From Raillietiella orientalis (Eukaryota): 64,000 nt of DNA. The position numbers and the translations under genes are program-made. The notes beneath the pieces are model-generated. The model was given only the letters and a program-made list of their open reading frames with translations. It was not told the origin of the DNA and ran no database searches. Where the stretch lies: positions 1 through 64,000 of the forward strand of contig JAYWIR010000019.1 in assembly GCA_036172245.1 (NCBI GenBank). The letters are read 5' to 3'. Below, piece after piece: positions 1-64,000 of this stretch (position 1 is the first letter of the stretch; each line of letters opens with the position of its first letter).

Positions 1-3000
1 GCCAGGCTTGAAAGTTCGTTTCCGGGGGTCGGTTGTATTGGCGATGCGGCGCCCGCAACACCTGTGGGGTCGCGTTTTCCGTGAAGCCGGCCATTGACGC
101 TGCCGTGAAGGGCGTACGCTTCGATGACGACGGTCGGGTCGGTCAGCTGATTCTCAGCTGGTCCGACTCGATCGAATTGATCGTCACGAACGTGTACGCC
201 TCAAGCGGGAATGGGGGATACAGCGACCGTACCAGGTTGCTGGAAACCCTGAAGCGCGACTGGCTGGCCGATACGAACGTGCGGAAGGCACACCTGATAG
301 CTGGGGACTTTAATCTCCGTCTGCTGTCAGGTGAGCCCGAAGCACAAGAACGCACGGCCAACGAGTTGTGCGCTGCCATGCGCACGCGCAACTTGTTGGC
401 GGACGCGGAGGGAATGGACCGCAGCATCGACCACTTCTTCCTGGATGTCGAACTGTGCTCGCGGGTCGGCAAACGGGGAGAAGTTGCGTCGACGCTGTCG
501 GACCATTCCAGGTTAATCGCCGAGGTATGCCCGCGCGATAAAGGACCCCCGGCCAAGGCGTGGCGGTTGCCTGGGGACTGGACGCGGCTCTCAGGAGCGA
601 AGGAACACCTTCGCGAATTCCTGAGAGGCGTCACCCTCCGCAGTCTCAAAGATTGGGACCTTTTCAAGGCCTCGGTCCGCGAGTTCTGCGAGGAGTTCCC
701 CCTGCACCGCCTGCCCCCCGGATTTGGGGAGGGGGTTTGGAACCATAGGGCCTATTTACAGGCCCGCCGGCACGAGAGAACCCCCAATGTCCGTCGCCTG
801 GCCGAATATCGAGCCGGGGCCGAGCGCCAAGCCTGGCAATCCGGGTCGGCCAGCTTGCTGGACGACCAGGGCCGGGAGCGATCGGCCCCACCCGCGATCA
901 GGCACCTCGTGCGGCAGTATTATTCCTCCCTCTACGCTAGGGTACCCCCAGAGCGGGACGCCTCGCGGCTCCTGCTTCCGGACGGAGGCCAGGCAATAGG
1001 GGAGGAGGAGAGGATCAGCCTCGACGAGCCTTTTTCTACCGGTGAAATTCTCGCCGGTATTAAAAGGCTTAAGAGGCGTAAGGCGCAAGGGGAGGACGGA
1101 CTGCCTGCGGAATTTTTTCAATGCTTCGCGACAGAGCTGGCCCCCCTGGTGCTCCAGTTGACCGGGCTGATCCGAGACGAAGGCGACGTTCCTGCCTCGT
1201 TTCGGTCAGCCCGTGTGAGGCTCCTCCCGAAGGGAGGAGACCTGAGATCCCTAGGCAACTGGCGTCCGATCACAATTGTGAATACGGACGCCAAGCTGAT
1301 CGCTGGACTGTGGGCTTCGCGTCTAGGACAGGTGGCAGACTCCATAATTAGCCCGGAGCAGACATACGCTGTTACCGGGCGAAGTATGGATGCCAACCTG
1401 TTCTTCGCGAGCACATGGTTCCATGTGCAGAGCTGCCTGAATGAAACTGGCGGAAAGATTGGCAACCCCACTTTGGGGCCGCCAGCTGGGCTGGGAATGG
1501 ACACCCGGGCTGGGAAAGGGGCCCTAGCGATCGCGGTCGATCTCCATAAGGCGTTCGACTGCGTTGACCAGGAGCTACTGTTGGCGCTCCTGGGTCGCAT
1601 GGGCTTCCCACCCTCCCTTCTCTCCTTCCTGCGCTCCTGCTGGCGCAACGCCATAATTAACATCTGCTTTTCCAGTCAACAGGTGTACGGCGTGCCGGTG
1701 CGGCGGGGCATACGGCAGGGCGATAGCCTCAGTCCCCTGCTCTTTAGCACCTACTTTGAGTTGGTGCTGAGAGCGTACAGGGTGACTTTGGCTGCCCTGC
1801 CCAGCTCGTGCCCCGGCACGCCCGCCGTAGCAGCATACGCGGACGACCTTCTGCTCATGTTGCCCATGTCCGCCCCGGCAGCCGCAGTCGAGGATTTCTT
1901 CGACCTGCTAAGTCGTGGGACTGGACTGCGTGTAAACAAGGCGAAGTCGTCGGTCGTACCGGTGGGTGCGACGTGGGTCGGACGGCCTGACTGGATCCGC
2001 TTGGGGATCATCACGGCCAGGTACCTGAAGTACCTGGGTGTCCCGTTGGAGGACTTCTGCCTCGCAGAAGCCTGGTCAGGTCGTCTCCAGAAGGTAGAGT
2101 TGGCAATCGGACCGTTCCTGGAAGGCAAGTTCCTTCTGCCGGAACGGGCCGCGGTGTGGAGCGCCTTCGCGGCTCCCATCCTCCGCCCCCTGCTTTTTGT
2201 GTGCCCCGTCCCCCGTGACATTAAAAAGAGGACAAAAGACCTACTCCGCATCGCCCTCTGGGACAGCGGGAGGCCACGTGTGCCTCTGGATGATTTATGC
2301 ACTCCTCGTCGGGACGGCGGTCTCGGCCTCCTGCCGCTGGAGCGCCTGAAAATACAGCTGCGATGGCGCACCCTCGCCATCGCAGCAAAGACATGCAGCA
2401 CCCCTTGGTGCGCTCCGGCCCGAATCCTCGCCAGCCGTGTGTCCAGGACGCAAGGACTCGCGTCGTACCTTCTGTGCTCCGGCAGGAAGGTGAGAAGATG
2501 CGGCCTTCTTCTTGGGCGCATGGAAGCCCTGGTCAGAGACAACGGCTGGACGGTATGCAGCCCCGCCAACTCCTCCGCCTGGCTGGAGGAAACAGTTGCG
2601 ACGTGGGCCAAGCTGAACCTCCAGACTTCCCCGGACTGGAACCGCCTGCGATTCGGCCCCAACGCCCGCTGCACACTGCGGACTACTCTGGAGTGTCCCG
2701 CCAGGAGCACGTGGGCGGAGACCACCCCTCTAGCTTCGACCCTGCCCTTCCTCCGGAGGGCTTTAACCAGCGGCCGCAAGCCAAAGTGGCAAGTCTCCTG
2801 CCGAATCGCAGGCAAGGAGAAGAAGATGAGCGGTTGGACCATGGGAGAACTGGCGGATGCCACAACCCCGAGTGCTCTCCCTCGTGGACTCCGTAGATGG
2901 GGCGAGGTGCTCGGCATCCCGACGGATGACCTGAAGTGGCCCCCAATATTAATCGGATCCAGACTTCTCCCCCTTAAGTGGCAAGAGTCGGCGATGCTGC

Positions 3001-3662
3001 TGTTGCACTGGGGCCTAACCTGCAACGCGCGCCGCTTCCACTGAACGCGGGGAAGTGTAAGGCCTGAGTGTGCCAGGTGTGGGGACCGGGAATTGCTCCC
3101 CCACCTACTTGTTGACTGTGCTGCCCTCCGACCCCTGTGGGAACGGTTCGGGACGACCCTCGGGCTTAATACGGGCAGCGCGCCCAGAGACGTTCTTCGG
3201 CCCCTCTTCGTGCGGGACGCCTTGCAGCCCGCCGCAGCCCTCGCAGTCCTCTGCTGCATCCGGGGCATCGTGGCGGCCTGGAGCGACATTCGCGACGAAG
3301 GAGTGGATGCCAACGCAAGGGATGTCATCCCGTATACGGTCTGCTTCATGCGGAGAGCTGCGAGATGGCCCCATCTGGGAAGCATGAAGATGGACCTGGA
3401 GGGCATCCTGCGAAGGATGGGCCCTCCTCCCAGTGGATTGTGATCCCTTCCTCTCCCTCCAAACTCTTTTTTTTTTTTGTTTTCCTTATGTTTATTTTTC
3501 TTTTTGTTTTGATCCCTATCCCCCTCCACTGCCGAGGAGCGTCACGCCGGGCTGCGTCCCGGCGTCCCGGCAGATCCGGTGTTGTGTGGCCGTTAGTGGA
3601 ACCTCGTACCACGTTTTTGCAGAGTTTTTTTCAATAAACGCCCAGGCGTACCCGGGTGACAA
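1..3662 (+). mobile_element. Tx1/L1-clade non-LTR retrotransposon, family A (5' part outside window)
   Basis: ORF2 motifs GDFN, IDH, SDH (APE); NWRPI, DLHKAFD, GIRQGDSLSPLLF, AYADD, KYLG (RT); CxxC...HLLxxC. T-rich 3' UTR ends in AATAAA + CCCAGG-CGTAC-CCGGG hairpin at 3633-3662. Confidence 0.93.
33..3443 (+). pseudogene. ORF2 (APE endonuclease + reverse transcriptase) with one in-frame TGA at 3042-3044
   Basis: ORFs 33..3044 and 3093..3443 are in the same frame. The stop replaces the conserved W of HWTRG seen in sister copies. Confidence 0.9.
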
Positions 3663-4960
3663 CCCCAAATCCCGCAGGTAGGCGATGCAGGGGGAACTGG
3701 AAGCAGAACTCCTGGACCGACCGCTTGAAGCGGTCCCAGTCCTGAAGTGTCTGCATCCTGAAGCTACGAATAAACGCGCGGAGGTGCTCCGCCGCGTCAA
3801 GAAACTTCAGCCAGTCCCCTGGCAGACACCACGCTGACGAGGTGGGGCCCTTGTCGCGCGAACGCACTTCGAACATGATCCGACCATGGTCCGACAGCTC
3901 GGATGGTACCTTGCCGCGCCTGCCCACCCGAGAGCATAGGTGCTGATCAAGGTACACGTGATCGATGCTGCTTTCCATGGCCGTGTCCCCGGCCAACAAG
4001 TTGCGCGTGTTCATTTCTGCGCACAACTCGTTGACGCGGTCGTTCAGTGTATCCGGCGCACCTGAAAGCAGGCGTAGGTTGAAATCACCTGCGATCAGGT
4101 GCGCTTTGCGAACTCCTGCATCGGTCAGCCAATCGCGTCTCAGGGCAAAGTAGAACTTCCTTCTTGCCTTCGCCCTCAACGCGGCGTTTCCGCTAGGAGC
4201 GTATAGGTTGGTGACGACCAGGTCGATAGAGTCGGACCAGCTGAGAGTCAGCTGACCGACGCGACCTGCGTCAACGAACCGAACGTCCTTTATTGCGGTC
4301 TCGATGGCGGTGGGAAGGCAAACAAAAAGCAAGGGGCGGAGGATGGAGGCCGCTAAGGCGTTCCAAACCGCGTCCCGTTCCGGCAAGTGAAACTTTCCTT
4401 TCAGGAACGGGCCGATCGCCGTCTCGCCTTTTTGGAGGCAGCTGGACCACGCTTCCGCAGGGAACTAGTTACCCAACGGCACACCAAGGTACTTGAAGCA
4501 CCTCGCCGTGGAAATCCCCAGTCCTGCTGCCCTGCCCACGCTGCACCTATTGGCACCAAAGACGACTTTGCCCTCTTAACCTGCAGTCCGGTCCCGCGGC
4601 TGAGCAGATCGGAAAAGTCACCCTGTACGCTCTTGCCGGGGTGGACATTGGCAACAAGAGCAGCAGATCGTCGGCGTACGCTGCTACGGCGAGCGTGCCG
4701 GGGCACGAGCTCGGCAATGAAGCCAAAGTCCCCCTGTACGCTCTCAGCACCAACTCAAAGTAGGTGCTGAAGAGCAGGGGGCTGAGGCTATCTCCCTGCC
4801 TTATGCCCCGCCACACCGGCACGCCATACACCTTGTGACCGCTGAAAGAGACGGTAATCATCGCATTCCGCCACCAAGAGCGCAGGTAGGAAATCAAAGA
4901 GGTTGGGAAGCCCAGGCGACCCAGAAGCTTCAAGAGGAGTTCCTGGTCTACACAGTCGAA
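3663..4960 (-). mobile_element. Rearranged family A ORF2 fragments (RT piece 4310-4960 joined to APE piece 3663-4310)
   Basis: GIRQGDSLSPLLF/AYADD in 4547..4933(-); GDFN/IDH/SDH in 3631..4386(-); frameshifts. Confidence 0.85.
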
Positions 4961-4976
4961 CGCCTTGCGTGCTCCA

Positions 4977-7900
4977 GGGTGGACGTGTTTTCTCGGTGCT
5001 CCTCGTGCCAGGAAGTCTCCCCCAGTGCAAGAGTCGTGTGGTTCGGTGGTCGATCAGGCAGCGATGCCTGACGCGACCACCAGGGATGGCCAGGGGGCAG
5101 CGGCAACGCCGTCCCCAGAGGCGATGGAGAGCCAGGGGGCGGCGGCAACGTCGCCCATAGAGGCGATGGAGGTGGGGGCATCCGCCCCCACAGAATCAAT
5201 CCCCGCCTCAGCGCGGGCGTAAAGCGCCGTTGTGTCGGCGCCATCGCCTGCACCCGCGGCGGAATTGTCGGCCTATGTAGAAGAGGGGTACAACCCCTCA
5301 TTGTTCTACAAGGTAGGCAATGTATATTCTTTAGAGAGCGCGCGCGCCTTCTCGAAAGGCATGCGCGCTCTCGATGTGAAAGAGGAGGAGCTCAGCGCTA
5401 TGACCATCCGCAGCGGGGGTCAGTACGTTGAGGTCATTTGCAATCATGCAGAGCTGGCCCAACGACTGCTTAGAACCCCCGTTGTGATGGGGACGCGCAG
5501 GCTCCTCCCCACTACGGCGGACCGCATAATGGTGGTCCACCTGTTAGGCGTAATTGCGCGAATGCGCAAAGAACAGGTTCGCGCCGCTTTGGAACAGTTC
5601 GGAACGGTCCACGCGCAGTAAACGAAAGTAAGTCCTTTCGAGGACTACACGGGGCTGCAACACGGCCTCAGTGCTGCGCGCGTGACCGTTCGGGAGGGCT
5701 GCACTCTTCCCCACAAACTGGTGGTCGAAGGCGAAACTGTCGACCTCTGGTATGTGGGAAAACCGAAATACTGTGGCTTCTGCAATACGTCGGGCCACCT
5801 CAAAAAGAGGTGTCCCAACGTGCAGTGCCAAGTATGCGGAACCATGGGACACACGAGAGAGGTGTGCCCTAAAGCGGCAGTGCGGGTGGTTTCCAAGAGA
5901 AACCTTAAAAAACGTGCCCGGCATCTGAAGAAAAGGCTGGCGGCGAAAGCTGCCGCGAAGGGTGTGCCACCCGCGCCCAAGGCCCAGGCCGCACCCGAGA
6001 CCCCGGCGAACAATGCCGAACAAATCGAGGGAAGAAGCCAGGAGCCTGGGTGGCAGGTGGCTACGGCCAAAAAATCAAAGAAGGAGAGGAGGATGGAGAA
6101 AAAGCTCGCGTATCGCCAGAAAAAACAGCAGGCAAGCGAGCAAATTAAAGAATGCAGCGTTGTCGTCGGGCGTATTCCCGACCGCTGCGAAAAAGAACTC
6201 GCCACAACCGACGACCACCCCTCTGTTGACTCTGTCAACAGCGAGGGGAGCGAGCCGGCGGCGGCGTCCGTCATCGACACCACCATCGATGACGTAGCCT
6301 TCGCGCGAGCCGCGGAGGAGCTGGCAGCCTCGTTGCAGCCAGAACCCTCCAAGGCTGGCAAGAAGGCCGTAAGGCGCCCGGCCTCCCCTCAGGAGTTCCC
6401 CACTTCCGACCCTGAGGTGGAGGCCGGAATTGCAGCCTCCGTTTCCACGGCACCGCGCAAGAAGGCTGGACGTAAGTCCACAAAGCCAAGGAAGCTCGTC
6501 TCCCCCGTCGAAGAAGAAGAGATGGCTTCCGCAAGCGAGGGTGCCATGAGCGTGGGAAACTCTCGGGACCCGTCGCCCGAGAGACTCCCACGCGCGGACA
6601 CGGAGGGGATGGAGGGAATGGAGGCCGAACAGGTGCCTCAGGTGCCTGAGAAGGCCGAAACCCCCATGGACATCCCGCCCGCCTCGCAAGAGGCGGGCTC
6701 CCCCACACCTTAATCTTCCCAGCAGTAATGCCGGGAATCTCCTCCCGCCGTCGTCTGCGCATCGCCGTTTGGAACGTGAACGGCATGACAGACTCCGGCA
6801 GGAGACGAGACATGGCCGCCCTTCTGGAGTCCTACGACCTTGCGCTGCTGCAGGAGATCCACGTGATCTCTGCAGAACAAGCGCAAGACATCGAACGGAT
6901 CTCCGGAGGGCGGCTATGGTACAGGTGTGGGAGAGCGAAAAGTTGCGGTGTCGCCTACCTGCTTCGGCCAGCCGTCGAGACCGCGGCTCGGGGCGTGCGG
7001 TTAGACGATCACGGTCGTGTCGGCCAGCTGACTCTAAGGTGGTCATACTCGATCGATCTGATCGTGACGAACGTGTACGCACCGAGCGGCGCGGACCTGA
7101 TGACCAGGAGGCCGAGGAAAGAGTTTTTCCTTGCCCTCCGGCGAGACTGGCTGACCGAAGCAGGCGTGCGGAATGCGCATCTGGTTGCAGGCGATTTCAA
7201 CGTTCGCCTGAAACCAGATGGGCAGAATCGCGAGCGTGACCTGGTCAACGAGGTGTGCATGGCGGTGCACACCTGTAATTTGTTAGCCAGTGCACCAGGG
7301 ATGGAAGACAGCATTGACCACGAGTTTCTTGACGAGCACCTGTGGCCTCGCGTGGGCAGGCGTGGCAAGTTACCGTGCGAGCTGTCCGACCATCGCCCAC
7401 TAGTCCTCGAGATCCATCCGCGCGACAGGGGCCCCCCCTCGTCAGCGTGGCGGCTCCCAGGAAACTGGCTGAAGCTCCCGGACGCGGCGGAACATCTCCG
7501 CACGTTCATACGGAGCTTCGGGCTGCGGACACTCCAGGATTGGGACCGCTTCAAGCGGTTGGTCCAGGAGTTCTGCGACCAGTTCCCTCTGCACTGTTTA
7601 CCTACGGGTTTTGGGACCGGGGTCCGTAACGAACGAGCCTACCTGCAGGCCCGTCGTTACGCCAGGACCCCCGACATCCGCAGGCTGGCGGAATACAAAG
7701 CGGGAGCCGAGAGGCAAGCCTGGCAGTCCGGATGGGCCAGCTTGCTGGACGACCAGGGCCGGGAGCACTCGGCTCCGGCTAGAATACGGCAATTCGTGCG
7801 GCGTTATTATTCCTCCCTTTACGCCAGGGCGCCTCCGGAGCAAGATGCCTCTCGGCGCTTGCTTCCGAGCGGTGCCCCGGCAATAGGGGATGAGGAGAAG

Positions 7901-8189
7901 GAAAGCCTTGACGAGCCTTTTACCATTGGCGAAGTTCTTGCCGGTATCAAAAGGCTCAAGAGGCGGAAAGCACCAGGGGAGGACGGCTTGCCCGCAGAGT
8001 TCTTCCAGTGCTTCGCGGAAGAGCTGGCCCCCCTGGTGCTTCAGTTGACCAGGCTGATCCGAGACGAAGGCGATGTTCCCGCCTCGTTTCGGTCAGCCAG
8101 AGTGAGGCTCCTTCCGAAAGGGGGAGACCTCAGGGAGTTAAAGAACTGGCGTCCAATCACGATCGTGAATACGGACGCCAAGTTGATAG
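4977..8189 (+). mobile_element. Family A element, 5' half (ORF1 pseudogene 5064-6713; ORF2 6728-8189), interrupted at NTDAKL
   Basis: 5' end motif GGACGTGTTTT. Two CX2CX4HX4C knuckles in 5682..6713. WNVNG/LQE/GDFN/SDH in 6728..8203. Confidence 0.9.
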
Positions 8190-8621
8190 TTGCCACCCGG
8201 TAACGCCGGGGAGTTTATTGAAAAATTCTCCATAATTGTGGTAGAAGGCCCCACTACGGCCAAGACAACTGATCCTGCCGGGTTGCCGATACGCAGATCG
8301 GCGGGACTCACCTCGGCAGCGGAAGGGGGTGGGGGGAAAAACAAAAAGAAAAATAAAACATAAAAAAAAAAAACAAAAAGATTTTGGTGGGCGGGGAAGG
8401 GATCACGGTCCACTGCGAGGAGAATCCATCCTTTCCAGGATGCCCTCCAGGTCCGTCCGTATTCTTCCCAGATGTGGCCATCTGGTCGCAATCCGCAGGT
8501 AGCGGACTGCAAGTTCGACGGCATCCCTTTCGTGGCTCGGTCTTCCGACGTCACTCCAGCACGTCACAATCCCACGGACGCAGCAAAGTGCAGCCAGGGC
8601 AGCGGCTGGTCGCAGGGCATC

Positions 8622-11600
8622 CTACACGAACAGAAGCCGAAAAACGTCTCTGGGCTGGCTGCCCTCCTGGATGCGTAGGGAGGCACGAAGACGTTCCCAC
8701 AGGGGCCGGAGGGCAGCACAATCAATAAGGAGGTGGGGGAGGGTTTCCCGCTCTCCGCACCTGATGCACTCGGGATTCACTCGACCCCTGGTCCAGTGGT
8801 GGCGGCGTGCGTTGCAGGTGAGGCCCCGATGCAACAGCAGAAGTGCTGACTCCTGCCACTTCAGGGGGAGGATCCTCGATCCAATCAATACTGGGGGCCA
8901 CTTCAGTTCATCCGTCTGGATGTCGAGCAGCTCGCCCCATCTCAGGAGTCCACGCGGAAGGACACTTCGGGTCGTGGCGTCAACCAGCTGCCCCGTGGTC
9001 CAACCGCTCATTTGCTTCTCTTTGCCTGCGATACGGCAGGAGACTTGCCACCTAGGCTGGCGGCTGCTGGAGAGCGCCCTCCTCAGGAAGGGCAACGCCG
9101 TTGCTGTGGGGGTTGTCTCCGCCCACGTGCTTCTCGCGGGACACTGGAGTATCTTCCGGAGAGTGCAGCTTGAATAGGCGCCGCATCGCAGGCAGTTCCA
9201 CATCTCTGAGTTCTGCTCTTTGATCTTCGCCCACGTGCCAGCGGTCTCCTCCAGCCATGCGGAGGAGTTGGCGGGGCTGCATTCCATCCAGCCGTTTTCC
9301 TTTGCCAGGGTTGCCATGCGTCCCAGGAGGAGTCCGCATCTCTTGATCTTCGAGCCGCGGCACAGAAGATGAGACGCGAGACCCTCCGTTCCGGATACAC
9401 GGCTAACAAGGAGTCGGGCCGGAACGCACCATGGGGTGCTCCATAATTTCGCTGCGACGGCCAGGGTGCGCCATCGCAGCTGGATTTCTACTCTCTCCAC
9501 CGTCAAGAGGCCCAGACCGCCATCCCGACGTGGAGCACACAAGTCCTTCAACTGGACTCGGAGCCTCCCTCTTCCCCAAAGGGGAATCCTCAGGAGGTCC
9601 TTCGTCCTTTTTTTCATGTCTCTGGGGACGGGGCAAACAAAAAGCAGGGGGCGAAGGATGGGAGCCGCAAAGGAGTTCCACACCGCGGCCCGTTCCGGAA
9701 GCAGGAAGTTGTCATCCAAGAACGGGCCGATCGCCGTTTCCACTTTTCGGAGGCAGCCGGACCACGCATCCGAAGGGGAGTAATCCCCCAACGGCACCCC
9801 GAGGTACTTCAAGCACCTCGCCGAGGGGATCCCCAAACGGACCCAGTCCTGCTGCCCAGCCCACGTCGCACCGAATGGCACCACCGACGACTTCGCCTTG
9901 TTAACCTGCAGTCCGGTTCCGCGGTTAAGCAGGTGGAAGAAATCCTCGACTGCCTTTGCCGGGGTGGACATCGGCAACAAGAGCAGAAGATCGTCGGCGT
10001 ACGCTGCTACGGCGGGCGTGCCGGGGCACGAGCTCGGCAAGGGGGCCAACGTCACCCTATACGCTCTCAGCACCAACTCAAAGTAGGTGCTAAAGAGCAG
10101 GGGACTGAGGCTGTCGCCCTGCCGTATGCCCCGCCGTACCGGCACGCCGTACGCCATTTGACCTCTGAAAGAGATATTGATCAGCGCGCTGCGCCAGCAA
10201 GAGCGCAGGTAGGTCAGTAGGGAGGGAGGGAAGCCCATGCGTCCCAGGAGCTCCAGCAGGAGATCCTGGTCCACGCAGCCAAACGCTTTATGCAGATCGA
10301 CTGCGATCGCTAGGGCTCCCTTCCCCACCTGGGAGTCCTGTCCCTGCCCGTCTGACACCCCCAAAGCGGGGCTGCCAATCCTTCCCTCTTCCTTTTCTTC
10401 ACTACTCTGCACATGAAACCATGTGCTCGCGAAGAAGAGGTTGGCCTCCATACTTCGCCCGGGAACAGCGTAATTCTGCTCCGGGCTAATTACGGAATTG
10501 GCCACCTGCCCCAGACGCGAAGTCCACAGTCCGGCGATCAGCTTGGCGTCCGTGTTCACAATTGTGATCGGACGCCAGTTGCTGAGTTTCCTGAGGTCTC
10601 CTCCTTTCGGAAGGAGCCTCACTCTGGCTGACCGAAACGAGGCGGGTACATCGCCTTCATCTCGGATCAGCCTTGTCAACTCAAGCACCAGGGGTGCCAA
10701 CTCTGCCGCGAAGCATTGAAAAAACTCCGCAGGCAGGCCGTCCTCCCCTGGTGCTTTCCGCCTCTTGAGCCTTTTGATACCGGCGAGAACTTCGCCGGTG
10801 GTAAAAGGCTCGTCGAGGCTTTCCTTCTCCTCCTCCCCTATTGCCGGGGCACCGCTCGGAAGCAAGCGCCGAGAGGCATCTTGGTCCGGGGGCGCCCTGG
10901 AGTAAAGGGAGAAATAATAACGCCGCACGAGGTGCCGTATTCTAGCCGGAGCCGAGTGCTCCCGGCCCTGGTCGTCCAGCAAGCTGGCCGATCCGGATTG
11001 CCAGGCTTGACGTTCGACCCCGGCTCGGTACTCTGCCAGGCGACGGACATTGGGGGTCCTCTCGTACCGGCGGGCCTGTAAATAGGCCCTATGGTTCCGA
11101 GCCCTCTCCCCAAATCCGGGGGGCAGGCGGTGCAGGGGGAACTCCTCGGAGAACTCGCGGACCGAGGCCTTGAAGAGGTCCCAATCTTTGCGACTGCGGA
11201 GGGTGACGCCTCTCAGGAATTCGCGAAGGTGTTCCTTCGCACCTGAGAGGCGCGTCCAGTCCCCAGGCAATCGCCACGCCCTGGACGAGGGTCCCTTGTC
11301 GCGCGGGCACACCTCGAATATCAATCTGGAATGGTCAGACAGTTCCGACGCAACTTTCCCCCGTTTGCCGACCCGCGAGCACAGGTCGACGTCCAGGAAA
11401 ACGTGGTCGATGCTGCTGACCATTTCCGGGAGTTCCCCTAACAATTTGCGCGTGCGCATGGCAGCGCACAACTCGTTGGCCGTGCGTTCCTGTGTGCGTG
11501 GCTCACCTGATAGCAGGCGGAGATTGAAGTCTCCCGCTATCAGGTGAGCCACGCGCACGTTCGCTTCCACCAGCCAGTCGTGCTTCAGGCTTTCCAGGAA

Positions 11601-11756
11601 CGCCGCGCGTTCCCGGTACCTGTTATAACCGCTCGGGGCGTATACGTTTGTTACGACGAGGTCGATCGTGTCGGACCATCTGAGAATCAGCTGGCCGACA
11701 CGACCGGCTTCGTCGAAGCGCACGCCCTTCACGGCAGCGTCGACCGCCGGCTTCAT
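8622..11756 (-). CDS. Family A ORF2 body (APE, RT, C-terminal zinc finger); N-terminus separated by an insertion
   Basis: 1044-aa ORF with all APE/RT motifs and ECIRCGERETLPHLLIDC. Confidence 0.9.
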   Translation of the reverse strand: MKPAVDAAVKGVRFDEAGRVGQLILRWSDTIDLVVTNVYAPSGYNRYRERAAFLESLKHDWLVEANVRVAHLIAGDFNLRLLSGEPRTQERTANELCAAMRTRKLLGELPEMVSSIDHVFLDVDLCSRVGKRGKVASELSDHSRLIFEVCPRDKGPSSRAWRLPGDWTRLSGAKEHLREFLRGVTLRSRKDWDLFKASVREFSEEFPLHRLPPGFGERARNHRAYLQARRYERTPNVRRLAEYRAGVERQAWQSGSASLLDDQGREHSAPARIRHLVRRYYFSLYSRAPPDQDASRRLLPSGAPAIGEEEKESLDEPFTTGEVLAGIKRLKRRKAPGEDGLPAEFFQCFAAELAPLVLELTRLIRDEGDVPASFRSARVRLLPKGGDLRKLSNWRPITIVNTDAKLIAGLWTSRLGQVANSVISPEQNYAVPGRSMEANLFFASTWFHVQSSEEKEEGRIGSPALGVSDGQGQDSQVGKGALAIAVDLHKAFGCVDQDLLLELLGRMGFPPSLLTYLRSCWRSALINISFRGQMAYGVPVRRGIRQGDSLSPLLFSTYFELVLRAYRVTLAPLPSSCPGTPAVAAYADDLLLLLPMSTPAKAVEDFFHLLNRGTGLQVNKAKSSVVPFGATWAGQQDWVRLGIPSARCLKYLGVPLGDYSPSDAWSGCLRKVETAIGPFLDDNFLLPERAAVWNSFAAPILRPLLFVCPVPRDMKKRTKDLLRIPLWGRGRLRVQLKDLCAPRRDGGLGLLTVERVEIQLRWRTLAVAAKLWSTPWCVPARLLVSRVSGTEGLASHLLCRGSKIKRCGLLLGRMATLAKENGWMECSPANSSAWLEETAGTWAKIKEQNSEMWNCLRCGAYSSCTLRKILQCPARSTWAETTPTATALPFLRRALSSSRQPRWQVSCRIAGKEKQMSGWTTGQLVDATTRSVLPRGLLRWGELLDIQTDELKWPPVLIGSRILPLKWQESALLLLHRGLTCNARRHHWTRGRVNPECIRCGERETLPHLLIDCAALRPLWERLRASLRIQEGSQPRDVFRLLFV

Positions 11757-11789
11757 GGAAAACGCGACGCCGCAGGTGTATCGGGTGCC

Positions 11790-13256
11790 GGTGAGGATGG
11801 TCTGCCTGCGGAGTTCTTCCAGTGCTTCGCGGCGGAACTCATCCCCCTGGTGCTGAGGCTTTCTGCGCTGATGCGAGAGACGGGCAATGTCCCGGCCTCG
11901 TTTCGCTCAGCAAGGGTGCGTCTGTTGCCGAAAGGCGGAGACATGCGCCATTTAAGCAACTGGCGTCCCATCACCTTGGTGAATGCGGACGTCAAGTTGT
12001 TCTCCAGGCTGTGGGTCGCGCGCCTGGGCAGGATCGCTGGATCCGTGGTAAGTCCGGAGCAGTCTTACGCTGTTCCCGGGCGGTCCATGGAGGCGAACCT
12101 GTTCTTCGCGCGCACGTGGCTCGAGCTGCAGCGCTGCGTGGCGCACGAAAGCCAGGCAACCGCGTCTGCGGCTGCCGAGGCTAGGCGTCGCTGCATTCGG
12201 CCTGGGGAAGCGCCGGGTGCCTTGGCGGTCGCGGTCGATCTCCGCAAGGCGTTCGATTGCGTAAATCAGGATCTCCTGCTGGAGCTCCTGGAACGCCTCG
12301 GTCTCCCGGTGCACCTCGTGGCGTATTTGCGCGCTTGCTGGCGCCACGCGCTCATTTCCATCTCTTTTAGCGGCTGTCACGTGTACGGCGTTCCGGTGCG
12401 GCGGGGCATCAGGCAGGGCGACAGCTTAAGCCCGTTGCTCTTCAGCATCTTCTTTGAGTTGGTGCTGAGGGCGTACAGGCTGACGCTGGCCAACCTGCCG
12501 AGCTCTTGTCCAGGAACGCCGTCCGTGGCGGCCTATGCTGACGACCTGCTTCTCCTCTTACCCATGACCACCCCGGCGTCCAGTCTCGAGGATTTCTTCG
12601 AGCTGATTCGCCGGGGAGCGGGCATGAGCGTAAACCGGAGCAAGAGCGTGGTCGTACCTATTGGTGCGGCGTGGGAGGGGCAGTCCGACTGGATCCGCCT
12701 GGGGATCCCGACCGCTTCCTCCGTGCAATATCTGGGCGTTCCGCTGGGGAACATCAGCCCAGTGGAAGTGTGGTCGGACTGCCTTCGGAAGGCTTCGAAT
12801 GCCCTGAGCCCGTTCCAGCATGGGAGGTTCGTCCTGCCGGAGCGGGCCACGATATGGAACACCTTCGTTGCCCCCTCTTGCGCCTCCTGCTTTTTGTTTG
12901 CCCGCCCCCCTACTCGGCCAAGCTCCAGGCGCACAGCCTGTTGAGGAACGCTCTGTGGGGACCTGCGAGGTCCAGGATCCGCCTCAAAGACTTAGCGGCT
13001 CCGCGTCGGGATGCTGGCTTAGGTATCCTGACGCTGGAGAGAATCGAGCTGCAGGTGCAGCTTCGGATGTTGGCCCTGTGCGCCAACCTTTGGTCCACTC
13101 CGTGGTGCGCTCCCGCGCGCCTGCTTCTGCGGCGCTGCACAGGCAGCGATGGACTTCTGTCGCTACGGCCGCACACGGAGCGCGCCACGAGAAGCTTCGG
13201 TTTCCCCTTGAAACCGCTGTACGGGCTCCTGGAAGCCCAGGAATGGATCTCCTGGT
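11790..13256 (+). mobile_element. Internal family A ORF2 RT fragment inserted antisense into the APE region of the 8190-15539 element
   Basis: GEDGLPAEFF...DLRKAFD...AYADD...YLG in 11544..12944. The host minus-strand ORF2 reads IERIAGG on one side and GTRYTCGVAFS on the other. Confidence 0.85.
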
Positions 13257-15169
13257 CCCCCTGCGATCCTTTCGATCTTCTGGGCGTTCTCCGCGGTGAT
13301 CACGTGGATCTCCTGCAGGAGTACCAGGTCGAAGTCACGCAGGGTGGCGGCCGTGTCCCGTCTGTTGCCGTCGTCGCGCAGCCCGTTCACGTTCCAGCAG
13401 GCCACGCGTAATCGACGGCGACAGGCGAGCCCAGGTGTTACTCCTGGGAAAGTGGCAATGGGGCTCCCGCCACCTGGTCGGGCGGGACGGATGGAGGAAC
13501 GGGATCACCGCGCACCGGTTCTCCCTCCTCCATGGGGGCCGATTCCTCGGCGGACCGCAACGGTTGAAGGGGGCGGGTTTCACGCACCTGCTCCCCCTCT
13601 TCCATGGGGGCCGATTCGTCGGCTGCGTTGGACGGCAGGGGGGAGCGGTTGTCAGCTGTCTGCTCCCCCCCTCCATGGCTATCTCCTGAACAGGTTCCAC
13701 CGGTGGAAGGGGGAGGCAATGCCCTACCTGCTCCCCCTCCTCCATGGGGTGGCCGGCTGCTCGGTGGCGGAGGGTGGGAAAATTCCTCCCTCCGTTCCCA
13801 CGCTGCCGGCTTCCCCCTCGGCTGCCGGTGCGTCCCCCTCGCTCTTCGTCGGGATGCGCCTCTTGGGATTCTTGGACTTCCGTCCAGTCTTCTTCGCAGG
13901 CGCCTCCGCGGAGGAGGACGCACTTCCGGCATCCGGTTCGTGGTCACCTGTCCGAGGTGCCTTGCTCGCGGCCGGCCTTCGCAAGGCCTTTCGCGCGCCG
14001 TTCTCACACTCCGCGAGTTCGGCCGCGAGCTCTTCCGCCGCCTGCTGGAAGGCGGCGTCCTCGATTGCGGCGAGCGCGTCGCTCGGCTCCCCCTCTGTTT
14101 GCACAGAGGGTTCGCCTTTTTCGATCGCGGCTTCGGCGTCAACGAGGCGGGAGATATCTCCCCCGGTGGAGGTCTCGGGGATCTCCACTCGCTCCAAAGC
14201 GACCGAACATTCGCGGAGCAACGCGCGGCGTTGTCTCCTATTTAAAGATGTCGAGGGTTCCGCTGTCGGTTCTTCGGTTTTCTTTAATTTTTTTACTTTT
14301 CGGCTTCGCTGTCCGCCAGTCCTCGTTGTCACCAGCGTCGTCGGGAGTTTTCTCGACCACCGTTTGCTGGGAGCTTTAGGACTCTGGCTTTTTGCTTGGC
14401 CTTTCCTTTGCTTCAGTGGTCTTGCTTGTTTTCTCCGAGCGTTTCCCCTTACCTTTTTTCAAAGCAGAGGGCGCTGGAGGTTCCCGCTTTGGGCACACTT
14501 TTCGGAGGTGGCCCTTCTCCCCGCAGTGAAAACACTGGATGAGGGCACCGTTTTTTCAGGTGCCCGGTTGCATCACAGTGCCCACAGTACTTGGGCTTGC
14601 CAACGTACCAGACGTCGACGACCTCGTTGCCGACGTCGAGTTTGTGGGGCAGCCCACCGTTTTCGTGGACCGTCACACGCGCTGCAGCCATGCCACTGAA
14701 CAGTCTTCCGTAACTCTGGAAGACGTTGGGCTTGGTCCATAGCGCGTGCACCGTACCATGTTTTTGCAACTCTTCTTGCACGCCAGCTTTGGTCATGCGA
14801 AGAGTTACACCCGTAAGGTGGGCAACAATGGAGCGGTCCTCCGTTACAGGGAAGACCTTTCGGCCTTCCAGTGTGATTGGCGTATTCAGGAGGTGTTGAG
14901 CAAGGCTTGCATTTCTGCAAGTCAGCTCCACCCGCTGACCACCACTAAACACGGAAAGACCTTCCAGGTCTTCCTCTTTTACGTTCAACCGCTGCAACTC
15001 CCTTTCCAAGTTGCGAGCGGTGTTCCCCACAAACAGATTGCCTACCTTGTAAATCAAGGACGGCTTGTATCCTTGTTGCAGGTAGGCCCGTTGTTCTGCT
15101 AAGGCAGCAGGAGATGGCGCTGCAGCCACGGAGCTCCAGGTCTTCGTGCATGGAGCAGGTGGATCCAAG

Positions 15170-15385
15170 GACGCGGTTGCCCCCTTTTTCAAGGAGGCGT
15201 TTGCGCCCTTTTCCAAGGCGGCGGTTGTCCCCTTTTTCAAGGGGGCGGTTGCGGCCTTTTGCACGAGGACGGTTGCTCCCTTTTTCAAGGTGGCGGTAGC
15301 CCTCGTTTCCGGAGAGGCGGTTGCCCCCTTTTTCAAGGGGGCGGTTGCCCTCTCCTCCGTGGGGGCCGTTGCCCCCACCTCAATG
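15170..15385 (-). repeat. 24-nt tandem repeat (about 9 units) encoding ATAPLKKG-like octapeptides in ORF1
   Basis: Repeated GCGGTTGCCCCCTTTTTCAAGG on +; protein ATAPTEER ATAPLKKG ATASPETR ATATLKKG ATVLVQKA ATAPLKKG TTAALEKG ANASLKKG. Confidence 0.85.
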
Positions 15386-15539
15386 GATTTGGGAGAGGAA
15401 CAATCCTCTCCCCCACCGACTTCCATCGCGGTGTCCTCAGGCATTTCTGCCATTGGACACCGCAGATGCTCCACACACAAACACTAAGGAAGGAACGCTT
15501 TACAACAGGCGCAGAGGAGTGCGGAAAAAACACGTCCGC

Positions 15540-17330
15540 ACGCCAAGTTGCTAGCAAAGGTTTGGGCAGAGCGTCTTGGACGGGTTGCCAACATCTTCAT
15601 CAGCCCGGAACAGACATATGCTGTTCCCGGGCGAAGCATGCAGGCGAACCTGTTCCACGCTTCCACCTGGCTTGAGCTCCAACAAGAAAGGAGCTTGGTG
15701 CGCAGCCGGAATTCCGGTGTGTGCGCCGGTAAGGGGTCGGATGGTCGGGTGGGGGAGAGCCTTGCGGTCGCAGTCGACTTGCGCAAAGCAGTTGGTTGCG
15801 TCGATCAGAATCTCCTTCTGGAGCTTCTGGAACGCTTGGGCTTCCCGGCCTCATTAGTGGCCCATCTGCGCTCCAGCTGGCGCGTCGCGCTCATCAAGGT
15901 TTCTTTCAGCAGGCAGACCGTGCACGGCGTGCCGGTGCGGCGTGGGATCCGGCAGGGAGACAGCCTGAGCCCCTTGCTCTTCAGTACCTACTTTGAGTTA
16001 GTACTGAGAGCGTACAGGGGAACTCTGGCGCACCTGCCGCACGACTGTGCCGGTACGCCGGCCGTTTCAGCGTACGCGGACGACCTTTTGCTGCTGCTCC
16101 CTATGTCCACCCCGACTGCGGCGGTCGAGTTCTTCGACCTGCTGCATCGGGGAACCGGACTTACGGTGAACAGGGCGAAGTCGTCCTTGATGCCAGTTGG
16201 TGCGGTGTGGGCAGGGCAGCAGGACTGGGTCCGTTTGGGGATCCCCACGGTGAGGTACTTCAAGTACCTTGGTGTGCCGTTGGGGGACTACTCCCCTGCG
16301 GAAGCGTGGTCCGGCTGCCTTCAAAAAGTAGAGACGGCTATCGGCCCGTTCCGAGGCGGCAGTTTTTCCTGCCTGAACGGGCCGCGGTTTGGAACACGTT
16401 CGCGGCTCCTCTTCTCCGCCCCCTGCTTTTTATTTGCCCCCCACAGAGAGGATAAAAGAGCGGACAAAGGACCTTCTACGTATCGCCCTTTGGAGCAACG
16501 GGAGGACCCGAGTCCGCTTAAAGGACTTGTGTGCTCCTCGTTGGGACGGTGGTCTGGGCCTCCTGACGCTGGAGCGGCTGGAGCTTCAGCTCCAGTTTCG
16601 AATGTCGGCACTTGTACCAGAGTTGTGGTGCACCTGTTGGTGCGTCCCTGCACGTCTCCTTCTCCAGCAGGCCACCGGCAAGACGGGACTGACGTCGTTT
16701 CTTGCACTCCGTCGCCGCGTCAACCGATGCGGACTCCAGCTACGGAGGGTGGCTGCGCTGTACCGGAAAAAAACAGGATTGGTCACCTGTCGCCCTTTGA
16801 ACGGTAGTGCCTGGTTGCAGGAAACCGTTCGCACGTGGGGACAGCTCGGCGTGCAACGCTCCCAACAGGAACGAAGGTTCCTGTTTGGGGGTTACAGAAG
16901 TTGCACGCTCCGTGAGATCCTGGAGGATCCCAAGGAGAGAGCGTGGGCAGGAAGAACCCCCCTCGCTGCTGCGCTGCCCTCCCTGATGGAAGATCTGGAC
17001 AGCGATGTTGCGGCGAAGTGGGAGGTTACCGTTACAATCTCCGGGAAGGAGAAGAAGGTAGGAGAGTGGAAGACGGGTCAGCTGACTGACTGCCACCCCG
17101 AGTACGCCTCCCCATGGACTTCTGCAGTTGGGCGCGCTGCTCGATGTTCCCATTTAACGTCTGTAGTGACCCCCTGTACTTATGAACACCTCCACCCTCC
17201 CTTTAAAATGGCAGGTGTTGGCTCTGCTGTTGCAGCGCTGGGGACTCCTGCAACGCCCGCCGACACCACTGTACCTGGGGAGCGATGGACCCCAGGTCCA
17301 GTGTGTTAAATGTTCCCACCCGACCCGACA
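15540..17330 (+). mobile_element. Family A ORF2 3' half (continuation of the 4977-8189 element), frameshifted
   Basis: Resumes DAKLLAKVWAERLG exactly where 6728..8203 broke; RT motifs in 15548..16807; later C-terminal motifs. Confidence 0.82.
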
Positions 17331-17339
17331 TGGCCGTGT

Positions 17340-18900
17340 TGTGTGTGGACATCGCCGGTGTCCGATGGCTACGATGCCTGAGGACACCCTGATGGAAGTA
17401 GGCGTGGGGGAGGCTAGTTCGCACCCATAGCCTACAGTGTCAGGGGCATCCACCCCGGAATCATCCCCGTTGCTCCAGACGAGGACTTGGAGCGCCATGG
17501 TGGCAGCGCCCAGCGCCGAAGCCTTGGCTGAACAAATGGTCTGCCAGACAGCACGGTACAAACCCTCGCTGGTATACAAGGTATGTCCTTTGTTTGATGA
17601 GCGGATGCACGAGCCTTCACGAAGGCGCTGCAGAACGCGAACGTAGCTGAACAGGATCTTCACGGCCTCTCCGTCCTCAGCGGGGGTCAGCGGGTCCACG
17701 TGGTATGCAAAGATATCACCTTGGCCCAACGTCTGATCACCGACCCGCTGATCGTTGATGGTCGGAAGATCTTGCCGGTGACGATAGACCGCTCCGTAGT
17801 GATCCATCTCACTGGAATCACCAGCCGCATGACTCGATCTGCGGTTGGTGATGAATTGTGGAAGCATGGAGAAGTGCACGCGCTGTGGCCTAAGCCCACG
17901 ATTTTTGAAGGCTACAATAGCCTTTTCGGGGGCCAAGTCGCGGCGCGTGTCACGGTTAAAGAGGGTGGTGCGCTTCCCCACAAGCTGCAGATCTGCCAAG
18001 AAGTGGTAGACCCCTGGTGCGTGGAGAAACCCCAATTTTGTGGCTACTGCAATGCAGTAGGGCATCTTAGGAAAAGGTGTCCGAACATTGTGTGCCACTT
18101 ATGCGGGTAAAAGGGGCACGTTCGCCGCGTGTGCCCTAAGGGTGGGGCCGGTGCCCCCTGCTGCCAAAAAGGCACAGGGCAAACGAGGCAAACTGTTCGA
18201 AAGGCCGAAAGGTGAAAATGGTCGATCCCAACAGCCAGTCCCAGCTCCACCCGCACAGGCGTCGGAGGGAAAAACTCCCGAAGGCGCGGGAGTTGAAGAG
18301 GGCTGGCAGCTGGATAAGGCCAGGAAAGAGAAAAAAAGTAATACTGCAGAAGAAAAGTCGGAGAAAACAGCGGTCGGCAGAAAGAAAAAACCCGGGCCGC
18401 GTTCTAAAACACTCCGCGAGTGCTCGGTGGCACTGGAGCGAATTGCTGTTCCAGAGGCCGCCACCCGGGGCGAAGAGCCTCCCCTCGTCGTTTCCGCGCG
18501 CCGGAGGTTCGCGAAGGCGAATCCTCTAATTGCACAGAGGTTGAGCCGCGCGAAGCGCTCGCCGACGGCGAGTGCGCCGTTCGCGCGGGCGGCGGAGGAG
18601 CTCGCGGGCACGCTGGCCGAGCGTGAGAACCCCTCACGCAATGCCGTGCGAAGGCCAGCTCCACCGAAGAATGCTCCCACAGGTGAGTGCGACCTGGGGG
18701 CCGGAAGCTCATCCTCCTCGGAGGCACCCCCCGGTAGTCGGGACGCAAGTCCCAAAAGCCGAGGAGGCGCCTCCCCCCACCAGCGAGAAGCTGGAAGCAA
18801 GCGATAGCGTGGGAATCCCGGAGAGGGATTTCCCACGCTCGGAAGCCGTCGAGCCGGCCACCCCAATGGATGAGGGTGAGCAGGGCGGCGAAGTCCCGAC
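17340..18900 (+). pseudogene. Degenerate family A ORF1
   Basis: MPEDT..., YKPSLVYKV, FCGYCNAVGHLRKRCPNIVC; multiple stops and frameshifts. Confidence 0.8.
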
Positions 18901-18904
18901 ATGT

Positions 18905-19316
18905 GATCCGACATGCTGCCCCCGACTTCGGATGGAGAGTACCAACAGATCCTCCTTGTTTACATTCATTCTGTGGAGCTGCTCGAAGGAGCGCGCCACA
19001 CGATCATTAAACACCCGGCCTACCTTATACAGCAGGCTGGGGTTGTAATTGTAGGCCTTGTAGGCCTGAGCCTCGGCCATGGCCGCTGCAGATGGCGGGA
19101 GACCACGGCGCTGTAGTCCCTCGCTGGCGGCGCGGGGGACGAAGCTTTCGGGGCAGGTGACCCCACCTCCATGGGGCCGGGGGACGTTCGACCGTCCTCC
19201 CCCCCTCACATTCGCTAGTGGCTGGATCAGGCATTTCTGCCATCCTCCGATCACGGATGCACCGCACTACACCACTAAACACGAGCCAGTCAGGAGCGCG
19301 TAAAGAACACGTCCGA
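18905..19316 (-). mobile_element. Family A 5' end and ORF1 N-terminal fragment
   Basis: GGACGTGTTCTTT 5' motif; YNPSLLYKVG, LSIRSRGQHV in 18709..19254(-). Confidence 0.75.
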
Positions 19317-20641
19317 CCGTCGGTGCTGCTTGTGCTCCATTGGGGACTTCTGAGCAGAGCACGCCTGTCTCACTGGACATTGGGGAGACTGGATGCCCAT
19401 TGTACAGAGTGCGGGGAAACGGAGACCTTCCCCCACTTACTAATCGAGTGTGTTGCCCTCCGCCGCACGTGGAATCGACTCTCCTCGGCCATAAACGTAC
19501 CGGTGAGCGACCCTAAAAACATTTTTCGTCGCCTCTTGATGCGGAGCTCCCTGCCAGGTGCCGCATGTGCTGCAGTTCTCTGCTGCATACGGGGAATATT
19601 GGACAAGTGGAACGCGTCAATCAGAGGCCACACTAGCCGGAATGCCATCCACTGGGTGGTCATCTCCATGGAGGCTTCCCGTTGGCGCTGGCTGAGTAAA
19701 ATTCTGCCAGCACTCGTTCGCATCCGGAACCAGATGCAGAGGCCTCCCCTCGGCGAACAGTGATCCCTTCCCTTCCCTCGCCTCCCCGTAAACATTGTCC
19801 TCCAAGCGTTTTTTTTTTTTCGGTTTTGTTTTTCTTTTTCCCGTAACCTTCGCGAGTGAAGAAGGCCTTACCGGCACTCAAGTCGGAAAACAAGTGCATA
19901 ACAAATACGAACAATGTGTTCTGACAAGAACACAAATACAATTAAAAATCAATTGACAGCAATTAATAATTGTTAATATGTTTTTTAAATAATAAAAGCC
20001 CCGGCTTACCCGGGTGAAAGATCACTCCACACGGGGGACTGTGGATACCCAGTTCGACCGGTGCGGAGAAAGACATTCCCCCACCTACTTGAATGCAGTG
20101 CCAGCCGCCCTCTCTAGGATCGCCTTGAGGCGATTCTGGACTTGCGCGGATGCGGCCCAAAGGACGTTTTCAGGCGCCTCTTCTGTCGTGGCGCCTTGTC
20201 CCCGCCTGCCTGTGTAGCAGTCCCCTGCTGCATTTGAGGGATCGTGGAGGCTTGGAACGCCACCAGAAGAAGACGTCAGCCAACTGGCAACGCCTTACGG
20301 TGGACTCGCCTATTCGTGCGAGCTGTATGCAAGTGGCGCCACTTAGGCGCACAGAGGACTCAGCTTGTCCGGATCCTAAATAGGATCTAGAGGACCTATC
20401 CGGGCGCATAGTGATCCCTTCCCTGCCCTCGCATCCCTGAAACATTTGTGCCCTCCCAGATTTGAACGTTTTGTTTGTTGTTTTTTTCTTTCCTAATCCC
20501 CGCGCGTCGGATGGACCTCGCCGGTTCCGCACCGGCACCAAGCAAGCTGCCTTGGAGTGGTGAGCACCTGGGCTGGCCACGAGAAAATTCCTTGTTCTTT
20601 TGTTACTTTGAAATAAATGCCCCGGGATATCCGGGTGAAAA
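19317..20641 (+). mobile_element. Two successive family A 3'-end fragments (19317-20019 and ~20020-20641)
   Basis: LHWGL...HCTECGETETFPHLLIEC. Each has TGATCCCTTCC, a T-rich tract and AATAAA + CCCGG..CCGGGTG hairpin (19991-20019, 20612-20641). Confidence 0.8.
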
Positions 20642-20662
20642 CGGATGACGTCACCGCAGTGA

Positions 20663-23600
20663 GTGCACGTGTTTTTGTGGAGCTCCGCAAAACCGTCGTT
20701 TTCGCGGATGTTTTCGGTGATTTCAGCGCGGTTGTTCCTGGGCAGAAATGCCCGAGGACACCGCCAACAAGGCGGAGGGGGGCGAGCGGGGCTCGTCCCC
20801 CCAACCCGTGGATGTTGGGGCCATCTCCCCAGCGGATTCGTCCCCCGCCCCGGCGAGGGCTTGGAGCGCGGTGGTGGCGGCGCCTGCGCCGCCCCCCGCT
20901 GAAGAACAACGTGCGTACATGGCCGACGGGTACAACCCGGCCTTACTATACAAGGTAGGTGGCCTGTACTCCCCCGCGGTTTTGCGATCGTTCGCGGCAG
21001 AGTTCCGCAAATTGAAAGTCCCGGAGGAAGAAGTCCTCGGGCTATCGGTCAGGAGTGGCGGGCAGCTAGTTGAGCTGAACTGCAAGTCTGCAGGGATGGC
21101 TCAGCAGCTGCTCCGCCTGCCGGTGTCCCTGAACGGGAGAAGAATCTTCCCGTTCACGGCCGACAACTCCATCGTTGTCCATCTGACCGGGATAACCATG
21201 AGAATGGCGAAGGGCGCCGTTCGCGAAGCATTAGAAAAGTATGGAACCGTCCACACGTTGTGGGCCAAACCCAATGCCCTGGGTTATACCAGGGCGTTCA
21301 GTGGTTACGCCGCTGCGCGCGTGACGGTTCGTGCCGAGAGTGGGCTACCTCACAGACTACAGGTCGGAGACGAAGAGATCGACCTGTGGTATGTGGGGAA
21401 ACCCGTTTACTGCGGCTTTTGCCAGGTGTCGGGGCATTTAAAGAAGAAATGCCCCAACATCGTGTGCTTGGGTTGTGGGGAAGAGGCACATCAGGCGGAT
21501 GTGCCCCAACAGGAAAAGGTCCGGTCCCGTAGGCGCAAGGAAGAGACGCCGAGGGAGGACAAGGGCCAGGAAATGGCCGAATCCCGCCCGGCCAACCAAC
21601 CCGATGCTCAGCCATCCTCCAGCGAACAACCAGCTGGAGAGAACGCCGAGAACGAGGAAGGTTGGCACAGGGTGGAAAAAAAGAAAAAGGCCCCGAAAAA
21701 GGAGGCAAAAAGCAAGGTAAACAAGGCGGCACCAAAGAAGTAAAAGCCTGTAGTCCGCGCTTGTTCCGTAAAAATTGAACGGGTGTCGATCGCTAAAGCC
21801 GTGAAAAAGGTAACGGTAAAAGCGATCGATACCGCCGTTCCCGAGCCGATCGTGCCCGCAGTGACGGCAGACGTGTTTTTTGGCTGCTCCTGCGTTATAG
21901 CGCGATTTTGTAGGTTGTGTGGTGTTTGGGCGGTGTTTTGAAGGCAGAAATGCCTGAGGACACCGCCAGTGCGGAAGAGGGGGACGGGCGAGCCTCGTCC
22001 CCTCAGCCCATGGATGTGGGGGCCATCTCCCCCACAGATTCGTCCCCCGCCCCGGCGAGGGCTTGGAGCGCGCTGGTGGCGGCGCCTGCGCCACCCCCCG
22101 CAGGGGAGCAGCGGGCGTACATGGCCGACGGATACAACCCGACCCTACTTTATAAGGTAGGTGGCTTGTACTCCCCCGCGGTTTTGCGGTCGTTCGCGGC
22201 CGAATTTAAGAAATTGAAAGTCCCGGAGGACGAAGTCCTCGGGCTTTCCGTGCGAAGTGGCGGGCAGCTGGTTGAGCTGAACTGCAAGTCTGCAGGGATG
22301 GCTCAGCAGCTGCTCCGCCTGCCGGTGACCGTGAACGGTCGAAGAATCTTCCCGTTCACGGCGGACAACTCCATCGTTGTCCACCTCACCGGCATCAACA
22401 TGCGAATGGCAAAGACCGCCGTTCGCGAATCTTTAGAGCAATACGGAACCGTCCACGCGTTGTGGGCGAAACCCAATGTCCTGGGTTACACCAGGGCTTT
22501 TAGTGGGTACGCCGCTGCGTGCGTGACGGTCCGTGCCGAGGGTGGGCTACCCCACAGACTGCAGGTCGGGGAGGAGGAGATCGACCTGTGGTATGTGGGG
22601 AAACCCGTTTACTGCGGCTTTTGCCAGGTGTCGGGGCATTTGAAAAAGAAATGCCCCAGCATCGTGTGCTTGGGCTGTGGGGAGAAGGGGCACATCAGGC
22701 GGATGTGCCCCAACCGAAAAAGGTCCGTTCCGTCAGGCGCGAGAAAGGAAGAGACGCCGAAGGAAAAGGACCGAAGCCAACAACAGGCAGCATCCCGCCC
22801 TGCCGACCAACCCGCTGCTCAGCCATCCTCCAGCGAACCAGCTGGAGAAAGCGCCGAGAACGAGGAAGGTTGGCAGAAGGTGGTCAAGAAGAAAAAGGCC
22901 CCCGTCAAGGAGGTAAAAAGAATTAACAAGGCGGCTCCGAAGAAGCAGAAGCCGGCAGTCCGCGCTTGTTCAGTAAAAATTGAACGCGTGTCGATCGCAC
23001 GAGCCGTGAAGAAAGTAACGGTGAACGCGATCGATACCGCCGTTCCCGAGCCGGTCGTGCCCGCAGTGACGGCAGACGTGTTTCTTTTGCTGCTCCTGCG
23101 TTTTAGCGCGAGATTGTAGGTTGTGTGGTGTTTGAGCGGTGTTTTGAAGGCAGAAATGCAGGGGACTGCCAACAAAAAACGAGGGGGGCAAGCAAGCCTC
23201 GTCCCTCCAACCAATGGATGTTGGGGCCATCTCCCCAGCGGATTCGTCCCCCGCCCCGCCGAGGGCTTGGAGCGCGGTGGTGGCGGCGCCTGCGCCACCC
23301 CCCGCAGAGGAACAGCAGGCGTACATGGCCGACGGATACAACCCGGACCTCCTGTACAAGGTAGGTGGCCTGTACTTCCCGCGGTTTTGCGGTCGTTCGC
23401 GGCCGAATTCAAGAAATTGAAAGTCCCGGAGGACGAAGTCCTCGGGCTTTCCGTGCGAAGTGGCGCGCAGCTGGTTGAGCTGAACTGCAAGTCTGCAGGG
23501 ATGGCTCAGCAGCCGCTCCGCCTGCCGGTGACCGTGAATGGTCGAAGAATCTTCCCGTTCACGCCGGAGAACTCCATCATTGTCCACCTCACCGGCATCA

Positions 23601-24264
23601 CCATGCGAATGGCAAAGACCGCAGTTCGCGAATCTTTAGAGCGCTTCGGAACCGTCCACGCGTTGTAGGCAAAACCCAATGTCCTGGGTTACACCAGGGC
23701 ATTCAGTGGTTACGCCGCTGCCCGCGTGACCGTCCGAGCCGAGGGTGGGCTACCCCACAGAATGCAGGTCGGGGAGGAGAAGCTCGACCTGTGGTATGTG
23801 GGGAAACCCGTTTACTGCGACTTTTGCCAGGTGTCGGGGCATTTAGAAAAGAAATGCCCCAAAATCGTGTGCTTGGGATGTGGGGAGAAGGGGCACATCA
23901 GGCGGATATGCCCCAACCGAAAAAGGTCCGTTCCATCAGGCGCGAGGAAAGGAAAAGACGCCGGAAGGGTGACCAACAACGAGCAGCCCCGCCCGCCGAC
24001 CAACCCGCTGCTCAGCCATCCTCCAGCGAACCAGCTGGAGAAAGCGCCGAGAACGAGGAAGGTTGGCAGAAGGTGGTCAAGAAGAAAAAGGCCCCCTTCA
24101 AGGAGGTAAAACGAATAACCAAGGCGGCTCCGAAGAAGCAGAAGCCGGCAGTCCGCGCTTGTTCAGTAAAAATTGAACGCGTGTCGATCGCACGAGCCGT
24201 GAAGAAAGTAACGGTGAACGCGATCGATACCGCCGTTCCCGAGCCGGTCGTGCCCGCAGTGACG
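20663..24264 (+). repeat. Three ~1.2-kb head-to-tail units of family A 5' UTR + ORF1 N-half (20663-21866, 21867-23071, 23072-24264)
   Basis: Each unit runs from (G)CACGTG/GCAGACGTGTTT through MPEDT-like starts and zinc knuckles, and ends at CCCGCAGTGACG. Confidence 0.9.
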
Positions 24265-27200
24265 GCAGACGTGTTTCTTTTGCTGCTCCTGCGTTTTAGC
24301 GCGAGATTGTAGGTTGTGTGGTGTTTGAGCGGTGTTTTTCAGGCAGAAATGCCTGAGGACACCGCCAATGCGGAAAAGGGGGACGGGCGTGCCTCGTCCC
24401 CTCAGCCCATGGATGTGGGGGCCATCTCCCCCACATATTCGTCCCCCGCCCCGGCGAGGTCTTGGAGTGCGGTGGTGGCGGCTCCCGCGCCGCCACCATG
24501 CGAGGAACAGCGGGCCTATGAGTCCCACGGATATAATCCGGCCCTACTGTATAAGGTAGGTGGGCTTTATTCTCCCGCGATGTTGAGAACGTTTGCCGCG
24601 GAATTTAAAAAACTGAAAGTGCCGGAAGTAGAAGTTCTCGGCCTTTCCGTTCGCAGTGGCGGTCAGCTAGTGGAGCTGAACTGCAAAACTGCAGGAATGA
24701 CTCAGCAGTTGCTGAGATGCCCGGTGACCGTGAACGGGAGAAGGATCTTCCCGTTTACTGCCGACAAATCGATCGTCATCCACCTGACCGGGTTGACGAT
24801 GCGAATGGCGAAAAATGCCGTTAGGCAGGAACTGGAAAAGTACGGGACCGTCCACGCTCTGTGGGCTAAGCCGAACACCCTGGGCTATACTAGGGCGTTC
24901 AGTGGCTATGCCGCCGCGCGTGTGACAGTCCGCGAGGATAGTGGTTTACCCCACCGACTTCAGGTCGATGAAGAATACATTGATCTGTGGTACATAGGGA
25001 AACCCAAATTCTGCGGAAACTGCGAGACTACAGGGCACCTTAAACGGAGGTGCCCCAACATCGTGTGTCTACGCTGCGGTAACAAGAGCCACGTAAGAAA
25101 GGTGTGCCCTCTTCGTTTTGCTTCCACTCCTGTTGGCAACAAGAGAACAGAGTCGCCACAGGAACCGGACAAACAGGATCCCCAATCGAGTGAAACCTCC
25201 CAGACAGGCGAGATATCGACGCCAGTGGAACAAAAACCGGAGGAAGGCGAAACTGTCGCCGAAAACAGTTGGCAGTTGGTAAAAAAGAAGGAAAGCAAAG
25301 GGAAAGGTAAGGCCCCCAAGAAAACGGTGAAAATGGTGGAAAAAACCGTCCGCCGTTCCACCGTGCACATCGATCGCGTTCCCGCGAAGGCTTCCACCAG
25401 CAAGCCATCGATCGATACCGCACCCGCGGCGTCGATCGATAAAGCGGTTCCGGCTTCGTGCGGCGAAATCGCTACGGTCGCGATCGAAAGCGCGGCACAC
25501 GTTGCCGCGATCGAATCTATTGTTCCAGTCCAGTCCACTGGAAGCGTTGTAGTGGCGAGCGAAAGCTCAGCCGCTGCGGTTCCGAACGATAGCGCGCCAG
25601 TTGCCGCTATCGAATCGGTTGTTACGTCACCCGACTCGCCAACAGGCGGCGAAGTCCGTGATGACGTGGAACGCATCTCTGATGCAAACTTCGCGCAAGC
25701 CGCGGAAGAGTTGGCTGCCTTCCTGAGGCAGCCCGTCAAGGCCGAGAAGAAGGCCGTTCGACGCCCGGCTACGGCAAAAGACCCGGAAACCTCCGAGTCT
25801 GACGCCGAAAGCGGGAACTCGCCCTCCGTTGGCTTGCCGAAAAGAAAACATAAAAATGCAACAGGTGCTCGGAGGCGTGCTGTCACCTCTCAGGAAGAGG
25901 TTGAAATGGCATCTGACAGCGAGGAAGAGTCCATGTGCGTTGCACAATGCGACTCCGTGCCTGAGAGCATCCTTTACCAACTATTAACACAGTCCACGGC
26001 CGACGGAGTAAGCGATGCCCCTGAACACTCCAACGACATGGACCCGGACCACCCGTCTTCTGAACAGGAGGCGGTTTCTTCCACCCCACCATAACAACAC
26101 CATTGCGTGGACTCGCCTCCTCTAGCCGCTTGCGAATAACCTGTTGGAATGTCAACGGGTTGAGCAGCGACGGGAAGAGGCGAGACGTAGCCGCCATTCT
26201 GCGAAACTTCGACCTGGCCCTACTGCAAGAGACTCACGTGCTCACAACAGAAGCAGGCCAGGATTTCGAAAGAATCACAGGAGGGCGGCTACTGTGGAGG
26301 AACGGAACAGACTACTCCTGCGGAGTGGCCTTTCTGCTGAAGCCGGCAGTCGAAAACTCTCTGCGTAGCGTTCGCTTCGACGGGGACGGTCGAGTTGGAC
26401 AACTTGTTCTCAAGTGGTCCGAATCGATCGACCTCGTTGTGACGAACATATACGCGCCAGTGAGCAACCGCGGGGCCGAGGAACGCACTGCGGTCCTCGA
26501 ATCCCTGCGGCGAGACTGGCTGGCTGAAGCAGGCGTACGGAAGGCGCACCTCATTGCGGGCGATTTCAATCTCCGCCTGCTAGCAGGTGCACCCAACAGA
26601 CGAGCACAGCTGGTCAACGAGTTGTGCGCAGCAATGAATGCGCGCAACTTGTTGGCCGGTGATGCCGGGAGAGATCGGAACATCGATCACATGTTCCTCG
26701 ACAACCACCTGTGCACGCGGGTGGGAACTCGTGGAACGCTCCCGGCAGAGCTGTCCGACCATCCACGGCTCGTGCTCGAGATACATCCGCGCAACAAGGG
26801 TCCTCCCCTGAAAACGTGGCGCCTGCCAGGGGACTGGTTGCGCCTCGCAGGAGCGGCGGAACATCTGCGCGCCTTCCTGCGGGAATTACATCTTCAGACG
26901 CTCGCGGACTGGGACGAAATGAAGTACTCAGTCCGCGAGTTTTGCGAACAGTTTCCCCTGGAGCGTCTTCCTCCGGGCTTCGAGGAAGGTGTCAGGAACG
27001 AGCGAGCCTACCTTCAGGCCCGCCGGTATTCCAGACGACCCGACGTTCGTCGCCTGGCGGAATTCAAAGCTGAGGCGGAGAGGCAGGCCTGGCAGTCAGG
27101 CTCGGCCTGCTTGCTGGACCATCAGGGCCAAGAACGCTCCAGCCCAGCTCAGGTAAGCCGCATCGTGCGGGAGTTTTATTCCTCCTTATACGCGCCATTA

Positions 27201-28709
27201 ACACCCGAGTGCCAATTCGCGCAGCAGTTGCTGCCGGATGGGGCTCCCGCGATCGGGGAGGAAGTTTGTTCCAGGTTGTCGGAACCATTTACGGTGGCAG
27301 AGATTGTCTCCGCCATCAGTAAATTAAAGACAAGAAAGGCACCAGGGGAGGACGGCCTGCCCGCGGAGTTTTACAAACACTTCGCGACAGAGCTGGCTCC
27401 CCTGGTGCTCAAGCTAAGTACGCTGATCCGCGAACACGGCGAAGTTCCCGCCTCGTTCCGATCAGCAAAAGTACGTCTCCTGCCGAAGTCAGGAGACCTA
27501 CGCAACATTAGCAACTGGCGTCCCATCACAGTGGTGAATGCGGACGCAAAGTTGTATGCCAAATTGTGGGCTGAGCGTTTAGGACCGGTGGCGGATTCCG
27601 TGATCAGCCCGGAGCAAACATACGCTGTCCCCGGGCGAACCATGGAAGCCAACCTGCTCCTCGCCAGCACATGGTGGCAGTTGCAACAGCGCTTTGCACA
27701 GGACGGTCAAGGGAGCCTTGAGCACCCCTCTGACCAGAGAGACCCGGTAGAGGGTGGGGCGGAATCGGCGGGAGCCTTCGCCGTCGCTGTCGACTTGCGC
27801 AAAGCATTCGACTGCGTCGACCAGGATCTCCTTCTGGAGCTCCTGAAACGAATGGGATTCCCGTCCGTGCTCCAGTCCTACCTGCGCTCCTGCTGGCGCA
27901 ACGCGTTGATTAACATTGTTTTCAGCGGCCGGCACGTGTATGGCGTGCCAGTGCGCCGCGGCATCCGGCAGGGTGACAGCCTGAGCCCCTTGCTCTTCAG
28001 CATCTACTTTGAGTTGGTGCTGAGGGCATACAGGGTAACTCTGGCAACCCTGCCGAGCTCGTGTCCCGGCACGCCTGCCGTGTCGGCCTATGCAGACGAT
28101 CTTCTGCTGCTGCTTCCCGGGTCCACTCCGGCGAGTGCGCTCGAGGATTTCTTCGAGTTGCTGCGCCGCGGGACGGGCCTGGAGGTGAACAGGGCGAAGT
28201 CGTCCATAACTTGTACCGGCTCGGCGTGGGCTGGACGGTCGGACTGGATCCGCTTGGGGATCCCCACGGGCAGGTGCTTTAAGTACCTTGGTGTTCCGTT
28301 GGGGGAATTCTGCGTGACATAAGCCTGGTCCGACCGTCTACAAAAGGCATCGTTGGCGATCGGTGCGTTTCACGAAGGCAAGTTTTACTTGCAGGAACGG
28401 GCCGCAGTGTGGAACGCGTTTGCGGCCCCCTTCTACGCCCTTTACTTTTTGTGTGCCCCGCTTCTTATTTCGTCAGGAAAAGAGCAGCGGGCCTCCTACG
28501 GACAGTCCTTTGGGGCAAAGGGAGGTCCCGTGTGCGTCTTAAAGACTTGTGCGCTCCACGTAAAGACGGTGGACTTGGCCTACTTACGCTGGAGCGCATG
28601 GAAGTACAATTTCAGTTTAGGACTCTCGCCCTTGCGGCGGAATTGTGGGACACGCCTTGATGCGGTCCAGCACGACTTCTGGCTAAGCGAGCCTCAGGAT
28701 ATAGCGGAG
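24265..28709 (+). mobile_element. Family A element with intact ORF1 and 3'-truncated ORF2 (26103-28322+)
   Basis: ORF1 ATG 24349 to 26094. ORF2 CWNVNG...AYADD...KYLG, then a stop and frameshift, interrupted by a new 5' end at 28710. Confidence 0.9.
24349..26094 (+). CDS. ORF1 (gag-like RNA-binding protein, two CCHC zinc knuckles)
   Basis: FCGNCETTGHLKRRC and CLRCGNKSHVRKVC; low-complexity C-terminus; directly upstream of ORF2. Confidence 0.85.
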   Translation: MPEDTANAEKGDGRASSPQPMDVGAISPTYSSPAPARSWSAVVAAPAPPPCEEQRAYESHGYNPALLYKVGGLYSPAMLRTFAAEFKKLKVPEVEVLGLSVRSGGQLVELNCKTAGMTQQLLRCPVTVNGRRIFPFTADKSIVIHLTGLTMRMAKNAVRQELEKYGTVHALWAKPNTLGYTRAFSGYAAARVTVREDSGLPHRLQVDEEYIDLWYIGKPKFCGNCETTGHLKRRCPNIVCLRCGNKSHVRKVCPLRFASTPVGNKRTESPQEPDKQDPQSSETSQTGEISTPVEQKPEEGETVAENSWQLVKKKESKGKGKAPKKTVKMVEKTVRRSTVHIDRVPAKASTSKPSIDTAPAASIDKAVPASCGEIATVAIESAAHVAAIESIVPVQSTGSVVVASESSAAAVPNDSAPVAAIESVVTSPDSPTGGEVRDDVERISDANFAQAAEELAAFLRQPVKAEKKAVRRPATAKDPETSESDAESGNSPSVGLPKRKHKNATGARRRAVTSQEEVEMASDSEEESMCVAQCDSVPESILYQLLTQSTADGVSDAPEHSNDMDPDHPSSEQEAVSSTPP

Positions 28710-31700
28710 GCAGACGTGTTTTTTGGCTGCTCCTGCGTTTTAGCGCGAGTTTGTAGGTTGTGTGGTGTTTGGGCGGTGTTTTGAAGGCAGAAATGCCTGA
28801 GGACACCGCCAACAAGGCGGAGGGGGGCGAGCGAGCCTCGTCCCCCCAACCAATGGATGTTGGGGCCATCTCCCCAGCGGATTCGCCCCCGCCCCGGCGA
28901 GGGCTTGGAGCGCGGTGGTGGCGGCGCCTGCGCCGCCCCCCGCAGAGGAACAGCGGGCCTATATGGCCGACGGGTATAACCCGGCCTTGTTATACAAGGT
29001 AGGTGGCCTGTACTCCCCCGCGGTTTTGCGGTCGTTCGCGGCCGAATTTAAGAAATTGAAAGTCCCGGAGGACGAAGTCCTCGGGCTTTCCGTGCGAAGT
29101 GGCGGGCAGCTGGTTGAGCTGAACTGCAAGTCTGCAGGGATGGCTCAGCAGCTGCTCCGCCTGCCGGTGACCGTGAACGGTCGAAGAATCTTCCCGTTCA
29201 CGGCGGACAACTCCATCGTTGTCCACCTCACCGGTATTACCATGAGAATAGCTAAGACCGCCGTTCGCGAGAGTTTGGAAGAGTTCGGGACGGTCCACGC
29301 GTTGTGGGCAAAACCCAATGTCCTGGGTTACACCAGGGCTTTTAGTGGGTACGCCGCTGCGCGCGTGACGGTCCGTGCCGAGGGTGGGCTACCCCACAAA
29401 CTGCAGGTCGGGGAGGAGGAGATCGACCTGTGGTATGTGGGGAAACCCGTTTACTGCGGCTTTTGCCAGGTGTCGGGGCATTTGAAAAAGAAATGCCCCA
29501 ACATCGTGTGCTTGGGCTGTGGGGAGAAGGGGCACATCAGGCGGATGTGCCCCAACCGAAAAAGGTCCGTTCCGTCAGGCGCGAGAAAGGAAGAGACGCC
29601 GAAGGAAAAGGACCGAAGCCAACAACAGGCAGCATCCCGCCCTGCCGACCAACCCGCTGCTCAGCCATCCTCCAGCGAACCAGCTGGAGAAAGCGCCGAG
29701 AACGAGGAAGGTTGGCAGAAGGTGGTCAAGAAGAAAAAGGCCCCCTTCAAGGAGGTAAAACGAATAAACAAGGCGGCTCCGAAGAAGCAGAAGCCGGCAG
29801 TCCGCGCTTGTTCAGTAAAAATTGAACGCGTGTCGATCGCACGTGCCGTGAAGAAAGTAACGGTGAACGCGATCGATACCGTTCAATCCGAGCCGATCGC
29901 GACCGCCGTGACGTCACCACCAGCTGACGACAATGCCGCTCCGGCATTGCCAGCCAAGGACGTCTGCGCGCCGATCGATGAAGCCGCTTCCATTGCGCCT
30001 GCGCCGAGTGTCGGTGCGGAAAGCGAGGAGGCGGCGCGAATCGAAGACGCGACCTTCGAGCAGGCCGCGGAAGAGCTGGCAGCCATGTTACGGCAGCCTG
30101 CCAAGGCCGAAAAGAAGGCCTTGAGACGACCGGCAACGGCGAAGGTCCCGGAATTCCGAGACCGAAACCGAAGCCGGTTGCTCTTCTTCCGCAGCCGTGC
30201 CGAAGAGAAAGGCTGGCAAGAAGACCGGTTTCCCGAGACGTGTCGCCCCTCCGCAGGTGGAGGAGGCCATGTCCTCGGGCACGGAGGAGGAGGCAATGTG
30301 CGTCGCGCCACGCGACCCTTCTCCCGTCCGCGTCTCGGAAGCCAGCCCGATGGAAATCGCTGTCGACGACAAGCTCCCGTGTGAGCAGCCGACCGTCGTC
30401 ACGGCCGCCAACGAGCCGCCTCCCGCAAGGGAGGAGGCCGCCTCCACCCCACAATAAACACACCAACGCGTGGGCTCGCCTCCTGCCGCCGCTTGCGCAT
30501 CACCTGTTGGAACGTCAACGGGTTGCGCGACGACGGTAAGACGTGAGACGTAGCCGCCATACTGCGAGACTTCGACCTGGTGCTCCTGCAAGAGACGCAC
30601 GTTCTCAAAGCAGAAGAAGTCCAGGAAATCGAAAGAATCGCGAGAGGGCGGCTACTGTGGAGGAACGGAAACGACCGCTCCTACGGAGTGGCCTTTATGC
30701 TTAAGCCAGCCGTCGAAAATACACTGCGCAGCGTGCGGTTCGACGAGGACGGTCGAGTTGGGCAGCTTGTTTTCAAGTGGTCCGACTCGATCGACCTCAT
30801 AGTCACGAACCTGTACGCTCCGGTGTGCAACCACAGGGCCGAGGAACGCACTGCGTTCTTCGAATCCCTGCGGCGAGACTGGTTGGCTGAAGCAAGCGTA
30901 CGACGGGCGCACCTCATTGCGGGCGACTTCAATCTCCGCCTGCTGGCAGGTGCGCCGTGCATTCGAGCACGACTGGTCAACGAGTTGTGCGCAGCCATCA
31001 ATGCGCGCAACTTGTTGGCCGGTGATGCCGGGAGAGATCGGAACATCGATCACATGTTCCTCGACAACCACTTGTGCACGCGGGTGGGAACTCGAGGAAC
31101 GCTCCCGGCACAGCTGTCCGACCATCCACGGCTCGTGCTCGAGATACATCCACGCGACAAGGGCCCTCCCCTGAAAACGTGGCGCCTGCCGGGGGACTGG
31201 TTGCGCCTCGCAGGAGCGGCGGAACATCTGCGCGCCTTCCTGCGAGGATTCCATCTTGAGACGCTCGCGGACTGGGACGAAATGAAGTGCATAGTCCGCG
31301 AGTTCTGCGACCAGTTTTCCCTTTACCACCTTCCTCCAGGTTTCGGCGAAGGCTTGAAGATCGTAACTCCATGCCCGTCTTTCCTCCAACACCTGCTTAC
31401 AGGAACCTCACAACCTCACAACACCGAGCTTTTCCAGGAAGTCGACGTCCTGAGACAGGGGGAATATTCGAGCGGGGGCAGAGCGTCAAGCCTCGCAGTC
31501 GAGGTCAGCCATCCTGCTCCACGATCAGGGCCAGGGACACTCGGATCCCCCATAGGTGAGATGCATCGTTCCCAGATTCTACTTCTTGTACGCAAAGGCA
31601 CCCCACGAGCAAGGCTGCTTAGCATCTGCACTCAGGGGTGCCTGCATTAGGGGAGGAGCAGCGAAACAGCCGCGAAGACCGTTTCACGATAGCGGAAAGA

Positions 31701-33251
31701 TCGAAGGACGGAAAGTTCAGAAGGAGGATGGCCTGCCCGCGGAGTTTTATCAGTGCTTCTGGGCAAAGCTGATCCTGGTGCACAAACTGTGCATGATGAT
31801 CCGTGAACGAGTATGTCCCCAACTCGTTCCGCTCAGCTAAAGTACGTCTTCTCCCAAAGGGAAGAGAGTCACGCAATGTAGGCAACTAGCGCCTCATCAC
31901 AATAGTAAATTGGACGCGAAGTTGCTTACCAAATTATGGGCTAAACGTCTGGCATGTGTGGTGGACTCCATGGTGAGTCCGGAGCAGACGCACGCTGGTT
32001 CAGGACGATCCATGGAGGACAACCTGAGAAGATAATCCTGGATTCTCCTCTGACCAGCGAGGAAAGGGCCAACGGGGCAGCGTCCGAAGCCCTTGCAGTC
32101 AGTCTATTTGCGTAAAGCTTTCGACTGTGTCGACCAGGAACTCCTTCCGTTGCTCTTGGAACGCATGAGATTTCCGGGCATCCTTCTGATCAGATGTCCA
32201 GTCATCAGATGTCCAGGCACACTTGCCGTGTTGGCTTATGCTAACGATATTCCGCTGTTGCTCTCTATCTCCACCGCGACATGAGCACTTCAAGGTTTCT
32301 TCGAGTTGCATGGTCGCGGGACTGGACTTGAGGTGAACAGGGTGAGTCGTCCGTAGTGCCGACTGGGTCGACGTGGACTGGACGGTTGGTCTGGATCCGC
32401 GAGGGATCCCCACGAACAGGTAATTCAAGTACCTTGATGTACCAATGAAAGACTTCTGCGCTGCAGAAAAGTGGGCCGGCTGCCTCAAAAAGCAGAGTAG
32501 GCTCTCCGCCCGTTTCTGAAGGGCAGGTTCCACCTGTCGAAGCGGTTTTAGATCTTGAACTTTCGTGTGCCTTCCCTCCTCCAATCGCTTTTTCTGTATG
32601 TTCTCCTCCTGCTAAGGCGAGACAACAGGCCGATGGCCTATTGCGAAAGACCCTTCAGGGCGCGTCACAACCCCGCGTCCGCCTCAAGGACATAGCCAGA
32701 AATGGACGAAGCTCTTAGGGTTTCCCTTGAAGCAGCCCACCTGCCTGTTGGAATCCAACGCGAAAATCACCTACTGCCCTGTGAACTTGAATGCCTGGCT
32801 GCAAGGATCCATAAGTACTTAGTCTCGGCTCACCAGCACTAGCCTGGAAGAACTCCTTCCCGGCAGGATTCCCCTGAACAGAATTGTCAACGAACCTACA
32901 AAGTGGGATCGTGTATCCTCCACATCTTTGCCTGTATCTCTATCGGCTTTATGAAGAAAACAAGCGGGTGACCTCATATGAAACAGGAAGTCATCAGGAA
33001 GATCAGCAACATCGCTAGATAAGTTTAGTAGGGGTGACAATCCCGGTGCTTCCTCCGCTCAACAAATACTTATTGGTTCATTCCTTTCTCCCTCAATGCT
33101 CCAAAGTATTTTTTCTTTCTCCTAGTAGTCGGCGAGTCCTTCCCTGATGAATATTTTTTTCTTCTTTTTGAATTACGGGAAACAGTGATCCTTGTTTCGT
33201 GGATTTTTATTTTTTTATTAAAATAAACGACCCGGCGCAACCAGGTGGAAA
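28710..33251 (+). mobile_element. Family A element: frameshifted ORF1, APE to ~31350, then heavily decayed RT and 3' end
   Basis: ORF1 28915..30384; APE 30580..; LRKAFDCVDQ and AYAND at 32093..32284; AATAAA + hairpin at 33222-33251. Confidence 0.8.
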
Positions 33252-33969
33252 TCCTTGCGAGTAAGTAAGACGTGCTTTTCTTTCGCCCGTATAAGGGAAA
33301 GGACTTTTGTCTTTGAGGCAGCTACCCGGATGAGGTTTGCTCCGAAGGGTTGTTGAATCTCAAATGCGTTGCACCTTACATATGCATTTTTTCGTGTTTT
33401 GTTTTTTCTCCGAGGCGTGGTGATGTGATGGCTAGTGTGATTTGACGACGACAAAAAGGCAACATCGGCAAAGGACCCTTCTGACATCGCACCGGAGGCG
33501 AATCAGACTGCTTCGCAAGAGATAAGTCACGAAGGCAACAGTGTAAACATCGAGGAAGTCTCGCAATCCACTCCATGCTTGCGGAGGTCGCCGGAGAAGC
33601 GGTAGTCCATGGGGTACCCGAGCGGATAAGGAAATGCGGGACTGTATAGCCCAAAGCTATGAAGCCGAATCCGATTGCACCCGTCAAGATACCTATGTCA
33701 AAAGGGGGAGATTCGCAAACCCGACAGCGAGTAGAGGGGGTCAGCGTTCTCGAGACCTCAAGTCCCTCATAATGCTGTTGAAAAACGAAGGCTAAGAAGT
33801 GAATTCCAACACTGGGGAACTCACCGAGTCTTCTTCGAACTTCGTTGAGCGTCAGGGACCGAAGGGTTTCCCCTTTTACGAAGGATCGGTCTCGGCCTCC
33901 ATTTCAAAGGCATCCGGACGGGAGTGTACGACAGCGATGTGATTGCAGAGCTGGCGAGTCACGCCACTG

Positions 33970-34218
33970 TACACGCCCTATGATGGAAGGAAACCTTTTG
34001 AAGGGATCATATTTGATCCCAAATATCGGGGCTCAATCAAACACTATCTTATTCCTCACATTGTCACAGCAAAGTGGGATCCAAACTATTCCAAGATGAG
34101 TTCAGACAGATGGCAAATAATCGATATCACCCTACCTATAGGAAAGAGAACCAACTTCGACATGGATGAAGGATCCATACTTCCCTACCAAAAAGGTGTA
34201 ACCTTCAGTGACGAATAG
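33970..34218 (+). pseudogene. rep: CRESS Rep SF3 helicase C-terminal part
   Basis: GIIFDPKY...K...PHIV...W.PNYSKMSSDRWQII matches the G.I.S.KY / PHV.V.AN..P / LS.DRW pattern (motifs B', C, Arg finger) of nanovirus/alphasatellite-like Reps. Confidence 0.7.
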
Positions 34219-34295
34219 AGATTTTTTATTATTAAATCTTCACACACTCACTGCGTAATCACGCAATTCCCTAAACATCCAATAATACCTCTTTC

Positions 34296-35118
34296 TTATC
34301 TTGAACGAAGCATCCCTCTTAATGTGCCCTTAGCTGGACAAACTCCAGAATGATAATCCTCCTTCATATCGTCAGGTATGTCCATACCACTCATATGTTT
34401 CATAATAAAGAACCGACCACGATGCACCTTTAGAGCTCTTTTTCTGTTCCCTCTCATTTCACAGCAAGCAGCCTTCACCACACGATTATGAGCAACTTCG
34501 GCGTACTTCACTGTTGGAATCACACACGCAGGTACGCACCAAGAAAAATTACCACGCAAACCGAAGTACTTTTTCAGCATTCCTTTTTCCGCCATAATAC
34601 TCGGTGCAATCTGTTATACTACCATAAGTATTCATAGTGAAACCTCTAATGTCATTAAGATTCTAAGGTTGCGATAACAAGAAACAGTTTCTGAACGAAA
34701 CCTTCAAACCCAGATCTCTGTCTCCTGAGATAGACTAACTGTCAAAGGATCCATTGTATACCTCACTCCAACCAATCTGCACTCCTCAAAAAAACATTCA
34801 GTTCCATCTAAATTACACCACTCCAGCGATTCCCACATTCTCCAAACATCTTTCTGCTCATTCCACATCCAGCTAGCATTATATGTTCCACTAGATATTG
34901 TTGGAACTAAAGAATAACTATGAGCTTGCACCAAAACCTCGCTCGCTATTACTCTTCTACACGCCTCCGAGGAGAAAACCTGCTGATCAAACCCTTCCTA
35001 TACTTCCTATGAAATATCTGCTTTCTCCTCCCCGCTCCCCCTTTACGATGTACTGCAGCCTCTCCCTCAGAACTCAAACTTTCACCAACCTCTTCCTTTT
35101 ACGAGACATATCGACCAT
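34296..35118 (-). pseudogene. Putative CRESS capsid gene, decayed
   Basis: Starts MVDMSRKRKR, followed in another frame by RRKQIFHRKYRKGLISRFSPRRR. Spans ~820 nt, convergent with the rep 3' end. AATAAA on - strand near 34225. Confidence 0.5.
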
Positions 35119-35443
35119 AGCCCTCTCCTACTAAGCTTTCTTTAACAATGCAACCTTTTTTAAACCCTTTAAACTTCCCCACTCCAGACTGTGCGAGAAA
35201 CTGATGTATCATCCTAATCCTAATATCCTTTCTCACTTTTATTCGCTCAAGACCAAATTTGACACTTAAACAACTTGACTGATAAAAGAACCCTTGCTTC
35301 GCACTTTCACAAGCACACGCGAATGCACTCCTACATTATCAGAATTCGTCAAGTATGAATGCCAAGGTCAAGGACCATCTGGGTAATTATTAACCGGACT
35401 TCCCCTCTCCTTGACTACATAAAATCCAGCACTCTGCTACACA

Positions 35444-35452
35444 CAGTATTAC
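35444..35452 (+). promoter_or_regulatory. CRESS origin nonanucleotide CAGTATTAC
   Basis: Matches NAGTATTAC, lies between the cap and rep 5' ends; flanking stem not clearly preserved. Confidence 0.55.
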
Positions 35453-35494
35453 CAACTTAACGCCGTAATTTGCAAGAAGTTCAAGTCCCTCATC

Positions 35495-36020
35495 ATGCCG
35501 TACAGTGGGAACTCAAACTGGTGTCACCTTAAAGAACAACACAGAACTCAATATAAAGAAGTGGGGCAGAATACACTGCAACTTCGCCATCATGGCACGG
35601 AAAGTAAGCCACACATCCAAGAGCACCTCCAACTTCATGAAACGAGGACCCTACCACAACATACAAGACCACCATTCGCCAGACGTCACCTGGATGCCGC
35701 CAGATATGTACCACAGAGCAGTCTTGAATACTGCACAAAGTAGGAGAACCAAATTTGGACGTATGAACAAATCGAAATCCAAGACCGGGATCGAAGGAAC
35801 TGCCTCGCAACAGACAAGAATTATTCCAGCATACGGAGACGAGCGGCCTTGGAAGCTGAATCGAATAGCAGGCACTTGCCGTTTCACCATGAACCAGGCG
35901 GCAGAGGTTCCAATATGCATAGAGACGGAACTACAAGTATCTCCCTCTCATTCTCACGGACTTCATAAAGAGACATTAAATGGACCACCAATCCGTTCAG
36001 AAGCTAGCGAGAATCTGTCC
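35495..36020 (+). pseudogene. rep: CRESS Rep HUH endonuclease N-terminal part
   Basis: NWC-TLKN (motif I, frameshifted), KPHIQ (motif II), HLDAAR...LEYCTK (motif III), later RDIKW (pre-Walker A). Confidence 0.75.
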
Positions 36021-37094
36021 TAACCACTCAGCATGTGGTCCCTCTCCTTCACGTTCACCGTCTCGATGACCAAGGCACGAAGCATTGTAACGAATTTTAA
36101 CATCCAAGGGATGGACATCGCCAGAACGAATGAGCAAAACAGTTGGAAAGAGCACCAACAACATGCCTTCCTGTTCAAGCTCCCATATTTCCAGAATCGC
36201 CTCCTGTTTGCACCGGATCTGCTTGGGTTCATGTTCGCCACGCTTGCCAGTGCACAGCGAGAAAATGAATCCATTAGAGTGCGCTCAGTTGCTCTTCGAA
36301 GGGCACCAAAACTCCGCTCTCCCGTTGCGGATGGATTCAACCACAATGAGCACAGCACTTGCAATCGATTTCGAATTCCTCGTTATATGCGAGATCAGGC
36401 GTTCAGTGTGCCAGCATGCAGCAATTCGAAAACAAGTAAAACGTGAAAGTAAAAGTCTTTTGTGCATCTCTTCCTTCCCTCGGAATGGTTTTCAGAACAG
36501 CAGCATGCAATGAATGGACAATAGTGCGCATCCGGATTCAAAGCAAGCATTTCACAACCAGCAAAACAGCTCTGCGCGAAAGGAGCCCCACCACCTTGAC
36601 GCTCCTACGTGGTGCAAGCGCTTGCCTGAGAAAGAACTGCGATTGAAAATGAGATGGACTCTAAGGGCATATGAGCCATCAATTGACATTACTGTTCTAT
36701 GTACGACACATATGTGTTCAAAACTAAATACTCAACTTTTTGGTTTCCGAAGTTTCGGCTGAGAGGTAACATCTGATAAGTGCAAATACTGGATCTTGTT
36801 GAAACATTTGAAAATTATCCATTGTTGTTTATGAAGCGAACGATATGGTTAGCGATCTGATAACATTGGATAAATATGTTTGTGCAGGGAGCTTTTGTGA
36901 AATTCACAGCAATTCAAGAAGTCAAATGTCAGACTTAAACAAACCAGAAAGGAAAACCATCCGTTAATGCAACCTTTACAAGAGAAACAAACAAACAATT
37001 TGTACTACTTGGCAAAAAAAAGTTTCGCAAATTTCGCAGCATTACAGAACTATAATTTTCTTTTGAGCTACCATCTCTTGAGCAGTAATGCCTG

Positions 37095-37335
37095 CAAACC
37101 TAGACATACTACCTTTCCGGCCATTTTTTATCATTAAAGACCTAACAAGCCTTCTACCACTTATTACACTCCTCCTATTTACATCCACCTTCTTCCCTTA
37201 TATATTTATATCCGAAGAAAATTTCATAATCTCTAACCCTCTAATAACCCCTTCACACATTCAACCTGAATGATACTTCCTATTCGCTTATACTATCCTA
37301 CGATCAATCCCCAACAAATTAGGAGTAATTGCAAC
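37095..37335 (+). pseudogene. CYTB: NUMT: mitochondrial cytochrome b fragment
   Basis: PFRPFFIIKDL...ENF..SNPL.TPSHIQPE(TGA=W)YFLFAYTILRSIPNKLG-VIA: PEWY motif read in mitochondrial code. Confidence 0.95.
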
Positions 37336-40300
37336 ATTAACCATACCTTTTGCAAATGGTGCCTGCTATGTAGGAAGGCTATGAAATCCTAGTGCTAAGA
37401 AATGTAATTCAATTCAACAAATATTGATGATTTGCCTTTTGTATAAAGAGTTGGATATTAGGATTCCTTTTGATTTGGTTTATCAATATGTGGCTGTTTC
37501 TGTTGCAAAGGAATTTGTAGGAACTGTGTAAGATTCAAATGCTTAAACAACAATCACATACTGAGATTAATATACATAAATGTGAATGCAGCATGTGAGT
37601 ACACTTTGCAGCATACTGCCACTGAAGCATTCCAAAACTCCTCGTTCTATGAGAGGAAATCGATATAGGATTCCCTCTTCATTTTCCATGGTTTACAAAA
37701 CATCCCCCCACTGCTCAAAGGCAAACAAGTTCACTGCATGAAAACAAAAACACAACCATAGTGTTTAATCTTATCTATACTATAGGAATGTTGCACCTAC
37801 AGATGACCACAGAAATTTAGGTAGGAACCATTTAATGAGCAATAAAGGCAAAAGGAAGCATCTGATCCATCCCATGGCATTTCCAAATTCAAAACTTTTT
37901 GTAATAGGGAAAGGAACTATTGGCATGCAGTTGCTATCATACTAACTGAATATGTACAATTTTCTCCAAAAAATTGGAAGAAAAAGCGCCACTTGCTTGA
38001 AAGGAGATAACTTCAAATTTCTGAGGAAATAACCATACAAATCCAGTGCTTCATACAGATTTAGAAAGATTATGCTATATTACAAAATCTCGAAATGAAT
38101 TCCAATTTGCTCAGAAATCCGCACCTTTTCAGCAAATTGTGCACAGCATTGGGTTTTCAAGGTATATCAAACTTGTCAAGCCTTACAAGAATGCACCGAA
38201 CAAAATAACCATGTTCCAAAGGAAGGAAAAGTACATTTATGAGACTTACAAACTACAATACAAAGTGACATTCAAACCCAACTACTCGCACTTTCTTCTT
38301 AATGTCAATTCTATTTTTCTCCCCTTCAGTCAACCTGAGAAAGCAAATTCTCATGGGTACTAGTTGAAATCACAAGCTAAAAAAAAAAAAAAAAAAAGGC
38401 ATTGCGTACCATTTTCATAAAGTTTTGCATGAAATCAGATATCAACATGCTTAGATTTCAGAGATTTGCATTTCCTGGCTTTCTTGGCTATGAACGTTCT
38501 GTATCATATATTGGAAGCAAGAAAGCAACCAAAGGCAAACGAGTTGCAGATTTTTATGTGCGCACTTTCTACCCAGCAACCTGGATGCTCGATCAACCGA
38601 AGGCCCCGCTCTGCTCTACCATGTAACGTACCTTCCAAGACAACTACAGTCAAAGATAGATCCCTCTATTCCATTCCACCGTCGGCCACCACGAACACAT
38701 CCACCACAAAGCACATCCGGTGCATTTCTTTCGCTTCCGCTCCATTGATCCTTCGCTCAGCTGCGCCATCTCTGAGCAGGCGGAAGTACTGGCGCTTTGG
38801 CTGTCTGAGGCGGTGAGGAGCTGACGTGTCACGCACTGGACTTGAGCAGTGCGCGTCGCCGCTCTGGAATGAAAATCGAGAAGGAACATCTGGAAAGGTT
38901 CCAGACGCACTCGAACGGATGTCACTCGGTCGGGGTCGGTTAGGGAAGTCGTTCCTGACCCATCATTGTCTGGGGCGCAGTAGGGATCAACTGCTGCCAT
39001 GAACCCCCTTCTTGAAAAAGCGCCCCATCGGGAAGTTCACAGCAGACGACATCGCTCTGGAGTCCATGTGCTCACATATCTTTGAAGCAGCATGGAACCG
39101 TGGGAGCAGAAGCGACCTCGGACGACTCGATTTCACGGCAGGACTCGCGAGTGAAGGATGAATCTGATGGCCATCGTACAAAATCATCAGCAATTAGATT
39201 GCCAAGCGTCCGACCGTCGAAACTTGGGAGTAAACTTTCCTGCTCCGAATTCGGTGCTTGGAGCCGAAATTTGCTTTCTGCTCACATCGCTCCATATCGA
39301 AGGGATGCTGGCAATTTTGGCAGCAGGAGACAGTTTTCTACGATGCACATCTCTCCTTGAAGACAAGGAAAGAGCATTCAAAAGTGTTTTCTTGCAGCAA
39401 GCTTACCCTTGGTGAGGATTCTTGTCCCCGTCCGGACCTGGTGTTGCGCGTAAAGAATAGAATGGGCATCTTTTGCCGATGGATTTCTGGCCCGGACCAA
39501 CGACCGCAGCTTCCTCTAGTGCCTGCAAGAGGGTGGAAACCTTCGGCGCGCCTGAGCTGCCGCGGCTCTCCTGCTCCTCCTCTCGGATTCCCTTGGGTGA
39601 GGTCCGACATCCGGATGCCGGGCGCGAGTTCCGCTCCGGGAAATTTCCCGGCCTCGTCTCGCCTCAAGGAGCCCGCAGGATCTCGGGGATGGCAACGGGC
39701 ACACGGCAGGAGGCCAGGAGTCTCGGCCTCGGCAACGAACGCGCGCCAGGGATTTTCCGGAAGGTTTCCGGGAGACGAGGGAGGGGTGCATCGGAAAGCG
39801 GTTCCCGAACCGGAGGGGGTACGCGAGCAGCGACCGGCGCAGCGCAGTCCGTGCCGACGGCCCCCTCGGACGCGCGCGTGCGCGCACGCTCGCTCGCGAA
39901 CAAGCGCGAAATCTTCACTGCCAGCGAGAAGGCGGGGGAAGACTTTCATGGGCCCTCGAGTGCGCGGACCACGGCCTGGCGACGCCCGAGAACGGCGATC
40001 CGCCGCCGAGACACGCGCGGCCCGCGGGCTGTTTTGCCCGGCCTCTGTTCCTTCCTTTTCCCCCCCCCCTCTCTTCTTCTCGCCCCGCGAGGCGTGCCCT
40101 ATCCCCTTGCGATGCCCCCTCCCCGCCTTCTCCTCCTCGAAACCCACCGTTTGTCGGCCGCCCCGCGCGTGAAATCGGCAATTTCTCGCCGCGGAGACGG
40201 ACCTTCCTCCGAAGCGGCGTCGTCTTTCCTCCGCCGTTTATCTCTTTGGCAACGCACCGAGCGAGCGAGTTCCTCCGGAGATGATTACGGAGGTCTGCAC

Positions 40301-41069
40301 TAGGCAGGAAGTAATTTGAATGATCCGGGGAGAGGAGAGAGAGCGGATGGACAGTCGGAATCCCTCGGGACGAGAAAACCAACTCCGACCCTCCCACCTT
40401 CTCCTTCCCATTCCAGACTGAGCCATGGCGTTCTATCCGCCATGCACCTTTGGTTTCAGCTCCTCGTTGACCCCGCCCGATTATTATCATCACTATTTTC
40501 ATGCCAATATGCTTGAGGAACCTGCATAGTACAAAGGTGCATATGCACATGTGAAGACTGTGTGTGTACGTAAGGTACGTTTACACGTGAATGTGCCCTC
40601 GGCAGTGAAAGTGAGTGCGAAGCGATGTGCATTCGCGAAACGTATGTACTTATGGTGTATGTGGGGCGAACCACTGCATGCCGGCACGCCTCACGTGGGG
40701 GGTTTGCCACAGGAGGCGAGCTGGTTCCATGGGGCTCGATCCACTCTGCGCATAAGGCGCGGGAAGCAAAACTGACCTCGACCGGTTTCAAGGTTGTGGA
40801 AGTTCGGACGCAGCCTTGCGTCCATCCACCGAAGTCCTCCCTTGAACCTGGATGCCTGGGACCTTTCTCCTCCGATGCAGGAGAGTGCGAGCCTCGCTGC
40901 TTTGCAATAAGGAGAGCGTTCGAAACGGACGTGGAGGGTCGTGACGTCAGAGCGTGCGCCCAGGATGGCGGGAGGGAGCCTTCAGCCCGGCCCGCCTCGA
41001 TTGCGGCGACACGTTGCGAGGCTCAAATGGTGTCCTCCATGTTTGTCTTGTTCAGAATGATGACAATCT

Positions 41070-41760
41070 GTGTTCGGATGATGCACAGGTGGAACCACCT
41101 TAAAGAGGTCCTCAGGTAGATCCGCTCCCAATTGATTGCGTCCCTGCCATTCTGGCCTATTCTGGAGCCACTCACGGGGATTCCTGAAGTCGTTACGAGG
41201 AGATCCATAGGATCCATAGGTCTGAGCTATCCAGCAGCAGGTGCGGGAGGTCTCCATGCATCTGCCTCGCTCTGCATCTACCCTCTCCCGTGTTCAGTGA
41301 TGAAGGCGCTCTTTGCATGGAATTCCCCAATGCAAGACCAGTAGCGACAACTCCTACCACTTGAGGAATCCTGCCGCTCCTGCCCTGGCCACTTCTCCAG
41401 CATGCAGTGGTCACTTCAGGTTCTCTGATAGTATGGAGAGCAGCTCTCCGATTCCCAGAAGTCCTTTGGGTGGGGCACTCGGCGTCTCAGCATCCGTGAC
41501 CTCCCGAGTTGTCCTGGGTAAGAAGTTTTCTTCTTTCCGCAACGCAGCAGAATATTCTTTCACTGTCTCCCTGGGCGGTTCTCGTCAGCGAATTTCCACC
41601 ATGTTGGTTCCACGCATACGCAGTCCATTGCTGGTGCACTGGGATCGGAAAGTTCTCGGTAGGTCTCGGCCGAGGTTCGAACCCACTTTCACGATTCGGA
41701 GATTCTGGAGGTCACCCGGGACACGACTATTAAATCTGGTGATCTGAGTCCACCGTCTCG
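41070..41760 (-). mobile_element. Decayed family A-like ORF2 C-terminal fragment
   Basis: LHWGIPCKERLHH..., LPHLLLD. Confidence 0.65.
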
Positions 41761-41814
41761 GAAACGCTCTGCTGGGAGGAAACCCCTCAGGCAGACCTAA
41801 GTGTGCCCGCGGTG

Positions 41815-42448
41815 TTCATGAACCGAAGGCTGCACACTTCCTCCGAAGTCGCAGGACGCAGCAACGCATCCGCTGCCCGCGTCGAATGGCGCTGGTTGGC
41901 CTAATCATTCGGGCATGGCACCGGCGGTGGATTAAGCCGGAGGGCCCCGATGAAGGCCGGAACAATGGGAAATTGACCTTCGGGTCTTCCCAGGAATAAA
42001 GGAGTGGGGAGTTCCCCCTTCGGTTGTACAAGGGAGAGCGGACCCCCTCACTGGGGGACCCCTCCGGTTTCAAGATGGAGCAGGAGCCCTCACGGGCACC
42101 TTTCCAGTTGTTCAAAGGAGCGGACCCCCTTGTTGCGGTGGTCCCTTCGAGTCGTCGACTCTTCACAGAGTGCACAAGGAAGCAAGCGATAGCGATTCCC
42201 TGCGGGAAGCTGCAGCGCCCCTTCTGAGTTTCGGAAGCGTTCCTTCGGGGTTCTCTTCAGAGGAGTGAACAGGAGCGGTTCCCTTGCGGGTTCCCTCCGG
42301 AGAAGAAATTTCTACAAGCGGATCCTTTCCGGGTTCCCTTCGGAGAAGATGAAATGGAGAGGACCAACCCCCATTACGGGGGTGTCCCTCCGGAGAGAAT
42401 GAGGAAGGAGATTCCCTTCGGGGTTCCCCTTCGGAGACAACCAGGGTA
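41815..42448 (+). repeat. Structured UUCG-hairpin-rich interspersed element, copy a (probable 3' end of a third non-LTR family)
   Basis: Homologous to 44870-45660(-) and 62045-62466(+). Preceded by an ORF tail ...IRAWHRRW, followed by an A-run. Confidence 0.8.
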
Positions 42449-42599
42449 AAAAAAAAAAAAAAGAAAAACGCATCCGTGCATTGGCACGTCACCGCGCAAC
42501 GTTTTCCGACGCCCACGCTACAAGCCACGGTTGATGCGGTTGGCTGACTTTCCAGACAGGAAAATAAACAAGCGAGGTAAGATGTAGACCCCATAATGA

Positions 42600-43240
42600 T
42601 TTAAGAGCCCGAGAAAGGAGAGTGAAGCGCGGGGTCACCTCTTAGCGGAGGCAGTGTTCGTAGCCCTTGGCTACAGAAGCACTGCTCAGAACCACTGCGG
42701 ATGAGAAAGACACCTCTGCCCTCCATCAGAGAGGCGAGGGAAATTTGTCCCCTGCTTCCACCGGAGACTGGGCAGCTTTCGAAGTGTTCATCCTTCGTCT
42801 TCCCGGGCAAGGCCTCCTGCGTCCCCCTCCAGCACACGTAGTAGGTATCTACTACTTTTGCTGGAGGCTCCTTCCGTGCAGACTGTTCTCACCCAGGCCA
42901 TCACTCCTGAAAGCGTTTCGCCACCACCCCGTAGGGTTGCAAGCTCAGCACAGTAGAAAATACAAGGTTTATTCGAAAGCAAGGCTTTCCGGGTCACGGG
43001 CTGACGACCCACGAAGAACACTTCCGCTTTCTTCATCACAGGAAACCCTTTGGCAGGTGGCGAGCACGTCCGCTCAACACTGAGACACCAAGCGTCCCGT
43101 TCGGTGAGCCACCCCGCTGGACCGGACCTCTAGGAAACCTGGAAGACGTATGGATTATCCGCGGTGGTGACCGACAGCTGCATGCTTCCCCTGAGGTGGT
43201 TCCTTACCCGGTTGCACTGGAGCCTTTATTCACTGATGAA
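42600..43240 (+). mobile_element. Highly decayed family A-like ORF2 C-terminal remnant
   Basis: LWQVAS and SCMLPLRW...LHWSL resemble KWQVSC and SRLLPLKW...LHWGL. Confidence 0.45.
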
Positions 43241-43564
43241 CAAGCTATCTGGGAACAAAGTTCCTAGGCGGAAGGAAAAGAAGTTTAAGAGGAAGGCTTC
43301 CCGACACGCGGGTCAGGCACACTGAAAGTCCGGAACAGGAGAGAGGAGACAATAAATAAATTCAAAAGGATGTGGGGGCGGTAGGGGACAGGAGTCTTTG
43401 GCTTCGGCCGCTCCTTCTTGTCAAAACTGGCGCTGAATGCCGGATATCTCCTTCCTGACTTCCTCGCTGAGCTGAGCAGCCGTCGTCATGCTGGTAGAAA
43501 TGAGGTAGTAGAACTTGGAAGTGCAACATAGCATTCTGGAGGATAATGTTCTGAAGATGGCACA

Positions 43565-43830
43565 AGTAGATGAGGGTGGTGTTGAGTAGTAATTGGTGTA
43601 TATTGGTATGAGATTGAGAAAGTGTTTGATTTATTTTGTTGTTGGTGCAGGAGGTTGTGGGTGGTAATATTGATAGTAAATGTTGGAGTGTACAATTTGT
43701 TATTATTAGGGAATTTTAATTTTAAATTAATGTTAGTTAAGGAGGGTTTGGTGGATAGCGATCATTTTTGTGTGAGGTGACAGTAGTTGAGATTGTAAGG
43801 TTTAGTTTTAGTTTGAGTAGTTAGCTTTGG
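43565..43830 (+). other. Possible second NUMT (G+T-skewed, ND5 C-terminus-like)
   Basis: Abrupt G/T-rich, C-poor segment. The mitochondrial-code frame gives YEIEKVFDL, and GAGG follows after a shift. Homology not verified. Confidence 0.3.
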
Positions 43831-44869
43831 GGCTGGATGCTCTTTCGGAAGCTGAACTCCTCTGCAACACGTAAAAATCTTCTGACCACCTGAAGTGGAA
43901 CATGTTCCTTCGAGAAAAAGTTTTTGAAACTTCTGAAAGCAAAGGGAGCACAGTAGGAAACAGTGCCCCATGCATGGACTGAAGAATAAAGATCGTTTGG
44001 AACACGGATAAATCCTAGAGCTTGAAGATCAATTTAAGTGTTTGAGGATTCCTCCTTCCAGGAACCCTTGAACGGTGTAGTTATCCACTGTGTTCCTGAC
44101 CATAGCTCTTTGAGAGCTTCTGAGGCACACAGATTTTAAATATCGGAATGAACCTGGATCCTGTTTCGAACTAGCAGTTATGTTATCAGATATTTTGTTG
44201 TCGTCATGACTTGCGGAAAACCGGGATTTGCTCCTCTCGTTGCAGACTATCAGCGCACATCAAAATACTCAAAACACAAAATGGATACGTCAACACTTCT
44301 CGAGGCACGCACTGATGAATTCACTTTCTTTATTTCTTGCTGTGATTCATTAAGCAGTTCACTGAATATCATGCAGTCTTGTCTGATTGTCTTCCGAGGA
44401 CAACTAAATTCTGAAAATCAACACATCACTCTTCAAAAGGGCTGGTACCAGTTTGTGCACCAGACTTATTTTAACATGGCTTTTTAACAGGATCACATGG
44501 ATGCACGTGTTACAGTTCGTTTTTTTCGTTGAAATCACCGTCAAAATGAAACAAAAATCGAATGAACGTTTGCTTCTTACTCACCATTAAGGCGGCAAGG
44601 GGGGTTGGCTACGAAACATTTCTTTCCAAATACATAGTGGCACCTCGGTACTCGTCGGTAATTCGTTCCGTAACTTGTGACGAATACCGAGACCGACGAG
44701 TACCGACGAGTTCCTTTCTAGGCAGCCTTTCGTGGCATCCTTTTTTTTTTTTTTTTTTTAAAAAAAAGGCCAGTAGCGACCCCCAAGAGGAGATCGCTAC
44801 TATTGGCCTAGGACGATGGAAATCCTTGGGTTCTTTTTCTTCATTTTGTCTTTTTTTTTTTTGTTTCGC

Positions 44870-45660
44870 TAAGTACCTCAGAGCCGGTCGCGTGCCACGC
44901 GGCGCACGTGGCTCTTTTTTGAACATTGAACACACTATTTTGTTTCTACGCCCCTCCGCCCGCGGCAGCCCGCAGGGGTGTGTGTAATTCTTCAGGATAG
45001 GGGGCACCCCGGGATGGAAGTTCGCCCTATGAATCCAGGAAGGGCTCGGAGTCCGTTCCTCTCACGCTTGGGGAGGGATCCCCCGGACGGGGGGGATCGC
45101 ACCTCCCACCCTGGTTGTCTCCGAAGGGGAACCCCGAAGGGAATCTCCTTCCTCATTCTCTTCGGAGGGACACCCCCCATGGGGAGGGGCTATCCTCTCC
45201 ATTTCAACTTCATTTCAACTTCTCCGAAGGGAACCCGGAAAGGATCCGCTTGTAGGAATTTCTTCTCCGGAGGGAACCCGCAAGGGAACCGCTCCTGTTC
45301 ACTCCTCTGAAGAGAACCCCGAAGGGACGCTTCCGAAACTCAGAAGGGGCTCTGCAGCTTCCCGCAGGGAATCGCTATCGCTTGCTTCCTTGTGCACTCT
45401 GTGAAGAGGCAACGACTCGGAGGGTCCCCCGGTGGGGGGGTCCCCTCTCCGTTGCACGACAGGAGGGAGAACTCCCCATTCCTTGATTCCTGGGAGGACC
45501 CGAAGGTCGACTCCCATTGTTCCGGCCTTCATCGGGGGCCTCCGGATCAAACCACCGCCGGTGCCACGCCCGAATGTCTCGGCCCACCAGCGCCATTGCA
45601 GGAGAAACTCGGAACTCGACGACGCAGTGGCGTCAGAGTTTCTGCCGAAGTATTCGAACC
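44870..45660 (-). repeat. Structured UUCG-hairpin-rich element, copy b (longest, ends in A-rich tail)
   Basis: Reverse complement matches 41890-42448 and 62045-62466. Confidence 0.8.
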
Positions 45661-46246
45661 CGCGACGCATGGTGCCACACGCGGAAGCCTTAACCACAAG
45701 GCCTCCGACGCGGACAGCATTTTCAACGGTTTTAGTACCCGTGATTGACATTTGAAATGCACGGAAAGCACACAGAAAATAGAACGATTCGGGAGTCACT
45801 CTATGAAAGTGTTTGGCACTGTTCGCGAGTCAGTACGAGAGGAAAGCGTTCATTCGTTTCATGAGTGGAATGTCGAGTTACGAGCATGCACCGAGTGGCG
45901 AGACGTCTCTTTTCTCGTCAGAATGAGCACCGAGCACCGAGTCTGATGAGTTCCGACACCGTCGCGTACCGAGGTACTACCACTGCACTGAAAACGGGCA
46001 AGGGCTTGCGAAAGAAAAAAGCAATGCACTCAACGTCCCCACCTGACCGCCGTGTCGTGAGGCGGTTCTTCCTTCACTCACCAGCGGGATCAAGGTGTCC
46101 TGCCGCCTGTGCGAGAAGGTTCCTCCGCGGGCCCTCCAGCTCCCAGTGAGCAGCCACAGAGACGTTGCAAGGCGGCACCTTGCCGTCCTCTCTCCGCGTC
46201 GTTCCTACAGATGAAGGCCCCCTGCGTATCCAGCACAGCGCTGCAG

Positions 46247-47187
46247 TTTTCCCCAATCCCACAAGGAGTGGGGTAAATTTGTTTTCTTTAACATTCGCAC
46301 TACATTTTCACTCACTCTATTCAATTATTTGTACCACAAATGTCAGTGTGAAGGCAGCTTCTTGGGGTTTCACCGAGGTACTGCACTTAAGGGGAACTGG
46401 GCTTGCTTTGTGCATGGGCGTTGACCTCAGCCCTCCGTAGATGTATCGGCAAGTCCAGGCCGGCACTCTTCTTCAATCTCTTATGCAGATCTCCTTCCGG
46501 ATAAACCCTTTCAGGATTTCCATCGGAGATACGGCTGTCCTGGTGGTCTTCATCTTCCATCACTGCACAAGTATGGCGGTGATGAAGAGGGCGATGGTCA
46601 TCCTCACCATGGGATTATAGCCGCGAACGTTTCCATTACCTTGGAGCATCGCCGCTAAGATTTCCATAGTTGACGTGGTGGGCAGCTCTATAACCCTTTT
46701 CAGGGCCTGCCAGTCGTGATGCAATGTGGGGCATGTCAAGACGTAAAGTCTCGTATCGATGTCCCCACATGCCTTGCAGTTCTCGCCTTCTCTTCTTCCC
46801 GTGAATTGCTTCATCCTAGACCCGCTCAGGATTCCTCCGTGATGAATCAAGAGGTCATCCTGGGAGTCTGGCGGTAGATCACTCCTCCAGAGCGTTGTTC
46901 CGATCGCCAACGGGTTGATCCTGTCGCTCCCGTAGCGATCGACGGCTTCTTGAAGGGCACTAGTATCCTTGTCTTCTTCTCTTATTATTTTTCTGAAGTT
47001 CTGCTTGTTTACCCTGGATCACGCAAAGTTATGGTGAAGTCCAAAGGACACTTTGCGTGTCCTTTGAGTGAATTTTTCTGTAATCATCTCGGTGTACTGG
47101 AGCATTCGGGAGTGGTGAAGATAGCCTCCTCGCCTTCATTCTTGAATTCTTTGCAAGGCGACTCTGGGCTGCTGGTATATGCCAACT
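46247..47187 (-). mobile_element. Family B 5'-truncated copy (ORF2 C-terminus + 3' hairpin), not flanked by U1
   Basis: AIGTTLWRSDLPPD...CKACGDIDTRLYVLTC...YNPMVRMTIALF; end TTTACCCCACTCCTTGTGGGATTGGGGAAAA. Confidence 0.88.
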
Positions 47188-47810
47188 TTAGCACAGCGCT
47201 GCGACAGCGGCAGCTTCTTCACGTAAGTTCTTGGGCTGTCCGCTGGGAAAGTGGCGCAAAGAAATGTTGCCCACAGTATCCACAGGTCGACTCGCGTCAC
47301 GAGCAATTAGGTGAAAGTCTCCCCCGGAACCTGGCTCTAGTTGGCACTGCACGCTCCCCCTCGTCCAGTGATGGTGGCGCGTGTTGCACGGGGGTGCCCA
47401 GTGCAACGTCAGCAGCGCCTACTGTTGCTACCTGAGTGGAGGACACGATTTGTCCCCTATCAACGGAGGTATCTCCAGCTCTTCCGGAGGAATTTCAAAG
47501 AGTCCTCCCCAGAGAACAAGCCCTCCGGGAGAGCTCAATTTTTTGCTGCAAGGTGCATAAGCGTTGGCTGAGACAATCGACCTGCAAGCCTGTCCACCCG
47601 GCTGCTCTCGCCTAGGTCTCATGAGCGACTTGAGGACAAGTGTGCCCGTGTGCAAGTGTGCACATTTCACCCCATGGGTGCTCCTCCTGAGCACGGGAGC
47701 TCCGTCGCGGAGGAATCTTAGACCTCGCATGTCATCCGAACGTGAAGGCTCTGGACACCTTCTGCTGAAAAGCACGAGATAGAAACCGAGGTGGCTCGCC
47801 TGGATCACGT
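47188..47810 (-). mobile_element. Decayed family A-like ORF2 C-terminal fragment
   Basis: GLVLWGGLFEIPPEELEIPP...LHWAPPCNTRHHHWTRG. Confidence 0.65.
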
Positions 47811-48237
47811 CCTTTTATTTTCCCGGAAAAGCTGCTCTGAGAAACTGAGATTTCTGGAATAGGAAAACAAAACAAAACAAAACATGTTGCCATTTTGTAT
47901 GGGATAAACGGGAAAGGCGCTGAAGTAGTCGGGGCGAGAGAGTTTCGCGCGACTCGCCAAGATAGTGTAGTTCAGAGAACAAATCCTAGAGGGAGGTAAA
48001 GAAGAAATAAGGAAATCTCACGAAATTAATGCGTGCACATTACGAAAAAAAGCAAAAAGCGACATGAGCCTTAAGGCAGTAAAGTGACAAAGAACAGAAG
48101 GAGTGGGTAATACGGTTTCACAGGCTCCTTGGTTTCAAGATAATTGGAATATTGAAACAGCGATTTTCTCATTCAGCACGCGTTGGGGGCAAAGTCGACA
48201 GGGATATGAAGGGCCGACCAGGAGTAAACATTCATTC

Positions 48238-48260
48238 ATACTTACCTGGCTTCGAGGTTA
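48238..48260 (+). ncRNA. RNU1: U1 snRNA gene, nt 1-23 (5' part, interrupted)
   Basis: ATACTTACCTGGCTTCGAGGTTA: canonical U1 5' end. GCTTCGAG pairs with CTCGGAAGC in the 3' part. Confidence 0.92.
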
Positions 48261-48331
48261 AGGTCGCGCCCGAGGCGGTGTCCCAGGCGGGACCCGCGGG
48301 CGTCCACGCGGCGAAGGGAGCGCAAGATGCG

Positions 48332-49762
48332 ACGCCATCTTGCTCGGCTGCTCAGCCGTTTTCATACGCGTCGGTGGCGGCGGGGCAGGTCAGTGTCCAC
48401 CCGCCGAGAAAATTCGGAAAGCCCCTAAGGGGAAAAGTAGAAAGGGTGGACCGTCCGGTTGTCCAGTTAGGCCCGGAGGTGAAACCCATCATGTTTCGCA
48501 CAGGGCTGATAAAGTTCAGCAACATTAGGGAAGTATATCTGTCCCTAGATAAAACAGACTTGGACTTCGACCGCATTCAGGCGATCATTCCAAATCATTC
48601 AGGGTTCACAGTCTTCACAGACTGTGAAAACATCAGGGAGAGGTTGATCCAGAAAGGGATCAACATCCAAGGCAGGATGATCTGTGGTGTCGGCGAGATG
48701 CCGTACACCACGGTGTACATGAGTGGTATTTCGATTTACACACCACAACTAACGGTGTGGGAATACCTGGAACAGTTTGGAGAAGTTCTCGACCTCGAGT
48801 TCGAGAACTTCTCTGGAAAAATCTTTTCCGGCGACATGATCGCCAAGATAAAGCTAAAGGAAGGAGCGCAGATTCCCGGGATAGCCGTCATTGACGAACC
48901 ATCCCACTGCGTAAATGTACGCTACCGGCAGCAACCGGTATTTTGCACCGGGTGCAAGCAGTTCGGCCATAGGGCTGGCGCTTGCCCGACATCGCGATGT
49001 TACCGCTGTGGCAAGATTGGGCATCAAGTCCGAAACTGCCCACAGCCGGAGGTTTGTTCCTTCTGCAAGAAGCACGGACACGCTAAATGGAGCTGTCCGG
49101 AATTCGCTAATTGCAGAAGGATTCGTGGACTCTCTCCTGTGAGAGAGAGGAGTGTGAGGGAGGCGGAACAGCCTCAGAAGATGGCAGGAAGGCCGAAGAA
49201 GACGAGGGAAGTCGCCCCGGCATCGGCGGACGGCTTCATAGAAGTCGGAAAGAAGGGGAAGAGGAGGATGCTCGTCAAGGAGCAGGAAGCCTCTCTTACC
49301 CCAGAAGTAGCGGAAGAAGGCGAAAAAATGGAGACAGTACAGGAGGAAGAGAAAGCAGTGGAAGAAGTCACTCCGGTGTCGCAGGAGGCCCTGCAGTCCA
49401 CCGAGGAGTTGACGAAGCTTTCCGAAGAAGTGATGGAGGTGCAAAGCGGGCCCCAGCAGGTGCAAATCCTGCAGAAGATCTGCGATGCACAGGAAACTGT
49501 GAACCAGGTGGTGGAGGTAGCTGAACGAAAGAAGCTGGAGGAACAGCTTCTTGAAGTGAAGGCCAACTTCTGCGCCAAGGTCGAGATAGAGGCTCTATCT
49601 CGGAAATTAATAGCGCGAGCCGAACACTCTACAGAAGAGGCGGAAATAACCGACCTCACTGGGGCGGAGAGTGACGCGGCAAGCGATAAACCCGCTCCTT
49701 CTTCAACGTCTGGGAGATCACGCTCTCCCAGACAGAAGAAGCTCAGGAAGGCCAAAAAGTAG
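48332..49762 (+). CDS. Family B ORF1 (three CCHC zinc knuckles); start uncertain
   Basis: CTGCKQFGHRAGAC, CYRCGKIGHQVRNC, CSFCKKHGHAKWSC. ACG at 48332 aligns with the ATG of copy 2 (53495); the first in-frame ATG inside the element is 48491. Confidence 0.85.
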   Translation, partial: TPSCSAAQPFSYASVAAGQVSVHPPRKFGKPLRGKVERVDRPVVQLGPEVKPIMFRTGLIKFSNIREVYLSLDKTDLDFDRIQAIIPNHSGFTVFTDCENIRERLIQKGINIQGRMICGVGEMPYTTVYMSGISIYTPQLTVWEYLEQFGEVLDLEFENFSGKIFSGDMIAKIKLKEGAQIPGIAVIDEPSHCVNVRYRQQPVFCTGCKQFGHRAGACPTSRCYRCGKIGHQVRNCPQPEVCSFCKKHGHAKWSCPEFANCRRIRGLSPVRERSVREAEQPQKMAGRPKKTREVAPASADGFIEVGKKGKRRMLVKEQEASLTPEVAEEGEKMETVQEEEKAVEEVTPVSQEALQSTEELTKLSEEVMEVQSGPQQVQILQKICDAQETVNQVVEVAERKKLEEQLLEVKANFCAKVEIEALSRKLIARAEHSTEEAEITDLTGAESDAASDKPAPSSTSGRSRSPRQKKLRKAKK

Positions 49763-49774
49763 GTCTTCCCCTTT

Positions 49775-52700
49775 ATGGCCTCATACCTATCGACCGCCAG
49801 GAGGCTGAACATCGCCTCCTGGAACGTAAACGGTTTGATCGACCAGACCAAGAGGAAAAGAATCGTGCGGACCATCGCACGACAAGATATCGTCTGCCTG
49901 CAGGAGACCCACAAGATGGGTCTCGAGGTTAGTCAGCGGATGGAACGGCGTTTCAATGGGCAGATTTTCGTCAGCGAGGGAGAACGGAACACGCAGGGTG
50001 TGGCGGTCTTAATCAAGAACCATTTGGCCCCCACTATCCTAGAAGTGTTCTGTCCCTTAGCTGGACGCATCATCGGAGTGCGACTGGCCTGGTCCGCTAC
50101 TGTTCACCTTATTTTGGTGAGCGTGTACGGACCGCACAGACTAAAACATCGTTGCGCGGAGTCGCTGCATGCAGCACTTCGGGAAAAGGTCGCGCCCAAG
50201 GACGTCGTGATCGTCGCTGGCGATCTGAACATCCTGGACGAAATCACACATTCCCAGGACGCCAGAGGAAGGTCGGCGTATCGGCGGCTATCCGACGAGT
50301 TCGGATTGTTGTGGCGAACAGCAAGCCACAAGCCGATCGATCACGTCCTCCATAGCACGGAATTAGGGAATCGTATTCTGGGTTTTCGCGACATACCCAT
50401 CACCCTGTCCGATCACCCGCTAGTGCGTTTTTCCCTAAGGACGGAGAATCCTCGGCGAAAGCAAGGCACCAGGGCAGCGCTCATCAGCATGCCCGTCTGG
50501 TTCGAAACACATCCTGGACATCAGGAGGTCCTAGAGGCGATTCTCAAAGCGACTACAATTCGAAGAGTCGCCGACTGGGACAGCCTGAAACACAGGATAC
50601 ACCTGTTTGCGAATATGCAGTTTGGCGATAGACGATTGAGGCAGGAAGCATACCGGGAGTTAAACATCAAAGATCGCTCACTCTCCAAGTACTTCGAGGA
50701 ATACGAGAGTCGGTATGTCTTCCATAATGTAAAAGGGGAAGTCGGCGTGCTGGAGAAGAGGAATCTGGCAACAGATATCTTCTGCATCCAGTACGCCGAT
50801 CAAAGTCGGCACACGTCTGAAGATATCGTAGATGCCTTCGAAAGGCACTATACGGAACATTTTCGATGCGAACACCTGTGTTCGACTGCACAAAACACCT
50901 TCCTGGGCTATTTGGAAAAGAAGCTTGACGACCTCCAGCGGAAGAGACTGGAGGAGGATATTACTGAAGAAGAGGTGAAGACTGCGTTCGGTCAATTACG
51001 CAAGGATGTGGCAGCAGGCCCTGATGATGTTCCCATCTCTCATTATCAGAGGTATCTGCATGCCTACCTGCGTTTATTCCACCAGTTGACCCTCTGCATC
51101 CGACAAGAAGGACGACTGCCGGAGTCCTTCTACGAGAGCAGGACGAGATTATTGCCGAAAGGGGGCGATCTGTCTAGGATAGCACAATGGAGGCCAATCT
51201 CGATCCTTAACTCGGATGCCAAGTGGTTGGCAAAGATCTGGGCCAACCGCTTAGGCAAAGTAATGTCGAGGCTAATATCTCCTGTCCAGACGTGTGCGGT
51301 ACCCGGACGTCACATGCTGGACAATGTCAAGTGCGCGCAGGCTATCGTGGGACTCAGCCGATACGTCGGAGAGAACCTGGTGCTTGCGTTCACTGACATG
51401 GAGAAAGCCTTCGACACCGTCGATCACGGGATGCTGCTGAAGATTCTGGAAAAGCTGGGACTCCCAGAATACTTCAGCATCTTCGTGCGAATGATCCTCC
51501 GGAATCAACGCTTCCGGATAAAGATCAACGGAGTGGAAACGGCAGTCATTCGGATGGAGCGAGGAGTTCGGCAGGGCGACTCGCTAAGTCCGATGCTGTT
51601 CGTTATCTACATGGAGGCGCTCTCTTTTTTCGTCGAGAAGAACGGACGGATGAAAGGAGTAGAGGTAGACAACCAGAAGCTCACCCATCTAGCATACGCG
51701 GACGATCTCCTCTTCTTCATAAGAGGAAAGAGGGATCAAGAAACGTTCCTGGACGTGGTGGGCCTTATGAAAGATGGATTGGGCTTAAAAATCAACGCCC
51801 AGAAAAGCCAGCTTTTGCCCGTCGGAATACTGGATCTCTCCACACTCATGGGGAGTGGTTTCCGTACGGTAGATACGGCCAAGTACCTGGGAATCCACAT
51901 AGGCGACGACTCCGCGTCGAAGCTGCTGTGGACCGAAATCCTGGGGAAAACGGCCAACGAAGCAGCAAAATACACTCGAGTGGACTTTGGGGTGAAGCAA
52001 AGGGCCAACCTCTGGAACGGAGTACTCCTTCCAAAGGTACTCTTTGGAGCGGCTTTCGCTAGAATGGACAAAGAAACCTCGAGAGAAGTAGAGAAGCTGC
52101 AACGAAAAACACTGTGGGGCCACTATCGCCCAAGAGTCCGTTTAAAACCCCTGTGTCGTCCCAGGGAAGAAGGCGGTTCCGGGATGAAGTCGCCTGCACA
52201 CTCCATGGAAATCATGGATACGCGACACATACTGGACATAGCCACCCGCTGGGATGACTGGCCGTATGCAGCACACAGGGCCTACGCGTTGTTGTTAAAC
52301 AACTCGAAAGGCCTTATGACTGCGCTGCTAGGCCGAGCAGGAGAGTGGATGTCCATCGACCCAACCTGGAGGAGGAAGCAACGGCTGGTGCGCAAGCACA
52401 AAATCAAGATCGTGCCGCGAAGCAGGGAACTCTGGCAGGAGGAATCCATCCTGGTGATCCCCTGGATGCTTCCGGTCCCTTCGGACACGAGAAGCTGGAT
52501 CTACCGGCGGCCCGGAGTTACCCTGCAACGAATCCAGGAATGGAGAAGAGGAGGTTACCTACGTCATACTCGTATACTTCGGTATATAGAGATGATGTTA
52601 GGAAGGTACACCCATATGACCCGTGAGGTGTGGATCAACCACAACGATCTCGCGTGGTCTAGGGTAACCAAAATTAACCTCAGAAGACTTATTCGAGAAG

Positions 52701-53293
52701 ATGACCAAGACATCAGTGCCCTCCAAGAAGCAGCCGAACGCTACGGGAGCGATCGCATCAACCTGCTAGCGATTGGCACCACGCTCTGGAGGAGTGACCT
52801 TCCGCCGAAGACCCAGGACGACCTCCTGATGTTTTACCATGGAGGAATCCAAAGTGGGTCTAGACTCCAGTATTTTACCGGAAGACGGGAAGATCAAGAC
52901 TGCGTAGCATGTGGAGACACCGACACCAGACTTCATGTCTTGACGTGTCCCACATTGCTACACGACTGGCTGACCCTGAAAAGGATCATAGGACTTACCA
53001 ACAAGTCCGTTATGGAAATCCTCGCCGGGATGTTTCAGGGGGATGGTAATGTTCCCTGTTACAATCCCATGGTGAGGACGACCATAGCTCTCTTCATCAC
53101 CGCCATACTCGTGCGGTGGTGGAAGATGAGGAAAGCCAGAAGAGCCGCACCTCCGATGGAGATCCTTCAAGGACTCATCAAGAAGGAGATAGGCATCAGG
53201 AACTGTGGACGAATCCATGCCTGGACGTACCGGTTCATCCTGAAGATGATTGAAGACGACGCCCGGGACCAAGCATCCGGAAACTCACCCTGA
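49775..53293 (+). CDS. Family B ORF2: APE endonuclease + RT + C-terminal zinc finger, uninterrupted
   Basis: SWNVNG, LQETH, VYGP, GDLN, IDH, SDH; WRPIS, DMEKAFD, GVRQGDSLSP, AYADD, KYLG; CVACGDTDTRLHVLTC. Confidence 0.95.
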   Translation: MASYLSTARRLNIASWNVNGLIDQTKRKRIVRTIARQDIVCLQETHKMGLEVSQRMERRFNGQIFVSEGERNTQGVAVLIKNHLAPTILEVFCPLAGRIIGVRLAWSATVHLILVSVYGPHRLKHRCAESLHAALREKVAPKDVVIVAGDLNILDEITHSQDARGRSAYRRLSDEFGLLWRTASHKPIDHVLHSTELGNRILGFRDIPITLSDHPLVRFSLRTENPRRKQGTRAALISMPVWFETHPGHQEVLEAILKATTIRRVADWDSLKHRIHLFANMQFGDRRLRQEAYRELNIKDRSLSKYFEEYESRYVFHNVKGEVGVLEKRNLATDIFCIQYADQSRHTSEDIVDAFERHYTEHFRCEHLCSTAQNTFLGYLEKKLDDLQRKRLEEDITEEEVKTAFGQLRKDVAAGPDDVPISHYQRYLHAYLRLFHQLTLCIRQEGRLPESFYESRTRLLPKGGDLSRIAQWRPISILNSDAKWLAKIWANRLGKVMSRLISPVQTCAVPGRHMLDNVKCAQAIVGLSRYVGENLVLAFTDMEKAFDTVDHGMLLKILEKLGLPEYFSIFVRMILRNQRFRIKINGVETAVIRMERGVRQGDSLSPMLFVIYMEALSFFVEKNGRMKGVEVDNQKLTHLAYADDLLFFIRGKRDQETFLDVVGLMKDGLGLKINAQKSQLLPVGILDLSTLMGSGFRTVDTAKYLGIHIGDDSASKLLWTEILGKTANEAAKYTRVDFGVKQRANLWNGVLLPKVLFGAAFARMDKETSREVEKLQRKTLWGHYRPRVRLKPLCRPREEGGSGMKSPAHSMEIMDTRHILDIATRWDDWPYAAHRAYALLLNNSKGLMTALLGRAGEWMSIDPTWRRKQRLVRKHKIKIVPRSRELWQEESILVIPWMLPVPSDTRSWIYRRPGVTLQRIQEWRRGGYLRHTRILRYIEMMLGRYTHMTREVWINHNDLAWSRVTKINLRRLIREDDQDISALQEAAERYGSDRINLLAIGTTLWRSDLPPKTQDDLLMFYHGGIQSGSRLQYFTGRREDQDCVACGDTDTRLHVLTCPTLLHDWLTLKRIIGLTNKSVMEILAGMFQGDGNVPCYNPMVRTTIALFITAILVRWWKMRKARRAAPPMEILQGLIKKEIGIRNCGRIHAWTYRFILKMIEDDARDQASGNSP

Positions 53294-53432
53294 TAGCAGA
53301 ACTTGAGAAACCCCAGAGACTTCAAAGCGGTAATACAGTGCCAGTGGTATGAATGAGATTGTAGTATGAATGTTATAAAATGAAAAATAAATTTACCCCA
53401 CCCCTTGTGGGACTTGGGGAAAATCGAGGTTA

Positions 53433-56400
53433 AGGTCGCGCCCGAGGCGGTGTCCCAGGCGGGACCCGCGCGCGTCTACGTGGCGAACTTCGCGATGTCA
53501 TCTTCCTCGGCTGCGGCGGTGCAGCCTTTTTTATATGCGGCGGTGTCGGCGGGCCAGGCAAGTGCTCAGCCTCTGATAAAATTTGACAGACTCGAGAGGG
53601 GAAAGATCACCCGGGTCAAGGAGCCGATTGTGCGGCTCAGTCCGGCATCGAAACCAATAATGTTTAAGACCGGACTGATCCGCTTCAATAACGTGAAAGA
53701 AGTCTATCTAGCACTATATAAGACCTATGTGGATTTTGATTGCCTGCAGGCGATCATTACGAGTACGACGGAGTTTACTATCTACACAGATAGTGAACCA
53801 CTGAGGGAGGCCCTGATCGAGAAGGGCATAAACATCCAGGGGCGGATGGTTTGTGGGATCGGTGAAATGCCGTACACGACCGTCTTCATAAAAGGCCTAA
53901 ATCATAATACTGAGCAGGACGCTGTTTGGGACTTCTTGTCCAAGTATGGGGAGTTCTGGATGTAGAGTTCCAGAACATCTCTGGAAAAATCTTCTCTGGC
54001 GAGGTGATCGCCAAGGTGAAGTTGCAGGAGGAAGCACAGATCCCTGGGATGGTGCGTATCGATGGAGACTCCCAGGAGGTCTCTATCTCTTATAGGCAGC
54101 AACCTGTGTTCTGCACAGGTTGCAAACTCTTTGGCCATCGTCGGGGTGCCTGCCCCAGGGCTCGCTGCTTCCGTTGTGGGAAGCAGGGACACCTGGTACG
54201 CAATTGCGACATGCCCGAGGTCTGCTCGTTTGGCAAGCAGCCAGGGCATGCGAAGTGGTGCTGTCCGGAGTTTGCCAACTATCGGACTATGCGTGGCCAG
54301 TCCCCCGTGCGGGAAAAGGCGTTGACCGAGGTCGTGAAACCTCAGAAGGTAATAAAGCAGAGGAAGGCGAAGGAGGCCGCTCCGGTTTCGGCGGACGGCT
54401 TTGTGGAGGTTGGTAAGAAGGGGAAGAGGAAGATGCTCATCAAGGAGCAGGAAGCTCCTCTAACCAAGAAGTATTAGCAGTGGAAGGCGAAAATATGGAA
54501 GTAGCGGAAGAAAGCGAGAAGGCGGAAAAGGTGGAATCCATTCCGGTGTCGCAGGAGGCCCTGCAGATACCGAAGAGGTCGAAAAATTGGCGGAGGAGGT
54601 TATGGAAGTGCAGACCGAACCTCAGCAGGAGCAACTCCTGCAGAAGATCTGCAATGCGCAACAAACAGTCAACCAGGTGGTGGAGGTTGCCGAGCGCGAG
54701 TAACTGGAAGACAAACTTCTCGACGTAAAGGCAAACTTCTGCGCCAAGGTGGCGTTGGAAGCCCTCCCACGCAAGATGGTCGCACGAGCCGAGCACTCCA
54801 CCGAAGAGACCGACATCACCGATCTCACCGGGACGGAGAGCGACGCTGGCAGCGAGAGACCCGCTCCTGCTTCTTCGTCTGGAAGAGCACCACGCTCTCC
54901 CAGACAGAAGAAACTCAGGAAGGCCAAGAAGTAGGCCTTCCCCTTTTATGACCTCAACCCTATCGACCGCCAGGAGGATTAACATCGCCTCCTGGAATGT
55001 AAACGGTCTGATCAACCAGGTTAAAACAAGAAGAATTGTGCGGATCATCGCACAACAAGACATCGTGTGCCTGCAGGAGACCCACACGTTGGGTCTCCAG
55101 ATCATCCAGCAAATGGAACGACGTTTCGATGGGCAGATGTTCGTCAGCGAAGGACAGTGGAACACGGAAGGTGTGGTGGTCTTGGTCACGAACCAACTAG
55201 CCCCTACCATTCTGGAAGTCTTCTGTCCCTTGCCGGGACGTATCATCGGCGTGCGACTGGCCTGGTCCGCTAACGTTCACCTTTTCTTGGTAAACGTGTA
55301 CGGGTCACACAGTTACAAACATCGATGTGCGGAGGCGCTGCATGCGGCACTCCGAAAAAAAGTCGCGCCCAAGGACGTCGTGATCGTTGCTGGCGATCTC
55401 AATATCCTGGACGAACCCACAAGATCCCAGGACGCCGGAGGAAGAAAGGCGTATAGGCGGCTTTCCGACGAGTTCGGATTGCTGTGGCGAACGGCAAGCC
55501 ACAGGCCAATAGACCACGTCCTTCACAGTACTGAATTAGGGAAGCGCATTCACGGTTTTCGTGACATCCCCAATGCGCTGTCCGATCACCCGTTGGTGCT
55601 ATTTTCCCTAAGGACGGAAAATCCTCGCCGAAGGCAAGGCACCAGGGCGGCGCTCATCAGCATGCCCGCCTGGTTCGAGAACCATCCCTGTCATCAGGAA
55701 GTTCTGGAGACGATTCTGAAGACCACCACGATCCGAAGAGTCGCCGACTGGGACAGCCTGAAGCACAGAATCCATCTCTTTGCAAATATGTAATTCGGAG
55801 ATAGGAGATTGAGGCAGGAGGCGTACCGGGAGCTGAACATCCAAGATCGCTCCCTCTCAAAGTACTTTGAGAGGTAGGAGAGTCGGTACGTCTTCCATAG
55901 CACAAAAGGGGAAGTCGGCGTACTGGAGAAGAAGAATCTGGCCACAGATATCTTTCGGATTCAGTACGGCAACCATAGCCGACACACGTCGGAGGACATA
56001 GTGGATGCCTTCGAAAGGCATTACACGAAACACTTTCGGCGCGATCATCTGTGTCAGGCGATACAGAATACCTTCTTGAGTCATCTGAAAAAAAAGATTG
56101 GCAAGCTCCAGCGTAAGAGTCTGGAGGAGGATTTTTCCGAGGAAGAGGTGAAGACTGCGTTCAAGGAATTACGCAAGGATGTAGCGGCAGGACCTGACAG
56201 TGTCTTATCAGTCACAATCAACGGTACCTGCACGCCTACTTGCGGTTATTCCACCAGTTAACCCTCTGCATCCGCCAAGAAGGACGATTGCAGGAGACCT
56301 TCTACGAAAGTAGGACGAGATTGTTGCCGAAAGGAGGTGATCTAACGCAGGTCACCCAATGGAGGCCAATCTCAGTGCTCAACTCGGATGCCAAGTGGTT

Positions 56401-58600
56401 GGCAAAGATCTGGGCCAACCGCTTAGGCAAGGTTATGTCGAGGCTGATTTCTCCCGTCCAGACATGTGCGGTACCCGGACGCCACATGTCGGACAATGTT
56501 AAGTGCGCGCAGGCCACCGTGGGACTTAGCCGATACGTCGGCGAGAACCTGGTGCTGGCGTTCACCGACATGGAGAAAGCCTTCGACACCATCGACCACG
56601 GGATGCTGCTGAAGATTCTGGAAAAACTGGGACTTCCCGAATACTTTAGCACCTTTGTGGAAATGATCCTCAGGAATCAACGTTTCCGGATAAAGATCAA
56701 CGGTTTAGAAACAGCAGCTATTCGGATGAGCGAGGAGTCCGGCAAGGCGACTCGTTAAGTCCGATGCTGTTTGTTATCTATATGGAGGCGCTCTCTTCAT
56801 TCATTGAAAACAGTGGGAGATTACAAGGAATAAAAATTGACAACCAGAAGCTCACCCATCTCGCCTACGCGGATGATCTTCTCTTCTTCATCAGGGGAAA
56901 GAGGGATCAGCAAGCGTTTTTGGATGTGGTGATGCTCATGAAACAGGGACTGGGTCTGAAGATCAACGCCCAGATGAGCCAGCTTTTGCCCATCGGAATC
57001 CTGGATCTCTCCGCTCTCACGGGGAGAGAATTCCTGAAGGTGGACATGGCCAAGTCTCTGGGAGTCTACATTGGCGACGACTCTGCGTCGAAGCTACTGT
57101 GGAAGGAAATCCTGGGGAAAACGGCAGAAGAAGCAGCGAAATACACCCAACTGGGTTTTGACATGAAGCGAAGGGCCAACCTATGGAATGGAGTCCTCCT
57201 TCCAAAGGTACTCTTCGGAACGGCCTTCGACAAGTTGAACAAAGAAAACACCAGAGAAGTGGAAAAGCTGCAGAGAAAGACATTGTGGGGACACTATCGC
57301 CCAAGAGTCCGGCTGAAACAACTGTGTCGTCACAGGGAAGAAGGTGGCTCAGGGATGAAGTCGCTTGCACATTCCATGGAAATCATGGATACGCGACATA
57401 TCCTGGATATCGCTACTCACTGGGATGACTGGCCGTATGCGGCGCATAGGGCCTACGCGTTGTTGTTGAACAACTCGAAAGGCCTGATGACTGCGCTGCT
57501 AGGCCGAACAGGGGAATGGTGAACCATCGACCCCACCTGGACAAGAAAGCAAAGGCTAGTGCGAAAGCACAAGATAAAAATCGTGCCTAAAAGTAGGGAA
57601 CTCTGGCAGGAGGAGTCCATCCTGGTGATCCCATGGATGCTTCCGGTCTCCCAAGACACGAGAAGCTGGATCTACCAGCGGTCCAGAGTTACCCTACAAC
57701 GCATCCGGGAGTTCAGAAGAGGAGGATACCCACATTACACTCGTATACTTCGGTATATAGAGATGATGGTGGGTAGGTTCACCCATATGACCCGCGAAGT
57801 GTGGATCAACCACGATGACCTCGCGTGGTCCAGGGTAACCAAGGTGAACCTCCGAAGAATGATTAAGGATGAGGACCAAGACACCAGTGCCCTCCAAGAA
57901 GCCGCCGATCGCTGCGGGAGTAACTGTTTTAACCTGTTGGCGATTGGCACGACACTCTGGAGGAGTGACCTTCCGCCGGACTCTCTGGACGACCTCCTGA
58001 TGTTCTATCATGGAGGAATCCAGACCGGGTCCAGGCTCAAGCACTTCACAGGAAGACGGGAAGATGAAGACTGCACGGCATGTGGAGACATCGATACGAG
58101 ACTACACATCTTGACGTGTCCCACTTTGCTACGCGACTGGCTGATCCTGAAAAGGATGATAGGACAAAACAACAAGTCCGTGATGGAAATCCTCGCCGGG
58201 ATGTTTCAGGGAGATGGTAATGTTCCCTGTTACAATCCCATGGTGAGGATGACCATTGCCCTCTTCATCACCGCCATACTTGTGCGATGGTGGAAGATGA
58301 GGAAAGCCAGGAGAACCAGAACCCCCATGGAGATCCTACAAGGACTCATCCGCAGGGAGATTGGTATCAGGAACTGTGGACGACTCCAAGCCTGGACGTA
58401 CCGATTCATCCTGAAGAGGATTGAGGACGACGCCCGGGACCAAACATCTGGAAACCCACCCTGAATGCAGAACTTTGAGTATCCCAACGGACCTTCAAGG
58501 GAAGTGAAAGTAATAATATATTGTGTGAATGAAATTGTAGTATGGATGTTTAAAAAATTGAAAATAAATTCACCTCATCCCTTGTGGGACCTGGGGAAAA
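53433..58600 (+). mobile_element. Family B copy 2, full length, ORFs broken by stops and frameshifts
   Basis: Colinear with copy 1 (ORF pieces 53405..58464); same 5' 38 nt and 3' hairpin. Confidence 0.93.
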
Positions 58601-58740
58601 TTGCGCTCACGAATGCAATTCCTCCAGAGTGAGGCCTGGCCATTGCACTAAGGCAGGGCTGACCTTTGCGATAACCCCTAAAGCGGGTTACTCGGAAGCA
58701 TAATTTTTAGGTTGGGAGACTGCGTCCGCGCAGACTCCTA
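58601..58740 (+). ncRNA. RNU1: U1 snRNA gene, nt 24 to ~163 (3' part)
   Basis: SL1 loop TCACGAA, SL2 loop ATTGCAC (U1A site), SL3 ATAACCC..GGGTTAC, Sm-site-like AATTTTTAG, SL4 GGAG.CTGCG-TCCG-CGCAG.CTCC. Confidence 0.95.
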
Positions 58741-58819
58741 CTGAACAATACCAAAGAAAGCTTATGGCAAGCAGTGTGCTTTCCCCCTCACACACCGCTC
58801 GTCTTCAGCATAACCCCGG

Positions 58820-61800
58820 GCAGTGCCCGGTGTGCAGGACTTGAGGGAGTGGCCAGCCTTTTCCCCTGTTTCCATGGCGCCTTCTTCGCCGACGGAGGTG
58901 AGCCTGCCTGGCGCCTCCGGGGATGTAACCGCTCCAGCGTTGGCAACGACCCCGCAGAAGCCGCCGACTGGCGCGACCGCGAGCCGAGCACGGCGAAAAT
59001 CCGCCATTTTCGAAATACAACGTGTAGGGGAACGCGTTTGGGAAATCGCTGACGACGTCAAGGCGATAACGTTTTAAAACAGAGATGATGAGAATTGCGA
59101 ACGTGAAAGACATCCACGTGGCGTTCCACAAGGAAAACGCGGACTTTAATCCCATCAAGGCCATCGTCTCGTCTGCGATAGGCTTCACTACTCCGCAGAC
59201 GAGGAACTGCAGGAGGCCCTCATGGAAAAGGGCAGCGTCATCGACGGCTACGTGGATTGGAGGAGTTAGTTGTCCTTTGCCTCCGTCTACCTGCACGGTG
59301 TGCACTGCAACATCACGCTTGAAGATGTGGGAGCACTTCTCCCAGTACGGAGAAGGTGTCCTTCCGCAACCATGTGGAGCAAGTTTTTCACCGGAGAGGT
59401 CATGGTGCGGACCAAGCTCTTCGCGGATGCGCAGATCCCAGGCATCGTCGGTTATTCCCAGGACGTACAGGCGCGCTACCGCCTACAACCCATCTTCTGC
59501 GCGGTCCGTAAGGAGTATGGCCACCACGTAGCCGCTTACAATATGGATACACCCGAAATACAACGGAAGATATCGTGGGTACCTTTCAGAAGCATTACAC
59601 GGAACACTTTCGACGACAACACATAAGTGAAGCAAACAAAAGTATGTTCCTAAAATACATTGGAAAAAAGACGAACGAAACCCACTGGAAGAGGCTGGAG
59701 GAGAACTTTACAGAACAAGAAGTGAAAATTGCGTTCCAAGAACTACGCAAGCATGTGGCAGCAGGCCCTAATAGTGTTCCCATCACGCACTACCAGCGGT
59801 ACCTGCACGCCTCCTAGCGCCTATTTTACCAACTGACAGTACGCATTCGAGAGGAAGGACAATTACCTGAATCCTTCTATGAGAGTCGAATAGATTACTG
59901 CCAAAAGGAGGCTACTAACGCAGGTCGCTCAATGGAGGCCAATCTCAATCCTAAACTCTGATGCCAAACGGTTGGCAAAAATGTGGGCCAACCGTTTAGG
60001 CAAAGTTATGCCAAATCTCATTTCCTCGGTCCAGACATGTGCAGTCCCCGGACGCCACATGTCGGACAATGTTAAGTTTGCCCAAGCCATCGTGGGATTA
60101 AGTCGACATATCGGCGAGAACCTGTTGCTAGTGTTCACCGATATGGAGAAGGCCTTTGATACTATTTACCATGAGATGCTGCTTCAAAATTCTGGAAAAA
60201 CTGGGTCTTCCGGAATACTTCGGCAACTTCGTGAAGATGCTACTTCAGAAGCAATTTTTCCGAATCAAAATTAATGGAGGAAAAACGGCAGCCATACAGA
60301 TGGAACGGGGAGTCCGCCAGGGCGACTCGCTAAGTCCAATGCTGTTCGTAATTTATATGGAGGCGCTATCGTCCTTCATCGAAAAAAGTGGATATGTCCG
60401 AGGAATCACCATCGATGACCAGAAGCTTACCCATCTGGCATACGCGGACGATCTCCTTTTCCTCATCAGGGAAGAACGAGACCAATATGCGTTCCTGCAT
60501 GTGGTGGAGATGTTGGAAAAGGGGTTGAGCTTGAAGATCAACGCCCAGAAAAGCCAACTTTTGCAGATAGGAATCCTGGATCTATCCATTCTCACCGGAA
60601 GAGGATTCCGAATAGTCGATAATGCCAAATATTTAGGAGTCCACATCGGCGACGAGTCGGCGTCGAAACTACTGTGGACACAAATTCTAGGAAAAACAGC
60701 AAATGAAGCAGTAAAATATAGCAGAGTGGACTTTAGCATGAAGAGGGCAAATCTTTGGAACGGAGGAGTACTCCTTCCCAAGATGCTCCTTGGAGCCGCC
60801 TTTGCCAGAACAAACCAAGATACCATAAAGGAAGTTGAAAAACTGCAACGCAAGACACTATGGAGAATATATCGCCCAAGGGTGAGATTAAAACCCTTGT
60901 GTCGCCCTAAAGAGGAGGGCGGTTCCGGGATGAAGTTGCTGGCACATTCCATAGAAATTATGGATACGCGACACATCCTGGACATCGCAGCCCACTGGGA
61001 TGACTGACCCTATGCAGCTCATAGGGCCTACTCGATGTTACTAAATGACTCGAAAGGCCTGATGACTGCACTGTTAGGCCGAGTAGGAGAATGGGTCAGC
61101 ATAGATCCCACTTGAAAATTGGTGCAAAAGCACCAACTGAAGACTGTTCCTAGAAGCAAGGAACTCTGACAAGTAGAATCCATCTTGGTAATTCCCTGGA
61201 TGCTTCAGGTGCCCTCGGACACCAGAAGCTGGATATACCAGAGGCCCAGAGTCACCATACAGCAAATTCAAGAATGGAGAAAAGGAGGAGACCTACATCA
61301 CACTCGTATACTTCGGTATATAGAGATGATGTTGGGAAGATTCACTCATAGGACACGTGAAGTATGGAAAAACTACAGGGATTTGGCCTGGTCCAGGGTG
61401 AACAAGCAGAACCTCCGAAAAATGATTAAAGAAGATCAGGATACCAGTCCCCTCCAAGAAGCGGCCCATCGCTACGGGAGCGACAGGATCAACCCGTTAG
61501 CAATCGGCACGACTCTTTGGAGAAGTGACCTACTGCCGGACACCCAGGACAATCTCCTGATGTTCTGTCACGGAGGAATCCTGAGCGGGTCCAGAGTAAA
61601 GTACTATACGGGAAGACGCGAAGACGAAGATTGTATGGCATGTGGAGACTTTGATACGAGACTACATGTCTTAACCTGTCCCACATTAATTCGTGATTGG
61701 CTGATCCTAAAACGGATCATAGGAAGTACAACTAGTACAATAATGGAAATACTTGCAAAGATGTTTCAGGAAGACGGAAATGTCCCCAACTACAACCCTA

Positions 61801-62540
61801 TGGTAAGGACGACCATTGCTCTTTTCATCACCGCCATACTGGTGCGGTGGTGGAAAATGAAAAACGCTGGAATAGCCCCTTCTCGAATGGTAATCCTGAA
61901 AGGGCTAATATCAAATGAAATTGGAATCAGGAATTGTGGAAGAGTGCCGGCCTGGACGCACCGCCATGTTCTCAAAAGGATTAAAGACAACGCCCAGGCA
62001 ACGAACTCAACTAATGTTCCCTAAAAGAAAAAAAAAGGGGCGATCTTCCAAAGGAGCGAACACTCCCTGTTGGGGGTCCCTCCGAGTCGTCGCCTCTTTG
62101 CAGAGTGTGCACACAAGGAAGCAAGCAAAAAGCGATTCCCTGCGGGAAGCTGCAGAACCCCTTTTGAGTTTCGGAAGCGTCCCTTCGGGGTTCTCTTCAG
62201 AGGAGTGAACAGGGGTGGTTCCCTTGCGGGTTCCCTCCGGAGAAGAAATTCTTACAAGTGGATCCTTTCCGGGATCCCTTCGGAGAAGTTGAAATGGAGA
62301 TGACCACCCCCCGTAAGGGGGATGTCCCTCCTGAGAGAATGAGGGAGGAGATTCCCTTCGAGGTTCTCCTTCGGAGACAACTAGGGTGGAGGCGCGGTCT
62401 CCCCGTCCGAGGAGGGATCCCTCCCCCAAGCGTGAAAGGAACGGACTCTGAGCCCTTCCTGGATTCTTTGTAATTGAATGAGCCATTGTAGCAAAAAGAA
62501 TAAATAAACTCACCCCACCCCTTGTGGGACTAGGGGAAAC
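58820..62540 (+). mobile_element. Family B copy 3, diverged and internally deleted (ORF1 N-half fused at ~59540 to mid-ORF2)
   Basis: ORF1 homology (AITFKT..RIANVKDI); RT pieces 59575-61007; C-terminus 61185..62024; 3' hairpin 62499-62540. Confidence 0.88.
62045..62466 (+). repeat. Structured UUCG-hairpin-rich element, copy c, inside the family B copy 3 3' UTR
   Basis: Matches 42111-42448 and 45030-45440(-); absent from the 3' UTRs of copies 1 and 2. Confidence 0.82.
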
Positions 62541-62546
62541 CCTTAT

Positions 62547-62639
62547 ATTGCGCTCACGAATACAACTCCTCCAGAGTGAGGCCTGGCCATTGCACTAAGG
62601 CAGGGTTGACCTTTGCGATAACCCCTAAAGCGGGTTACT
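62547..62639 (+). ncRNA. RNU1: Second U1 snRNA gene fragment, nt 23-115
   Basis: Near-identical to 58600-58692 (three substitutions). Confidence 0.92.
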
Positions 62640-64000
62640 GCAGTGTGAAGAGGGGGACGAAGGACTTCCTGAGGATCGCCCTTTGGGTCAGAGGGAGGTC
62701 CCGAGTCCGCCTGAAGGACCTGTGTGCTCCGCGTCGTGATGGAGGCCACGGCCTCCTGACGCTGGAGCGGCTGGAACTGCAGCTGTAGTTCAGGACGCTA
62801 GCCCTAGTGGCGCAGTTGTGGAGAACCAGCTGGTGCGAGCCTGCACGACACCTGGTTCAGCGAGCCAGCGGCTGCGCGGGACTGTCTACCTTCCTAGCGC
62901 GCCGCAAACACCGGTACCTCTTCCACGGCAGACTGGCACTTCGGCGAATGGTCAAGCTGACCAGGATGAACACCTGGATCTCATGCCGGCCCGCGAACGG
63001 CACTTCCTGGTTGCAGGAAAGCCTTCGCACGTGGTCCCAGATTGCCGAAGCGAGCCCGGAGTTGCGGCAGCGACTGCTGCACTCCTTTTACAAGAGCCGC
63101 TCGCTGCAGGACATCATTATGCAGCCCACCTTGAGCGCATGGGCTGAGAGGACCTCCCTTGCCCTTTTTCGTGCAGCCCGCCTTGAGTGAGTGGGCTGAG
63201 AAGACTTCCCTTGCCGCGGCTCTGTCCTACCTCAGGGAACACCTGGGCAGTAGCCAGTCGGCCAAGTGGGAGGTCCGATGCAGAATCTTGTCAAGAGAGA
63301 GAGAACAAGGCGGTTGGACCACGGGCCAGCTGACTGACGCTGCGACCCAAAGTCCCCCACCGAAGGACTGTTGCGCTGGGGCGAGCTGCTGAGCATCCCC
63401 ATGGATGTACTCGAGTAGCCCCGGTGCTGAAGACTACCCGGGCCTTCCCCCTGAAGTGGCAGGAGTCGGCGTTCCTGGTGTTGCACTGGGGACTCCCCAG
63501 CAACGCCCGCCGTTCGCACTGGACGAGGGGGGCTGTGGACCCAAATTGTGTCAGGTTTGGGGAACGGGAATCCCTCCCGCACCTGCTTCTTGACTGTGTT
63601 GCCCTCCGGCACCTGTGGTTGCGTTTCGCAAAGGCCCTTGGTGCAACCATGAACTGCCCTAGAGACGTATTGAAGCGCCTCTTTGTGCACGACGCCCATT
63701 CGCCTGCTGCAGCCCTTGCAGCCCTCTGCTGCCTACGAGGGATTGTGGCGGTCTGGAGCACGCCACTGGTGGACCGAACGATAGGGACATCATCTGCTCC
63801 GCCCTGCGCTTCCTGAGGACAGCAGTTGGATGGTCCCACCTGGGACGTATGCGGACTAAACTTGCCGACATCCTGGTAAGGATGTAGAGGACGACCTCAG
63901 CGGAACGTGATCCCTTCCCCGACCTCTCCCTGCTTTTATAAATAGTGTTCTTTTTTTTTTTTGTTTTTATTTGTCCCTTCCCCCTCCGCTGCCGAGTCGA
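62640..64000 (+). mobile_element. 5'-truncated family A ORF2 C-terminus and 3' UTR (runs out of window)
   Basis: RVRLKDLCAPRRDGG, PLKWQESAFLVLHWGL, LPHLLLDC; TGATCCCTTCC + T-tract + CCGCTGCCGAG. Confidence 0.88.

Follow-up and report, generated by a model that had tools for sequence, protein, structure and literature searches.

In the window, the 64,000-nucleotide stretch of Raillietiella orientalis DNA analysed here, a U1 snRNA gene is split by two head-to-tail copies of a retrotransposon family, family B. This family probably represents an autonomous two-ORF LINE lineage that has U1 snRNA genes as its preferred and perhaps specific target, inserting in sense orientation within the 5' strand of stem-loop I (around nt 20-24) by means of a putative endonuclease. 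Target-specific LINEs show how selfish elements persist in a safe harbour and are under development for site-directed gene insertion. If the reading is correct, a U1-specific LINE adds a new target to those of the non-LTR elements, and the intact first copy provides a candidate endonuclease/target pair that is amenable to testing. A search of the published literature, as distinct from the Repbase and Dfam catalogues, found no U1-specific non-LTR element, and an earlier note on this DNA likewise treated such a family as not known to have been described; for U1, Dada-U1 DNA transposons alone have been reported. According to excerpts of a 2015 account, the elements then reported for snRNA genes were only Keno and Utopia (U2), Dada-U1 (U1) and Dada-U6 (U6) (PMC4640811), and a figure legend elsewhere lists U5 as a further non-LTR target (PMC4494074, in excerpt). 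PMC8190105, consulted on a link between U1 and transposable elements, held no passage of relevance.

The split U1 gene and the copies of family B

The upstream part of the gene (Table 1) includes the 13-mer ATACTTACCTGGC of the U1 5' end, which occurs once in the whole window, with 0 mismatches. Its last nine nucleotides (U1 nt 15-23, 48252-48260, TCGAGGTTA) could just as well form the opening 9 nt of the element unit. The downstream part was recognised by cmscan, with 58578-58740 scoring 96.5 bits against Rfam RF00003 (gathering score 69.5); this score is that of the 3' half, model positions 1-22 being taken up in the alignment by the element tail and true U1 starting at 58600, and the joined halves were assessed by fold. 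Joined by coordinates, they give an RNA of 163/164 nt that folds as the U1 four-way junction, in which helix H is restored across the break with 4/4 pairs (GCUU with AAGC) and GAGG pairs with CCUC in stem I, both as described in the earlier note. The proposal in that note that the two parts rebuild a U1 gene is borne out by the RF00003 score and the fold, although the 3' part begins at 58600 and not at 58601, with an ambiguity of one or two A's at the junction between element and U1. A score above gathering, the 5' splice-site recognition sequence, the four-way junction and the Sm site together identify the gene as U1. The earlier note overstates in having the halves join without loss: in run X1, one contig bridges 48258 to 58599 directly with CTT between the two sides, so that this uninterrupted U1 variant is 2 nt longer than the joined halves; the contig is weakly supported (depth 3, shorter side 24 nt). 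The elements have entered stem I at a point of low conservation (lower case in the RF00003 consensus), so that their value as an integration tool outside this species is doubtful and transfer of the specificity to other species uncertain.

Table 1. Coordinates of the U1 gene parts and of family B in the window
Feature	Position	Strand	Basis or remark
Family B copy 4, 5'-truncated 3' part, 942 bp	46247-47188	-	same tail
U1 snRNA gene 5' part, nt 1-23	48238-48260	+	exact canonical U1 5' end
Family B copy 1, full length, 5163 bp, intact	48261-53423	+	ORFs, Pfam, alignment to copy 2
Copy 1 5' UTR	48261-48490	+	
Copy 1 ORF1, 423 aa	48491-49762	+	ends TAG 49760-49762
Copy 1 ORF2, 1172 aa counted from ATG	49775-53293	+	Pfam, motifs by eye
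Copy 1 3' UTR poly(A) signal AATAAA	53386-53391	+	
Copy 1 end, GGGGAAAA	53416-53423	+	
9-nt copy of U1 nt 15-23, TCGAGGTTA, between copy 1 tail and copy 2	53424-53432	+	
Family B copy 2, full length, dead	53433-58599	+	identity to copy 1, indels, frames/stops
U1 snRNA gene 3' part, nt 24-163 (inner stem I, stems II-IV, Sm site)	58600-58740	+	RF00003
Family B copy 3, dead	59070-62539	+	alignments, HSP frames/stops
7-nt filler CCCTTAT, copy 3 to U1 nt 24	62540-62546	+	
Second U1 fragment, nt 24-116 only	62547-62639	+	RF00003 30.1 bits, E 0.00028, below gathering score

The gap between the halves (48261-58599) is occupied by two APE+RT non-LTR elements on the sense strand, which are 79.75% identical over 5200 columns. 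The earlier note had found both but missed the 9-nt copy of U1 nt 15-23 that lies between them. ORF1 and ORF2 of copy 1 are in the same frame and both open, as stated in that note, ORF2 over the extent given there, and with intact ORFs activity of this copy is plausible. In copy 2, ORF2 carries 2 frameshifts and 3 in-frame stops, and ORF1 is frameshifted too. The two full-length 5' ends (2/2) both follow TCGAGGTTA, and an equally valid view sees the units as exact head-to-tail repeats with starts at 48252 and 53424. Over their initial 64 nt (48252-48315 and 53424-53487, repeat family D16), units so defined are 95% identical, against approximately 80% overall.

Copy 3 (75.6% identity over 2458 columns) has suffered an internal deletion or truncation. 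Its recognisable sequence opens on a strongly diverged piece that resembles the N-terminal part of ORF1 (59070-59531), continues with ORF2 from about aa 342 (59536-62021; 2 frameshifts, 4 stops), carries a nested repeat of about 400 bp in its 3' UTR (62072-62466) and ends in GGGGAAA at 62539; a search of the window found no U1 5' piece upstream of it. The earlier note placed this end at the same position of a second U1 gene; in fact the 7-nt filler intervenes, and the second U1 is a fragment. The CTTA of the filler may derive from a U1 variant with GGTCTTAATTGCG found in run X1. The fragment is 97% identical to 58600-58692 (90/93) and is cut at 62639/62640 (nt 116), where the 3' end portion of a different L1-like family takes over, and from 62655 onwards the DNA matches other elements of the window. 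Copy 4 shows 71.2% nucleotide identity over 959 columns and 62.8% amino acid identity over ORF2 aa 913-1172, and is followed on its 3' side by non-U1 DNA without an Rfam match at E<=1. The entire window is a nest of L1-like elements.

Coding capacity and relationships of family B

ORF2 of copy 1 matches the Pfam families Exo_endo_phos (1.7e-19, profile positions 1-225 of 225, residues 18-218) and RVT_1 (8.6e-33, residues 466-713), and a YADD motif in the reverse transcriptase and a C-terminal Cys/His motif are recognisable by eye. Its nearest solved structure is human LINE-1 ORF2p (6.6e-54), with R2 proteins at 1e-22. ORF1 matches Pfam zf-CCHC (1.3e-05), and by eye has three CCHC knuckles followed by a long C-terminal helix; a single-sequence AF2 model has a mean pLDDT of 42.5 and is confident solely for helices at residues 296-389, its N-terminal half being too poor to use. 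At the 3' end, AATAAA stands 32 nt ahead of a GGGGAAA(A) terminus with an A tail of 3-4 nt, and this tail motif was found 4 times in the window as against 0.02 expected by chance. A small similar 3' hairpin is predicted in 4/4 tails, with z-scores of merely -0.35 to -2.0. The element 5' end matches no ribozyme or other Rfam family at E<=1, and the z-score of the 5' UTR fold (-1.49) is not significant. With APE preceding RT in ORF2, no LTRs, a poly(A) signal followed by a short A tail, and 5'-truncated copies, family B is, by its sequence features, an autonomous APE-type non-LTR retrotransposon (LINE) of the L1 superclade.

The earlier note described the family as Tx1-like, which the reverse transcriptase tree does not support. 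A clade of nine rows at 100% SH-aLRT unites the named Tx1 references (YTX2_XENLA, Tetraodon and Danio pol-like proteins, Betta, Alligator and Polyodon 'TX1/YTX2' proteins and two turtle proteins) with one unlabelled row. Family B falls outside this clade; its own group, supported at 99%, contains three further L1-like elements from the window and a single metagenome protein. Joining it to the Tx1 clade was rejected by the AU test (p=0.000584). The tree of 39 rows came from a quick search and is unrooted, with neither an outgroup nor a vertebrate L1 reference, so the L1/Tx1 boundary is undefined in it. Membership of Tx1 is consequently not supported relative to the named references, a statement that does not extend to Repbase's wider Tx1. 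A Type I ORF1p, with an RRM and a CCHC knuckle, has been described as consistent with Tx1 (PMC5203782). Of these traits ORF1 has the CCHC motif; its hits in the PDB are to CCHC proteins only, for an RRM the PDB offers just weak matches (E 0.18-0.4), and pLDDT is below 50 for residues 1-172. If the family is U1-specific and truly lies outside the Tx1 clade, the targeting of snRNA genes would have had an independent origin among APE-type elements. Protein searches returned no relative above 36% identity (best 29-36%), the protein atlas gave generic RVT/Exo_endo_phos clusters only, without taxa, and among the best relatives, at 29-36% identity, no related family with a conserved target was found elsewhere.

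Probable targeting of U1 genes, its possible mechanism and other readings

Among the four 3' ends, one is at U1 nt 24, one reaches U1 after the 7-nt filler, one is at the copy of U1 nt 15-23 and one is in non-U1 DNA. Thus 3/4 3' ends and 2/2 recognisable 5' ends lie at U1 nt 15-24 in stem-loop I, in sense orientation, with a putative nick position that is not the same in all copies. For ORF2, dN/dS is 0.154 between copies 1 and 2 (dS 0.61), 0.117 between copies 1 and 3 (dS 1.31), 0.183 between copies 1 and 4 and 0.128 between copies 2 and 3; for ORF1 it is 0.10. By these values, the copies diverged under purifying selection, as separately evolving lineages. Ratios of 0.12-0.18 at dS 0.6-1.3, together with U1 flanks of copies 2 and 3 that differ at 3/93 positions, imply that the insertions are independent, and the same two observations exclude the possibility, raised in the earlier note, that one insertion was spread by segmental duplication. 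Independent copies at one position and in one orientation of one repeated target are one mark of a target-specific element, and family B is probably a target-specific LINE. All of the targeting evidence is drawn from a single 16-kb locus that contains a split gene and a fragment of U1; within it, targeting of U1 is well supported. The U1-specific family proposed in the earlier note is partly supported: three of the four 3' ends bear it out, and copy 4, with its non-U1 flank, counts against it.

Searches of metagenome, prokaryote and viral collections returned no genuine match. A metagenome scan with the tail motif gave at least 118 loci, all attributable to chance, with 0/118 similar beyond the 20-22 nt of the motif. 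In prokaryotic genome contigs, ORF2 gave 26 pattern matches of which 0 were upheld by tblastn, and the U1 stem-I pattern gave 0 matches; ORF2 had no match in viral contigs. In run X1, which is possibly the sample behind the assembly of the window and so not independent of it, 274 contigs fall on an 18-kb stretch, other families included (22 at >=99% likeness, 39 at 95-99%, 78 at 90-95% and 135 at <90%), which suggests many variant repeat copies in this sample. Runs X2 and X3 gave just two 35-nt matches each.

A plausible course of integration would begin with an RNA polyadenylated about 30 nt past AATAAA and ending in GGGG plus A's. In the U1 gene, the predicted endonuclease would nick the bottom strand across from nt 23/24, and the exposed primer end (the complement of AATT) could pair with the A tail, allowing reverse transcription. 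The 5' end of the RNA would be TCGAGGTTA, U1 nt 15-23, either because the unit begins there or through co-transcription from the U1 promoter. The cDNA of this 9-mer might then anneal to upstream U1 DNA, giving a 5' junction with no visible duplication and at most a small loss. The exact head-to-tail dimer would be the product of a second event, in which either another element inserted into the re-formed junction or the enzyme jumped to another RNA as template. Sequential insertion would lead one to expect the downstream copy 2 to be the younger, but copy 2 is the decayed one, which counts against it. The seamless 5' junction with its 9-nt target-identical leader and the exact dimer bear on the second half of LINE integration. 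A bolder version, which we offer tentatively and consider rather less probable than the reading above, is that family B, a deep branch of the L1 superclade, is the first lineage of LINEs to be devoted to U1 genes, that it gained snRNA-gene targeting independently of Tx1/Keno, that its RNA starts in the U1 leader (nt 15-23) or from a borrowed U1 promoter, that the 9-nt identity seals the 5' junction seamlessly, and that the copy at 48261-53423 is intact and potentially active.

The most serious competitor, although unlikely, is that family B is an ordinary L1-like family without real specificity and that its U1 junctions are a product of local history. Unequal crossing-over or duplication would have multiplied a single old insertion within a U1 array, and gene conversion from other members of the family would later have replaced the element bodies; or else there would be no more than a weak regional preference for a locus already dense in TEs. 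This reading would suit a window that is a nest of L1-like elements, the position of copy 4 outside U1 and the weak specificity of some Utopia families (PMC4640811, in excerpt). The cut of the second U1 fragment at nt 116 by another L1-like family also shows that U1 DNA here is hit by elements not known as U1-specific. However, the dN/dS of 0.12-0.18 at dS 0.6-1.3 indicates that the bodies diverged while functional and not after local duplication, tails and 3' UTRs differ among copies while the U1 flanks are 97% identical, and three sense ends within about 10 nt of a single position in a 163-nt gene would be very unlikely at random.

It is less probable still that the U1 pieces travel with the element instead of marking its target, so that U1-flanked copies can land anywhere. 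The 5' head would then have come from co-transcription or a switch of template, as in SINEU and the crocodilian Tx1 families, and the 3' piece from read-through transduction. U1-derived heads do occur in Tx1-2_Crp, Tx1-2B_Crp and Tx1-4_AMi (PMC4494074, in excerpt), only U1 nt 15-23 stands upstream of copy 2, much like a head, and the A tail is merely 3-4 nt long. Set against this, the outer U1 pieces make one gene in which helix H and stem I pair correctly, nothing resembling an A tail or a second target junction is present past nt 163 (at 58741), copy 1 is followed by the copy of U1 nt 15-23 and not by the 3' part of U1, and a 10-kb dimer is unlikely as a single transduced unit. An assembly artefact, with U1 reads falsely joined to repeat copies amid so many repeats, is very improbable, even though the locus is dense in related repeats and low-coverage run X1 has, among the pieces listed, none across the element/U1 junctions. 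The junctions are base-precise and mutually consistent, with one 5' start at two junctions and one tail at four, the U1 halves on either side complement each other, and the copies are 20-29% diverged, so that collapse or mis-joining is unlikely.

Family B compared with elements that target RNA genes

Preferential integration into U1 genes, the reading favoured here, finds its closest parallel in Keno, a group of U2-specific APE-type non-LTR elements of the Tx1 clade (Kojima and Fujiwara 2004, cited in PMC4494074 and PMC4640811, both in excerpt). Like family B, Keno is an APE+RT LINE with a CCHC ORF1 that occupies one set position, in sense orientation, of a multicopy spliceosomal snRNA gene and forms tandem copies. 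Family B differs in its U1 target, in its position outside the named-Tx1 clade and in its use of a weakly conserved stem, whereas Keno occupies a universally conserved stretch. Identity with Keno was rejected: the flanks are U1 (RF00003), and no U2 match exists anywhere in the window. Tandem insertions and variable 5' junctions have been described for both Keno and Utopia in U2 genes (excerpts of PMC4640811). Utopia further resembles family B in having an snRNA-gene target, precise 3' junctions, variable 5' junctions and occasional tandem insertion, and in that several lineages coexist in one small gene family, with specificity of varying strength. Its endonuclease, in contrast, is of the PD-(D/E)xK (restriction-like) type, and it has one ORF and targets U2, where family B has an APE endonuclease, two ORFs and U1 as its target.

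Dada-U1A_DR and Dada-U1B_DR share the U1 target with family B and likewise show tandem copies parted by a short target-derived sequence (PMC3706591, PMC8869645). They are DDE-type DNA transposons that insert elsewhere in U1 and duplicate 6 bp (GCGAAT/GCGAAC), whereas family B is a retrotransposon in stem-loop I with no clear duplication. Identity with Dada-U1 was also rejected, as the element encodes an APE endonuclease and RT and its ends are not inverted repeats, while Dada has sub-terminal inverted repeats and a 6-7 bp duplication.

The Tx1-Mar families and SINEU provide a parallel of another kind, in that they carry U1-derived sequence at the 5' end of an L1/Tx1-type element and have the idea of transcription from the flank or target in common with family B (PMC4494074, in excerpt). 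In these, the target is a Mariner transposon and U1 serves as a head of the element; in family B, U1 stands on both sides and the gene is reconstituted. The discussion in PMC4494074 holds that co-transcription with the target strengthens specificity. R1 and R2, which are specific for 28S rDNA, also use a multicopy RNA gene as a safe harbour, and the proposals made for these two include co-transcription and homology-assisted 5' joining (cited in PMC4494074, in excerpt). Their target is a different one, and R2 has a single ORF and an endonuclease of another class; the 5' end of family B, for its part, is free of ribozyme or other Rfam matches at the threshold given above.

The split U1 gene and the family B copies

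Only one copy of the canonical U1 5′ end, ATACTTACCTGGC, is present in the window; it begins at 48238, and U1 sequence continues to nt 23 at 48260. The sole above-threshold Rfam match in the window, to the U1 snRNA model RF00003, lies at 58578-58740 (96.5 bits; gathering score 69.5); retroelement tail fills model positions 1 to ~22 of this alignment, and genuine U1 starts at 58600 (ATTGCG...), the break between U1 and element being ambiguous by one or two A's. When the two halves were joined by coordinates (48238-48260 and 58600/58601-58740) and folded, the U1 four-way junction was obtained, in which the 3′ part supplies stems II-IV and the region of the Sm site. As the earlier note had claimed for the rebuilt gene, helix H (GCUU with AAGC, four of four pairs) and outer stem I (GAGG with CCUC) pair across the break.

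That U1 was rebuilt with no loss of sequence, as was also claimed, is unproven. Public sequencing run X1 contains 60% of the sampled copy 1 words and possibly represents the very sample that the window DNA came from. Among the matches listed, at least one X1 contig links 48258 straight to 58599 through an intervening CTT, giving an uninterrupted U1 (GGT-CTT-AATTGCG) that exceeds the rebuilt gene by 2 nt. At a depth of 3, and with a shorter side of 24 nt, under the caution line of 30, this contig is itself weakly supported; an intact U1 such as it shows is probable. Across all repeats of 46000-64000, 274 X1 contigs were placed at ≥85% likeness (22 at ≥99%, 39 at 95-99%, 78 at 90-95% and 135 below 90%). 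X2 (also from the X1 sample) and X3, two runs that share the organism label of X1, contain next to none of this stretch (two 35-nt matches per run, in AT-rich contigs), which could reflect the library type or a stretch derived from something missing in those libraries. Metagenome, prokaryote-genome and viral collections gave chance matches or nothing among the matches listed.

Searching the window with copy 1 by blastn yielded four family B copies (see table). Both reading frames of copy 1 are uninterrupted, as first noticed, and carry Pfam domains: zf-CCHC in ORF1, and Exo_endo_phos (1.7e-19) and RVT_1 (8.6e-33) in ORF2. They share a frame, with the ORF1 TAG and a 12-nt spacer as the sole interruption ahead of the ORF2 ATG (49760-49777). 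Read-through or re-initiation could yield the ORF2 protein; the corresponding spacer of copy 2 has a 1-nt insertion. ORF2 is disrupted by two frameshifts and three stops in copy 2 and by two frameshifts and four stops in copy 3. The very diverged ORF1-like piece before copy 3, which has no match among the window's other families, passes directly into ORF2 at about residue 342. Nested in the copy 3 3′ UTR is a ~400-bp repeat (62072-62466) with internal sub-repeats; further copies lie at 45031-45430 (-) and 42136-42447 (-), with 86-91% identity between copies.

Features of family B and the second U1 fragment
Feature	Positions	Strand	Remarks
Copy 1	48261-53423	+	Reference; intact
ORF1 of copy 1	Met at 48491 to TAG at 49760-49762	+	Open, 423 aa
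ORF2 of copy 1	ATG at 49775 to 53293	+	Open, 1172 aa
Copy 2	53433-58600 (end ambiguous by one or two A's)	+	79.75% identity to copy 1, 5200 columns; dead
ORF1-like N-terminal piece, very diverged	59070-59531		Before copy 3; 26.5% identical to family B ORF1
Copy 3	59566-61998 plus tail 62493-62539	+	75.6% identity to copy 1, 2458 columns; dead
Copy 4	47188-46247	-	71.2% identity to copy 1, 959 columns; 5′-truncated
Second, partial U1 (nt 24-116)	62547-62639		RF00003 30.1 bits, below threshold

Element ends and a proposed route of integration

All four copies end in the same motif, CCTTGTGGGA..GGGGAAA(A), ~30 nt downstream of AATAAA (4 found in the window against 0.02 expected). Copy 2 is followed directly by U1 nt 24. 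Copy 3 had been described as ending at the same U1 position; U1 nt 24 onward does lie nearby, but 7 nt (CCCTTAT) intervene. In view of the CTT in the X1 contig, the CTTA of this filler may be U1-derived, in which case the copy 3 insertion lay 4-5 nt further upstream in U1. Copy 4 is followed by unrelated DNA, in which an Rfam scan found no match. A small hairpin of similar form is predicted in the tail of every copy (53396-53419, 58573-58596, 62513-62536 and 46251-46273 (-)), with outer CCCC/GGGG and inner CCC/GGG pairing and C-to-U changes that retain G-U pairs; taken one by one, the hairpins have weak z-scores (-0.35 to -2.0). The reverse transcriptase could use this predicted structure for recognition.

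Two sense elements do occupy the U1 gap, as the earlier note had it, but they are separated by TCGAGGTTA, a 9-nt copy of U1 nt 15-23. Neither this 9-mer nor the copy 3 filler nor copy 4 figures in that note. Copy 1 is preceded by U1 nt 1-23 and copy 2 by the 9-nt copy; because both 5′ flanks thus carry U1 nt 15-23, the two can be read as exact head-to-tail repeats starting at 48252 and 53424 and set between U1 nt 14 and 24. Identity between these units (repeat family D16) is 95% over their first 64 nt, against ~80% overall.

In the mechanism we propose, the endonuclease would nick the bottom strand opposite U1 nt ~23/24, and the exposed end (the complement of AATT) would pair with the short A tail and prime reverse transcription. 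The cDNA of the 9-nt leader would then anneal to the upstream U1 half, and the 5′ junction would therefore be seamless. The unit may genuinely start with this leader, or the leader may be left over from co-transcription driven by the U1 promoter. The dimer would fit a second insertion into the 3′ junction once that had been re-created, although this awkwardly makes the decayed copy 2 the younger one; a single event with a template jump between two RNAs, from the 5′ end of the first to the 3′ end of the second, fits as well.

Whether these copies descend from one insertion spread by segmental duplication was the refuting case named in the earlier note, and the window copies speak against it. 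By Nei-Gojobori estimates on tblastn-anchored codons, ORF2 dN/dS is 0.154 between copies 1 and 2 (1173 codons, dS 0.61), 0.117 between copies 1 and 3 (814 codons, dS 1.31), 0.183 between copies 1 and 4 (259 codons, dS 1.23) and 0.128 between copies 2 and 3 (808 codons, dS 1.31); for ORF1 of copies 1 and 2 it is 0.10 (411 codons, dS 2.10). At such low values, the copies diverged chiefly while their lineages were still functional and under purifying selection, and not through decay that followed local duplication of a dead insert. The U1 sequences next to copies 2 and 3, by contrast, show just three differences in 93 positions (90/93 identical).

Relationships and neighbouring elements

Family B was initially labelled Tx1-like, a label that the reverse transcriptase phylogeny does not support. 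The closest solved structure to ORF2 is human LINE-1 ORF2p (6.6e-54; R2 proteins ~1e-22), and the best relatives among 1.84 billion cluster representatives, from a charophyte alga (Closterium), sea turtle and plants, are 29-36% identical. Named Tx1 references, including Swiss-Prot YTX2_XENLA, were reached via the turtle protein. In a 39-row tree (IQ-TREE quick search, LG+C20, with some long branches and neither an outgroup nor a vertebrate L1 reference), a clade with 100% SH-aLRT support unites eight named Tx1 or Tx1-like rows with one unlabelled row; family B falls outside this clade, and an AU test rejects placing it there (p=0.000584). Family B groups instead, with 99% support, with three other L1-like window elements, 26-31% identical to it at the protein level, and one JGI metagenome protein (P0136). 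On these sequences, the data allow family B to be called an L1-superclade lineage, unplaced.

The other L1-like elements form a dense nest on both strands of 1-32400 (RVT_1, Exo_endo_phos and zf-CCHC matches); P0136 is very close to them, and no Rfam RNA genes flank them at E≤1. A further L1-like family, represented by its 3′ part at 62640-64000 (68-75% identical to 2784-3536, 9007-8312 and 16462-16838), truncates the second U1 fragment at nt 116; a different family has therefore also struck U1 DNA, at another position. The G+C content is bimodal (52-65% in the retroelement nests against 40-43% in 34-38 kb), and the elements seem much richer in G+C than the background DNA. A perfect-looking palindromic hairpin inside an L1-like element (11494-11557) weakly matches miRNA precursor models on both strands (mir-3926, 34.6 and 33.7 bits, far short of the gathering score, 82), most likely by chance.

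Comparison with known target-specific elements

In the RF00003 alignment, the stem I consensus is in lower case at the insertion point, marking weak conservation, which tempers the earlier suggestion of a portable integration tool. Family B ORF1 has three CCHC knuckles, as read by eye from the translation, and these agree with type I ORF1p (PMC5203782); for the RRM of that type, structure matches were weak (E 0.18-0.4) and the AF2 model had pLDDT below 50 at residues 1-172. Full-text searches of openly available papers turned up no U1-specific non-LTR element. Family B is probably a new addition to the known target-specific LINEs, of interest to transposon specialists and introducing no new principle. 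For the Tx1 clade, the literature gives as targets U2 (Keno), 5S (Mutsu), tRNA spacer (Dewa), microsatellites and transposons, with U5 also named in a figure legend (PMC4494074, PMC3706591), and Utopia likewise targets U2; a 2015 paper names Keno and Utopia (U2), Dada-U1 (U1) and Dada-U6 (U6) as the only elements reported for snRNA genes (PMC4640811). The Dada-U1 elements are DNA transposons that insert elsewhere in U1 and duplicate 6 bp (PMC3706591), whereas family B is a retrotransposon.
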